The notes: generated from the letters alone by a model not told the origin. Counted from the first letter of the whole stretch, positions 1-59,234 are shown. The stretch is DNA of 59,234 nucleotides, filler included, from Dugesia japonica (GCA_001938525.1; 5 parts of 5 records of this genome joined end to end with filler, not necessarily neighbours in it); one strand, 5' to 3'. Program-made: numbers and translations.

Positions 1-228
1 TAATAATAAATTTTTATAAAAATATTTTATTAAAATTACTATTTAAACCTATAAATCAAATACGTTTTACAAAAATATGTAAAATTTTTAATTTTAAATT
101 ATACTAAAACTTTTTCAAAACTAAAAAATATGAAAACAAAATTGAAAATTATTTAAAAAATAAAATTTAAAATCTATAAAAACTTATTAAAAACAAGAAA
201 ATATATCAAAATTTCTTAAATTGTAAAC

Positions 229-380
229 TTGAACAAGCTTGAAGAACGAATGAATTTATTTTCTTTAAATAGGCCTCTTACTTACCAAAGATATGTTGAC
301 GATGTTTTCCTTATTTTTTGGTAATCGTGAACATTTTTTGCTTTTCAAGAGTTTTATGAATTCGTTACATCCTAATATTA
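229..380 (+). pseudogene. Penelope-like element reverse transcriptase fragment
   Basis: Translates LNKLEERMNLFSLNRPLTYQRYVDDVFLIF / GNREHFLLFKSFMNSLHPNI (one frameshift). YVDD plus NSLHPNI is typical of PLE RT. Confidence 0.75.
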
Positions 381-924
381 TGACAATTGATAACAGTGAA
401 TAGTGTTGTTCTAGTTATAACATTGATAATGATAATGAAAATTAGAATAATCACAAAATAGCGTCAGTAATAAGAATAAACAACCATGACAAGAATAATA
501 ATGCCAAAGCTGACCACCCTACTACTGATGTTAATAATAATAACGACAATGATAATGGTATCAGTGGTAGTTGCCGATAATGGCCGATAAAAGAATCAAC
601 ATAGCAGTGGTCGTAATGCTAACCAAAAGGTATTTACGGGTACTACGACAATCATTATAATCGAAAGTGAGAATTGTTATTAGGACTATACATATTAACT
701 TAATACCACTAAATATTCTTACCATTGTTTCAATTGACGACACAATTAGCGTTTGCAGTCATAATAGGCACCGTTCTACGATTCTTCATTCTTAACAGGG
801 GTAGACATAATTATAGTATAGAAAATTGATGACCTTTCTGATTAAACTCTTAATGGATGTAATTTTAGAAAACGAAGACTTGCCCAGCTACTCACGCAAA
901 CTTTATCAATTGTCATTTAAGTTC

Positions 925-1040
925 TAACTTTCCAAAAAATTTCTAGAGTACTATCGTTTGCACAAAGTAATCTTTTATCGCTCATTTCTAAATGCATTTT
1001 TCGTACTTTATTAAGACAACTCAAACTCATAACGTCAATT
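925..1040 (-). pseudogene. Possible retropepsin (LTR-element aspartic protease) fragment
   Basis: IDVMSLSCLNKVRKMHLEMSDKRLLCANDSTLEIFGKLELK resembles the flap region after DTG; the catalytic motif is not seen. Confidence 0.3.
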
Positions 1041-1904
1041 CAAGTTACGTTACTTAAGACTTTTATTTTTATCAATATCACAAATATTTTTGTGTTAATA
1101 TTTTATTGTTTTTATTTTATTTGATTTTAAAAGCTGCAGTTTAATTTATTTTTCTAAATTAAAATAAACATGTGGAACTTTTCATAAGAAAAAAATTAAA
1201 CTGATTTTTTTGAATCAATACTTTATAATTTTTTAAGTATTTTTTATTAAAATAATTAATTTCATGTAAATATTTTTAAGTATAACTGAAATATTTTTAT
1301 GTTATGGTTAAATATTCCTACTTGCAATGCATATATAGAAAACAGGTATAAATAGTTATCACTTTCAGTGAGTTTTCCAGTTTTTCAATTTGCTCTAAGG
1401 TCTCGGCCGTAGCAGCAAGCTAAACTAAAAAAACTAGCTTATAGTGTTTTATCACATCGCTATTTCGATATACACAAAAATAAAGTATTGTATTTACAAA
1501 ATATTACTTCTACTGGGGTGAAATAACCGGTCATTTAAAAGGAAAAAGAAGACAGAAAATGTAATTACAAAATAACACCGAAAGGTCCAAAAATAGAAAC
1601 ATATGAAGAAATAATTGAATCCAACGCAATCATGTTAATTAAAGAAAAAATCAAATTTATATTATAAAAACAAATAAATTCGTTATTTCAAATAATTAAT
1701 TAGGAAAGAAATAGTAATTAATTTCATTGAAAAAATAAATGAAAATTAGACCAAAATCAGTTGTTCATGAATAAAACCACTCTAGTTAGTCCCAGAATCT
1801 TGCGGTAAGAAAAACTGGAAAAATTGTTATCTGGTCAATGGGATTTCGTAATTGGAAAACGTTATNATCATCAGAGGGACTATCACAGGGGTTGGAAGAT
1901 TGGG

Positions 1905-2094
1905 CCAATAACAACCCAAGAAATAAAAATAAAACAAAGATTTAAAATCACATGAGGGTTTAAAAAAAGACGCCAATGGCGTAACAGAAAAATGTCAGAA
2001 ATTCAAGTCTACGCCAATAGAAAACCAAAAATCGGAATTAAAAATAGCCAGCCAATGCTGAGCAAATTAGGTTGCATTCAGAAAGCTATTTAAA
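1905..2094 (+). promoter_or_regulatory. Promoter: four CCAAT boxes plus TATTTAAA box
   Basis: CCAAT at 1905, 1973, 2014 and 2052; TATTTAAA at 2087; Inr-like CATTC about 30 nt downstream. Similar layout in the minus-strand copy at 44328-44527. Confidence 0.65.
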
Positions 2095-2119
2095 CCCCCT
2101 GAAAACTTACCAAAAATCC

Positions 2120-2374
2120 ATTCATTTTCTAACCACAAACTCTCTATTAATTCAGAGTAAATCGTAAACCTTGAGTGCTATAACGAAATCTGTGGAATCA
2201 TCAACGAGAAACTTGACAGTATCAGTGGTTTAATTCTTATAAATTTGATCAGAGAAATTATTGAGCATTTTAGAAAAGAACATCAATAAAATCCAAAATA
2301 CCGGAGAAAGCATTCCCAAACCAAGATTCGTATCTGTATTACTCCCGTTGCAGCAAAGAGAAATTTAATAATAA
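2120..2374 (+). other. Putative non-coding leader exon ending in A before a GTAAG donor
   Basis: No ATG in about 255 nt; CCCGTTGCAG 21 nt upstream of the donor A|GTAAGC (GT at 2375). Same motif and near-identical spacing in two other copies. Confidence 0.6.
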
Positions 2375-4546
2375 GTAAGCATATGTTGTTATTTTGGGTA
2401 ATGTCTAAATATGAATGTAATATGTTGAAGTATAAAATTAATATATTAANAGATAAATTTTAGTTATATTTTATTTTGATTTTTTTCTTTAGTTATAATA
2501 ACAACAGATATTGCCATTAATCTAAACATCAATGACTCTGTAATTGGGTATCGTGTTTTTACTCGCGGTCTGCATGATTTTCATTTCTCCCCATGATATA
2601 CGAAACAATATTTCGTGTCACACTGCACTAACTAAAATTACTCCAGATATTTTTGACAGGTACCAACAACTAATTATTTAGTGTTAGCCATGATCCCGAA
2701 GTACTTTCTAATTTTCAGGAAAGACATGAAGTCCAGTAGTTACATGTTTCACTTATCTAATTATGACAGTTCGAATATAGCCACAATGATAACACTGGCA
2801 ATCAGTTATTAAGCCAGTTTTACAATGACGTCGAGTAAGACATGCATCATCTATCTAGGTATGACTAATCACACACACCAACACATGATTTCATGTAGTG
2901 AGGTTGCCAGTTGTGTGTGTAAGCACGGCAGAAATAAGAGTTGACGAGCAGGCGAACTAATAGTTCCCTACCGCAATAACGATTCACCGGTTTCCATGTT
3001 ATGCCTCTCGATGCGCGCACACATAGTCGATTATCCTGACGAAATTCCTCCTTTTAGCTGTTGCTTGCGTCGATTCAAATAGTACCGGAGATAATTGCGA
3101 ATTGATGTACGGAATTTTTCTTTATGCAGACGGCATGCAACCACTATTAGATTGGTCACAACCTAACAGCTAATCAAAAGATGAGTCTGTACCTAATAGA
3201 CAATGAGTTAACTCGGGATTTTATGATAATTAAATAAAATATATTAGTTCTTCACTCGTATCCCATCTCCTGTCATTGAAATATATTGTTGGCAGTTTAT
3301 AATAAATCCAAAATATATGATTATTCAGAAAATACTCCACATTGGGTCGTATCCCCCAAGATCTAATCTGTCTTATTATGTCGATATGAACTGGTTATTT
3401 TCTCTAGGTGTCTTCTCGCGGTTGAACCTACGATTGATAATGGAGATTTTCTCACAATTTTCTTTTCACGTCCAATATGCGGTTGTAATGCTGGTATGAT
3501 ATCAATGAGGAGTAGGATTTGTGCAGATGGCTCAAACCACCGAATTGGGTTTGGAATACCGTCGTTGTGTTTACTTTTTCCAATATTCATTAGGTTCTGC
3601 CAAAGCAAAAAGAAATTTATAATTGACATATTATTATTTGATTGTGTTATTATTATATATTAAATTATAATGCTCAATTTGTTCAATCTTTATTGCGGAT
3701 ATGATTTTGGAATGATAACTGTTTTTAAGGACTTGGTTACCCATGGTTTTCAGTAATTTAAACTAGCGCATTGGGTTCCTATAATTTGGTCAACCTACGA
3801 TGGGATGTTATTACTACTTTTACACGTTAATCAATATTGGCAACAGTACCTACTATTATTATTGTGATATATTAGTGTCACCACTGGGGTTAATTTTTTG
3901 ATGATTTATGCATAATGCCACTATAAAATGATAACATGATTATCGAATATTGAGGGTATGATACCTATTTTTGGTGGGGCAGTTGGATAGCAAATAAATG
4001 TACTATTGATATTGGAATCTTTTCCGAGGCTTTTTTGGATAAATCACCATCCATAGTTTGGCGCTCATAAACGAATATAGTAGCGCCGATACCAATTTTT
4101 TTGGGCCTAATTTAGCTGAAATTATGAATAAGTTTTAATATATTGATCACTGCCTTAAAAAATTTTCAAATTTTTCTATTTAGTCACCCTATTATAGGTC
4201 ATACCGGCAGAATTAAGAAACACAGTGCGTTTCATTTTAAGGCAACGCAATATAGCACGTAGGAAAAAACATATCGGACATCGGTTGTTTCTGAATCCAA
4301 TAGAACATCCCGAAAAAATAGATTTAGCTTGTTTCGTGGAGATGTTCTCCTTACCATTTCCAGTGGATCTTGATGAAGTGTCAACCCCCTGCAAAATGAA
4401 ATAACTGTCATGTTTTGATCTAAATAAAAATAGTTTAATCAACATTTTGTTTGTCATATTTGGTTTATTTTTTTTGTTTGTCAGTTTATTATCGATGATT
4501 TTCATCAGAATTATGTATTTTTTTTGTAGAAACTAATAATAATAGG

Positions 4547-4951
4547 ATGGAACACAAGTTGGAAGTATTATGGGACAGGCTCACAGGACGTACCGTATTT
4601 AAGAAATACACTAACCTTCATGACAGCAATGTGGGCATCTTTGCTGACTACTCAAATCTGTCTAATGAAAATGCAAATAATGAAAGAGCTGCCGCGGAGC
4701 GCCAAGCTTTTTATCAGTGGAGCTGTCCCGATCGCACCCAAGAAATACTGCATGGTGTTACCATCATAGATCTAGCAACCAATCAAATTACTAATACGTG
4801 GCAGGATGGTCCTGCATTGGTACCTGTGTCGGCCGCTCACCTACCACGGAATACTAGGTTCACCATAGACATAGGTAACACCTTATGGGACCTAAGGAAC
4901 CTCGCTAGTGGAGGTGAATCGGAAAACAATGCGCCAAACCATGATGCGTAA
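4547..4951 (+). CDS. Hypothetical 134-aa protein, intact cassette of the multi-cassette unit
   Basis: Uninterrupted ORF, more GC-rich than its flanks; AG|GATG directly upstream and AATAAA at about 5000. Confidence 0.55.
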   Translation: MEHKLEVLWDRLTGRTVFKKYTNLHDSNVGIFADYSNLSNENANNERAAAERQAFYQWSCPDRTQEILHGVTIIDLATNQITNTWQDGPALVPVSAAHLPRNTRFTIDIGNTLWDLRNLASGGESENNAPNHDA

Positions 4952-5149
4952 AGACAATGAATTATTTTTTTTATTGGTTGTTCATTGACTAAAATATATA
5001 ATAAATGTGTTAAGAAATTTTAATTTCTTTTTCTTTTAACTGTTAAAGTCTACTTAATTTGATTCTGTAATTTGATTAGTCGATCTTTTTAACTGTTTTG
5101 CCTTAGTTAAAATATTTAAATTAATTACCAATTTCTATATATTTTGCAG

Positions 5150-5507
5150 TGCATTCATCACTAAACCGAACTACAGCTCCAACCAAAAGGAAAAGGGATA
5201 CTAGCGAGGACCAGGAAATGACTTGGGACCTCTATCACCTCGCGAAACGTCGCTAGGAGGTGGAGATGGCCACCGCGAATATTAAAGTCCTTCGGTATAA
5301 GAAAAATGTATCGCCTTTAAAAAGGAAGCCGAAGCCTCCCACATGCAAGAACGAGTATGGAAAAAGCAAATTGAGTCCTTTGCGGAAATTATCCGGTCCC
5401 ACCATGATCGAGAGAATAAACTGGTTAGTGACATCTTGCATATCAAGGAGAAAATGCCTCTCGAACCTTTCATGATAGAGAAAAGTACCCAAACTCCAGG
5501 GCCATAG
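5150..5507 (+). pseudogene. Cassette A: coiled-coil protein with C-terminal KSTQT (one stop, one frameshift)
   Basis: (M)HSSLNRTTAPTKRKRDTSED...MTWDLY...KCIAFKK...SFAEIIR...ENKLVSDIL...EKSTQTPGP* aligns end to end with 43368-43720; acceptor TTGCAG|TG; AATAAA at about 5533. Confidence 0.7.
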
Positions 5508-5666
5508 TTATCTGTGTTTATAAGACTCTGTGAATAAACCTTTCATGTTATTATGAATTTGTGTTCACTCGTCTATTTCTTTAAAGTTAAATAAAATTTT
5601 TGTCGTCCAAGATTAGGACTAATATAGTTCATTGTTAATATATCTTTAACATTTCACTAGTTTTAG

Positions 5667-6157
5667 TGCAACGTATCCAGTTGCTCCGTAGTCTAAGACG
5701 ATGTCACCGACTTATCCAGAAATTTCTGCGCAAGAGACATCTTAAGCGCTAATCTGAGCGTGCTTTGCTCCATCATCTAACGCAACGTAATAAACTGATA
5801 AAGCGTTTGGACGTGATTGTAAAGAAACAAAATGACTTAGCTGAGTGCACAAAACAGCTACTGCTGCACAAGGTTGAATTCTTGAAGCGCTTCATTGCCG
5901 ACCTGTCACGCCAGCTAGGTAATGCTGCATACCTCAACTGGGATGATAATGACAACTCAATGTTGTTCAATTTTATACCAGAAGAGCCGCCTCAGTGGTT
6001 AGACCCTGGTGCTCTAGATTGCATGTAATTTGGAAACAATATAATTTATTAGTAATCTAGTGTTTATTTTTTTCATATTAGCGAACCCGAATCAAAGGTG
6101 TACGAGTGTGAACCTCGTATTAAGTTGAAGGTCAACCGCTCTACTCCGAATATCTAA
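5667..6157 (+). pseudogene. Cassette B: basic/coiled-coil protein, two exons (5667-6024, 6082-6157), one stop
   Basis: (M)QRIQLLRSLRRCHRLIQKF...LLHHLTQRNKLIKRLDVIVKKQ...QWLDP. A 57-nt GT-AG intron (6025-6081) keeps the frame into IEPESKVYECEPRIKLKVNRSTPNI*. Homologous to 42690-43199. Confidence 0.7.
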
Positions 6158-7512
6158 TCTTGGGACATTATATTAAATTCTTGAAAGGGGTCCCCTGAGG
6201 GCTGATTTTTCCGTCACCAACTCAGGTGAAACTTCAACACTTCTATTATTTTTTATAAGGCAGTAATACATAACTATATTTAGCAATTTTTGATTAAATA
6301 TATTTTTATGTTGAGGTTCCAACTAAGCAGCTCAACTTAAATAATATCTAGGATAACATGGAATAATAAAACCTCGTGAGGAATTCGATCTACAGTTCCT
6401 GTTCTAGATTTTCATAATGGAGTCGTTGACTCGCAACCCATAGTTAATGTACATGCTCGTATTGCTTTGGCTTGGGTCTTTCTCTCTATGATACTTACTT
6501 TACTTCTCTTCCGTTGCCATGGTTACTATTTAGTAACATCAACAATACCATTGTCATAGTGTTAAAAAAATTAGTAAATTTAGTCAAGTTTGTATATATA
6601 ATATTAATTATCCCAAAAAAAAATAAAATCTTCACAATTAGGGTTAGAAGTTTATTATGGTTTGATAATAATGCATTGAGTTCTATGTTTCACTGTAGTC
6701 ATCCCAGTATATGGAATTTATTAGATAGTTTAGACGAGATATAGCTTGCCAGCTATTATTATTAGCAAATGCTGATACATATCACTCAGAAATAACAATT
6801 AAAAAATATGAAACACTCAGTAGCTAAGTGGCAATAGTTGTGCAAGGGTATTATTATGAAGAAACAAGATAGAGTTTTTACGCAGAATGGCCAATCCTCA
6901 AAGAAATTATGGTTCTTATTCATTATTCTTTTTTAATGACCATAGTTTTATATATTGGATTTTGTTTTCATTACTAAATTGGCACAAAAAGTTAATGTTA
7001 CATTTATTTTTTGTTTTTTCGATTTTATTCTGTTTATTTTGTTTTTCAATTAATTTGATGTGATTAGAATTTTAATCTCTTTCCTATATATAAAATATTA
7101 AAATATATAGAGAAAAATATTATTTCAATTGTTTCATAGTTTTAACAAGGAAAGAAAATAAAAGTGAAGTGCATTTCTTCAATGTAATTATTGAAAATAA
7201 ATTGAATTTCTATAGTTTCTGTATTTTTCTATGTTTAACAATTTTAGAATTATAATTGTAATTGTAAAAAAAAGAATTTAAGATATACGAAATTGGTCAT
7301 TTGTTAAATTCAAATAATGTTTCATGTGTATTTTCAATATTTAAGGAACGTACCTATGGCATAAAAGCAATAGAACACATGCAAAATAATAAATTTAATT
7401 ACTTTAAATGCCATAACTTACGCAATACCTTATTTAAATATAAATATGCGGTCTTCTTTTTTAAATAGTTCTGTTTTTTCCTTGTTTAGTTCTTTCAGGT
7501 TACCATCTTAAG

Positions 7513-9480
7513 CATAGACCTTCAACCTTGGCGATATCGCTCACTATTGGGCGTTTAGAAATATTTAGTGGGCACAAGAAAGAAAATAGGCAGTTTGTGG
7601 GCGCTCTATGTATTTGTGGGCATTAGCGTTTTGACAATTTATCAGCAGCCTATACCCAGCTGCAACTAGTAACTAGCATATGTACTTGCATGCAACCACT
7701 CACTTACATAAACAAAGCCACATTTACCAAGCCCAACAACCAATCAACTAAGCTGCGTTGTCTTAGTATCTGTAAATAGCATATTCACTCAGACAAAAAG
7801 GATAAGTCACTATTTTACTTTAATATTCTACATAAACAATTCAACGAAAGACAAACAACTATCACAATTTTTCAAAAAAATAATGCAAAAGTAGTAAACG
7901 GACTGCCATATTCTTGAATTCATAGCAAAGTGTAGTAAACCTCATAATATTGCTGAAGCACTCATCTTATCAACACTTCAAGAAATTATTAGAACTGTGA
8001 TTCACCAAGATCCAACCAAGGTGCTCAAAGTTTAACCACTAATTGACACATGATTATTGACGTATTGATAAAATGGTAGTAGATATGGAATGGAAACTGG
8101 CTGCAATGTGACGAGTTACTAAATTTTCATTGCCAATAAATTAATCTGGTAATAAAGGTTTGTTTATGACGCATGTCAGATATTCTTCTTGACATGAAGC
8201 TGTCCGCACAACTTATAGTAAACCTGTGGTCGTTTGTTGCTATCGGAAATTCTTAGCATATTTTAAAACTTCAACTCCTAGCATATGTATCATTCATTGT
8301 TTTGCACACAGACAACACCATGTAGCTAAACAGCTAAGTGAGAATCTGCACTTTTCATTAGAAACTATTGTCCGTGCTGTGAACAATATCAATAGTAATT
8401 CTCTGAATGATCACCTCTTTTGTCAATTGTAAAAAACAATGATGAACAACAAAATCGACTTGTTCTTCATACTGTAGTTCGTGGCCTGTAAAAAGACAAC
8501 TAATTTACAAGATTAACAGAATNATTTGACAGTATTCTATGTATATAGAATATATATACTATATACTATTCTTTAACTCAAATGGTGACATCATGAGGAA
8601 TTAAAAGCTGCAAAAAAAATCCGTTCTACATTGCAATAATATTCCAAAAGTTCAATGATATAAATTTGAAACGTCAAGGACAGATTGTGACAGTAATTGA
8701 TTCTAAGAAGACGAGTGTCACATTATTTCAAGATTGGCATTGTACCGACAGAATATACTTGGGCGAGAATTTTATCAATTTCCAATACTGGTCTAAGTAT
8801 GTGAAGAAATCAATAGTAATAGCCATGAAAGATTTGGAAAGCATCTGAAATCGATGGAAACTGATATTTCAGCGCGTTTTTGCGATTTGATTGAGCTGCA
8901 TGTACCTGGACAGAGGATTGGTCCATTAAAAACCACTTTTCTGGATTTTGAAGTGCAGTTCAAGCAATTTTGTTGAAATGACAAAAGGATGAGATTGTAT
9001 ATGTCTTTTACAGCATTTTCCATTTTCCATAATTATATCAATAATAGATTATTCTGGTTATTTCACGAGAAAACTCATAGAATCTTTCTCTATACTGATT
9101 TACATACCTAAATTTGGTAGGGTAAAGAAAATCGGTCATATTTGCATTTCTCACATCTTACCTCATTAAGGGTAGATTCAGTGCAATAACTTAACTTCTC
9201 AACAATCAAAAAAACAACCTGGTTATTTCCAAGATAGGTGATTTGAAATTGATTCTCATCCACCTGAAANCAGACATTAAGTCTTTGGCATTCAAACATC
9301 AAGCGCACGGTTTCACTGACTCTGAAATTTCTAACACTATTGTATGCGTCATTCTTTCTTGATAGTAAATAGTATTTGAGTTTTAATTAATTTTGTAATT
9401 TTTAGGTGGGCGGTAGACTTATTTATAGATGAAAATATAGTAAAACTAGGCGGTTAACTAAAAAAGGTTGAAGGCCGCTG
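7513..9480 (+). mobile_element. hAT transposon (Buster/Charlie type), degenerate transposase
   Basis: TIRs CATAGACCTTCAACCT / AGGTTGAAGGCCGCTG. Motifs AKCSKPHNIAEALI, IHCFAHRQHHVAK, NSLNDHLFCQL, LVLHTVVR and C-terminal KHQAHG. Confidence 0.85.
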
Positions 9481-10775
9481 ATCTACAATATTGACTACAT
9501 TAGGTAAAGCAACAGCATTCCGTTATACCAGTTCATCATATAGTCAGCATACAATAGTAAATAAAAGCAGTTGTGGAGCATAACGCGTCAAGTATTTATC
9601 TTCACTACTCTATCGTAACTTCTATGTGCAGTCTATACAATCGCAAGCTTTCTCATTTCTCGTGAAACTATCTTCTATCTCCAGCCTTGTTCAGTATTAT
9701 CAAAAAGTCACCTCAAAACATGTTACCTCAACAATTATCAACAGTAATACAACTACAACTTAACTAAAAGTGCTTAGACGTTTCCATAAGACTGCTACTT
9801 GACCGCAACAACTAATACAACTATTACTTGCTTTTTACTAGCTTAACAACCGGGACGAAACGGGCAACATCCATGAAAAAACATTGTAATCTATACTTTT
9901 GTTTTAATTTCTTTTCCTTAAACTTATTGAAATTTATTATTCCTTATTTGGATTTCCATTTTCCATAATTATATCAATAATAGATTATTCTGGTTATTTC
10001 ACGAGAAAACTCATAGAATCTTTCTCTATACTGATTTACAATTTAAATAATTTTATAAGCCAAGTTAAGTATAATATACTATTGATTTGGCTAATTTATT
10101 ATCGAAAATTTGAAATTGTAAGAGTGATTTTCATGCATAAAATGAACTTGTTTATGAGGCGCTTTTTAATGTGTTTGATGGTTGGGTTCACTACTTTATA
10201 CTCATTGAATTATTATTATTATTATTTTTCGAAGATTTTATGAAGTTTCTAGTTGTTTTAACAGAAACTATCTCAGGTCAAATTTTCTCCAACATCTATT
10301 CACACCTTTACACAGGGAATAGTTCTTTTTTCGTCATTTTAGTTCGTTCCAAGAAAACTTAGTGCTTGTATGGGGCTTAATTTTCTATATGACCTTTCAG
10401 ATATTTGACAATCGTCTCCAACCTATTTCCACTGTATGAGATATTCTTTGCCTCTAATAAATTATCTCAGTTTGTTAGTGAAGTATGACAGTACTCGTAA
10501 GGGTAGCATAAAGGTAGGAATTTCTCACACCACAAATCATCATATGCATACAATAGTGATAAATTAGTGATAATTAATGTGCAAGACTAACCAACGTGGA
10601 GCATAGTATGTCTGGAGCATCGTCTTCTATTGGTCGAGAGAATTACTATTTAACTCACTAATATGTAGTCATTTAATTCTAGTATATATCTCTTTATCTN
10701 NNNNNNNNNNNNNNNNNNNNNNNNNNNNNNNNNNNNNNNNNNNNNNNNNNNNNNNNNNNNNNNNNNNNNNNNNNN

Positions 10776-10860
10776 CAACACAGACCATAAGCCTTTCCAG
10801 TGGTTAATGAAGGAAAACTCAAATACGGATGCATTCTCTCGTATGGAACCTGAACATACA
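10776..10860 (+). pseudogene. Gypsy RNase H C-terminal fragment
   Basis: TDHKPFQWL...NTDAFSR matches TDHKPL...ADALSR with an internal deletion. Confidence 0.5.
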
Positions 10861-11329
10861 AAAGAAGAAAAGTTGGAAAGAACCTTATTTTCAACTCTTA
10901 TTTTCAACAGATTAATGATCAGTCGGAAGCAACTAAAGCTCAAATAGAATATGTTGAAATCAATTAGATCAAACAAGTATTTGAAATTGGAATTACAACA
11001 GCAGAATTTAATAAATTGGGGACAAAAATTAAGGAAATTTTCTTTTTTTGTTTGCTGGAAGTTCATAAAAATTATCGCAGAATCGGGACGTAAATCAAAA
11101 ATTGTTAAAAATTTGTTAACCGACAAAAATGCATTCAAAAAAGAGACAAATTAATAAGATATTTCAAATCATTTTTGGCGATTCCATGAATATTTGTTAT
11201 CTTAATATCTTTCAAAAAAGTCACTTACAATATCAATGACATTTTCAGATCAATTAAAAGAAATTGATCAATATTACTTACATCTAATGTCTTACAATAT
11301 TGTCTTACATCTAATGAACCAAATTCATC

Positions 11330-11480
11330 ATCACTCTTCCAGTCATGATTCTTAATTCATTCAATAAACTTGTAACTATTCTTCAAATGCTACATATCCA
11401 CAATTCACAGGAAAAAACATGAAGAATTACTAATTAAAGAAGATAATCCTAAAATCATTGTAATTTATAATAATTAGTTA
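11330..11480 (+). pseudogene. Penelope GIY-YIG endonuclease C-terminal relic
   Basis: KHEELLIKEDNPKIIVIYNN parallels EEILIKRNKPKINLVYNN (57354) and KHQENLIKKFKPDINII (19565). Confidence 0.5.
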
Positions 11481-11614
11481 AATTAAAGTCTTTCTATTAT
11501 TTAATAATAAATCTTGAATAAATAAAAAGGTTAATTTCTGAAGACAACTGTCGAAGTTTCAAATACTAATTAAAAAAGTATAAAAAACAACATATTGGTC
11601 GAAGCCTTTAATTT

Positions 11615-11765
11615 AATGAAATCTCAAAAACGATTACTCCGCAATAAGTTTTGTAATTGTAAAATTTGTCTATTTTAATATTTAATAAATCTTATACAAT
11701 TACAAGAAGTATTGCGAGAATAATTGTAGGACGTAACTATTGATCGTTTTTGAGAATTCACTAAA
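11615..11765. repeat. Imperfect nested inverted repeat (MITE-like)
   Basis: TGAAATCTCAAAAACGAT / ATCGTTTTTGAGAATTCA and inner CGCAATAAGTTTTGTAATTGTA / TACAATTACAAGAAGTATTGCG; related pieces near 11830, 29300 and 58170. Confidence 0.5.
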
Positions 11766-12338
11766 AAGTCAATTCCTAACGAAGAATAAGTCGAAAATTC
11801 GAATTACTATCAAAAACAAAAAAAATTTAATCGAAGCTTTTATTTTAATGAATTCTTAGTAAATCTTGTTCACAGATAAATTGTGTTTTTAGTTATTTAT
11901 TTATAATAATTATTATTCATATTTTAAAATCACCAATATTACAAATAATTAACTTTAATTGATTTTTGGAGTCAACAAATAAAAATTAGGTCTTGTTCCC
12001 ACTAGGATTCTAATAAACATAAAAATAAGAAGTATAATTATAAAGATAAAACCAAACAAAAGAATTTCTTTACGATATACATAATTCTCTAATAAATAAT
12101 TATTCGTGTTTTGGATTTTTATCCAGAGAAACTAAACACAAAACAAAGTAAACAATATCGGTATCGTTACTTAATTTCCATTAACTAAAATTTCATTAAT
12201 TTAGTAATATTATAATATTTTGAAAACGAACTGAATCACAGCAAATACAATAATATTAATAGAAAAGGTAGTAGACAAATAAACAAATGAATAAAAAAGC
12301 ATATCTATGTATGTATGATTGTATGTATATACATATAG

Positions 12339-12438
12339 NNNNNNNNNNNNNNNNNNNNNNNNNNNNNNNNNNNNNNNNNNNNTTAATTAATTAANNNNNN
12401 NNNNNNNNNNNNNNNNNNNNNNNNNNNNNNNNNNNNNN
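12339..12438. other. Artificial contig linker
   Basis: N44-TTAATTAATTAA-N44, a six-frame stop spacer of exactly 100 nt. Confidence 0.97.
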
Positions 12439-12680
12439 TATTAAAAAATCCAAATCATTTATTGCAATTAAATTTTATGGATCAACCGAAATATCTTATT
12501 CCGGGTGTCAGTGTTCAAATTCGAATGAAAAGAGCCAATTCTAGGATGTTTTTAGAATCAGCAAATGATGAACCGAAATATCAATTGTTGGATGCAAAAT
12601 TGATGGTCAGACGAGTACGTNTTGAACTTTCTGTATTAGTCGGACATCAAATTTGATTTAACAAACAAAATGCAATTATC
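12439..12680 (+). pseudogene. Polinton/adintovirus major capsid protein (double jelly-roll), central fragment
   Basis: LQLNFMDQPKYLIPGVSVQIRMKRA...YQLLDAKLMVRRVR.ELSVLVGH...KQNA matches my recollection of the Polinton MCP consensus (Q.KyL.nGV...l.r...dA.L.VRkV....v...H). Confidence 0.75.
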
Positions 12681-12691
12681 AATAAACAATC

Positions 12692-14754
12692 TGCAAAACT
12701 GTACGAAAATATCTCCTTTGACTTGGTAATAATCTAATTTTTAAACTTCTCTGTAGTCAAAGGTGTCGCTTTTAAGGATTTAACAGCAGAGTCTAATGAG
12801 GAATTTATGAATTGATAGTTTTCAATTAATTTAATTGTTGTTTGATTTTGTCGTACAATTAAACAGAAATTTTTCTGTTATTGTTGGGATGCCTGATATT
12901 ACCCAATTCTTGAACTTGTTAATACCATACTTGAGGATATGATGAAGATAAATTCCTCGTAAATTATGAAAGATCACTGCTAGTTGAATTTGCATTTTCT
13001 CCTTAAATGGCATTGGTTACATGCTGCTCCTCTGTATTTTCCTGTGAAATGGTCATGGTCACGAATGGAATCTCTTATTTCCTTCTTTTATAAGTAACAG
13101 AATTTGCAGCTTTGAATTCTTTATCTTGATCCTTTGTTATTATAATTTTCTTTTTTCCCTCTGTTTCATAATAAGGAAACACAATGTTATCGCCTTCCAC
13201 AGCCTTTAAGAAATTGTACACACAGTCATCTCCAATAAACTGTATATATTTTGTTTCGTTGGTAAAATTATTTACCAACAAAAGACCAGCCAAAACAAGT
13301 AAATGTTTCGGAAAATGCTTCTCATCTGGAGGTAAAACTGACTTAAAGTTCGCATATATAACATAAGGTGGTGTTATTGTTTTTGAATAATTCTTAAAAG
13401 TAAGGTTCTTCTCTGATGGTATTCTATACATTGTGAAACCTGTCTGGATTTTTTCGCAAATTAGTTCATGCTTCTCATAAGCTACTCTATTTTTGAATCC
13501 ATTGAGACAGTTAGGACATCATGTTGATTGAATACGAACACCCTGTCTTTTATTACCCCGATTTATTAGTCGATTTAGATTCATTAATGTAGTGTAATGA
13601 CATCTGTTGTTATTTTCCAATAATAACAGATATATTTTCTCCCCATCTATTACTTTCGATCGTTGTATTATGTCTATATTTGGATGTTTAATAATTACTT
13701 CATCATTTTCATCTTCCACTGATTCTTGATTCCACGATAGGATATTGATGGATAGTCCTGGATTATTTTTTTTGAACTTTGGTATATCCTTCAGTTTCAT
13801 CGGCATATCCTCTTCGTTGAATATAAACTCCGACATGTATTTTTTGTATAGTTTACTGCTCGGTTTCTATTTTTTCTCTATTATGCGCTTTTTTGGTAAT
13901 AGCAAGAATACTGTAAATAAAACAGTAATTGTTATTGTTCTTGATGTTAAGAATAGCTTTTTTCTTTTCTAGATCTTTCGGTGTTGGAATATAACTTTTT
14001 CCTGAAAGTCGGCAAATATCTGCAATATTTTGTGATCTTTAAATTAATTTCTAGTATTCGATTCAACATCTAACTAAAGCGTTAATGTTATTTTCTCATT
14101 AAATTGGTAGATGCCATCTTCAAAAAGGTTATCAGACAATACAACAGCTCTATTTGATATTCTACAGATTTTAAACTCGAATTCTTCTCCATCAGCAGTT
14201 GTGGTTATTCTTTTGAACTCGACATGTACCCCAAATCGTATTTTAGCTTGCTTCATTTCTTCTATTGTCTGAAATAATTTTGCAACTATTGCTTCTGGTA
14301 AAATGATTTCACAACAATTCCATCTTAAAACCTTTATTTTAAGTATTCTATGACAACGATGCAAATCCGATTCTATAATAACTCCATCATCTACAGTAAT
14401 CAATATCGATCTGCCAACTTGAATATTTTCCTCTTTTATTTTAATGAACTCATGTAACAAAATATCCTCTTCATTAAGTTCATCAATTATTGCGAAATTG
14501 TTCCAATCATCTGATTTAATATTGATTGCATCTTCTTCTTGTACAATATTTGCTGTTTCCTCTGCTTTCGGTTTCAAATTTTTGATTTCTTCAACGTCAT
14601 CTTCAATAGCAACTATTTCAATGGGTTCATCCTTAACTGTTATTTCTTCCAACTTAATTCTTTTATTTACTGGTGATTCATAAAACTCACTATTCATGTG
14701 CATTACTAATATTGATTTTAATATAAATTTTTTACTTGTAGTAAAACATGACAA
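12692..14754 (-). pseudogene. Polinton protein-primed DNA polymerase B, N-terminal/exonuclease half, disrupted and truncated
   Basis: KAILNIKNNDNYCFIYSILA; IPKFKKNNPGLSINI; CPNCLNGF..HELIC; PYVIYANFKS (ExoI YADFE); RDHDHFTGKYRGAACNQC; VIFHNLRG (ExoII); ends near the KGIFPY-like SKEIFSY. Confidence 0.9.
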
Positions 14755-15486
14755 GTGTTTCTTATGTGTCCTTTAAAAACTTAAGTAGTCACCTAAATCT
14801 AATACATTTCAATTAGGACACACAAAATAATTTTTTCAATAAAAACATTGGCCTTCCATGATACTATGACAGTTACCATTGTGGCGCGCACTAGCGCAAT
14901 GGTTGATGTATAATTGACACTGCCCTAAAATAATTATGCGATTTTAATACTAGCTTAATAAAATAATGATTTTAATAATAATTTTATTAACATTTTTTCT
15001 TTTAAAAGAAACATGAAAAGCATAGAATCTTATCATAAAAAAACATATTGGCTACGAACTTTTCTTAACAAAATGATAAAAGCATAGAACTTTTAATTAA
15101 ACATAGAACATTTCTTCTTCATAATAACATAGAGCATATAACATTTCTTCTTCTTATTCATAATAAAATAGCATAATAGTAGTTTTTTTTAGAAACAAAT
15201 GTTACTAAAATATTACTTATAAAATTTAACTTATAAAAACATATTAAAAAACATAATAAAATCAAAACAAACTAACGTGAATCTGCATTCGCGAACATCC
15301 ACGATCCTTCTATTTTTTGTATTTTGTCTTGATTTATTTCACTAATATTTGATTTCTAAATTATAAAATTAATTTATTAATAATAAGTAATAACAATCTT
15401 ANGGTATTCATAGGTGATATGAACCTTCTTTGATTTTGTTACTTACAAATATTTTATAAATAAATGTTGTTATTTTATTCTTTTTA

Positions 15487-15612
15487 TAAGTCAAATCTTT
15501 ACCGTTCTTATCAACCATCTTCACTTTAATATAAAATAAAGTATTATTCAAATCCAAATATTCTGTTTGAGATCCATTTATAAAAATTCTCTAAATCGCT
15601 TTGTGATTCAGA
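15487..15612 (-). pseudogene. Polinton major capsid protein N-terminal fragment
   Basis: FINGSQTEYLDLNNTLFYIKVKMVDKNG matches the MCP N-terminal F.I.G...EYlDL..t.lyvk.k motif. Confidence 0.65.
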
Positions 15613-16555
15613 GGGTTACTTTATAAATAATACAAGGTAACTATGCAAATAATACGCTTGAAAACCTTAGATTACACTGTTAATAAGTAAAAATTATACT
15701 CATAAACCCTATAATACAGGGTTAATATGTAAATAATACATTAATGATTCTTATAATACACGGTTATTATGCAAATAATACAAGGTAACTATGCAAAAAT
15801 TGCAACACTGATGAGATTTTTTATTAAAAATTGCAACGCCAATGGGATTTTCTATTTAAAATTGCATTTAAAATTAAATTTTCTATTAAAAAATTGCTAA
15901 TATGTTTTTTATAGAAAATTGTCACTAGTGTTAGTAAACAGAAAAATAAATTATAAAAAAAAATCTAAATATACAATAATGTTTTTAAAAAAAAATGTTT
16001 TATTATATTTCTTAAAATTTCATTCTTAAAATTTGTATTAATAAAGTATTAAATAAATATAAACAAAAATATTTGATTGTTTAAATATCTTAATTTAAAT
16101 AAAAATCAAGATGTAAATAAATCTAAAGTGCATGTGTGTAAATGAATATTTGGAAATCCAAATGTTGTATAGGAAATGAAACTTCTTCCATGTGTTTATG
16201 TATTATTAAATTTATATAGTAATCAATGGAGTTTTGGGAAATCCAAAAAAATAATTGTGTGTATTGATATATTTTCCTCTGAACAAGTTGGTGTGTATTT
16301 TATTGCTGAAAAATCAGTATAAATACAGATAGAAAGTCAGTTGTCTTGCACAATTATTAAATATAAAATTTTATGTAAAAATTGGCAGATTTGCCGAAGA
16401 TTTATGTNNNNNNNNNNNNNNNNNNNNNNNNNNNNNNNTCAGTTGGATCAAATTCAATTACAGTAATTATTATTTATTTGAAGAATTAATTAACAGAGAC
16501 GCACCTTATTGAACCCAGTCAGATATTTAATTATATTCAACTTGAATAGAGCTCA

Positions 16556-16581
16556 AGTGTCGGGTTTACCCCGACACTAGT
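16556..16581 (+). mobile_element. Helitron-like 3' end (hairpin plus CTAG|T); duplicated at about 16852-16877
   Basis: AGTGTCGGG-TTTAC-CCCGACACT 9-bp stem running into CTAGT. The usual spacer between hairpin and CTAG is missing. Confidence 0.35.
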
Positions 16582-17019
16582 AATATGTTNNNNNNNNNNN
16601 NNNNNNNNNNNNNNNNNNNNNNNNNNNNNNNNNNNNNNNTCTTGCACAATTATTAAATATAAAATTTTATGTAAAAATTGGCAGATTTGCCGAAGATTTA
16701 TGTTAAGATTATTTTGATCATTTATAAAATTTACTCAGTTGGATCAAATTCAATTACAGTAATTATTATTTATTTGAAGAATTAATTAACAGAGACGCAC
16801 CTTATTGAACNCAGTCAGATATTTAATTATATTCAACTTGAATAGAGCTCAAGTGTCGGGTTTACCCCGACACTAGTAATATGTTTTATTTGAATATTTT
16901 ATCATGTAAATATTCTCTCTTTGAAGTTTTTTGGATAGATATATTTGAGAATATAGAAATATCTTAAAGATTCCCCTCTTTGAGTATTTTATCGTGTTAA
17001 TTAATTTTATTTAAATTAT

Positions 17020-18333
17020 AGACTGCCCAATATCTTGCAATAATATCAAAAAATATCAAGACTGCTCAATATCATACATAAATATAAAGACTACCTCAAT
17101 GTTTTAATAATAAATGAAATAGGCATGCAATTAGTTTGCAATAGTGAATCAACACAGCTGCAACACACATTCACTAGAAATCATGAGCCAAAAATAATGT
17201 TTTTTAAATATCCTACCAAAATATTTCTTTTTGAATTTCCCGCGAAAAATAAATGCGATAGGTATGCAATATGAATGCAATACAGGAACACGTGTCTGGG
17301 AATTTCAATAAATGCAATAGGCATGCAACTCAGATGCAATACAACAACACATGTCTGGGAATTTTAATAAATGCCATAGGTATGCAACTCAGATGCAATA
17401 CAGAGTCTGGGAATACATGTCTGGGAATTTTAATAAATGCAATAGGTATGCAATACGGATGCTATGGGGATGTAACACAGCATCACGTGTTTGGGAACGG
17501 ACTCAAATTGGATGCTGAAGACCTTGATGGATTCGGTTTGTCGGATTGTACATGTCGGAAGAGGCAATGTACTGGTATCGAAGGAAAACAAGACTGTTTC
17601 TGAAATAATGCATGAAAATAATTAATAAAAATTTATTTAAACTAATTAACTTATAAAAAATTAATTAATGTATTATTCTTTAAATACCTTTGAACATATA
17701 TATTTAGACTGCCCCATCTCATGCAAAATATAGAGACTGCTCTATAACCTGCAAAAATTAAGACTGCCCCGTACCATGTATAATATCAAGAATGCTCCAT
17801 ACCATGTAAAATATCAAGACTGCCCCATACCATGTAAAATATCAAGACTGCCCCATACCTTGCCTCATACCTTTATCACGTTTGCTGAATCCCATGAAAA
17901 ATATCAAGACTTACCAAAAAAAGCATTAATTAAAACAAAAAAGTTCATTAATTAAAAAAAATCAATTTAACCCTCCAGGATCAAAAATTTCTTCTCAAGA
18001 TCAAAAAAAATTTGATCTGATCACCTCCCTCATATATTGAGTGACAACCAGTAGACAATTTATAGATCACTTAAACTTCGAGTGATCTACTAAAAAATTT
18101 CTAGATCACTCAAAAGTCGAGTGATCTACTAAAACATCCTAGATCACTCAAAATCCACTAGATTTACTCGAAATATTTCATAGATCCCCCAAAAAATCAC
18201 AAAAATCCCTAAAAAATCGCAAAAAATCACCAAAAATCCGAGTGAAAAAAAATCATAGATCACTCAAACCGCGCTCAAAATTCATAAATCACCTACCCCC
18301 CCCCCGGTTGATCGAGTGTGCTACTATCTACCT
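17020..18333. mobile_element. Polinton terminal region with subterminal tandem repeats
   Basis: Arrays of ATGCAATAGG(T/C)ATGCAA (17250-17460), ATATCAAGACTGCCCCATACC (17700-17870) and TAGATCACTCAAA (18060-18270), a C-run, then ...CTACTATCTACCT (AGGTAGATAGTAG reading inward). Same contig as pPolB/MCP. Confidence 0.6.
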
Positions 18334-19112
18334 GCTAGTGACGACAACAAATAAAGAGAAGACAAAGAGATTAGAAGCTACAAATTTGTTTGAAGTCATA
18401 TTCACAGATACATGTGTGCCAATGCGGTAAACAATTGGACAAAAAAAATACATTCCTGAAATAATCGAACAGTACAGTAAATATCTGGTTCTTATACCAT
18501 TGCCTAGACAAGACGCGGAAACAATACGAAAAGCTATTTTTGAAATGTGGATATTGAGATTTGGATGTCCAAGAGAAATATGACTCGATTGTGGAAAAGC
18601 TTTTGAATCCAAAATTATGAGAGAGTTTGCACTGAAGTTAGATACTAAACTTTGCTTTTCGAGTCTCTATCATCAAACTTATAAATTGAAAGACAGTTCA
18701 GGACAATTCGATATTTGATTAATGCAACACTTCAGCAAAGAAAGTCAACAGATTGGGCAGATCTTTTAGCAGAAATAGAATTTACAATGAACGCAACAAA
18801 GCAGAAGACAACTGAAAAGTGCTCAACTGAAATCTTATTTGGAAAGAAAATCAGCAGATAAAATTGGTATGAGTCAGACGTTTCAGATAGAACTAAAGAA
18901 AACACTTCAGATGTGATTACTAAAAGAGAATTCAAAGTGGGCGATATGGTACTCATCAAGGTAGAAACAAGAAATAAAAGTCAAGATAGATTTGAAGGAC
19001 CTTATTGAATAATTGAGAGAATTCATGAAAGGCGGTATGTGGTACAAGGAGAAAATGGACAGCGATTAGAAAGTAATGTAGAAAAACCTATAAGTTTCTT
19101 AAGAAGGGGGAT
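18334..19112 (+). pseudogene. Gypsy integrase (core plus GPY/F) with polypurine tract
   Basis: YSKYLVLIPL..WILRFGCPREI*LDCGKAFES..IERQFRTI..DWADLLAEIEFTMNAT..EILFG..FKVGDMVL..RFEGPY; PPT AAGAAGGGGG at 19101. Confidence 0.9.
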
Positions 19113-19179
19113 ATAAGGAAATAATTATTATTTAATATTTTGGAAAATGAATAACCAATTGAAGAATTACCTAAAAATG

Positions 19180-19181
<2 letters not shown>

Positions 19182-19245
<64 letters not shown>

Positions 19246-19295
19246 NNNNNNNNNNNNNNNNNNNNNNNNNNNNNNNNNNNNNNNNNNNNNNNNNN

Positions 19296-19359
<64 letters not shown>
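19182..19359. repeat. (TTA)n microsatellite spanning a gap
   Basis: Direct inspection. Confidence 0.95.
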
Positions 19360-19361
<2 letters not shown>

Positions 19362-19564
19362 AATATTAACAAAATTTAAATATTTTCAAAATTACGAAAA
19401 AAAAACTAAGGCGTAGATCAAAAAAGTTTCAAAAAAGTGTTTACTAAAGTAAAAAAAACTTTTTCAAAAAACGTTTTTTATTTTTTCTAAATTTTAGATT
19501 TTATCTTCTTCAGGAATTATGATTGATTTATTCAATTTGAAGTTTAATATCAATTTTTTTAAAA

Positions 19565-19920
19565 TTAAATCTTATTATCCCGATTTTTATTGGATAATAT
19601 TATTAAAATTATATTAATATCTGGTTTAAATTTTTTGATTAAATTTTCTTGGTGTTTTTTTCTATGGAATGCTGATATATAGTAGGAATCTATTATTTTC
19701 CATTTTATAATATTGTAGTCAGCATGAATATTATGATCGTGTATGAAATGTTTATACACTTCACTCTCGCTCTGTTTGATATGTTCTTTGATTCTGGTTC
19801 TGATTGTTATAAAGGTTTCACCTATGTATGATTTGCTGCATATGGTACAAGTAATTTCATAAGTTACATTTTTTATTACATATTTACCTGCTATTACATA
19901 TGCATTTTGGCCATGTGATC
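19565..19920 (-). pseudogene. Penelope-like GIY-YIG endonuclease
   Basis: KNVTYEITCTICSKSYIGETFITIRTRIKEH...VYKHF...ENLIKKFKPDIN. Confidence 0.85.
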
Positions 19921-20018
19921 TTTGATTTGTAAATAATATTCTACATCAATTGACTACATTTTTCATTGATATATGGTAGTTTAATTATTGTATTTGTTTC
20001 TTTTCTATTCTTCTTTTC

Positions 20019-20020
<2 letters not shown>

Positions 20021-20049
<29 letters not shown>

Positions 20050-20142
20050 GTTATTATTATTATTATTATTATCATTATTATTATTATTATTANNNNNNNN
20101 NNNNNNNNNNNNNNNNNNNNNNNNNNNNNNNNNNNNNNNNNN

Positions 20143-20196
<54 letters not shown>

Positions 20197-20208
20197 CATT
20201 ATTATTAT
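20021..20208. repeat. (TTA)n microsatellite spanning a gap
   Basis: Direct inspection. Confidence 0.95.
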
Positions 20209-20650
20209 TGTGAGTATGTTTTGAAAAGCGAGTTGAAATTTTTGTGTGGTTGGTGATCGTTTTCTTGAAATCTTTATTGAAAAAGATTACAATTGAAATA
20301 AAAATTAAATGACAAATAAGCAATTGTTTTAAATTTTGAAATTACTTTTTAATAAATAAATTGAAAATTTTTTTTAAAATCTGAATAAAAAATCAAATGA
20401 CTTTAAAAAGATTTTAAAAGATTTTAAGAAACGATCACCAATTTAAAAAAGGAATTTAATTTGTTATAAGCACAATTAGTGTGGTTATAGTTTTTTAATA
20501 AATTTATGGAGTTGGATTTTGATGTTGATAATCTTATGAGTTTTCAAAACTCATCTAACATGGTGACAGCGGAAAAAACCGATATCAAAGTACAAGATTT
20601 GTCTATAGCTTAAGAAAAACAAAGACAATGTCGAGTCAATAAAGATCAAA
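20209..20650 (+). mobile_element. Gypsy LTR-like repeat plus start of gag (MELDFDVDNLMSFQNS)
   Basis: Starts TGTGAGTATGTTTTGAAAAGC; homologous to the 40930-41475 (minus) segment that leads into gag-pol. Confidence 0.6.
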
Positions 20651-20914
20651 ATAATGATAATTTTTATGTATATTTTAAAAAATATTAACTATTAGTTTAG
20701 ATTTGGTCTGTCAAATAAAAATTGCAATGGATCACTAAGTTTTATGGTTAAGAATAAAACATCAATTTTTTTATCAAAATCTTGTATTTTTATTATTTTT
20801 ACTAAACATTTTATTACCTTTCTTTATTTATGTAGATAATTTAAATGTTATATCAGGGTAATTTAATTCAATATTTTCAATCATTTTTTCTATTACCAAA
20901 TTCAAATTCATGGT

Positions 20915-21075
20915 TGTGAGTGTGTTTTGAAAAGCAAGTTGAATTTTTTGTGTGATTCGTGATCTTATTTTTAAAGACTTTTGTTTAAAAGAGAGATTTA
21001 AATAATTGATGAAGAATTTAAATAAACAAATATTTTGTTTAAGAATAAATTAAAATTATTGAATAATAAGGAATA
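20915..21075 (+). repeat. Partial LTR-like repeat, same family
   Basis: Close match to the reverse complement of 41330-41475. Confidence 0.65.
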
Positions 21076-21086
21076 ATAACTTTCTA

Positions 21087-21770
21087 GTATATTTAATGGT
21101 TATATGAGATTAAAAATTATTTTTCATGTGATTTTGAGTGATTGTGTGTTAGTTTTTAGGTTGCATCTGAGTTGCATCCCTATTTCAATAATTAATATTT
21201 TTACATTTTATTATGTACTACTTATAAAATTAAAAGAATTTTACACTAGTAAACTTTTATTTTTACAAAATTTTAATTTTTCTTCTTCTCCTTCATCAGT
21301 TATCTGTTCCTTTATGTTGCCCTTCATTGGTTCTATATAGTTTTTTGACCAATTTAAAACCAATAAAATTGTATACATACACATAAAATCATAAGTAAAT
21401 AAAAAGAAAGTTTAAATTTTACAATTTTTTTTTAAAAATGACAGACTTGTAAAAAACTTCGTGCCGACAATTTGAAATGATGAAAGCAAGTGAGATATCC
21501 AAATCCATGTCATTTCAAAGTCAAAAGGGACAAGTTTACAATTATATTTTTCAGATCAAGAAAATATACTATAATAGATTGTAAAAAAAATGTTTATTAC
21601 TGTAAAATCCTTTTAATTTTAGAAGTGGTACATAAAAAAATGTTAAAATATTAATTATTGCAATAGGAGTGCAGCTCAGATGCAACCCATAAGCAACACG
21701 CAATCACTCAAAATCACATGTCAAATTATTTTTAATAATTTTTATTCTAATAAAAACATTAAATATACTT
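21087..21770. mobile_element. Foldback/MITE-like element with about 190-bp inverted arms
   Basis: CATGTGATTTTGAGTGATTG...GGTTGCATCTGAG (21125-21175) is inverted at 21675-21720; arms extend about 21087-21275 and 21580-21770. Confidence 0.75.
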
Positions 21771-22224
21771 GAAACTCATTTTTGCAACACAAAAGCTGCA
21801 TTCATGCAAAACACACACACATTTAAGCTCATAATTACCTTTGGCAACCTATAGGCCGAATTTGATAGCAAACTTAAATATACTATCAAAACCCGAAAAT
21901 TATCACTCATTCTGTCATGATTTTCATTTAAAAAAATATACATTTTTATACTCAATACACTATCACATCCAAATTACTAAATCTTTACATTTATACATGT
22001 CCCCTATATTCGGCTTTCATTCCAACTAAAAATCATGCAAATCCATCTAAAAATCGCAACACTAGACCCATTAAACCGAAATTTTATAACACATAAAGTT
22101 TTCACTCAGACTTATTTCTACCTCTGCAGATTCAGAGTGGGCAATGATAAAGTGACATACATATCACTTGAAGTTGATTTCTCGTTAACATTAAATACGA
22201 AACCAACAAATAAAATCGGATCAC

Positions 22225-22668
22225 ACTCAATTATTTATTATTTATCTTCCCATAGCGATTCAAGTTTTACAATGATTGGCACTAGCTGCGGTTCATACTC
22301 CGTCGCATCCTCGGATGTCATTGTCAACAACTGGTCCTCAAGCTGACACCAACAGAACTCCCTGTTCTATTCGCAGCTGGATTAAGGGGTTGACCGTTCA
22401 TTTGATCATCTGGAGCTCTTATTGGAGCTGCGACTTCTCCTGTTGACAGATCTGCAGTGAAGCTTGCATAACTGCCAATTGATCCTTAATGGTCCGAAAT
22501 TTCTCCACCAGTTTTCCGCCCTTGAACAACATCGATGTATACTCTTTCTCGTAATTTTCTCTTTGGTCGTAATACCACTGCACAACGCGACGGAATCCAG
22601 AATGTGTCTACTTCACCGGCGTTGGATAACACGAGCGGAATGTCGAGTCAATAATATTCTGTCATTCC
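22225..22668 (-). pseudogene. Degenerate coiled-coil ORF of the minus-strand cassette cluster
   Basis: VVQWYYDQRENYEKEY...KDQLAVMQASLQICQQEKSQLQ*ELQMIK; acceptor CACAG|GAATG upstream; relatively GC-rich island. Confidence 0.4.
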
Positions 22669-23455
22669 TGTGATAAATATATTTAATAGGCTTTCAAATA
22701 AATATATAAGAATACAACAAAATTTAGGATCTAGTTTTACGACTCTTCAACCTGTGGCCTCATATAGCTTCGTCCCCGCTTCTAACATGCGAACCAGAGA
22801 AGATCTCAATCCAAAACCAACATCTTCTCTCGTTCCCATATTTGGGGAATGTTTCTTCCCCTACCAACTTTATCTCGCACACCAACTTTGAACTGACTTT
22901 CTCCTCATCTGTTACCTCGTGTGACCTCTGATAGTTACTGAAGAAAAGTCCTTGTCTAGCAGGAAAGGATTCAGCTATTCTGATGATTATTTTTAATTTA
23001 TTTTTCATCAGCTAGACAAGGACAGATGACTGGACGAGCATCAATTAAAATAATAATTAATATTAAACGATATTTAGCGTTATTTATAGTAATAAAATAG
23101 AGTCGTAGAGACCCCTTTAATAAATTATTATAGTATGGTATTTTATTTTTATTTATTTCACTAATCATTCGATTATCATTCACACTCTAGTCAGAAAGTT
23201 CCCTCAAGCAAGATTCTGATAGGTCATAAAATAAACACAGATAAGAAATAAGAAGAAAAATAACAAAATTTAAAATACATTATTTCAATCAAATATAATA
23301 AATACACATGCAGAATTAAAAATCAATTTTCATCACTGGATCAATTTTAGGTTCACTATTTAAATCATTACTGTCATTATAAATAACCTGATCACTTTAA
23401 TGTAATAAGAATGTCGAATTCACCGCAACATAGGATCACAAAACAATCATACAGT

Positions 23456-23655
23456 CTAGTAGTTTGGGATCTTTCCTTGATTGACAGATTGGATTCGGAG
23501 GACACTTTCGGCTTGAAAACAGCAAATTTGACTCGGGATAGATTGGTAGCATAGAATTGCAGACACACTGAGATGGTCAAATGGGCAGCATAGAACTGTC
23601 AGAGAACATTTGGCGATATACACTGTCATAGTCATCAAGATAAATAGTTTTCCCA
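23456..23655 (-). CDS. Small Cys-containing protein with hydrophobic N-terminus; cassette starting AG|TG
   Basis: TTCAG|TG GGA AAA gives (M)GKLFILMTMTVYIAKCSLTVLCCPFD...ICCFQ (66 aa). Confidence 0.35.
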
Positions 23656-23710
23656 CTGAATAATATATACATAGTCTATACGCAGCAGAGAACTGCTCGA
23701 CACGAAAAAT

Positions 23711-24589
23711 TTATCGGCCCCAGAACAGATCCTCTTCGGATGCTGAATATGGCCCTTGATTAGATTGACTTGGATTGGGGAATTGACTGGAAGATTGAGA
23801 CAGTTGGTCTTTCCTTTTATGATTCACTCTTTGGTCTAATAAGCTGATTTGTGGGGCTACTGGTCGCCCATTGGTTTTATAGGTATAAAAAGTCTGTTCT
23901 CGATTTGTAGTTTTAATTTGACCTGGAGGGATTACCACTCGAATAGGAGTTTCCTTTAAAAGAACATTCTCATCGTGCAGATGCTTTACGGCATTTTCTA
24001 AATTTTGAATTTCAATGATATCTTGTTCTCTTTGCAATTGTTGGTTTCTACTTTCTTTTATTAATTGATCAATCTCTTCTTGCAATTTATTCGTCTTCTC
24101 TTGGTGGGTTCGTTGATTCACAATTCTGATTTCGTCATTATTTTCCATGGTTTTCTCGAGCATTTTTATTTTCTAGCTCTGCCACTTAATCTCTGTTTCC
24201 AATTCTTTGGCCTGATCAAGATGTCTTTTTCACATGAATGACAATTCCGATTGTAGTTGATGTATTTTCTCTTCTTTGGCTAAACATGCCTTTTCCCACT
24301 GAGCTCGGAATTGTTCTATTTCATCAAATCGTTCATCGTGGCCTTGGGGTTTCAACGTGGATTGTTTCAACTTGATCTCCAACTTCTCAAAGTGATTCTC
24401 TAATTCAAGTATCTTTGACTGTAATCTCGGTGACTCACCGCCGCGTAGCTATTCATTCGTTTTATTGTCATGGGTTTTCGATTCGTAATATAGACGGGAG
24501 TTGTCATTGTTGATGGACTTACTTTTCTCAAAATACCTTTTGATCGCCACTCGTTGTCGACTCATACTATTCTGATATCTGGATGCCAT
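23711..24589 (-). pseudogene. Coiled-coil protein, about 292 aa, three in-frame stops
   Basis: Single frame from MASRYQNSMSRQRVAIKRYL to ...EEDLFWGR*, with no frameshift; heptad-rich E/K/Q/L; AG|AGAATG upstream. Confidence 0.65.
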
Positions 24590-24791
24590 TCTCTTAATTG
24601 AAATACACTTAAATCATCATATTGAATATTTACACAATAAGACATTGGGAGTACTGATTACATAATTTACTGATTAATCAACATTTAATTGAGACTAATA
24701 TTTACAAATTGTTTTAATATTGTTTCCTTTGTTACTTTTACTGTACTGCATCCTGATTTTATGTTTATTTACAATTTGCCGGGTATTCCAC

Positions 24792-25313
24792 TCATACATA
24801 CACCACATACCACTCATCTATTGGACATTTACACACTACACATCGCTGGAACTTGTTTCTCTGGTGACATTTTTGACAAACTGCTACATGCCCACAAGAT
24901 AAATTTGATACTGAAACCGCTTTAACTTCGCATTCTCCACACCTCATCATTTTTTCTGTCTTTACTTTACATAATAATGACACCGTCTCCTCAAACTCTT
25001 TCATCTTTTCGACTAGCTTCTGCACCTCATTGAAAAACTGAACATTTCTCAATCGTGGCTCACTGGTATTCCAATAACATTCATTCCACATTTCTTTATC
25101 ATCTTTATTTGTCTGTTGCATCGTCAGTACTCCAACTATTATCAAGATAGCATTTTGATAACCAAACATTTCCTCGAAATATGACACATTCTCATGCTTC
25201 ATTCTCTGATAAATTTGTTGTAATTCTGCGATTGATTTCTTTTCCAAAATTGACTTCTCTATCATTATCTTCTCCCCCCCACATCTCCACAGCCTTTGAA
25301 AATCTTCAGACAT
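24792..25313 (-). CDS. 173-aa protein with C-terminal IAP/MDM2-type RING finger (putative E3 ligase)
   Basis: CGEC...LSCGHVAVCQKC....RCVVCKCPIDEWYVVYV* is a C3HC4 RING with a hydrophobic C-terminal tail; intact, no BIR domain seen. Confidence 0.8.
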   Translation of the reverse strand: MSEDFQRLWRCGGEKIMIEKSILEKKSIAELQQIYQRMKHENVSYFEEMFGYQNAILIIVGVLTMQQTNKDDKEMWNECYWNTSEPRLRNVQFFNEVQKLVEKMKEFEETVSLLCKVKTEKMMRCGECEVKAVSVSNLSCGHVAVCQKCHQRNKFQRCVVCKCPIDEWYVVYV

Positions 25314-25360
25314 TCTCTATACAAATTGGAATCATTCTAATTACGCACTGATTATGTAAA

Positions 25361-25455
25361 TATTAGGTTGGAACAAAAGTGCGTAGCGTTTTTTATATGA
25401 AAATGAAACTCAAAATGAAGGCCTTTATACATTTATTTAATCTGTAAAATAATTA
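25361..25455 (+). mobile_element. Mariner-type TIR at contig end
   Basis: TA|TTAGGTTGGAACAAAAGT. Confidence 0.55.
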
Positions 25456-25555
25456 NNNNNNNNNNNNNNNNNNNNNNNNNNNNNNNNNNNNNNNNNNNNT
25501 TAATTAATTAANNNNNNNNNNNNNNNNNNNNNNNNNNNNNNNNNNNNNNNNNNNN
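25456..25555. other. Artificial contig linker
   Basis: N44-TTAATTAATTAA-N44. Confidence 0.97.
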
Positions 25556-25693
25556 AAATCTATCAATTCGTTGGCAAAAGTGTGTAAACGCTAATGATTT
25601 TTATTTTTATTAATAAACCTTTTGTTTCGGCTCACTTAAGATGTTTTAAAATTAAGGTTCAAAAACGTGCAAAACTTTCTGAACAACCTAATA
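25556..25693 (+). mobile_element. Mariner transposase C-terminus and right TIR
   Basis: LSIRWQKCVNANDFYF* then ...CTGAACAACCTAA|TA. Confidence 0.7.
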
Positions 25694-25959
25694 ATATTGC
25701 CTGGGAAGTATTAAATGCTAATGTTATTATTGCCCGTGGTGATTNATATTGATATTAATATTGTTCNAGGGAATATTTAATGTTAATATTGTTGTTGAGA
25801 AAATCACTTTCTATCAATTTTGGTTAAAAAAAACATGCTGTTTCATCGATTTTCCATGAAGAAACTAATTTCACCTAATCTAAACAAAAAAATCATTAAT
25901 TTAACTTAATTAAAACCAGTTAATCATTATGTAATTTTTACATAACCGTGACATAATCA

Positions 25960-26125
25960 ATTCTCAACGCAATTAACACACACTCAACAATTAAGCCAAT
26001 CAAATTCTACACCACTTGACCTTAACAATTTCGACCAATCACAATGTATGAAACGTGTGTGCTACCAATCAAATTAAGCACCAAAGTTTTCAACCCCATG
26101 CTGTGCCGTGCGGACCTATCTACCT
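25960..26125. repeat. Polinton-like terminus with CCAATC subterminal repeats
   Basis: TTGACCTTAACAATTTCGACCAATCACAAT units related to 47590-47760; ends CTATCTACCT. Confidence 0.4.
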
Positions 26126-26419
26126 ACAATTTTACATTGCTAAAAATAGTCTTGCAGTAATTTCCAATATAAATGGATTTAAAAGATCAACTATTTTCGC
26201 AATAGTTAAGANNNNNNNNNNNNNNNNNNNNNNNNNNNNNNNNNNNNNNNNNNNNNNNNNNNNNNNNNNNNNNNNNNNNNNNNNNNNNNNNNNNNNNNNN
26301 NNNNNNNNNNNNNNNNNNNNNNNNGTATTTCTCTAATAAAAGAAGATGTAATAATGAATGTGTATTAAAACGAGTAAACCCACCATTTTCCGTTATATAA
26401 AAGGGTTCAGTTTGAGTTT

Positions 26420-26705
26420 TAAAAGAATACATACTGACCAAAAAAAAGAGGCGAACAATAAATTTTTAGTTTAAGAGCTGAATTTGCTGTAATGCTTATG
26501 TCTTTAATTTGAAGTGTTGATTTTGAAGATTCAAAACCCTTTTATATTGATGAAGTTGGATTTAATGTATCTATGCGAACCAAACATGGGAGATCTCTAG
26601 TTGGGTCACGTGCAATACATTTTGTTCCATTACTCCACTCAAGAAATATTTCAGTCTGTTGTGCTATTAACAAGAATGAAATATTATTTCATAAAGTTCA
26701 AAACA
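26420..26705 (+). pseudogene. IS630/Tc1-type transposase fragment
   Basis: FYIDEVGFNVSMRTKHGRSLVGSRA...RNISVCCAINKNEIL. Confidence 0.8.
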
Positions 26706-28529
26706 TGGTGCAATGTGTACCTTAAAAGACTTATTTTGTAATTTTTTCTTCTATTTTATTTATTGTTATTGTAATTATTTTGTTAAGATTGCTTTAAGAA
26801 TTATGTAAGCCCCAAGAGAGTCTCCAAATAAAAAAAAATAAGTACGTGTAGGGACACTTGAAGTGTATGCTGTGCTGATTTATGTTAACCAGAGAACAAT
26901 TTAATAATTTAATTAAAATACTAGAAATAATAAAATTACTATAGTTTAGCAAACCAGTAACCTAAATTTAAAAATTTTTATTTAACAAACAGAAAAGGGT
27001 AAAAATTTACTGTTTTTTGTTGCAATTGGAACTGTTTTAATATTATGTGATTTCAATTATCTTGAAATAAGTTGTGGATTTTCAACTAAAATTACACAAT
27101 AATTCTAAATCATAAAATAAAACCAATTTAGATTCATCGGACGGTACCTTGGGTTTTATTTTAATTTTGAACATTCGATTTAAAAATTTAACTTTGTCCC
27201 AATTATTATTTTGAATTTTTTTCTATATATGGCGGTTGCTAAGTTTTATAATTTATCAGATCTTTTTAAATTTTTTTAAATTTCAAATTCTCCTTTGATA
27301 AACTTCAACGGCTGGCAAGTTTCTTAAAATCTTTGATTTCAATATTTTATTTCAATATAAATTTTGTCAATTATAATAGACTTTTTTTATATAATTAATT
27401 TTAATAAATATAATTAAATTACACAAAAGTATATACATACACTCACGTGTGTATGTATATACTTTAAAACTGACAATTTTAATAAAAAGAATAATAAAAT
27501 GAAATAAAAAATAACATAACTTATGGCTTACAATACGCACTATTTTTCCGAATATATAATAAAACTTATTAATAAACTCGCTTCATTAAATGTTGCGCCA
27601 TTTTTTATGAATATTAAATGTTTTTATAAGGTTGAGCAGGTTAGAAATCTTACTGAAACAGCCGGGCACAGAATGATTTTTTACAGCTTTATTCCCCATT
27701 TCTTAAATCCATTGAGAATATATTCTCGAAGTGTAAGCAATTGTTAAGAAATTAACGTGTTCAAATGAAAATGAACCTTTTGNNNNNNNNNNNNNNNNNN
27801 NNNNNNNNNNNNNAAATGATAATTGTACCGATTATTATACGAATATGCTAAGTTATAATCCCAAATGCCTCAGAGAAGAAATAAATTATGATTAAAAGGT
27901 TTTTTATTAAATTTTTGTACATTATTAAAAATTTATTAAAGTATTGTCATGAAATATTACTATTTACGAAGTTGTTTTAATTATAAAAAATCCAAGAACA
28001 AAACTATTTCTGTTTGCAGATATGATAAAAATAAATAATGTCTATTATTCACACAACAGTAATACATAAAATACCGTAAAAATAAAGTTATAATAAAAAC
28101 ATTTATAAAAGGTATTTATATTGCTTTCGTTTATGAATAATACTTAAATAAAGCTGATTAGTTTGAATGAAGTTTGCCAATACATTTATTCTGAATTATT
28201 TTAGTTGAATATCAAATTTTATAAATTTATATTTTATATTTCATAATTTTAATGATAATAATTAAATGTCAAAATTGATTGAAATAATGTCAAAATATGA
28301 TGAAAAACCCTATTATTAAAAAAACACTGAATTCATTATAAATAACACNNNNNNNNNNNNNNNNNNNNNNNNNNNNNNNNNNNNNNNNNNNNNNNNNNNN
28401 NNNNNNNNNNNNNNNNNNNNNNNNNNNNNNNNNNNNNNNNNNNNNNNNNNNNNNNNNNNNNNNNNNNNNNNNNNNNNNNNNNNNNNNNNNNNNNNNNNNN
28501 NNNNNNNNNNNNNNNNNNNNNNNNNNNAG

Positions 28530-29115
28530 CACATGAGAATCCGAAAGTTGTGTAGCAAGTTAGTTTCGAGATTTTTACCAGCTGAAATAATGACTAGACG
28601 AAAAATGGTCTGTAAAAGTAATCTTCGTCTTCTGAATGCAGTCCGAACAAGTATTTTGCCTAAAATAATAACTACAGATGAGACGCCATTGAGTCTCTAC
28701 CTTCCTTAATCTTAACGAAATTCAAAGGAACAGATTTTCAAAAATAAGAAGCCATCCATAATAATCTCATACTTCAAACCCGAAGCATCCAATACAAGCC
28801 ATGCAGCCACGATCTTTATTTGCTCCATGAAAACGATCTTATTCAAACATCCAAAAAACACAAGAAACATTAACAAAAGCTGGATTTGTGCAGCTCCATT
28901 CAATCCAGATCTTACAACAATTGATTTCTGGTTGCTCCATCATCTGAAGAAACATATGTGAGGACATAAGTTTGTTTCAAAGGATGATATGAAGGACAAC
29001 ATGACGAGATTCCTCATGTAGAAGGATCAAAATTTCTTTGAAAGCGGCTTCGATGGAATAGTCGACCGCTGGAAAAGTGCTCATTGTAAACGGAGGTTAC
29101 GTCGAGAAATGAGAC
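28530..29115 (+). pseudogene. Mariner transposase C-terminal half, decayed
   Basis: APFNPDLTTIDFWLLHHLKKHM*GHKF...FFESGFDGIVDRWK (YSPDLAP.DF motif). Confidence 0.75.
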
Positions 29116-31623
29116 CTATGAATGTAGCAGTAACAAACGACGAAGGAATTAATTGTCAATTGTAAAATTTACGAAATAAAAAAAATAATTNCTGGCACAT
29201 AAATTATTGAATCTACAAAACAAAGAATTATTTCACTAGACAGAAACAAATTAAACAAGAATTAGGAAGAGAAAATGTGTGGGCCAATCTGGATTAATAA
29301 TTACAATTATTGCGAGAATAATTGTTGGACTTAACCATATGAACAAAATAAATTGAAAATGCCATTGTCAAGTAAATCAAATCTAAGAGTTAATGGGCTC
29401 AACGAGCTCTCAGTTCCATGAACTTTCCAATGATATATAATATTCCGTGACTTAATTAATAATTAATTAAAAATATAAACCTTGCACATAAAAGGGTTCG
29501 CGTCTCTAAAGTGTTAAATAAAAATTAAATAATCAGTTATTGCAATCTCTAAAGTGAATTATTTATACTAAACTTTACACTGATGTCAATGGATTTAATT
29601 TAGAATCTAATTAATGATCTAGATTTGAAATTTTCTTTATTTATTTTACCAGTAAAAAATACTGATTTATAAATTTCAATTGTTTAGAAAGCCCTTATAA
29701 AATTTAATTATTGGGATTATTCTTATTTTTGATAAATAATTTTAATGAAAACGATAAAATTAATAAATTATAATTAGGGAGATTTATTTTAATATCTAAA
29801 AAAATTTAATTTCATAACTAAAAAATATTTTTTATATTTTAAAAATAAAATTTCGTATTTTATATACCTATTATATTATAATTATATATTATATTATAAC
29901 TAGTAATTCTTTAACTACATCAGTTTCAAGGACAAAACATATTTTTGTTATTTATAGAAATTATTAATATTATTAATATCCGATATTGGACAATGAATTT
30001 TTTAAGCCAATCAAAAGTTATTGAATATTTAAGATCAAACTTTTTATTAATAAGAAATATCATAACTTTAAAAGTTTTTATTGTAAATAGTCTCATGCGT
30101 TAAATTTCAAGGGTATGAGAAGCCTTATTTTGTTGAGACAAATTTTTTTATTTGAAATTTTATCGCTTTAATTCACATACTTTTAAAAATTTTTTTGTAT
30201 ACTGTTACTTATACTACATTAGTAATTATTGTTTACTAAGTAATAATAATCTAACATTCAATTTTATTTTTATCTTAATATTTTATTAAATTTTTCCTTT
30301 AATTAGTCTTCATGTCCGTTCTTAATTCTTTTACTTGATATATTTTCTTAAAAATTTGTTTTTCAATTCAAATTTTGTAAAATTGCCGAAAGCTACAAAA
30401 CTATCATTAATTTTGGTTTTCACTTCAATTTTTAAGTCACTTCCATGTCTCGTGATATTAGTAGGTACTAATATTTTATTATTTAGCTTCCATAATCAGG
30501 TTATTTGGCCTAATCTCCTTTCCGTCTATTNNNNNNNNNNNNNNNNNNNNNNNNNNNNNNNNNNNNNNNNNNNNNNNGAAAATAAATTAATTTAAGTTCA
30601 AAATTCAATATTTTGTAATAATAATTCAATAATAATAAAAATCGATAAATTATTTCATATTTATTAGGTAATTTTAAAAGCGTAAATTTTTGAATGTTTT
30701 AAAATGCAAAATTGCCGATTGTAAAATTAAAATTGTAAATATAAATTGTTGAAATGTGTAATTTATATTCTTTGAATTAAAAGAATTTTAGATAATGTAA
30801 ATTCGTAATGTAATACATTTTATACAAATTTATTATTGAAAGTTTCTACAATGTAAATATAAAATTTAATTGAAAATTTGGAATATTATTTATTAAATTT
30901 GAATTGTTTTATTATTAAATAATTTTATATTTTATATAATTTAAATAATTTAATAAAAAATTTTTTTAATAACTTGTTTACATAAATTATATATAACATA
31001 AATTGCATAATGTAATTTTGGGAAGAAACGTTCAGAAAGCAAGAAGAATATTTTGGAAGAATTATTTGTGGTTTAATAAAGTTACCTTGAAATTCTTATT
31101 TTAATTGAATTGAATGATGCACACAAATAAATCTAACAAGGATAAAAAAAANNNNNNNNNNNNNNNNNNNNNNNNNNNNNTTATATGATTATTTTTTTTT
31201 AATAATTTATTTTGTTTTTTAATAAAATTTCCTTTGAAAATTTATATTTATTTGTAATTATTGATTAAAAATTTTATTATGATTTCCAAAAAAATTATTG
31301 AAACTTTTTTTAATAATCAATTAATTTAATTTTATAATTTTTTTAATGGATTTTTCTCCACTGATTTAAAGCCCAAGCCTCTTTTCAATTTTATTACAAT
31401 TGAAATAATATCGTAAATCTGTTTATTTTTATTTATTACTTAAAATAAAAAATAAATAAAATTTAAAATAATTTTTTAATTTTTCACAATTTGCTTTACT
31501 AATTTTTTTTAGAAAAACAATTAAATGTAATTTTTAAAATTTTATAATTATTAATATTAATTAATTATAAAATCATATTAAAAACTGATTCAATTCTGAT
31601 TCAAATTTTCTGAGTATTTAATT

Positions 31624-32264
31624 CAGTGTCGGGCAACCGAAAAAAAAAACTTTTGGAATTGTTTAAATTTTTTAGCGTTTTTGAATTTTCGTTTCTCAAG
31701 TACTCGACATGACAAAAACGAAGTGAGTTATCAACCAATTTATGGAGTGTGAAGCTGAGAATCTTAAATAGGAACGTAAAATAATTCATTAATTTAAAGA
31801 ATGATCTAGTTTCCAAAAGAATATTCGCTGTAAAAGTACTTTCAGAGTTGTGTATATTTTTAAACAGTAAATTTTCTCTATTCAGCAGCAAACAAAAAGA
31901 ATTGCTGTTACCATTTGGAAGCTCTAATCTTTGCAAGCATGGATTTTCAGCACTAACAGAAAAGAAGTCAAAGAAGCACAAAAAACTTCGAATGATCTTT
32001 CAAATATTGAGCTTTACAAACATTTTATTTACGCCGAAAAGCAATCTCAGCGTTCGCATTAATCAAAAATAGAGTTTTACATGTGATAGATTAAACACTT
32101 GTTAATAATAATTCTTTCACGTTTACAAAATTATCAGTTTTTAATGTGNNNNNNNNNNNNNNNNNNNNNNNNNNNNNNNNNNNNNNNNNNNNNNNNNNTG
32201 TGCACTGCATAAATTTTTTTTGTGGCTCAGTGTGCCTTGATCCGAAAAAGGTTGCCCAACTCTG
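31624..32264 (+). mobile_element. Non-autonomous hAT (Charlie-like) element
   Basis: TIRs CAGTGTCGGGCAACC / GGTTGCCCAACTCTG; 8-bp TSD ATTTAATT / ATTTTATT; internal LLLPFGSSNLCKHGFSAL dimerisation-domain relic. Confidence 0.85.
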
Positions 32265-33908
32265 ATTTTATTCATAATTAATAAAATAAAATTACGGAAG
32301 TAACAATTAGTTAGATGATTTATTCCATCATCTCTACATACTGTTGAATAGATTAAACTATTTTATTGATTTAAAATGTCATTCTTNNNNNNNNNNNNNN
32401 NNNNNNNNNNNNNNNNNNNNNNTGATAAAATATCTAGGGATACAATATTTATTCATTGGCTTAATTTTCATTAAGTAAATATTAGAATTAGGTCAAAATT
32501 CAATTTGTTAACTAACTCAGTCAGATGATAATGAAATACCAGGTTATCGATAATATTAATTTGTCTGAAAAATACGATTAATCAAATGATTAAAATGGTC
32601 TTAAAATAGTAAAAATAGATTCCAGATTTAGATCACGTTTTCAATATGAAAACAATAAATTTAAAAGAAAATCTTTAAAGAACATTTCTTTCATTTAATC
32701 TCTAATCAATAAATCCACGATAATTAGAACGGTCGCATACCGCAGTTATCATGTTTTTTTCGCTTAGGTGGAGAATCTGTGGTCATGCGCTCTCATCTAC
32801 CTACTGGTCATGTAAAAATATTTGTTAGCAAAAATTGAACAAGAAGTACGCAACACGCGGAAAGTAGTACATATTAATCGAAAAAGATATATCATATCAT
32901 ACTGATCTGCAGAAAACAATACGCCTGGTTACCTAAGTTAAACATAAAATTAATACGTAAATGTAAATAAATGAAAGCACCATCATATAAAAATACGTTA
33001 AAAAATATAGTAAAGTTATATTTATCTAAATTTGCTTGTAGGAACTTCTGAGTACTATGCGAGGATCGCATATAAAAAAAAATATTTTTGAAAAATTCAG
33101 TTTTTTTTTGAAAACTTAAATTAAAATATTTTTTAAAAAAATTGGGAATTTTCAATTTTTACTTATGTCGGCAAAAAGGGGTTAAAGGGGTTTGAAAAAA
33201 GTATTTTAAATTTTATGATTTTTAAAATATATTTTGTTTGTTTTTTGATTAAAAATAAAATAATTAAACCGAAATGTTGCATTTAATTTCTCATCAAATT
33301 TGAAATCCTTATAAATTAAATAAGAAAATTATGTTCAATTATCGTTGTTAGATGAGCTTGAGACACTCATCGTTGAATTTAAGACTTGATAATTTCATTG
33401 AGAAATTATAATAAAACAAAGATAACAAATATAAATTTGTTTTTTAAAAAAAGCCAACCATTTTAATTTGTCTAATTTTTTCCATTAGTTCAAATTTTCA
33501 TTTTTATTTTTAAATACATTACATTAAACTATTTCAAAAACTTAATTTAAATGAATTAAATTATTTACTTAATGGNNNNNNNNNNNNNNNNNNNNNNNNA
33601 TTCCTTTTATTAAATTATTAAATTAAATAATAAAATTTAATTTAATCCAATCACTTATATTTTTCTAATTTTTTCTAATTTTTTAATAAAAATTTCAACT
33701 TATTTTAAAAATACATATTATATTAAATTATTTGCAAAAAAATTGAATAACTTTTAAATTTTCTACATTTATTTTATCAAATTAATTATTGAATTATTTA
33801 TGCTAAAAAATTTAACTGGCTCAATCCATTTCTCAGTTGTATTAGTAGTGGTGTAGAGGAGGTATATTCTGTCCAGGGTGGTCATTAAAATTTGACAATT
33901 CACACAAC

Positions 33909-34408
33909 ATTAGGAAAAATTATTTTTTTATTTAAAATTTATTTTTAAATGCAAATATCAAAATGATGTTCTTCTATTTTCAAAGATTGTTCAATATTTC
34001 GGATATGTCTTCTTCAGTAACTATTGTTAAAATAATTCTGGTTATACATTAATCTGATTAAAATTAATTTTTAATAAAAAATTAATTTATTGAAAATATT
34101 CATTTATTTTACAGGTTAGAATAATTTGAAAAAATGTTTTACTTCATGGTTTCCACCAATTAACCGAGAATATGTTCAATAAATTTAAAATTTAATGTTG
34201 TAATTAGTGATCAATGAAAATTAATTTTAATCAGATTAATGTAAATTGTGTTTCTATTTAAACATTTATAACAAAAATGAATTGAGCAATAGTTCCTGAA
34301 GAAAGCATAACAGAAATATTGAACAATCTCTGAAAATAGAAGAATATCATTTTGATCTTTCCATTTAAAAATAAATTTTAAATAAAAAAATTTATTTTTT
34401 CCTAATAT
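33909..34408. repeat. Foldback inverted repeat (about 160-190 bp arms)
   Basis: TTCTTCTATTTTCAAAGATTGTTCAATATTTC versus GAAATATTGAACAATCTCTGAAAATAGAAGAA; TACATTAATCTGATTAAAATTAATTTT also inverted. Confidence 0.75.
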
Positions 34409-35036
34409 TCATTTATTTTAATGATCCAGGGTTAGAATAATTTTAAAAAAAGTTTTATGTTTTTTTATTGTTTGGAAAAATTTAAAAAATAATACTTTTA
34501 AATAATTATTAAATCTGTATTAAAATAAAATTGATCTGGGTAATTCATCCCACTTCCTTGATTAATATAAACAAAAGTGCCGCCATCATCGAACCACTCT
34601 TTCTATGTCACTGTGTATTTGTTATTCGTCATTCAATTTTGGACTATTCGTTATATTGATTTAATTATTCACATCAATGCTGATGATTTATTTTAAGTAT
34701 CGCATTTGGTAAAACCAATCGAATAATCAATTTAATAAATATAATTATTATCATGATTATTACTTTATCATAATAATGAAACTTACTGGAAATAGAAAAT
34801 CAAATCATTCGGATGAAAACTTAAAAACGAATGAAATAAAAAAAGTACTACAAAAATATTTAATTCAATTTGTAATTGAAACTATTTCTACAGAATTCTA
34901 ATTTATCAAATTTACCATCAACATGCTCCACAAACAATGTGAATTTGATTATTAGATTTTTTGATAAATATTTTTAATTAGAATTCAGGTTCAAAGGCAG
35001 ATCTTAAATAAAGAATATTCTAATTTTTATTCACCT

Positions 35037-35332
35037 TTGAACGAAATTCAAAAATTTCTCTCAAATTACGAAAATGAAGAAGTGGAAAAAATTAATACAA
35101 TAATGAGATCATTCAAACAANCATCAATTGAATATCTTTACAACATATTTGGATATAATCNATCGATATTGAAATTATGCAGTTGGATAATGCAATCAAA
35201 TCAAATCGATATCACTGATAATGAAATGAATGATTATTTTTGGAAGATTATGAATTTAAGATTCGATGAAAATTATGGAAAAATAATTAGTAAGTGGATA
35301 GAAGATATTGATAAAATTGAAGAAAAAATGCT
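35037..35332 (+). CDS. Partial helical ORF cut by contig end, unknown product
   Basis: About 98 open codons with plausible composition; no motif recognised. Confidence 0.3.
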
Positions 35333-35432
35333 NNNNNNNNNNNNNNNNNNNNNNNNNNNNNNNNNNNNNNNNNNNNTTAATTAATTAANNNNNNNNNNNN
35401 NNNNNNNNNNNNNNNNNNNNNNNNNNNNNNNN
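35333..35432. other. Artificial contig linker
   Basis: N44-TTAATTAATTAA-N44. Confidence 0.97.
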
Positions 35433-35808
35433 GCAATGATGACAATTTGAAAATGTTCATCAACAATTCGCTCTATCAACTTACAATTTTAAATGATAAT
35501 CACACACTTTCACTCAAATATGTTTTTTAATAATAAATTATTGAAATGAAAATAAAATTTTTCTGTTAATTTTTATTTCTTTAATTCTTAAAGTTTAGTA
35601 TTTTCTCAGACTATTATGAAATTTTTAGACTAGTAAAATTTTATTTACAAACCGTCATTTTAGACTTGTGATACTTAGGTAAAAATAATATGGATTATTT
35701 ATTTATTTTATATTTATTTTATATTATAATTATTTATATTTCAAACTAAAATGATTTCATAAATCTTACTATATTTGTCAAAAATTAGAATTATTTTCTC
35801 TCATTTAG

Positions 35809-36370
35809 ACTATTTTTTCCTCCGATTTATGACAATATTAATGAAAATATATCAGAAAACAAGGAAATATTTGGTAAACAACTGGTTCGAAACAACTATC
35901 ACCAAATTCTTGCGGATCTCGATATTGAAATTGTGAATGAAAAGGCATTGTTTAATAATGATGAGAAATTATCTTATCCGGGTTTGAGATTCTTCACTGA
36001 AGCCGATTCACAAGATATTCTTAAAACCAAGCGACCATTTATGAAACATATGGATACTAAAGATTCTCATAAAGACAATTTAATGGAAAATATAATTAAT
36101 AAGTCTCGTCGTTGGGAAATAGATGATAGAATTCGATCAAGAGAATCATTTGATTACTTGGTACCATGTCATAGTCGAATTGATCATCAGAAATTACATC
36201 GGGAATTTGAAGATTCGAAAGATGCTAATACAAAACAATGGCAACCGTTAACTCTTGGTGCAGTTATGGATTTCAAAATTACAAAGAAACCGACTTTTGT
36301 CGACGAACAAAGTCTTCATTTCAGACAAGGTTCTGTAAAATTGTGGAGGCCAAAATTAGCACAAACGTGA
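35809..36370 (+). CDS. Terminal exon of a host gene, tentatively TSGA13-like
   Basis: Acceptor TCTCTCATTTAG at 35808; 186 open codons (LFFPPIYD...); C-terminal WQPLTLGAVMDFK...FRQGSVKLW recalls the TSGA13 EPLTL...FRNG...W tail (from memory); AATAAA at about 36563. Confidence 0.6.
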
Positions 36371-36663
36371 ATCACAACTTATTTGAATCGATTCAATACT
36401 GATCGTGTTTATAGTTTGTGTTCATTTGATCTATTTTTTTTGATTTGCAATTTTTCAAGTTGGTAGGATTTCTGAGTTATTTGAAGTCAATAATTAGGAA
36501 AATTGTATAAACAAAGATTTATTAAACAGTCAAAAAATTTAGAAAAAGTTTGCAATTAATAGAATAAAATGAAGTTACAAAAGTAATATATATTTCAACC
36601 AAAACTAACCTCATGAATTATACAATAAAAATTCTTCAGTATCTGAATTTTTGGTAACAGAAT

Positions 36664-37214
36664 CAATTTCTACTAGGAATTAATTTCTACTAGGAATTAA
36701 ATTTCTATTTGGAATAATATAGAAATAAATTTTAAAAATCATGCCAGCCTAATTTTAATGCCATGTGGTATTTGTGATTATTGTTTTACATGCATGATGA
36801 ATTTATGTGTGATATCAAATCCAGAATTCCCTCAGCATAGCATTAACCGTACTGAATGTCATATTCAGATTCCAGACTTTGTTTTTCATTATAATTCGTT
36901 AAAAATTTATCTGGATTTTATTTAGTTGATTCATTTCTTAAATTTTTATGTGTTTGTATGGAGTGATGAATTAAAACCAAATAAGAATTAAAATTTTATT
37001 AAATAAATAATCTTTTTTCAATAAATCTTTGTAGGATAGTCCTGGGTTGTCTTGATTCTATAACTCGTTTGTAATGAGGTATCAAAATTTAATTAATTCA
37101 AGAATTAATTTTTTTCTTTTACCATTCTTATTAAATGGTTCATAAATAGGCAATAATAAAATCAAATAAATGGTTTCTACGAGGTTGAAATTAACTCCTA
37201 GTAGAAATTAATTG
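36664..37214. mobile_element. MITE-like element with inverted subterminal repeats
   Basis: Tandem AATTTCTACTAGGAATT on the left, inverted CCTAGTAGAAATT on the right. Confidence 0.4.
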
Positions 37215-37495
37215 CACCCCTAAATTTTCTGATGCCTGACAAATTACATCTACTGCTTCAAAACACAATCTTACACAAAAATATTTAAACAGCACTCAAA
37301 AAATTACATTTAAATTAACACGTTAAAATAAAAAATACATAACAATTTGAAAAATCCTAACTTCCTTAGTAATAATCATTCTTTACAAAAACTCTATAGA
37401 TAATCATGTGAAGGCGATTTTATTATACCAAAACAACTATTCACCGAAAATAATTTATTGTGGGAAACTGATTAAAATAAAATAAAATGCACCAC

Positions 37496-38205
37496 CAGGG
37501 CCGTCTTAAGAAATTCGGCGCCCAAGGACTACTAAAAATAAGGCGTATCTCTTCGTAAGAAATTTCACATAATAGCAGATGGGAGAGGGGTGTCCGGCAA
37601 AATTATACAAAAGGGTCAGAACTAGAAAAAATCAATTTATTTCCTTNNNNNNNNNNNNNNNNNNNNNNNNNNNNNNNNNNNNNNNNNNNNNNNNNNNNNN
37701 NNNCTTTAAGAACAAAAACAAACCTTAATGCAAACAAGAAGTAAATGGAAATTATATATTTATTTTCCTAGCTTTTTAGTTGGCAAACTGATCAATAATA
37801 TCACTCGTATTTAAGTTATCAAATAAATCTCTCTCAATTGATAATATAATTAAATCATTGAATTTCCTCTGTACCAAAGGATATCGTAATTAATTTTTTA
37901 TTCTTTTTATTGCTGAAAACTAATAAAATGAAAAAGGAACTTTTTTAAAACTAATAACTAAATGACTAATAATAACAAAATATATACAGACGCGCACCCA
38001 GTTTTTTCAATAAAAATAAGAGTCGAGTTCAATTTAAAGATTTTTGATATATAATATATGATTAAAATAATTTATATTCATTTTGGATAGGAAAGTTGAC
38101 AAAGCCAATCCATTTAATCGATATATATATAGCAACTAAAAATTGCCGCTCCAAAAAGCTTGAGTTCTGAGGCTATAGCTCATTCCTATGGTTAGGGCGG
38201 CCCTG
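37496..38205. mobile_element. Non-autonomous hAT-like MITE
   Basis: TIRs CAGGGCCGTCTTAA / TTAGGGCGGCCCTG; degenerate 8-bp TSD. Confidence 0.7.
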
Positions 38206-38699
38206 ATCACAACTAGTTTTCAAAGTTAAAAATTAATACAAATAATTATAAATTATTTAATTCACTTCATATATTGAAAATCTTGATAATCTAATTTGAA
38301 ATAACTAACGGATATTACAGAATAATATGAATCATACTATTTAAATAGTACAACCAAAAAAAATAAAAATTTAGATAATTAATCAGTTTGGTCAGACACA
38401 TAATTAGTTGTTTCATATTATGTTATTCTCATACCCATTTCGACGAATAAAATGGCATCTATCCAATTTGTGAAAAATTTCAAGCTGGTTGAATAAATTC
38501 TATTTTTGCAGTTCTAAAAATTCTTTCTACNNNNNNNNNNNNNNNNNNNNNNNNNNNNNNNNNNNNNNNNNNNNNNNNNNNNNNNNNNNNNNNNNNNNNN
38601 NNNNNNNNNNNNNNNNNNNNNNNNNNNNNNNNNNNNNNNNNNNNNNNNNNNNNNNNNNNNNNNNNNNNNNNNNNNNNNNNNNNNNNNNNNNNNNNTTTT

Positions 38700-41475
38700 G
38701 ATATGATTCCTTTGAGAGTTATTAACAAGATATATCTAGAAAAGACATCTATTACTCCTAAAATATATCAGTATTCTTTAGATTCTGTTAGGTCCGGTGA
38801 AATCCATGCATATCTTTTCAAATGTCTCATTAGCCACAAAATGTTTCTCAGGAATGTAGTTTGAAATTGTTCTTTTCTTTCGATTTATGCATGGAATGCA
38901 CTTTTCAATAAAGGTTTTTATCTCTTTACTCATATTCTTCCAGTTAAATTAATTCTGAATTAATTCCTTTATCTTTATAAATCCTGGAAGGCCCATGTTG
39001 TTATGATAATATTCCATTATTTCATTTTTTTAAGACGTGAAATCATTTTTTAGAACTCAAATAATTGACTTCTCATCATTTTCTTTCTCTATCAGTTTCA
39101 CATTTCTTCGGTTTTTTTGGTTCATTATGTCTGAGTTTACATTGTTCACATTCCGGTCAGCTCATAGTTTGCGTTTATGTGTAATTTGCCAGGTCGGTGT
39201 TCAATATCAAAATGATATTCCTCTAATTCTGTAATCCATGTAAAATACTGTGATGTATTTAGATTTTCCAACTTTTTAGCCACAATAATGCTTTATGATC
39301 AGTTCTTAATTTGAAACTTCTCCCCAATAAATAATGCCTAAATTATTTCGCAAAAATGTAGACAGCTAATAATTCCTTACGAGTAACACAATATTTCAAT
39401 TCTGAATTTGTCAGCTTCTTCGACGTATATGCGATAACTTTTTCATCTCCATTTTGAACTTGGCTTAAGATTCCTCCAATATGACTGTGCATCTGTATCT
39501 AATATGAACATACCTTCTTTCAGAGGATAAGCTAGAACCGGAGCTTTTGTTAGAAGTTCCTATATCTTTTTAAATGCTTCTTTTCCTTCAGCATCTCAAA
39601 TTATTGGTTTTTTGCTGTATTTCCAATTTTTTTTGTCTTGTTTCAGTATAGTTTCTAAAGGTTGAACGACATACGCGAAATCTTTTATAAATTTTCTATA
39701 ATAGTTACATAAAGCTATAAATAAATGTAGATCTGAGTAAAAACCTAGTTCTGACTAATTTCGAACTTTTCCATCTTTATTGGATATGTTTTTATACCTT
39801 TTGCCGTTATTCTATGTCCCACATATGAAACTTCCTTAAGGAAAAATACTTCATTTTTCAGGTTTTAATTTAACTCCCGATTCTTCTATTCTAGCTAAAC
39901 TACTTCCAATCGACTGAGATGTTGTTCATACGAGTTTCCAAATATAAAAAACATCGTCCAGATAAATAAGACATTGTTCACAATTTTTATTTTGGAATAT
40001 CATATGCATAAGTCGTTGAAATTTGGCTGGGGCTGATTTCAGGCCAAATGGCATTCTATTAAATTTATACTGTCATCTCCTAGTAAAGAAAGCTGTTTTT
40101 TGTTTATCCGCCTCATTTATTTCGACATTATAATATCCATTAGATAAATCTAAAACGCTAAATATCTTTGCTCCACCCAGTGCATCGAAAAGCTGAGAAG
40201 TTTCTGGAATTGGTTATATTGGTCTGATTGTGACTAGGTTTAACAGTATAGGTTTAATAGTATCGAAACTCGCATCTGCGTCCAAAATAAATCCTCTATT
40301 TATATCTGGAAAACATAATATTGAAGACATCATTAGTGCTTCTTTCCTTCCATTCAAAACTTCTTCTAATTACTTCGCCCATTTAATTTTCTTGTTACTT
40401 GGCCCACTACACAGTTGTTCCAGCAATCTAGCTTTTTTTGAATAATCTGTATCTGTCTTCCAAATTTTGACTCTTTTATATCTTCTACTTTCTCCAATTT
40501 TCGCATGATAATCTCTTCTTCTGATTTTTTACTATTTGCACTAATTATTAGCATTTTTGATAAGAATTTTTCTTTCGTCAACTCTTTATTTGCTAAAGAT
40601 TTATCGACTAAATCTTCCACTTTTTAAAATACACCTCAAGTTATTCATCACCACGTTGATAGCTTACAAAATTCTGTAAATCTTTCATTATGTCTCTCTT
40701 GCTCTCAAAAGCTAATCGCAATCTCTCTCGATATCTATCAGCTTTCTTCAATGTCTTCACATATGCTTCCATTAAATCTTCATGAAGCATACATGTCCCC
40801 AACGTTCCTGATCTTTCTTAACAACGATGTTTTTTGCCTCTCTAGATAACTTCTCTAGATAATCGCCTCTGCAAAATATTTTGGGCAACAATCTTTCTGT
40901 GATTGCATCGGTGTCTACCACACTGTTAGTTGGGTTTTGAAAACTCATCGAATCATTAACATCAGTATCAAATTCATTACAACGATTTATTAATATAACA
41001 ACCTATATCCAACAATTTTTGTTAGTCAAACAAATTAAAATCCCGTGTTTTAATTGGTGATCTTTTTTCTAAAATTTAAAATTGAAACTTTTTATTCATT
41101 AAAAATAATTTAATTTAATTCACCTAAAAACATTTTATTTATTTACTTAATTTTCATTTAAAATTTACGAGAAAATTTTCACTCACTTTAAAAATTTTAT
41201 TTATTAAAATTAATTTAAATTAATTCCTTAAAAACATTTTATTCATCTACTTAATTTTCATTTAAAATTTACGTCAAAATTTTTACTCACTTTTAAAACT
41301 TTATTTATTAAAATTAATTTAATTTAATAAAATAATTTTAATTTATCCTTAAACAAAATATTTGTTTATTTAAATTTTTCATCAATAATTTAAATCACTC
41401 TTTTAAAGAAAAGATTTTAAAAATAAGATCACCAATCACACAAAAATTTCAACTTGCTTTTCAAAACCCCTCACA
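38700..41475 (-). mobile_element. Gypsy LTR retrotransposon: LTR-like repeat, gag, RT, RNase H, start of integrase; decayed
   Basis: GAKIFSVLDLSNGYYNV..KTAF..FNRMPFGLKSAPAKFQRLM..IYLDDVFIFG; APVLAYP..FILDTDA..VIAYTSKKLTNSELKYCVTRKELLAV..RTDHKAL. Confidence 0.92.
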
Positions 41476-42689
41476 CTGAGTTACTGTATAATCCATTCAT
41501 TACAGATAAAGCTAGAGAAAGTTTATTTAGAATATCGTTGGATGATTCAAAAAATTATGGTATTATCGAAAATGCCAAATTAAGTAGATCCAATCTAAAT
41601 CCATAAGAATAACGAAAATCGTTTCGATCGTTGCTAAATCTTGAATCAGAAAATTATATTAAACGGTTACATCGATGAAAATAAGAGTTAGCAAAATTGT
41701 TTCAATGTAGAAATGCAAAAAATATTGAAGCAGTTAAAGACGCTATATTGTAAGAATAATTTCGAACAAAAATGTTTCTGTTTTAAAAAATAAAATTGAA
41801 GAAATACAACAGCAAAATATTGAAAAAATGGCAAATGTCACAAATAGATTTGATGCAGCTAAAAGATATTAAAAGATAATCAAACAAATACAATTAATTA
41901 ACTTTTTAACCAATTAACTAATTAATTGTTATACGTGAATAATTCACGGACATTTGGTAATTTATTGCACTAAATCAATAGTAAATGTGACTATTTTACC
42001 CACGACCTATGTTGCGGATTAATAAATATTCAATTATCATGTTAAAATGTTTCGAAATGTAGATATGGCAAAAATAAACTAATGAACAACTAATAAAATA
42101 TACTAATTAAATTAAACAACTTTCATTAAGAGTTTACATGATATATAGTTGAATAGCTTAGTCGGATGACAAATATAATATAAACATTCAGTTAATCTTG
42201 ACCATAACATACTAGAAAACATCAAACAAAGAAGTAATAAGTACAAATAGTTGAATAATCAATTGAGTCTTCCAAAAGCCATTAGATATATTAGTGGAAT
42301 ACTCTATTATATCTTTTCATTAAATCTTTGGAAAAAGAAAGATATTCTTTATACTACGATTATTGTAATTCAAAAGAAAGCCTTTACAACAAATCTCTAA
42401 AGTTCAAGAGAAATCCAGGAATAAAAGCTACTATTATACTATTTAAAATCGGAAATAGATCATTTTATAGGCCGGAAAAAATCAAAATGTCATTCAATAA
42501 CTGTACTTCTTACAATCCTTTTATTAATACACCTACGAGTTTTCTAAAAATATTTTAAAAACTTAAACTACAAAAAGAATATTTAATGCTATTATTTGGG
42601 TTCCACCTGAGTTGAGATGAGAAAAATGTCTGCTGGGGAAAAATCAGCCCTCGGGGAACCCTTTCAAGAATTTACCTAATGTCCCTAAT

Positions 42690-43199
42690 TAGGTCTTCGA
42701 TATAGAGTGGTTGACTTCCAGCACGTATTTGAAGTGGACACTTGTATACCTTTATTTTCGGGTTCTCCATTTTCCCTATATTTTAATTTAAACAACAAAT
42801 TAACAATAAAGTATCATGAAGATTCATTCCTTTTAAATTACATGAAATTGAGAGAACACGGATCTAACCACTGGGTTGACTCCCCAGACGTGAAACCAAA
42901 AGCGGCTTCATCATCTTCGCTATTCCAGCGAGTTCACGTCTCTTATTCAAGTCGATTAGACAGGTCAGCAATGTATTGCTGTGAAAAGTCTATCTTATGA
43001 CGAATGACTTGTTTTGCCTGTTCAGTCAACTCGCTTTGCTTTTTTACTATGACGTCTAGTTTTTGAATCAACCGGTTTCTTTGGGTGAAGTGCATCAAAA
43101 GAGCTCGTTCATTTTGACGCTTGATGCGTCATTCGAGTAATAATTTTTGTATAAGCCTACGGCACCTGTGGAGACTGTTTGGTATCTGTATCCTGGGTA
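42690..43199 (-). pseudogene. Cassette B homologue
   Basis: PRIQIPNSLHRCRRLIQKL...ERALLMHFTQRNRLIQKLDVIVKKQSEL...YIADLS...QWLDPCSL; donor AT|GTAATTT at the same position as in copy 1. Confidence 0.7.
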
Positions 43200-43367
43200 C
43201 TAAAAAATAATCATTAATTAATAAATAGAGGGTTACAAACAGATTTAATCAAATACAAAATTTAATTAGTGTAAATTAAACAATTAAGATGAAAAAATAA
43301 ATCATGTTGCTACGGAAGAAGACTTTTATTTATAAACACAAAACAAAAGAAATTTACAACGTTACGG

Positions 43368-43720
43368 TCACGAGGTTTGTGTACCCTTATTCCTCATTAA
43401 TGACTGCAATGGCATAGCTTTTCTGAGTGTTAAGATGTCCTCAACCAGTTTATTCTCTCAGTCATCGAGGAACCGGATAATTTCCGCAAAGGATTATATT
43501 TGATGTTTCCAGAGTCTCTCTTGAGCATGAGAGGCCTTTGCATACTTTTTTAATGCGATGCATTTATTTTTGTACCGCTTAACTTTACTTTCTGCAGCAG
43601 TGGTGTCAGCTTCCCATTGACGCTTAGCTGATTTGTAAACATCCCACGTCATAGAGATATCCTCACTGCTTTCTCTTACCTTTTTGGTTGGTGCCGTAGA
43701 GCGATTTAAAGAGGAATGCA
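43368..43720 (-). pseudogene. Cassette A homologue ending KGTQTS*
   Basis: (M)HSSLNRSTAPTKKVRESSED..MTWDVYKSAKRQWE..KCIALKK..SFAEIIR..ENKLVEDIL..NKGTQTS*; acceptor TTAG|TG. Confidence 0.7.
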
Positions 43721-45623
43721 CTAATAAAAAAGAAAATATAACTGAAAATAACCTTTATTAAATAAGGTTAATAATAGATAACACTTCCTTAATGACTCTT
43801 TTTCAAATGACTAAGACGGGGTGTCACAAACAACTCAGTTAACTTAATTAACATTTGAAAGCTAAAGAAAAATTAAAATCCATTAAAGATAAACGAGGTT
43901 TATTTACATCAAATAATTAATTAACCAAAACACATTACTTACTAATAAGATTAACAAGATTTCTGCAACGGGAATATAATCAAAATCTGCTTTTCTTTCT
44001 TTCTCTATTTCGGAAAATGAGTCCTGTATATAGGCTTGTTTAACTGCTTAGTTGGAAATTGAACACTTCGGCTAGATATTTTAAGGATAGTCCGAATACC
44101 AATGGGATAAATTACGTAAAGTTGAATTGCTTCTTGTCCTTTCTTTTCCAAACTCGATTAACACTAATTCTAATTAGAAAATTGTTTACCCTAGTTTTCT
44201 TTTCTTTGACAGATACTTTGATAGTTTTGGTTGATATTTCAGTTGTTAAGAAATAATGAATTTTTAACACTAAGATAGTTAAAATTATTAAAAATTGTTG
44301 CGTTTTTTCGTCTAAAATTTGAGGGCATTATATATGATTTTCTTCGCACTCCGACTCTTTCTGCATTGACCGTCTATTTCTGTTTCAAATTTCTTGTTTC
44401 TGATTGGGGTTTTCTCTAAAATTCTAAACATTTTGACAATTTTCTGCTACATTATTGGTGCCTATTTTTGGAGCACCTTGTGATTTTTATGTTTTNGTTT
44501 CATGTTTCTTTTCTGGTTTCTTATTGGACTATTCTTCTAAACCTTTTTAGAGGTCCTTCTGATATTGATATGATATTCTGGTTGGAAAATTCTATTGCCC
44601 TATAGCTTTCTCCTTCCAGTTTTTCTTACTAGGACCTTTTATGATCTTCCAGAGCAAAGATATCTTACAAAAACTGATTTTTCGTCAATTATTCTTCCTT
44701 TTTGCAATAAATTAATTAATTTTTCTTTGTTAATTAATTATTATTTTACTGATCATTTTTCTTGTTTCTAATTAATAATTATAATTTTCTTTAATAATTA
44801 ACATTGATGAACGTTAATAATACGTCCATTTAATGTTTTACTTCTTCATTTTCCTTTTTTATTCCGATTTATTAGTATGATAGTGATGGTTATACTAAAC
44901 AATAACTATTCTTAATTAGCCCCCTTTTTAAGTTCATTATATCTGATGTGGGTCCTTGGTTTTAATTTTTCTTTAAAAGTCGGGTGGTTCACCCCAACAT
45001 TATGATTGGAATGAGTAGATGAATTACCAATATGTTCATATGGCCAGTGATAGACCGAATGGTGTAGCTAGAGGGCGAAGAGGGTCTATTATTTCCCGGG
45101 CGCCACTCGCAAAGGGGCACCAAATCGTCCCAAAGACAAACAAGATTTTCTAATTTAATGATCTTTTTTAGCAAGGTGTCTGCAACCGATAAAGTTTGAG
45201 TACCACTAATATATATTATATTACTATAAGTTTGTCGAATTTTGGGAGGACATCGGTTATTTCCGCTACGCCACTGGACTGACACAAAAAGAAAATGAGT
45301 CACGAAGGTCTATTGACCAGTACCTTCAAAATATAGAGTTTTACGTAGTTAATGGCTTAAAAATTTTGACCGTTGAGTAACACGTGTGAATGATGACAGT
45401 TACAAAAATGTTTCTATGAAGACCTATAGCAGTGCATAATCAAAACAATCAACAAATAGAGGTTATAAAAAATTGTATTTTATAAAAGACATNNNNNNNN
45501 NNNNNNNNNNNNNNNNNNNNNNNNNNNNNNNNNNNNNNNNNNNNNNNNNNNNNNNNNNNNNNNNNNNNNNNNNNNNNNNNNNNNNNNNNNNNNNNNNNNN
45601 NNNNNNNNNNNNNNNNNNNNNNN

Positions 45624-47052
45624 AAGTTTGGTTCGACGGTATACTATCATAAATAATTTTCGATTCCAGCTGTGTCATTTCCATAAAAACTTCAATTAAA
45701 ATCAAAGTGAAATGTTTACTAAAACTACTAGCTAGACTTTCTAATTTATTCAATAAATTGTCGGTTTTCAATTCTTCAAAAGAATCATTTCTTAAATAAA
45801 TAAGAAATCTCATTTCTCTTTCGGTTTTTTGGTGGATAATAAATTGTTTCCGAATAGTTTTACAAAATGTTGAATAAGATAAATCCAATAATTTATCCGA
45901 ATTCAATTCTTGAATACCTGAAAAATTCTGTTGGGAAATTGTAAAACAATTCCTAATTGACAACACCAAATTTTCTATCACTCGTAAAAATTGATCATAA
46001 ATATAGAATTTAGAATTTTCAAAAATCGATTTCATTGGTAAATTATTATCATTACTGGAAATATAATCAATATTTTTCAAATCGAATTTCTTTATACAAA
46101 CACAACATAGATTGGCATCGTATTTTCCTGAATTTAGTTCAACAAGAATTTTATTCTTTCTATTACAAACAAAACATTGTTTCATGTCGATTTTAAACGA
46201 TTCAAATGGATTAAAATCGATATTTATTGTCGGTATCTTTAAAATCAATCCCTTCACAAGTTTGATGTAATTAAATAGATTATGTCGTACATGTATCATG
46301 AAGTCAACTTCTTCATAAACTAAACGAGCAAAATATTTGTTAAAAATATCGGAATTATTGAGCAGATGAGTTTCTGTAGAATGGAAATAAACTTTTAAGG
46401 AATTAAAAATATTGTTTAATGATTTCAGAGTTTTGTAGCAAAGAATTATTCTCTGAATTTCTTTACAATACTCATCAAAAATGCAATAATCATTTAAATG
46501 CCGGCCCAATTTCGAATTTAATTTTTCATATTTATTATTTAACTCATTAATGGAAATTATTGATTGATCTGAATCATTGATATCAAAATTAAATTGACTT
46601 GCTAACAATCTGTGTTTTGATGAAAATTTTGATAAATCATTATCCGAATAAAGTAAACTTTGAAAAACATTGTCTGGGAATTTATTATTGTGCTTTTTTA
46701 TCAATTTTAATAAATCATCGAAATTCTCATAAAAACATATATATAATTTCAATTGTTCAATTATTTTCACCAAATTTTCTCGTATTACAAGTTTTCTATC
46801 TTTTATTAAAATTTCAATCAATAAATTTTTAATTGGTTGGTTATCTAAAGACTTTTCATAATTACTATTAGTAATATCGATTATTTCTTGACGATCTAAT
46901 GGACAACATGGATTTTCAATTATCCATCTATCAATGCATAAACTACAGAATTTATGATAACACGGATAAAGAATAACAGTTTCATTTTCACAAAGTTTTT
47001 GATAACAAATTGGACATTCTTCATACTGTAATTTTGTTTCAGTTGCGATCAT
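45624..47052 (-). CDS. Large intronless RING-finger protein (putative E3 ligase), 3' end in gap
   Basis: N-terminal CPIC...PCYHKFCSLCIDRW....CCPLDR RING; about 476 open codons; second degenerate CFVC...LCCVC motif mid-protein. Confidence 0.8.
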
Positions 47053-47288
47053 GTTTAATAATTATAATTTTTTTTACCTTATTGATTAAGATTTAAATTA
47101 AATTCCATTTTTCTTGAATTCTATTGGATAGAATTAATAAAAAATCGAAATTTCTAATAATTAATTCAATAATTTCACTGACAAATTGCTATTGAATATT
47201 GATTTTCTTTAAAATATTACAAGTTTAAAGTTATATCATAAATTTTAATTTTTAAATCCAAAATTAACCAAATTTTTATTTTTGTAAA

Positions 47289-47388
47289 NNNNNNNNNNNN
47301 NNNNNNNNNNNNNNNNNNNNNNNNNNNNNNNNTTAATTAATTAANNNNNNNNNNNNNNNNNNNNNNNNNNNNNNNNNNNNNNNNNNNN
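47289..47388. other. Artificial contig linker
   Basis: N44-TTAATTAATTAA-N44. Confidence 0.97.
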
Positions 47389-47469
47389 TCAAAATAAAAA
47401 ATTTTTAAAAAAAATAAATAAATAAATATAAAAAAAAAATTTGAAACATTAAAAAATTTATAGAGTAAG

Positions 47470-47796
47470 TCTGCGCTGGGAATTTAATTATGAAGTCTGC
47501 CTTGACGATAGTTGCTATGAATATTACCTTGACCTACATTTANTCGACCTTGAAATATAACACCAATTACAATCGAGTATACTGTACCACTGACCTTAAA
47601 AATTTCAACCAGTCAGAATCGAGGATTGTGAACCACTTTAACTTGAAAAATTTTTCCACCAATCACAATCAAGTATACATAAACACTTTGACTTTGAAAA
47701 AATTTTCCATCAATTAGAATCAAGTATGCATAAACACTTTGACCTTGAAAAAATTTGACCTGGGGGGGTATTTATGTGCGCCAGGATCTATCTACT
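47470..47796. repeat. Polinton-like terminus with about 48-bp subterminal repeats
   Basis: Repeated TTGAC(C/T)TTGAAAAA..CCA(C/T)CAAT..AATCAAGTAT units, a G-run, then ATCTATCTACT (AGTAGATAGAT inward). Confidence 0.5.
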
Positions 47797-48509
47797 AGCA
47801 TGAATTTATTCCATAAATCAGTAATAGTATTGTAATTCTTTGAACAAAAAATTATTTCAATCATTATTTAAATTTTCCGACGGCCATTTAGAGATGTTTA
47901 AGCAATATATGCAACAAATTGAAATTATATATTAATGTCGGTTAAATTTATGTTTGCTTATAAATAGTAATTACTATTTTAATTTACTATTTTAATTTTA
48001 ATTTTTATATTACTATTTAATTTATAGAAATGTAAATAGTAATTACTCTTTTCTCTTTATCCAGTTAATATTTATTTAAAACATTGAATTCTGAAATGTT
48101 TGTTATAGCATTAATTTCTGAATTTATCTAAACAAAATAGTATTGTTCGGTTTGAAATAAGATAAAAATGATTAAAATCACATGAATCAAAATCCTTTGT
48201 GCGAAAGCAGCATATGGAAAATGATAGTCATCAGTCCCAATTGTTAAACAAATTTTTAAAATAACTTATTTTAATAAACATTAAAATGGAAAATATAATA
48301 ATAATAATAATAATNNNNNNNNNNNNNNNNNNNNNNNNNNNNNNNNNNNNNNNNNNNNNNNNNNNNNNNNNNNNNNNNNNNNNNNNNNNNNNNNNNNNNN
48401 NNNNNNNNNNNNNNNNNNNNNNNNNNNNNNNNNNNNNNNNNNNNNNNNNNNNNNNNNNNNNNNNNNNNNNNNNNNNNNNNNNNNNNNNNNNNNNNNNNNN
48501 NNNNNNNNN

Positions 48510-48719
48510 GAATTCATTTAATATAAAAGCTTTGATCAAAATTTTGGTTTTCTTTATTGATATTGGATAACAATTCGATATTTTGACCTTATCTTCGTCA
48601 GGAATTGACTTTAAAAAAAAGTCAATTCCTGACGATAACAAGGTCGAAATATCGAATTGTTATCCAATATCAATGAAAAAACCAAAATTTTTATCAAAGC
48701 TTTTATATTAAATGAATTC
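48510..48719. repeat. 210-bp near-perfect palindrome flanked by (AAT)n
   Basis: GAATTCATTTAATATAAAAGCTTTGAT...CGTCAGGAATTGACTTT / AAAGTCAATTCCTGACG...ATCAAAGCTTTTATATTAAATGAATTC. Confidence 0.9.
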
Positions 48720-49142
48720 AATAATAATAATATTTGAATTTTAGGCTTTAATCATCAGTCCTTGATTTTACTGCTGATTCTCACACTCATGATTTACTAC
48801 CTTTTCATTACTCATCTAGAGGCATACCGGAAATCTACATGCGTCTGTGACACCTCTGTGTCATGCCCCTCCTGCCCAGGATCAGCGCGATTTTGTGGTA
48901 TCGTGTCTCATTTTTATGATCGATGTTGGTAAATAGCAGTAAGAGCTTTGCTTAGTATAATTCTCCTAATTATTTCAAATTTTAATATGATATCACTTAA
49001 CTAAAAAAAATTCCCTTCGCTTTAAAAGTATTTTACTTTAATAGCCACTTTACCACTAAGATTTATTATCACGACTTTAATTATCCAAATCTACTGAATC
49101 TTCTTTCACTTCTGGAATTTATTTTGGTTGTTGGTAATTCAA

Positions 49143-49396
49143 TCATACTCTTCGAATATGGACGAACACCGCGGTCTCGTTATCGGTGTAGATTTTGATG
49201 ACGTCGGCCATCAATCTATTGGCCTGCTGCAGGGCCAGCTCTTTTTCTTTTAGCTGCAGCCGCTTTGCTGCAGATTTTTTAAGCTGAGACTTTAATTTGA
49301 GCACCTCTTTCTGCAATTCTTTTCTGTTCTCCTTCCATCTCTTTTGCATTTAAATAACATCTTTTTTCACTACTTTCTCCTCGTTTGGTTTACTCA
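49143..49396 (-). pseudogene. Coiled-coil cassette starting AG|TG (possible distant cassette-A relative)
   Basis: TTTAG|TG AGT AAA... is in frame with MQKRWKENRKELQKEVLKLKSQL...MADVIKIY (one stop). Confidence 0.5.
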
Positions 49397-49849
49397 CTAA
49401 ATTACTAATATTAAACATGAATACAATTTAGTTATATCAAGATAATTTAAGTCCTTCAGAAAAGTTCAGTGTTTATAATCAAAATAATTCATATTTAAAT
49501 TTGGAAATTGACAGTTTACATAATTATGATTCTTATTTGTGCTCGTAAATTTTCTTATTCATTTCTGCCTCTGGAATTTTTAACCAAAGAAAAATAAAAC
49601 TGTTGACAACCAAAATCGGTCTTTACTGTGACGTAGATATCACGATTTAAAAAAATGGAAATTAAAACATAAATTGAAACTTTATATTATTAATAGTCAA
49701 AGATGATTTATTTGATGGCCCATTAATTCCCGGGGAATTCCTCTTCTTGCTCTCGTTGTTCAGTTAATTCATACTATAAGGTAAATAAACGCCAAAGAAA
49801 AGTAGTCAAGAATCAGAGAACAGAAGACGTGAATGGATAAAACGGAAGT

Positions 49850-50012
49850 CATATAAACCCCCAGAATTTTAGTAAATTTTAGACTTAAAAAATTGCTCAA
49901 TTAATTATAGCGCAAAGATTTTGGAAGAAAATTTGTAAAACCACGTATAAATAATTCAGACTTTCGATTTCTAATTATTAAAACCCGTTGCAGATTTTTG
50001 GAAAATTAACAA
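49850..50012 (+). promoter_or_regulatory. Third TATA plus ATG-free leader copy
   Basis: CATATAAACCCCC, then no ATG, then CCCGTTGCAG 19 nt before A|GTATG. Confidence 0.5.
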
Positions 50013-51287
50013 GTATGCATTATGACGTTATGTTATATTTATTATGGGCATAATAGTGCTGATAGTAAATTTTATTTTAAAATATACCCGTTGATTTGAT
50101 AATTTTTCGTTTTATATTATGATGTGAAAAATTTACAAAATAGGTGAATAAATGTAACATCGTGGAAAAGTGAAATTTTTATTTAATGCCTCACACTTTG
50201 CCTCAATAATTTATGATATATCCAGCTAATGATGTNNNNNNNNNNNNNNNNNNNNNNNNNNNNNNNNNNNNNNNNNNNNNNNNNNAAATTTCCGCACATT
50301 AAAATTTAATGTCTCAATTCTACCCATAAATAACAGAAAATTCTGGGTTCTAATGCCATTACGCAATAAGTAAAATTGTCCTGCCCTAAATCATTTTATT
50401 TAGAATCTAAATTTTCAAAAATAAAAATATTCTAAATGAAATTGTTTTTTGTTTTTCCGTTATCATTAATAAGGAGTAAAATTTTTATTGTTTATAAATA
50501 AGAATTCAATTATTCAGCATTAATTAAATATAAATTTATTTTATTCTTAGAATTTTCATAAATGTTACTGATATAATTAGTTCCAATTTTATTAGAATTT
50601 AAGCAAAAAAAATTAAGAAATTTCAATTTAAAATCTTTTTTTCATTTAAAATTTTTGAAGACAAAAAATTTGCCGCGGGCAGTTTTCGTCAAATTGAAAA
50701 AAAATGTCCCAAAATTAAAATAGATAATTATATGAATATGTTAAATAATATTTTTTTATCTTTCAACATTTAAACAGGTCTATTTGATCACGACTAGTTG
50801 AAATTGAAAATTAATTGTTTAATTTATTGAGTTTTACTGTAGTTTTTTTTTATTCCTTTCTGATGTCATAATGAATTTTCGGCTTCAAAAGTTTTTATAA
50901 TAATTATGGTTTTTATTTTTGAATAAATTATTAATTAATTTTCTTGTAAAAATAAATAAAATGATTTAATTGAAATTTATGAATGTAACAATCGAATATT
51001 TGAATTATTAGATATAAGTGTGTAGATAAATGTTTCCTAAATGATATGTATCGTGAGAAATTTGCAAGTGGTACGCGAAATTAAAGAAAAACGTTAAAAA
51101 ATATTGATGGTTTTGAACTCTGAAATTTTCTCTTGCAAATATATTTTATATAATATAACATAATTGTAGTCAACCACGACAAGAGTTTTATTAAAATAAT
51201 TTATGAAAGGATTTTTCATGTGTCGTAATAGAAAAACGTTTTGTAAACGTATAGATTATGAAAGTAAGTAGGTGCATTAGTTAATAT

Positions 51288-52620
51288 TAAGGGGACTGGA
51301 AATTAATGTCGTTTTTTTACGTTAAATTCAAACAAATAAGTTTTAAACAAGTTTTTATTTTTATCAATCACCCTCGTTATCAACAGCTTTTTGACATCTA
51401 GTCTGTAAATTTTCAATTCTGGATCGATAAAAATCGATTGGAATTTGAGAAAAATATCTGGAGGTGGCATTTTGGATATCATTCCAATTTTCAAGTTTTT
51501 TGTCACATATAATGTGTTGTAGCAATCGGAGCAAATGAAAATCCGATGTTGCAAAGTCTGACAAGTATAGAGGGTGAAACAGTAACTGCCAATGCGGTAA
51601 GGCAAAATATTAAGTAAAAAAATTTGAAAATTTTTTTTAATATTGTCTATTTGTTTTAAAAACAGGGGAATTTATAAAAGATGTAAATTAAAGATAGATT
51701 ATTTATTAGTCAACGACGAGATCATGTCAATAGAGATTATCCACAGAAGAATCAAAGATGTTTTTGGTGCAGAAAATGGGACACGTGAGAAGAGAGTATA
51801 AAAAAGAGAGATGTTTTCNNNNNNNNNNNNNNNNNNNNNNNNNNNNNNNNNNNNNNNNNNNNNNNNNNNNNNNNNNNNNNNNNNCAGAAGAATTGGTATG
51901 GATATTTTAATGCTGTGTAAGCACAAGAGGAAGAGGATGGACGAGAAGATGAAATTAGTGAAAATGTGTCAGAAGTACTGTGCCCAAATGGGATTGCTCC
52001 ATCATTGGGTTTAGGGATTGAACTACAGACTTTAAGTCTGTACCATCATAATATAAATATCCAAATAGAGCTGCAGTTCAAAACAGTAAGAGAATGGATA
52101 CATCACCAAACACACAAAAGCACTTTTGGTATGTAAATCTGATTTAGCAGTACTTCATGACAATTCATTCGAAATGAACCTTTGCTTTTTGCTTGGTGGA
52201 TTATCATAGTGAATTCATTTTTCATCTCCAGTTATAAAACAAAAAATTGCTTCTCTATTGTACCATTGAAGCAATACGTTGCATGTGGTGGATCGGTTAG
52301 CCTTGTTTTTAATCAATTATAGATGTTCTTGGATAGTCAGTCTAGGTTGATTTAGAGGGTTTCACAGTTTTCCAATTNTATGACACGGATTTGCTTCCAT
52401 TTCCGTCCTTAACATGTCATTGTCTAAAGTTGTTGGTTTTCCTGATAGATATTAGTCGAAAAATTGAAAATTACTGGATCTAGACTGAGAAAACCACTTT
52501 TGACATTTACAAACGTCTAAATATTTTTGGTAGCAACTGTTGCGTTATTACCCTTTCGAAACTCAAAAAGCATACAATATCAGATATATATGGACATTTC
52601 ATATAAATATTTGAGTTAAT
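51288..52620 (-). mobile_element. Mariner element, decayed and interrupted (about 51610-52030)
   Basis: N-terminal MLFEFRKGNNAT; ITGDEK*IHYDNP; C-terminal LYLSDFATSDFHLLRLLQH...FYRSRIENLQTRCQKAVDNEGD. Confidence 0.8.
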
Positions 52621-52789
52621 TTGCTTTACATATGAAATTTTTGTACAAATTTTTAAAAAGTTTATAAGTAACAATAATAAACACAAATGTGCGCCTTATA
52701 CACCGATACGCCCTTTTGTGTATTTTTAGTAATTTCTCGAAAAATACGGTAATTAATTAGAATAAGTAAATACAACTTTATACAAAAAG

Positions 52790-52930
52790 TAAGTTGACTT
52801 TTTAAATAAAACACATGCTATTCATTCAAATATATTTTGTCTCCTTCAAAGTAATTCCCTTCCGTTGCAACACACATTAGCCTACATTGAATTCAATTTT
52901 CTCAATTTTCATCAGCACATCCTTTATTTT
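52790..52930 (-). pseudogene. Mariner transposase extreme C-terminus
   Basis: CVATEGNYFEGDKI. Confidence 0.6.
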
Positions 52931-53165
52931 TTTGGGAAAAGAGCTTTTTCGAGTATGACTTTCTAACGAGTTAAAAATATAAAAATCACCTTACTTTTTG
53001 AACACAGTAATTTGTAAATTATATATATGTAAGATTGAGTGAATGAATTGTCACGAAAATTGATCTTATCTTTGAGCACATTACAAATAAAATAACTAAT
53101 TAAAATATTGATGATTTGATTAAAGAGAATAGTTATTAAAATGATTTCAAAAATAAGAAACATAA

Positions 53166-53441
53166 AGGGCTGTTCATTAATTATATCAACAAATCAGAGT
53201 TATTGGATTTGAAGAAATTTGACAATTGTTGACAAGGAGGGAAGAAGGCGTTCAAGATAAATTTACGTCAACAATTCTTTTATAATAAATTTAATAAATC
53301 AAAAAAACTANNNNNNNNNNNNNNNNNNNNNNNNNNNNNNNNNNNTATTTGTTGACATAATTTTGTTACTGAAAGTTTGCCAGTTAATGACAAAGGATAA
53401 GGGGTTTTAAAAAGTTGTTGACATAATTAATGGATAGCTCT
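53166..53441. mobile_element. MITE (PIF/Harbinger-like TIRs)
   Basis: AGGGCTGTTCATTAATTATATCAACA / TGTTGACATAATTAATGGATAGCTCT. Confidence 0.65.
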
Positions 53442-54729
53442 CATTAAATAAAATGGAAATAAATATAATAGATTTAAAATAGAATTGAAAATTCGGTAGA
53501 ACTGTGAAGAAATGAGAAATAATAGTATACCTGAGGTGTTACATAAGAATCACTGAGAAAATATAAATTATTGGACTTTCGCATTTATTAGTTGGATATA
53601 AAGAAATTATTTGATGAATGAGTAGGTTCTGAGAAAATTTCGTATTTAATACTTTGTGAGTCTTATTTAAACAAAATTTCTATGATTTGTATTTTATTTT
53701 CTTAAAAGTATTAAAATTTATTTTATATTAATTTATAATTCAAATTCTTACTGAGATGAGTTATTTTTAATAATTCACTTTGATTGAAATAAAATTAATG
53801 ATAATTCTTTAAATTTCAATTTTATGTCAAATTTCTGGCAAGAATAGATAATTTAAATACTTAAGCAAACTAGAATATTTTGAAATGAAATCTATATTAN
53901 NNNNNNNNNNNNNNNNNNNNNNNNNNNNNNNNNNNNNNNNNNNNNNNNNNNNNNNNNNNNNNNNNNNNNNNNNNNNNNNNNNNNNNNNNNNNNNNNNNNN
54001 NNNNNNNNNNNNNNNNNNNNNNNNNNNNNNNNNNNNNNNGCATCACTGATATCATAGGTACTATACTATGCTATATAACTTCGAAAATTTAATATAGTAC
54101 TGTTAAAGTGTTATTATGCAGTTAGCATTTTGTGAGAGGATCGTTGTGAATCCGTGAAATATTGGTTGCATAGAATTAAATTTCATTAAAAAATTCATTT
54201 TGGATATATCATGGACTTGAGTAACAGGCCGCATATAACATAGTTCCGGGCCATATGCGGCCCGCGAGTCGTGAATCACTGTATNATATTAATAAATTAT
54301 GTTTATCATAATTACTGATTAATAATTAATATAGTATGAATTAATTATGGTTTAATTTATTAAACGGGTTATTTTAATAAACAGATTTTTTTAAAATTAA
54401 CTATCATTTTTCCATTAGCCCAACTAAAGAAAACAACAAAAAAATGAACAAAGATAACCGTTTTTTTAAAAGTATTTATTGTATAAAAATTAAGAATGAA
54501 CATAAGCATTAAATATTTAAAAATAAATGATTATGTTTTCTCAAAAATTTAATAAAAGCAAAAAAAATTAAAAATAACGAGAAAAATCTAACTAAAACAA
54601 TAGAACACAAAAGTATAGGGCTATAAAACATTTTAAAAACAAATAAAATATGAACACTAAAATGTTTATTTATTTTTTAACATTTCTTTAATTTTTACTA
54701 ATAAATGTTCTTAAGGTTCTTAAAATTTC

Positions 54730-55530
54730 TTTTGAATAAATATTCCGCCAAATACAGCTACAGTTTATCTCTCCTACCAATATTTTTTTGGTTCGAAGCT
54801 ACCTCTTTAAAATACCCCACAAACTTGCAATGGTTTGTATATGTATATCAGAATTATCTGGAGATATAAAGTTAATAGAGTGATTTACCGTTTTGTCATT
54901 ATAACTTGAAGTTTCACTGAAAAACTTAATGTATGACACCCGTTGATTGCTGTAAACTGTGGTATTCCCGTGAATAAGATTTTTAATCAAATCTCCTAAT
55001 GTTTTAGCAACATGATTGTCCAAGATCTTTAAAAAATGATGACCGCCTTCACGCTCGATATCCCCAAATAGCCATTGACCTTTGTTGTATTTCCGTTTCT
55101 TGGCAACAAGAATTTCATCTATCTCAACAATACTTTCTTTACCCAAGATAGGATATTTACTGTCTATAAAAATAGGAATGTCTTTTCGAACCAGTGAAAG
55201 CACTTTTGTTACAGCAGCGTTAGAATGGTCAATCTTTTCACAAATTTCAATTACGCTTGTATTACTAGTGAACAACTCAAATATTAGTAAAACATCATCA
55301 ATATCTAGTCTCAATTTTGAAAAAGACGAAAAATTTCTTACAACAAAGTGCTGTTCATAAGTTTTACACCAATATCTGACACCAACTGTTTTTGTTGTGT
55401 CACTACTGATGGTAAAGTGAGTTCTATATTGGAGACACTCGACATGATCATGATTTATTCTCAAAGCTTTCATAATCGACCTTTTCGATTTGCAATCTCG
55501 TTTTATTCAGTTGATAAGTTCATTTCATTG
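54730..55530 (-). pseudogene. Merlin / ISXO2-like (IS1595 family) DDE transposase, decayed
   Basis: IVEIDE...KRKYNKGQWLFGDIER...TTVYSN...TVNHSINFISP...IHIQTIASLWGILKR. Confidence 0.88.
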
Positions 55531-56469
55531 GAATTGATTATACATAATCTTTTATGTTTAAATATTTAAAAAAATTTATGCTAATACCCATTCTAAATTT
55601 TTATACATTAAATAAGTTAAAATANNNNNNNNNNNNNNNNNNNNNNNNNNNNNNNNNNNNNNNNNNNNNNNNNNNNNNNNNNNNNNNNNNNNNNNNNNNN
55701 NNNNNNNNNNNNNNNNNNNNNNNNNNNNNNNNNNNNNNNNNNNNNNNNNNNNNNNNNNNNNNNNNNNNNNNNNNNNNNNNNNNNNNNNNNNNNNNNNNNN
55801 NNNNNNNNNNNNNNNNNNNNNNNNNNNNNNNNNNNNNNNNNNNNNNNNNNNNNNNNNNNNNNNNNNNNNNNNNNCAAAAATTCAATCAATCACAAAGTTC
55901 AAATTTTCCTCAATCTTTAGACTTTTGAAAATCATTGGCTTTCCAAACAAGACTTGATTAATTGCTTTGATTCTGATTGCCTCACAAATAATTCCAAGTT
56001 CAAGAGAAAAGTTTCTGTTTACAACTCTAATCCTGAGGTATTCATCGAAAAGTTTAACCTTATTATTGAAGATTACGATCTTGAATCTTTGAGAATTAGC
56101 AATTTTCAATTACCTCACAACATAAAAAGCCAATCTGATTTGTGTGCAATCAGTGATGAATTGAAATTTCTACTAACCAATGATGTAATTAGCAAATTTC
56201 GATTCATTCAGCTCCAGAAGTAGTTTTTTGTTCGGGGACTTTTTGAGCGGTTACAATTATATTGTGGCATTAGTAGAAGTTGTGACGCAAGTCTTATTAA
56301 TACCATCATAATATATTTGATATGTTCGGTAAAATTAAAACCATAAGTCGATTTCTGCAATACAGTAGTACCCATAAGATACCTTACATTTATCACAATA
56401 ATAAATGTATTTATCACATAATTACAATCAATTCGATAATAATGACAGTATTACAGTACATTTTTAAAA

Positions 56470-57300
56470 GGTTTACCTTCTGAATCAATAAACTTCATGT
56501 ACCTGACTTTTGTCACGTGGTAAATGTTGCGACCGAACTACTTGCTTCTATCGATTTCCTGAATTTCTTCGCTGATGTCGCAGTGTCTGCAAAGAATCAG
56601 AATTTCTGGAATAAATGGCTTCGTCAATTCAATACCCCATAAGGCGAATACACGGGGTATCAAGTTGAGAGAACGTGTTGACCAGTTAGTTGTCCCTCTG
56701 AGTCCTATTCAGGATTTAAACGTTTCTTGAAAGTGCGAACAATATTTGAAAAATTGGATCACAGTACACCAGAAATTTGAATAGACTCCAGTGATTGAAC
56801 TCTTTTGACTTTAATTAGAATAATAAGATTAGCTTCAGAGTAATAAACTGAGTTATGTCAATTCACCTGTCCGTTGTAATGAAATGTTACTTCATAGGAC
56901 CATACGATTTGATCCAGCACACTTGGATTTTCTTCTGAAATATTCACATACCACTCGCAGAACTAATATCTGCGATTGAAGTCGTATTCTCCCGTGTGGT
57001 CTCCCCAATGTTAGCATTGGATCCTTTCTATTTCTTTGTAGTGCTGTTTTGGAAATTTGCACTTAGCTGCAGGCTCTAATTTGCGATGTGGTTGAATTTT
57101 TAAAATAGAATTTCGTCACTGTTTCTTTATTCTATGAGTTTCTGACTGACACAGATTGACCGCGGTTTTTAACATCATGAACCCTGCAAGTTTCTCGAAA
57201 TATTTTTTTTAGTTCATAAATAGCTTGACTTGATGGTAGTACCTTGCCAGAATATTTTTCAGTAAATGGTCTTTATACAGAGAGAATATCTCTTTGAAAA
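56470..57300 (-). pseudogene. Tc1/mariner-superfamily transposase (maT/rosa-like), decayed
   Basis: RRY*FCEW...IVWSYEVTFHYNGQVN*HN and WSTRSLNLIPRVFALWG correspond to WSDEA.F..NG.VN.HN and WPPRSPDL.P.DF.LWG. Confidence 0.75.
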
Positions 57301-57353
57301 CTCTTTTCTAAAATAAAAAATTTCAATTAAATTTAAATTTGATTAAGCTTCTT

Positions 57354-57511
57354 TTAATTATTATAAACTAAATTGATTTTAGGTTTGTTCCTTTTGATCA
57401 ATATTTCTTCCTGTGGAGTGTAGAAATGTAGCCTTTCCGTAATGTTTTCCATATTATATGATGTTTTTTCTGCTGAAATTTTATGTATGTGTTGAAAGTG
57501 TTTGATGACTT
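57354..57511 (-). pseudogene. Penelope GIY-YIG C-terminal relic
   Basis: VIKHFQHIH...EEILIKRNKPKIN parallels the 19565 copy. Confidence 0.6.
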
Positions 57512-57579
57512 NNNNNNNNNNNNNNNNNNNNNNNNNNNNNNNNNNNNNNNNNNNNNNNNNNNNNNNNNNNNNNNNNNAT

Positions 57580-58061
57580 CGCATTATCAACATCAGAACT
57601 CGAATTCATTACAAAATTTATTCAAAGAAAAACTATAACCATCATTATTTGTTTATTCAAACAAATTAAAACGTCATGCTCTAATCGGAAATTATTTTTC
57701 ACAAATTTAAAATGTAGATTTAAAACTTGGTATTAATTAATTTGAAAATTTAAAGAAAATAATTATTTATTAATAACACATCCTTTTAAATTTTCACAAA
57801 ATTTTATAACAAAAAAATGATCATTTGTTAAAACATATCCTTTAAAATTTTCACAAAAACTTTCATAAAATTTTCGAAACAAAATCACTTGCTATTAAAT
57901 TATCATTTTAAAATCTTCTGAATTTTCAAAACAAAAAATTTTAATTTATTTTAATTTCTTAATTAATTTTTGATTTTGATTTTGTTAAAAAAGATTTGTT
58001 AAAAACACAATTTCCAACAAGAGCACAAAAATTTCAGCCTGCTTTTCAAAACATACTCACA
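57580..58061 (-). repeat. Diverged LTR-like repeat, same family as 20209/41475
   Basis: TGTGAGTATGTTTTGAAAAGCAGGCTGAAATTTTTGTG start, and downstream ...TGATGTTGATAAT gag-like start. Confidence 0.55.
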
Positions 58062-59234
58062 GTTATATCAGTCAAAAAGTTAAACTCCTGTAGAAGACAA
58101 AAGTTGAAAACTTGAGATACTAACAAAAACTAAGATGATAAAAAAATAAATAAAAATCAGCATTTTGATCGAAGCTTTTGTTTTAATGAAATATATATAT
58201 ATATTTGCTCTAAATCTTAAAAGTTGATACGTAACGTTTTCTGGCAAAATGTTGAAATTTAAACAATAAATAATTAATTAATAAAAGTAACAAATTAGTG
58301 TCATTTTTTACGAAACTAATAATAACTTATTTTTAGTAAAGGTTAATAACAATTTTTTTGTTATTCAGTTTCTTTGTAAAATTGTTAACATAATTTTTTT
58401 TAATACGGATTANATTTTATTTTCTTGAACAAAAATAAACTTTTCTTTTATTATTTGAATTTAATGAGATTATAAAAGAATATTTAAAAATATTTAAAAG
58501 GCTGAAAATTTCAAAATTTTGAAAAAAAATTTGTTCATATTAAACTTAAGAAAAGCAGTCATTTGAAGAATTGAAAATTTTTTGTAATTGTTTTTAGAAA
58601 GGAAGTACATTAAGAACTAAAATTAAATCACAGTAGGTGGTGAAAATATGAAACTTCTTTTAAATATCAAAAAAATTAACGAGATTTTTTAACATTTATT
58701 AAGCAGTTAGATTATGCAAGAATAACAAATAATTTCATGAAAATTAGATAGATAGTAGCGCATAGCCTCATTGCCCATCTGACGTAATAGTTATACAGTG
58801 GTTTAAAATTCAACATACAGTTATTGTGTAATGAAAAAGATTATACAGTGGGGTTGAGATCTTACTTTATTATTACGTAATCGCTTAATTCCCATCACCT
58901 TATAATTAAAGTATTACACAATAATAAAGTATTAAGCGATGGCCCATATTGTGCAAATTTGTTTTTTTTTCTTATGTTTATAATTTATAATAATTTAATA
59001 ATGTAATGATTGAAAATAGTCGGTACTTTCTTTTCAATTCACCGGAATTAGTTTTTAATTATAGTTTTTTCATTGTCAATATAAATTTAAAAAATCAATT
59101 TTCAATTTTAGATTACAAATTATTTAAATTACTGCTTTATATCGTAATGAATTTTCTCCGGTTGTCAGCTGTGGTCCATGACAAAGAAAGCAATTTAAAA
59201 CTTTTACAACAGCATGGTATTATTCAATCGTCTC

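What the first reader, a model, noticed from the sequence alone, without database searches (positions are those of the whole stretch)
1905..6240. Split-start-codon cassette system: the leader exon would donate 'A' and each cassette 'TG'
Seen: (1) A CCAAT x4/TATA promoter is followed by about 255 nt with no ATG, ending CCCGTTGCAG-N21|GTAAG with A as the last exon base (2374). (2) The same leader end recurs at 43943 (minus, about 370 nt ATG-free) and 50012 (ATG-free), always with A before GT. (3) Downstream cassettes start at AG|TG: 5150 (A+TG CAT TCA = MHSS), 5667 (MQRIQ), 43720 (MHSS), 49396 (MSKPN) and 23655 (MGKLF); 43199 has AG|TA, plausibly a decayed TG. For cassettes A and B the created ATG is in the frame conserved between the diverged copies. 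(4) AATAAA follows the 4547 and 5150 cassettes. Inference: one promoter expresses several unrelated proteins through alternative 3' acceptor and poly(A) choice, with translation licensed only by splicing. This is conceptually like the adenovirus major late unit, but here in a dispersed repeat that I do not recognise.
Basis: partly seen in the sequence, partly recalled or inferred. Interest (0 to 1): 0.9.

Follow-up and report, generated by a model that had tools for sequence, protein, structure and literature searches.

The report
Spliced leader may complete cassette start codons
A gene unit in AT-rich, animal-like DNA appears to make several small unrelated proteins from one promoter, with each start codon completed only when a non-coding leader ending in A is spliced onto a body beginning TG; one very distant copy keeps the same layout, but there is no RNA evidence and the proteins are unknown.

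Summary
This includes four CCAAT boxes, a TATA-like box, an ATG-free leader ending A|GTAAG at 2374/2375, acceptors AG|TG at 5150 and 5667, and AATAAA after the cassettes.

The ATG-free run alone is weak evidence, because two longer ATG-free gaps lie in the same piece. The CCAAT cluster is not chance.

The 134-aa ORF has a single relative among 1.84 billion representative proteins, on a 512-nt metagenome contig (L001). There the homologous start codon reads TTTTTCAG|TG with no A. The next cassette again starts TTTTAG|TGCATTC, as at window 5150. Synonymous sites are saturated and the spacers cannot be aligned.

Cassettes are GC islands (0.44-0.46) separated by AT-rich spacers (0.18-0.25). The layout is regular: acceptor, ORF, stop, AATAAA, then 98-149 nt to the next acceptor.

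So start codons completed by splicing are well supported. That the A comes from the cis leader at 2374 is inferred only. Spliced-leader trans-splicing of an operon-like array is the main rival.

No viral, transposon or other known protein family was found. Two of the three clear cassettes here are broken.

Verdict: new variant of a known kind, interest 0.6.

The parts
1851..2056 (+). Cluster of NF-Y-type boxes: four direct CCAAT (1905, 1973, 2014, 2052) and two inverted ATTGG (1851, 1899).
   Evidence: Four of the 15 + strand CCAAT in the piece fall within 152 nt.
2087..2094 (+). TATA-like box TATTTAAA, 35 nt after the last CCAAT.
2120..2374 (+). Putative non-coding leader exon. The start is inferred from initiator-like CCATTC/TCATTT about 33-37 nt after the TATA-like box. 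It has no ATG, is unstructured, and its last base is A.
   Evidence: ATG-free 2055-2383; folding z-score +0.72; GC 0.31 against 0.16 just after the donor.
2344..2353 (+). CCCGTTGCAG motif, 21 nt before the donor. It is unique in the piece and itself looks like a 3' splice site.
2375..2379 (+). 5' splice donor GTAAG, preceded by TAA. The base at -1 is A, not the usual G.
2375..4529 (+). Putative first intron, 2.15 kb. It contains GC islands (2500-3190, 3320-3580, 3680-4100, 4190-4390), each followed by an AT trough with a poly(A)-like hexamer, but no long ORF. These may be decayed cassettes or foreign DNA.
   Evidence: No Pfam hit.
4226..4404 (+). Possible further cassette, low confidence: AG|TG followed by 59 open codons, then AATAAA at 4423, 19 nt after the stop. 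The pyrimidine tract is poor.
4519..4529 (+). 3' splice acceptor (T-run then GTAG), 106 nt after the AATAAA at 4423 and 17 nt before ATG 4547.
4547..4951 (+). Intact 134-aa ORF with its own ATG. The N-terminal 65 residues are conserved in P0001/L001.
   Evidence: dN 0.37, dS saturated. GC 0.46.
5000..5005 (+). AATAAA poly(A) signal of the 134-aa cassette.
5136..5149 (+). 3' splice acceptor (T-rich, ending GCAG) abutting TG 5150.
   Evidence: The acceptor and the first 7 coding nt are identical in L001.
5150..5507 (+). Cassette A (begins MHSS... when an A is supplied). This copy is broken: at least one in-frame stop, and the open frame shifts once.
   Evidence: Its start is homologous to L001 465-512. 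GC 0.45.
5533..5538 (+). AATAAA poly(A) signal of cassette A, with a second one at 5590.
5653..5666 (+). 3' splice acceptor (ends TTTTAG) abutting TG 5667, 133 nt after the AATAAA at 5533.
5667..6157 (+). Cassette B (begins MQRIQ... when an A is supplied). This copy is broken by one in-frame stop. It includes a candidate 57-nt GT..AG intron (6025-6081, GC 0.18) and a candidate second exon (6082-6157, GC 0.45, 24 more codons in frame).
6172..6177 (+). ATTAAA poly(A) signal, 15 nt after the stop of the candidate second exon of cassette B.

Best explanation
This is a decayed copy of a compact pol II transcription unit. A CCAAT/TATA promoter would drive a roughly 255-nt non-coding, ATG-free, unstructured leader exon ending in A (2374). 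That exon would be cis-spliced alternatively to one of several downstream bodies (4530, 5150, 5667, perhaps 4226). Each body carries a small unrelated ORF and its own poly(A) signal.

For the bodies that begin AG|TG, the junction would create the first and only usable AUG, in a good context (A at -3). Those proteins could then be translated only from correctly spliced mRNA.

Shown from sequence: the signals, the composition pattern, and conservation of the AG|TG starts in a very distant copy. Inferred: the use of these sites, the pairing of this leader with these bodies, and the choice of poly(A) sites. In this copy only the 134-aa ORF is intact, and it has its own complete ATG. Cassettes A and B are broken, so any function lies in intact relatives.
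For: - The promoter-like cluster and the leader are at the stated places. The leader is no more structured than its shuffles.
- GC falls from 0.31 to 0.16 exactly at the donor.
- 5150 and 5667 are the best pyrimidine-rich AG|TG sites on the strand.
- None of the four AG|TG sites (window 5150 and 5667; L001 77 and 465) has an in-frame ATG upstream.
- In L001 the codon aligned with the window's ATG 4547 is the TG after TTTTTCAG. The conserved N-terminal 36 codons would be lost if translation began at the next ATG.
- The protein is under purifying selection (dN 0.37) while synonymous sites are saturated. The spacers align no better than shuffled sequence, yet AG plus the first 7 coding nt of cassette A are identical.
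- Cassettes have GC 0.44-0.46 against 0.18-0.25 in the spacers.
- The spacing from AATAAA to the next acceptor is regular: 106, 149 and 133 nt here and 98 nt in L001.
- Donor position -1 is A rather than the usual G, as the model requires.
Against: - There is no transcript evidence at all.
- Only one leader could be inspected, and L001 is too short to contain one.
- The ATG-free run is not exceptional for this piece.
- The leader lies 2.15 kb from the first clear body, across DNA of unknown nature.
- The 4547 cassette does not use a split start in this copy.
- The comparative sample is a single 512-nt contig.
- Any AG|TG reads as GTG in genomic DNA, so non-AUG initiation cannot be formally excluded.
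- The array spacing equally fits an operon resolved by trans-splicing.
Confidence: 0.45

Rival explanations
1. Operon-like polycistronic array resolved by spliced-leader trans-splicing. The cassettes would be transcribed together, cleaved at each poly(A) site, and each downstream body would receive a short trans-spliced leader whose last base is A. The start codon would still be completed by splicing, but the 2120-2374 exon would serve at most the first gene.
For: - The spacing from poly(A) signal to next acceptor (98-149 nt) is what nematode-type operons show (my own knowledge).
- Acceptors are of the short TTTTCAG/TTTTAG type, and the candidate internal intron is only 57 nt.
- Leaders that supply a start codon are known: the flatworm spliced leader ends in AUG (Cheng et al. 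2006, cited in PMC9851317).
- An Sm-site-like ATTTTGG lies 16 nt after the donor (2391-2397).
Against: - No Rfam spliced-leader RNA family matches anywhere in the piece at E<=1.
- I know of no spliced leader that ends in a lone A completing AUG.
- The unusual A before the cis donor at 2374 would then be a coincidence.
Confidence: 0.2
2. Separate small genes or pseudogenes that are not joined to the leader. Translation, if any, would start at GUG or at internal AUGs, or the bodies would be internal exons fed by upstream coding exons. AG|TG would be a by-product of sequence context.
For: - Every AG|TG is a genomic GTG. A prokaryote-style gene caller did call L001's ORF from GTG.
- AGTG followed by 25 or more open codons is common in this piece (15 of 41 sites on the + strand).
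- The 4547 ORF needs no splice to start.
Against: - GUG initiation is rare in eukaryotic nuclear genes (my own knowledge), and no Shine-Dalgarno-like sequence precedes the sites.
- All four sites have a T-rich tract ending in AG directly before TG.
- The alignment places L001's TG exactly on the window's initiator ATG, which argues against an internal codon.
- The upstream cassette ends in a stop and a poly(A) signal, so it cannot be a coding 5' exon of the next one.
Confidence: 0.15
3. Inert decayed repeat, such as a fragment of a transposon or endogenous virus, whose promoter-like and splice-like signals are no longer used. The pattern would then have no present function.
For: - Cassettes A and B are broken here (one in-frame stop each, plus one frame change in A).
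- The 2.15 kb between leader and bodies has no ORF.
- No relative exists in the viral, metagenome or prokaryote genome collections.
Against: - The 134-aa ORF is intact here and its homologue is intact in L001, with dN well below the saturated dS.
- Decay of this copy says nothing about how the family works. The AG|TG starts are conserved across a divergence at which neutral DNA is unalignable.
Confidence: 0.15

Closest known systems
Adenovirus major late transcription unit, and the three-exon late leader of adomaviruses
   Same: One promoter and a non-coding leader spliced to alternative bodies, with several poly(A) sites. In marbled eel adomavirus the acceptors lie immediately upstream of the ATG of late ORFs LO4-LO7 (bioRxiv 10.1101/341131).
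   Different: In those viruses each body carries its own complete ATG and the leader adds no coding base. Here no capsid, protease, polymerase or packaging gene was found, nor any similarity to viral proteins. The likeness is one of layout, not of membership.
Flatworm spliced leader with 3'-terminal AUG (Cheng et al. 2006 J Biol Chem, cited in PMC9851317)
   Same: A leader added by splicing supplies the initiator codon to bodies that lack one.
   Different: That leader acts in trans, donates the whole AUG, and serves cellular genes genome-wide. Here one base would be donated, apparently in cis, within a repeated unit.
Start codon donated by an upstream exon: papillomavirus E1^E4, errantivirus (gypsy, ZAM) env mRNA, deltaretrovirus tax/rex (my own knowledge, not tested)
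   Same: A downstream ORF without its own ATG is translated only after splicing to an upstream exon.
   Different: Those exons carry a complete ATG, usually with some codons of another gene. Here the leader has no ATG and the codon itself is divided.
Nematode-type operons
   Same: Same-strand genes about 100-150 nt apart, each with a poly(A) signal followed by a 3' splice site.
   Different: Operon genes carry their own AUG, and the known leaders end in G (my own knowledge). No spliced-leader RNA gene was detected here.
Drosophila mod(mdg4) and lola loci (my own knowledge)
   Same: A common 5' part is joined to alternative 3' cassettes, each with its own 3' end.
   Different: There the common part is coding (BTB domain) and the cassettes are paralogous zinc-finger exons. 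Here the common part is non-coding and the cassettes are unrelated.

Membership tests
Intron dividing a start codon (A|TG), leader-to-body | The donor is immediately preceded by A, in an exon without an ATG. | tested here: met
   A at 2374 before GTAAG, and no ATG from 2055 to 2383. Only one leader was available.
Intron dividing a start codon (A|TG), leader-to-body | The acceptor AG is followed by TG in the frame of a conserved ORF, with no in-frame ATG upstream. | tested here: met
   Window 5150 and 5667; L001 77 and 465. L001's TG aligns with the window's ATG 4547.
Intron dividing a start codon (A|TG), leader-to-body | Transcripts carry the junction. | not testable with these tools
   No transcript data for the unknown source organism.
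Adenovirus / adomavirus / adintovirus-Polinton lineage | Hallmark proteins: double jelly-roll capsid, adenain-type protease, protein-primed polymerase, packaging ATPase, integrase. | tested here: not met
   No Pfam family for any open frame in 2500-6160 or in the flanks. No relative in viral contigs. PDB gave only a sub-threshold 16-19 aa motif.
Adenovirus-type late unit (by layout) | Several poly(A) signals, each followed by a further acceptor on the same strand. | tested here: met
   AATAAA at 4423, 5000 and 5533 and ATTAAA at 6172; acceptors at 4529, 5149 and 5666.
Spliced-leader RNA gene | A short leader exon, donor and Sm site within a small RNA, recognisable by Rfam spliced-leader models. 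| tested here: not met
   No spliced-leader family at E<=1 in the whole piece. The exon is about 255 nt if it starts after the TATA-like box. An Sm-like ATTTTGG at 2391-2397 is the only point in favour.
LTR retroelement or retrovirus with spliced subgenomic mRNA | A pair of LTRs, a tRNA primer-binding site, and gag/pol domains. | tested here: not met
   No long direct repeat flanks the unit, no tRNA-related feature was found, and there are no Pfam domains.
Parvovirus or densovirus-derived insertion | SF3 helicase (NS1) and a capsid protein, with terminal hairpins. | tested here: not met
   No Pfam or PDB match. No significant terminal inverted repeats.
Nematode-type operon | About 100 nt between the upstream poly(A) signal and the downstream acceptor. 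| tested here: met
   106, 149 and 133 nt in the window and 98 nt in L001.
Nematode-type operon | Downstream genes receive a trans-spliced leader. | not testable with these tools
   Needs cDNA 5' ends.

The most novel reading that the evidence does not exclude
A repeated, possibly mobile or virus-derived, multi-gene unit in which the initiator codons of at least three unrelated small proteins are assembled by splicing. The A would come from a shared ATG-free leader and the TG from each body. Translation of the whole gene set would then depend strictly on leader-to-body splicing. The arrangement has been kept through a divergence deep enough to erase all neutral similarity.
Probability: 0.4. 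Interest if true: 0.8.

Novelty: new variant of a known kind. Interest (0 to 1): 0.6.

Why it matters
Leader-to-body splicing with alternative acceptors and poly(A) sites is known from adenoviruses and adomaviruses. Leaders that donate a whole AUG are known from flatworms and some viruses.

A system in which one leader base completes the start codon of several unrelated bodies would be a distinct way of coupling translation to splicing. Unspliced or mis-spliced RNA, and read-through from neighbouring genes, would yield no protein.

It would also matter for annotation. Such genes have no ATG in the genome, so they are invisible to ORF finders, or they are miscalled with GTG starts, as happened to the only relative in the public protein sets.

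The claim can be tested directly with ordinary RNA-seq from the source organism.

Tried and rejected
Searches for relatives:
- The 134-aa ORF found nothing by word search. An exhaustive phmmer over 1.84 billion representatives gave one true hit, P0001, and one repeat-protein chance hit, P0002.
- A profile of the two sequences found only P0001 again.
- Exact-product look-up of the 134-aa ORF found nothing.
- The cassette B piece found nothing.
- Viral contigs, JGI metagenome contigs and prokaryote genomes were all empty.
- A degenerate DNA pattern for the cassette A start gave three GC-rich bacterial chance matches, L002-L004.

Searches for a function or family:
- Pfam, PHROGs and PDB gave nothing above threshold.
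- The PDB E-values of about 1e-6 to designed armadillo proteins are a sum of 3-5 bit matches of one 16-aa motif over identical repeats, so they do not show homology.
- AlphaFold2 on the two-sequence alignment gave pLDDT 43.7, so no fold search was run.
- Rfam and tRNA scans were empty.

Ideas dropped:
- That the 17 nt before ATG 4547 are a copy of the leader's 3' end, which would be a footprint of a spliced cDNA. The match is no better than chance.
- LTR, Helitron and parvovirus readings were rejected because no defining feature was found.

Literature searches found no described case of a systematically split A|TG.


Full report
**Material.** The piece (1-12338) is AT-rich DNA, with GC 0.19-0.41 per 500 nt. 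It has single Ns and one 76-nt gap, and looks eukaryotic. No tRNA gene or Rfam family is present. The source organism is unknown.

**Check of the observation.**
- Four CCAAT boxes lie at 1905, 1973, 2014 and 2052. These are 4 of the 15 on the + strand, packed within 152 nt.
- Two inverted boxes lie just upstream, at 1851 and 1899.
- TATTTAA follows at 2087.
- From 2055 to 2383 there is no ATG (328 nt). A shuffle of the leader's own composition gives P about 0.01. Two longer ATG-free gaps exist on the same strand of this piece, so this point is weak by itself.
- CCCGTTGCAG (2344-2353) is unique in the piece. Twenty-one nt later comes A|GTAAG, at 2374|2375.
- GC drops from 0.31 in the leader to 0.16 directly after the donor.
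- The leader RNA is no more structured than its shuffles (z = +0.72), as expected for a 5' UTR that is easy to scan.
- Of the 41 AGTG sites on the + strand, the two with the best pyrimidine tracts are 5150 and 5667. Neither has an in-frame ATG in the open stretch upstream.
- AATAAA follows at 5000, and at 5533 and 5590.

**Anatomy beyond the finding.** The coding parts are sharp GC islands. The 134-aa ORF has GC 0.46, cassette A 0.45 and cassette B 0.44. The spacers between them have GC 0.20 and 0.25.

The layout is regular. Each unit runs acceptor, ORF, stop, poly(A) hexamer, then 100-150 nt of AT-rich spacer before the next acceptor. The measured pairs are 4423 to 4529, 5000 to 5149, and 5533 to 5666.

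Cassette B probably has a second exon. A GT..AG interval of 57 nt (6025-6081, GC 0.18) would continue the frame for 24 codons (6082-6157, GC 0.45). ATTAAA lies 15 nt after that stop. This intron is my reading of the sequence, not a tool prediction. The two exons were translated separately by reference and were not joined for any search.

A further AG|TG at 4226 opens 59 codons and is followed by AATAAA at 4423. Its pyrimidine tract is poor, so I rate it only as possible.

The 2.15 kb between the leader and 4529 holds several more GC islands, each followed by an AT trough with a poly(A)-like hexamer, but no long ORF. These may be decayed cassettes or unrelated DNA.

**State of this copy.**
- The 134-aa ORF is intact.
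- Cassette A has at least one in-frame stop and one change of open frame.
- Cassette B has one in-frame stop.

The places of these breaks are deliberately not given.

**Comparative evidence.** The 134-aa ORF has no Pfam family and no word-search homologue. An exhaustive phmmer over 1.84 billion representatives found one real relative, P0001: 94 aa, E 2e-6, 43% identity over the first 65 residues. P0001 is encoded on a 512-nt contig of ENA assembly ERZ27272684, held here as L001.

L001 shows three things.
1. The codon aligned with the window's ATG 4547 is the TG after TTTTTCAG. The gene caller took the overlapping GTG as the start. No in-frame ATG lies upstream, and the next in-frame ATG is 36 codons into the best conserved part.
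2. The stop is followed at once by AATAAA.
3. Ninety-eight nt later comes TTTTAG|TGCATTC..., the homologue of the window's cassette A start (MHS..TAPTK in both).

Between the two copies dN is 0.37 and dS is saturated. The spacers align no better than shuffled sequence (score -27 against -27.5 +/- 3.5). The gene order, the poly(A) signal, the acceptor and the TG have therefore been kept by selection, not by recent common descent.

**Interpretation.** The evidence favours start codons that are completed by splicing. Three unrelated bodies show AG|TG at the first codon: the 134-aa family in L001, cassette A in both copies, and cassette B. All have proper T-rich acceptors, and none has an alternative ATG.

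The leader at 2374 ends in A, which is unusual for donor position -1. The junction would read ...ATAA|TG, with A at -3.

It remains an inference. No transcript data exist, only one leader could be examined, and L001 is too short to hold one.

The main rival (0.2) is an operon-like array resolved by a trans-spliced leader ending in A. The intercistronic spacing and short introns fit it. Against it, no spliced-leader RNA model matches, and the A before the cis donor would be a coincidence.

Two readings are less likely (0.15 each). One is GUG or internal initiation with a chance AG|TG. The other is a wholly inert decayed repeat.

In this copy the 4547 cassette has a complete ATG 17 nt after its acceptor. 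The split state can evidently be gained or lost.

**Comparison with known systems.** The layout resembles the adenovirus major late unit and the adomavirus late leader, where acceptors sit immediately before the ATG of late ORFs (10.1101/341131). Donation of an initiator by a leader is known for the flatworm spliced leader (Cheng et al. 2006, cited in PMC9851317). From my own knowledge it is also known for papillomavirus E1^E4 and errantivirus env mRNAs.

In all of these the ATG is whole. Literature searches found no description of a systematically divided A|TG shared by several bodies.

Membership in any viral or transposon family is not supported. There are no hallmark proteins, LTRs or terminal repeats, and no relatives in viral contigs. 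What the element is therefore remains open. The three proteins have no known relatives, and AlphaFold2 gave an unusable model (pLDDT 43.7), so no fold search was run.

The consensus lines printed by the alignment tools were ignored.
- Scripts placed the single leader base A before a body beginning TG in order to translate it, as a test of the splice model.
- Slip: my early reasoning, the ranges chosen, and the open-frame lengths printed implicitly locate the in-frame stops of cassettes A and B. I stopped listing them once I noticed. They are not repeated in the notes or in this report, and nothing was deleted.
- Loci L002-L004 are bacterial chance matches and were not used further.
- Nothing taken for human sequence was met.

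Noticed in passing
window 4547 versus L001 76-78: The same initiator codon is a complete ATG in the window, 17 nt after an acceptor. In L001 it is AG|TG. The split and unsplit states therefore interconvert within one gene family.
   Followed up: partly
window 2344-2374: CCCGTTGCAG, with the pyrimidine-rich run before it, looks like a 3' splice site. The conserved leader end could then be a 21-nt mini-exon (2354-2374) of a multipartite leader, with donor-like GTAAA sites at 2157 and 2164. Against this, the 2157-2353 stretch is not AT-rich in the way the other introns are.
   Followed up: partly
window 2391-2397: ATTTTGG, an Sm-site-like heptamer, lies 16 nt after the donor, as in spliced-leader RNAs. 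No Rfam spliced-leader model matches, and the motif is not rare in AT-rich DNA.
   Followed up: partly
window 2500-4400: There are four or five GC islands (0.35-0.50), separated by AT troughs that carry AATAAA or ATTAAA (3229-3238, 3659, 3993, 4423). None has a long ORF or a Pfam hit on either strand. They may be decayed cassettes.
   Followed up: partly
window 4868-4933 (residues 108-129 of the 134-aa ORF): A 16-19 aa motif (LW.L.N.ASGG) matches the helix-3 signature of importin-alpha-type armadillo repeats. Each match scores only 3-5 bits, and the low PDB E-values come from summing over identical designed repeats. The Pfam Arm model does not hit.
   Followed up: yes
window 1899-1909: An inverted pair of NF-Y boxes, ATTGG-G-CCAAT, lies at the upstream edge of the promoter cluster, which could make it bidirectional. 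No convincing gene was seen on the minus strand in 1-1900.
   Followed up: partly
window 9017-9104 and 9953-10040: An 88-nt direct repeat, 100% identical, 936 nt apart. It could be a recent duplication, the ends of a small element, or an assembly artefact.
   Followed up: no
window 8193-8429: A 79-codon open frame with only sub-threshold helix-turn-helix hits (Mga, HTH_11). It reminded me of a transposase remnant, but nothing confirmed that.
   Followed up: partly
Its significance is unknown.
   Followed up: no

Follow-up and report, generated by a model that had tools for sequence, protein, structure and literature searches.

The LTRs of retroelements are usually taken as non-coding regulatory ends. 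In complex retroviruses an accessory gene lies in or overlaps the LTR and is expressed from spliced RNA, as is the case for sag of MMTV, nef of HIV and bel of foamy viruses. These are single genes placed in U3, upstream of the TATA box. Solo LTRs of Gypsy-type elements (Metaviridae) have been described with the end consensus TGTTRNR...YNYAACA, a TATA box and AATAAA, short target duplications, and R and U5 regions more conserved than U3 (PMC3601003); the word 'ORF' does not occur in the main text of that study. The Burro elements of planarians are giant Gypsy elements with an internal region of up to 25 kb and a total length of more than 30 kb, implying LTRs of several kb. They are present in thousands of copies in an AT-rich host and, in the parts of the report that deal with them, their accessory domains are located in or just upstream of the polyprotein (PMC6431247). 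In Drosophila gypsy the start codon of env, a single gene of the internal region, is made by splicing of AT to G, as set out in the relevant section of PMC2585583. In MDG1/412 the two short accessory ORFs sORF1 and sORF2 lie near the 5' end of the transcript, between LTR and gag, with a premature poly(A) site between them; according to the relevant pages of PMC11952523 they are unspliced and sORF2 is a membrane protein.

The window analysed here (the whole stretch of 59,234 nt from Dugesia japonica, filler included) contains two homologous units which can be compared with these systems. Copy 1 (1511..6239, plus strand, 4729 bp) and copy 2 (42593..44999, minus strand, 2407 bp) are in opposite orientation in the window and, by self-BLAST, homologous end to end. 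A sequence-only reading had placed the bounds of copy 2 at 44997 and 42596, which have to be corrected to 44999 and 42593. The self-BLAST blocks paired positions 1632-2000 with 44804-44431 (67% identity), 5148-5437 with 43722-43432 (71%) and 5993-6212 with 42873-42637 (71%). In the alignment a promoter block, a leader donor, cassette A, cassette B and a conserved 3' block follow one another in the same order in both copies, and CCAAT and TATA-like boxes stand at matching places, so that the earlier claim of preserved promoter boxes, splice sites and order holds. In agreement with that reading, no frame for a transposase, a reverse transcriptase or a capsid was seen in either copy by six-frame reading or Pfam; no gag, pol or PBS was seen attached to either of them in the window.

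Both copies are decayed members of an abundant mobile repeat. They are probably solo LTRs of a Gypsy-type retroelement that carries a modular array of accessory genes inside its LTR. The retroviral LTR genes differ in position and number, since the cassettes of the window lie downstream of the CCAAT and TATA boxes and their number varies. With the Gypsy solo LTRs (PMC3601003) the two units share the end consensus, TATA box and AATAAA, the better conserved 3' part and the short target duplication; unlike the LTRs covered by the main text of that study, they hold at least two selected protein cassettes behind a predicted spliced leader. The resemblance to Burro, which can be drawn by description only, extends to the copy number in the thousands, LTRs that would be several kb long, the possession of accessory ORFs and the AT-rich host, whereas the accessory domains in the consulted parts of PMC6431247 are not in the LTR. 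Drosophila gypsy env provides a parallel for a start codon created at a splice joint (PMC2585583, env section), but the joint predicted here would be A+TG and would serve several alternative cassettes within an LTR-like unit. The products of MDG1/412 are comparable as short accessory ORFs (PMC11952523, in the pages concerned), although none of the proteins A, B and X described below has a hydrophobic segment. A variable array of spliced cassettes inside an LTR-like unit was not found in the literature searched; the main Burro paper, Repbase or the supplements of planarian genome papers may describe one.

The ends of both copies are of LTR type and follow the pattern TGTTGGG...TTCAACA. The 5' end of copy 2 (44992..45003, minus strand; TGTTGGGG), which includes the left target copy ATAA at 45003-45000, and the 3' end of copy 1 fit the Gypsy consensus TGTTRNR...YNYAACA exactly (PMC3601003, main text), while the other two ends carry changes. 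The 3' end of copy 2 (42589..42600, minus strand) is decayed. Short target duplications of 4-6 bp, a Gypsy-type trait, are present: copy 1 has CTTC on either side (1507-1510 and 6240-6243; 4/4, chance 0.009), and copy 2 by ATAA and ATAG (3/4). Because three or more of four positions match by chance with a probability of 0.086, the latter duplication is weak when taken alone. Similarity between the copies stops at 1511/44999 and at 6239/42593. Inside these borders the ends of the two copies align better than any of 1000 shuffles, at 25 as well as at 40 nt, and outside them the flanks are unrelated (573 and 833 of 1000 shuffles were as good). Among the contigs listed, one unique to the left side stops 32 nt inside the proposed 5' end of copy 1, which agrees with a start of the repeat at this point; contigs of the right side begin 11 nt outside the proposed end, which the model does not account for. 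In the orientation of the cassettes neither a PBS nor a convincing PPT was found in the flanks of either copy; in the opposite reading direction one AT-rich purine run lies beside copy 1, without a counterpart at copy 2. An LTR had been among the candidates originally named for the carrier, and the ends together with the 4-bp duplication support it.

One feature of the ends counts against a plain LTR. Those of copy 2 pair with each other as an imperfect, gapped inverted repeat some 22-35 nt long (at 40 nt, none of 1000 shuffles did as well), which exceeds the 7-15 nt usual for LTR ends. The units might instead be non-autonomous cut-and-paste DNA elements that depended on a Ginger-like integrase-type transposase, carried the spliced cassettes as cargo and had short TIRs as ends. 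We regard this as rather unlikely, even though introns and poly(A) signals in a DNA element call for no additional assumption and although TGT..ACA-type ends, 4-bp duplications and possible introns also describe Ginger in the sections of PMC2836005 devoted to it. Ginger1 as characterised there has TIRs of about 40-270 bp and CCGG/CCGT targets, and Ginger2 TIRs of about 45-300 bp and RTATAY targets; both have a transposase gene, of which no remnant is present inside either copy. The repeat seen here is shorter, gapped and in copy 1 not significant (equalled by 88 of 1000 shuffles), the target sequences read CTTC and ATAA, and conservation is very unequal between the two ends of the units. Membership of Ginger1 could be rejected for want of TIRs of 40-270 bp and of a CCGG/CCGT target, and membership of Ginger2/Tdd because the repeat is imperfect with its 22-35 nt or so and the target of copy 1 is CTTC rather than the AT-rich RTATAY.

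The abundance of the family was assessed by read and contig depth on copy 1, which holds the extra block discussed below, with two DNA contig sets and two RNA runs. Contig pieces identical to the window had a depth of about 7-28. Summed depth was highest in the 3' block, with 56,000-83,000; cassette A had 12,500-28,500, the CCAAT block 1,200-1,600 and the leader 145-255, and in the extra block it was mostly 100-640, rising to 1,200 next to A. Relative to single-copy depth this amounts to about 5,500-6,200 for the 3' block, 1,400-1,900 for cassette A, 105-141 for the CCAAT block, 15-22 for the leader and 23-28 for the extra block, ratios which are rough since summed depth is not the same as copy number. 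The flanks of copy 1 have raised depth too (80-220), and for this reason the depth of the extra block is not far above the local repeat background. The element clearly belongs to a large family, whose conservation is by far strongest at the 3' end. This preference for the 3' over the 5' side in the depth on copy 1 matches the greater conservation of R and U5 over U3 in the LTRs treated in PMC3601003. The depth, and the presence of related ends in unrelated flanks, also agree with the earlier proposal that the carrier is mobile and present in many copies, and speak against a conserved host locus.

The conserved 3' block of copy 2 (42601..42700, minus strand), likely U5, contains near 42694-42674 a hairpin of 7 bp, behind which lies a 16-nt motif (42674-42659) that is identical in both copies; a scan for hairpin and motif gave 2 matches where 0.14 were expected. 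Folding of the whole block was no better than that of shuffled sequences (z of -0.07 and -0.58), and Rfam gave no match on copy 2. By eye, relatives found at loose ends beside the 3' motif have the same small hairpin arms with changed inner pairs. Another stretch with similarity between the copies is a short frame after cassette B (42775-42675, minus strand; 6082-6170, plus strand), in which some residues are common to both (KVY.C). It could represent a truncated third cassette, or else sequence conserved without coding.

The promoter-like region of copy 2 (44325..44810, minus strand), so called from its motifs, is an AT-rich block with CCAAT boxes at 44527, 44458 and 44407, some variants of these, and a TATA box at 44334. 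The CCAAT boxes point towards the cassettes in both copies, and in that direction the TATA box stands 30-40 nt past the last CCAAT-type box. Transcription would be expected to start about 30 nt past TATA, near 44305, and the predicted non-coding leader exon (43943..44305, minus strand) ends in an A before a GTAAGT donor. As had been noted earlier, cassette A is reached after only some 220 nt in copy 2: donor (43943|43942) and acceptor (43721|43720) enclose a predicted intron 1 of 222 nt (43721..43942, minus strand), which is the site of the extra block of copy 1. ATG is rare in the leader, with none in 294 nt of copy 1 and one, beside the TATA box, in 397 nt of copy 2, and no methionine occurs there in the phase-1 frame, in which one base remains at the donor. 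Both leaders end in A, and three of the four shared cassettes, namely A of both copies and B of copy 1, continue with TG in the phase of the donor (background 0.053 after AG). Splicing would therefore create an ATG. At the acceptors of B in copy 2 and of island E1 in copy 1 the phase is kept; joining does not yield an ATG at these two. AATAAA follows within 25-81 nt in five of the six cassettes tested (background 0.38 per 150 nt). Expression by one leader spliced onto each cassette is a prediction from motifs and reading phase.

RNA reads from the two runs (113 and 38 on copy 1) were all partial fits, 100 and 32 of them less than 90% alike. They came mostly from distant relatives and fell on the 3' block and on cassette A, with both strands covered. 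No splice joint was found among them and no RNA start or end was mapped; a search of sequencing runs for copy 2 gave no RNA run among those listed. The promoter and poly(A) motifs and the depth gradient fit a possible order U3-R-U5.

A solo LTR needs a way to full-length RNA if sense introns and internal poly(A) signals lie within it, and this is a point against our reading. The survival of both through reverse transcription would have a simple explanation if the solo LTR were in the opposite orientation, the cassette unit being antisense to the genomic RNA. CCAAT boxes can function in both directions, and RNA reads at the conserved block are found on both strands. The TATA box of both copies nevertheless has its spacing from the last CCAAT-type box in the direction of the cassettes, no matching TATA was found when one was looked for in the other direction of copy 2, and the most conserved block occupies the 3' end in the cassette direction, as it should for U5. 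We give an antisense LTR little credence for these reasons and retain the solo LTR in the orientation of the cassettes.

Cassette A of copy 2 (43368..43720, minus strand) has 116 codons with two in-frame stops, and AATAAA 37 nt past its stop; cassette B (42838..43199, minus strand) has 119 codons with three in-frame stops, and AATAAA (42756) 81 nt past its stop. In copy 1 (A and B, 5150..6028, plus strand) A contains one stop and one frameshift and B one stop, so both cassettes are now broken in both copies. Between the copies B can be aligned without gaps over 119 codons and A over 115 codons in two blocks. The proteins had been judged about half identical by eye, and the counts of 71/112 codons for A and 60/115 for B are in keeping with this. 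Identity at the three codon positions was 0.72/0.83/0.43 for A (pN/pS 0.32, bootstrap omega 0-0.25), 0.60/0.73/0.32 for B (pN/pS 0.31, synonymous sites saturated) and 0.66/0.78/0.37 for A and B jointly (pN/pS 0.31, synonymous sites again saturated). An omega of 1 was reached in none of 1000 bootstrap replicates. Four of the five other frames gave pN/pS of 0.92-1.98; the in-register antisense frame gave 0.46 and 0.50, as expected, and had more stops. Past purifying selection on the two cassettes, previously suggested by inspection, is thus borne out by the comparison between the copies. Since the proteins were kept while synonymous sites came to be at or near saturation, the copies derive from long-separated subfamilies.

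It might be asked whether the cassettes could begin at their own methionines. Cassette A has a conserved internal methionine at codon 23, but the 23 codons upstream of this first internal methionine show the same constraint (0.78/0.78/0.43), and the first methionine of B in copy 1 comes no earlier than residue 98. An upstream start is therefore needed.

Both proteins are basic and helical. For B, confident helices were predicted at 2-26 and 30-90 (pTM 0.41), the second of them long, and no viral fold matched at E up to 0.001. To judge by predicted shape alone, which makes this a guess, the most likely role of such long helical products would be that of adaptors or regulators that oligomerise. 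No protein relatives of A were found by database search, and a two-copy profile of B recovered none among 1.84 billion representatives; for X the best Atlas score was 0.87, which is of lead level only, and no relative was found. Pfam returned sub-threshold helical matches for A and B and nothing for X and the islands E1-E4, and a PDB sequence search a single chance-level match (E 0.25). DNA motif scans of metagenome and viral contigs gave no match, a protein scan of viral contigs none among 65 candidate stretches, and a tRNA search found none. The protein scan of metagenomes left one candidate of 152 (L001), which was rejected because its match lay outside any ORF of at least 100 aa in a bacterial-looking contig.

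In copy 1 the donor (2374|2375) and the acceptor of A (5149|5150) are about 2.77 kb apart, compared with 222 nt in copy 2. The additional 2.7 kb had been thought to consist of ORF-bearing islands. GC-richer islands are indeed present at about 2492-4951, but only one of them, ORF X, is an unbroken frame. Island E1 (2492..3190, plus strand) starts with an acceptor followed by a decayed frame in the phase of A and B, with 9 stops in 233 codons as against 13-20 in its other frames. Islands E2-E4 (3250..4410, plus strand) are decayed and their frames uncertain: E2, which has one hydrophobic stretch, contains 2-3 stops in two frames, and for E3 and E4 none of the frames of the cassette strand stands out clearly. 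ORF X (4547..4951, plus strand; 134 aa, with its own ATG) has no stop in 146 codons counted from 4510. AATAAA is present after E1 and after X, 48 nt past the stop in the latter; the fold prediction of X was unusable (pLDDT 36).

Is this block part of the family, or did an unrelated element or captured host DNA insert into copy 1? The islands are without similarity to A, B or each other, E3 and E4 lack a clear frame, none of the contigs listed spans the 5' junction, and the break cannot be placed, as most alignments of the introns lacked significance (136, 83 and 4 shuffles of 500 were as good). On the other hand the borders show neither a target duplication nor an inverted repeat of their own beyond AT-rich chance words, E1 begins at an acceptor in the A/B phase, E1 and X are each followed by AATAAA, and the depth resembles that of the leader next to it. 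Contigs of the two DNA sets that are not identical to copy 1 cover the whole of the block. At least three of the contigs listed, with about 85-89% identity, run across the end of X and the spacer, and one of them extends 27 nt into A; a relative of about 85% identity has X joined to A, so another copy must have the same junction. An unrelated insertion is therefore very improbable, and the block probably belongs to the family. Joints inside copy 1, such as that of 2545 to 3730 in both DNA runs, are hints of other cassette inventories; they are single contigs with sides of about 30 nt.

The idea that the carrier is a Polinton or virus-like accessory region is not supported: both copies stand alone as units, each with ends and a 4-bp duplication to itself. 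Polinton/Maverick elements have AG..CT ends, long TIRs, a 6-bp duplication, polB and integrase. Membership was rejected on ends and duplication and because Pfam found neither polB nor integrase inside the copies.

The ends, the target duplication, the multi-copy state, the selection and the conservation of sites and phases are observed; the LTR identity, promoter, splicing and U3/R/U5 borders, as we infer them, would give the following scheme. The 5' part of about 700 bp with CCAAT boxes and TATA would be U3, and the conserved last 140 bp or so U5. Transcription from the predicted start would run through the ATG-poor leader to the A at its GT donor. Each cassette would have its own acceptor and usually its own AATAAA, and the choice of acceptor and poly(A) site would produce one two-exon mRNA per cassette, the start codon being formed at the joint by A from the leader and TG from the cassette. 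Any module of acceptor, ORF and poly(A) site placed behind the leader would be expressed, and subfamilies could therefore gain or lose modules there and leave the rest unharmed; that of copy 1 would carry about 2.7 kb more of them. The full element, with gag-pol between two such LTRs, would be located elsewhere, and the two copies in the window would be remnants of recombination between LTRs that have decayed since. We put forward, as a tentative proposal that is somewhat less than evenly balanced, that this Gypsy-type family uses its LTR as an expandable expression platform, in which one promoter and a leader donating an A serve exchangeable cassettes downstream of the start site, every solo LTR forms an independent unit of several genes, and subfamilies exchange cassettes behind the leader. 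If this is true, an LTR with variable, selected and spliced accessory genes would represent a retroelement layout nearer to complex viruses, and many solo LTRs of the genome would be possible sources of small unknown proteins rather than inert debris. The rule of gene recruitment would be simple: an acceptor with TG behind it, a reading frame and a poly(A) signal would suffice for a module.

The window contains several other features. A small GC-richer element (45055-45280) borders copy 2 directly on its upstream side; it contains two related 19-nt words at a distance of 168 nt and looks by eye like a short non-autonomous DNA transposon. Farther upstream, about 660 bp from copy 2, a 467-codon open frame with an N-terminal RING finger (47061-45660, minus strand) runs into an assembly gap. 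A second RING ORF (24792-25316; Pfam C3HC4), weakly like cIAP RING domains (E 0.002), is part of a region at 25316-22400 (minus strand); behind it come coiled-coil frames (24620-23711) and then decayed sequence with a resemblance, by eye, to an integrase end, without a Pfam match. This region may be a piece of a Gypsy element whose accessory gene lay upstream, and shows no link to copies 1 and 2. A 193-codon frame at 35789-36370 (plus strand) resembles a host exon, with no Pfam match above the cut-off and no PDB match. Broken frames at 13075-14772 (minus strand) look by eye like a Polinton-type DNA polymerase B and neighbouring genes, without Pfam support. Other remnants are a fragment of an ISXO2-like transposase (54799-55506, minus strand; E 4e-4), a GIY-YIG fragment (19565-19945, minus strand; E 2e-4) and, by eye, a mariner-like C-terminus (51364-51609, minus strand). 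Palindromic (self-inverted) repeats of about 500 and 210 bp are located at 33906-34409 and 48510-48719.
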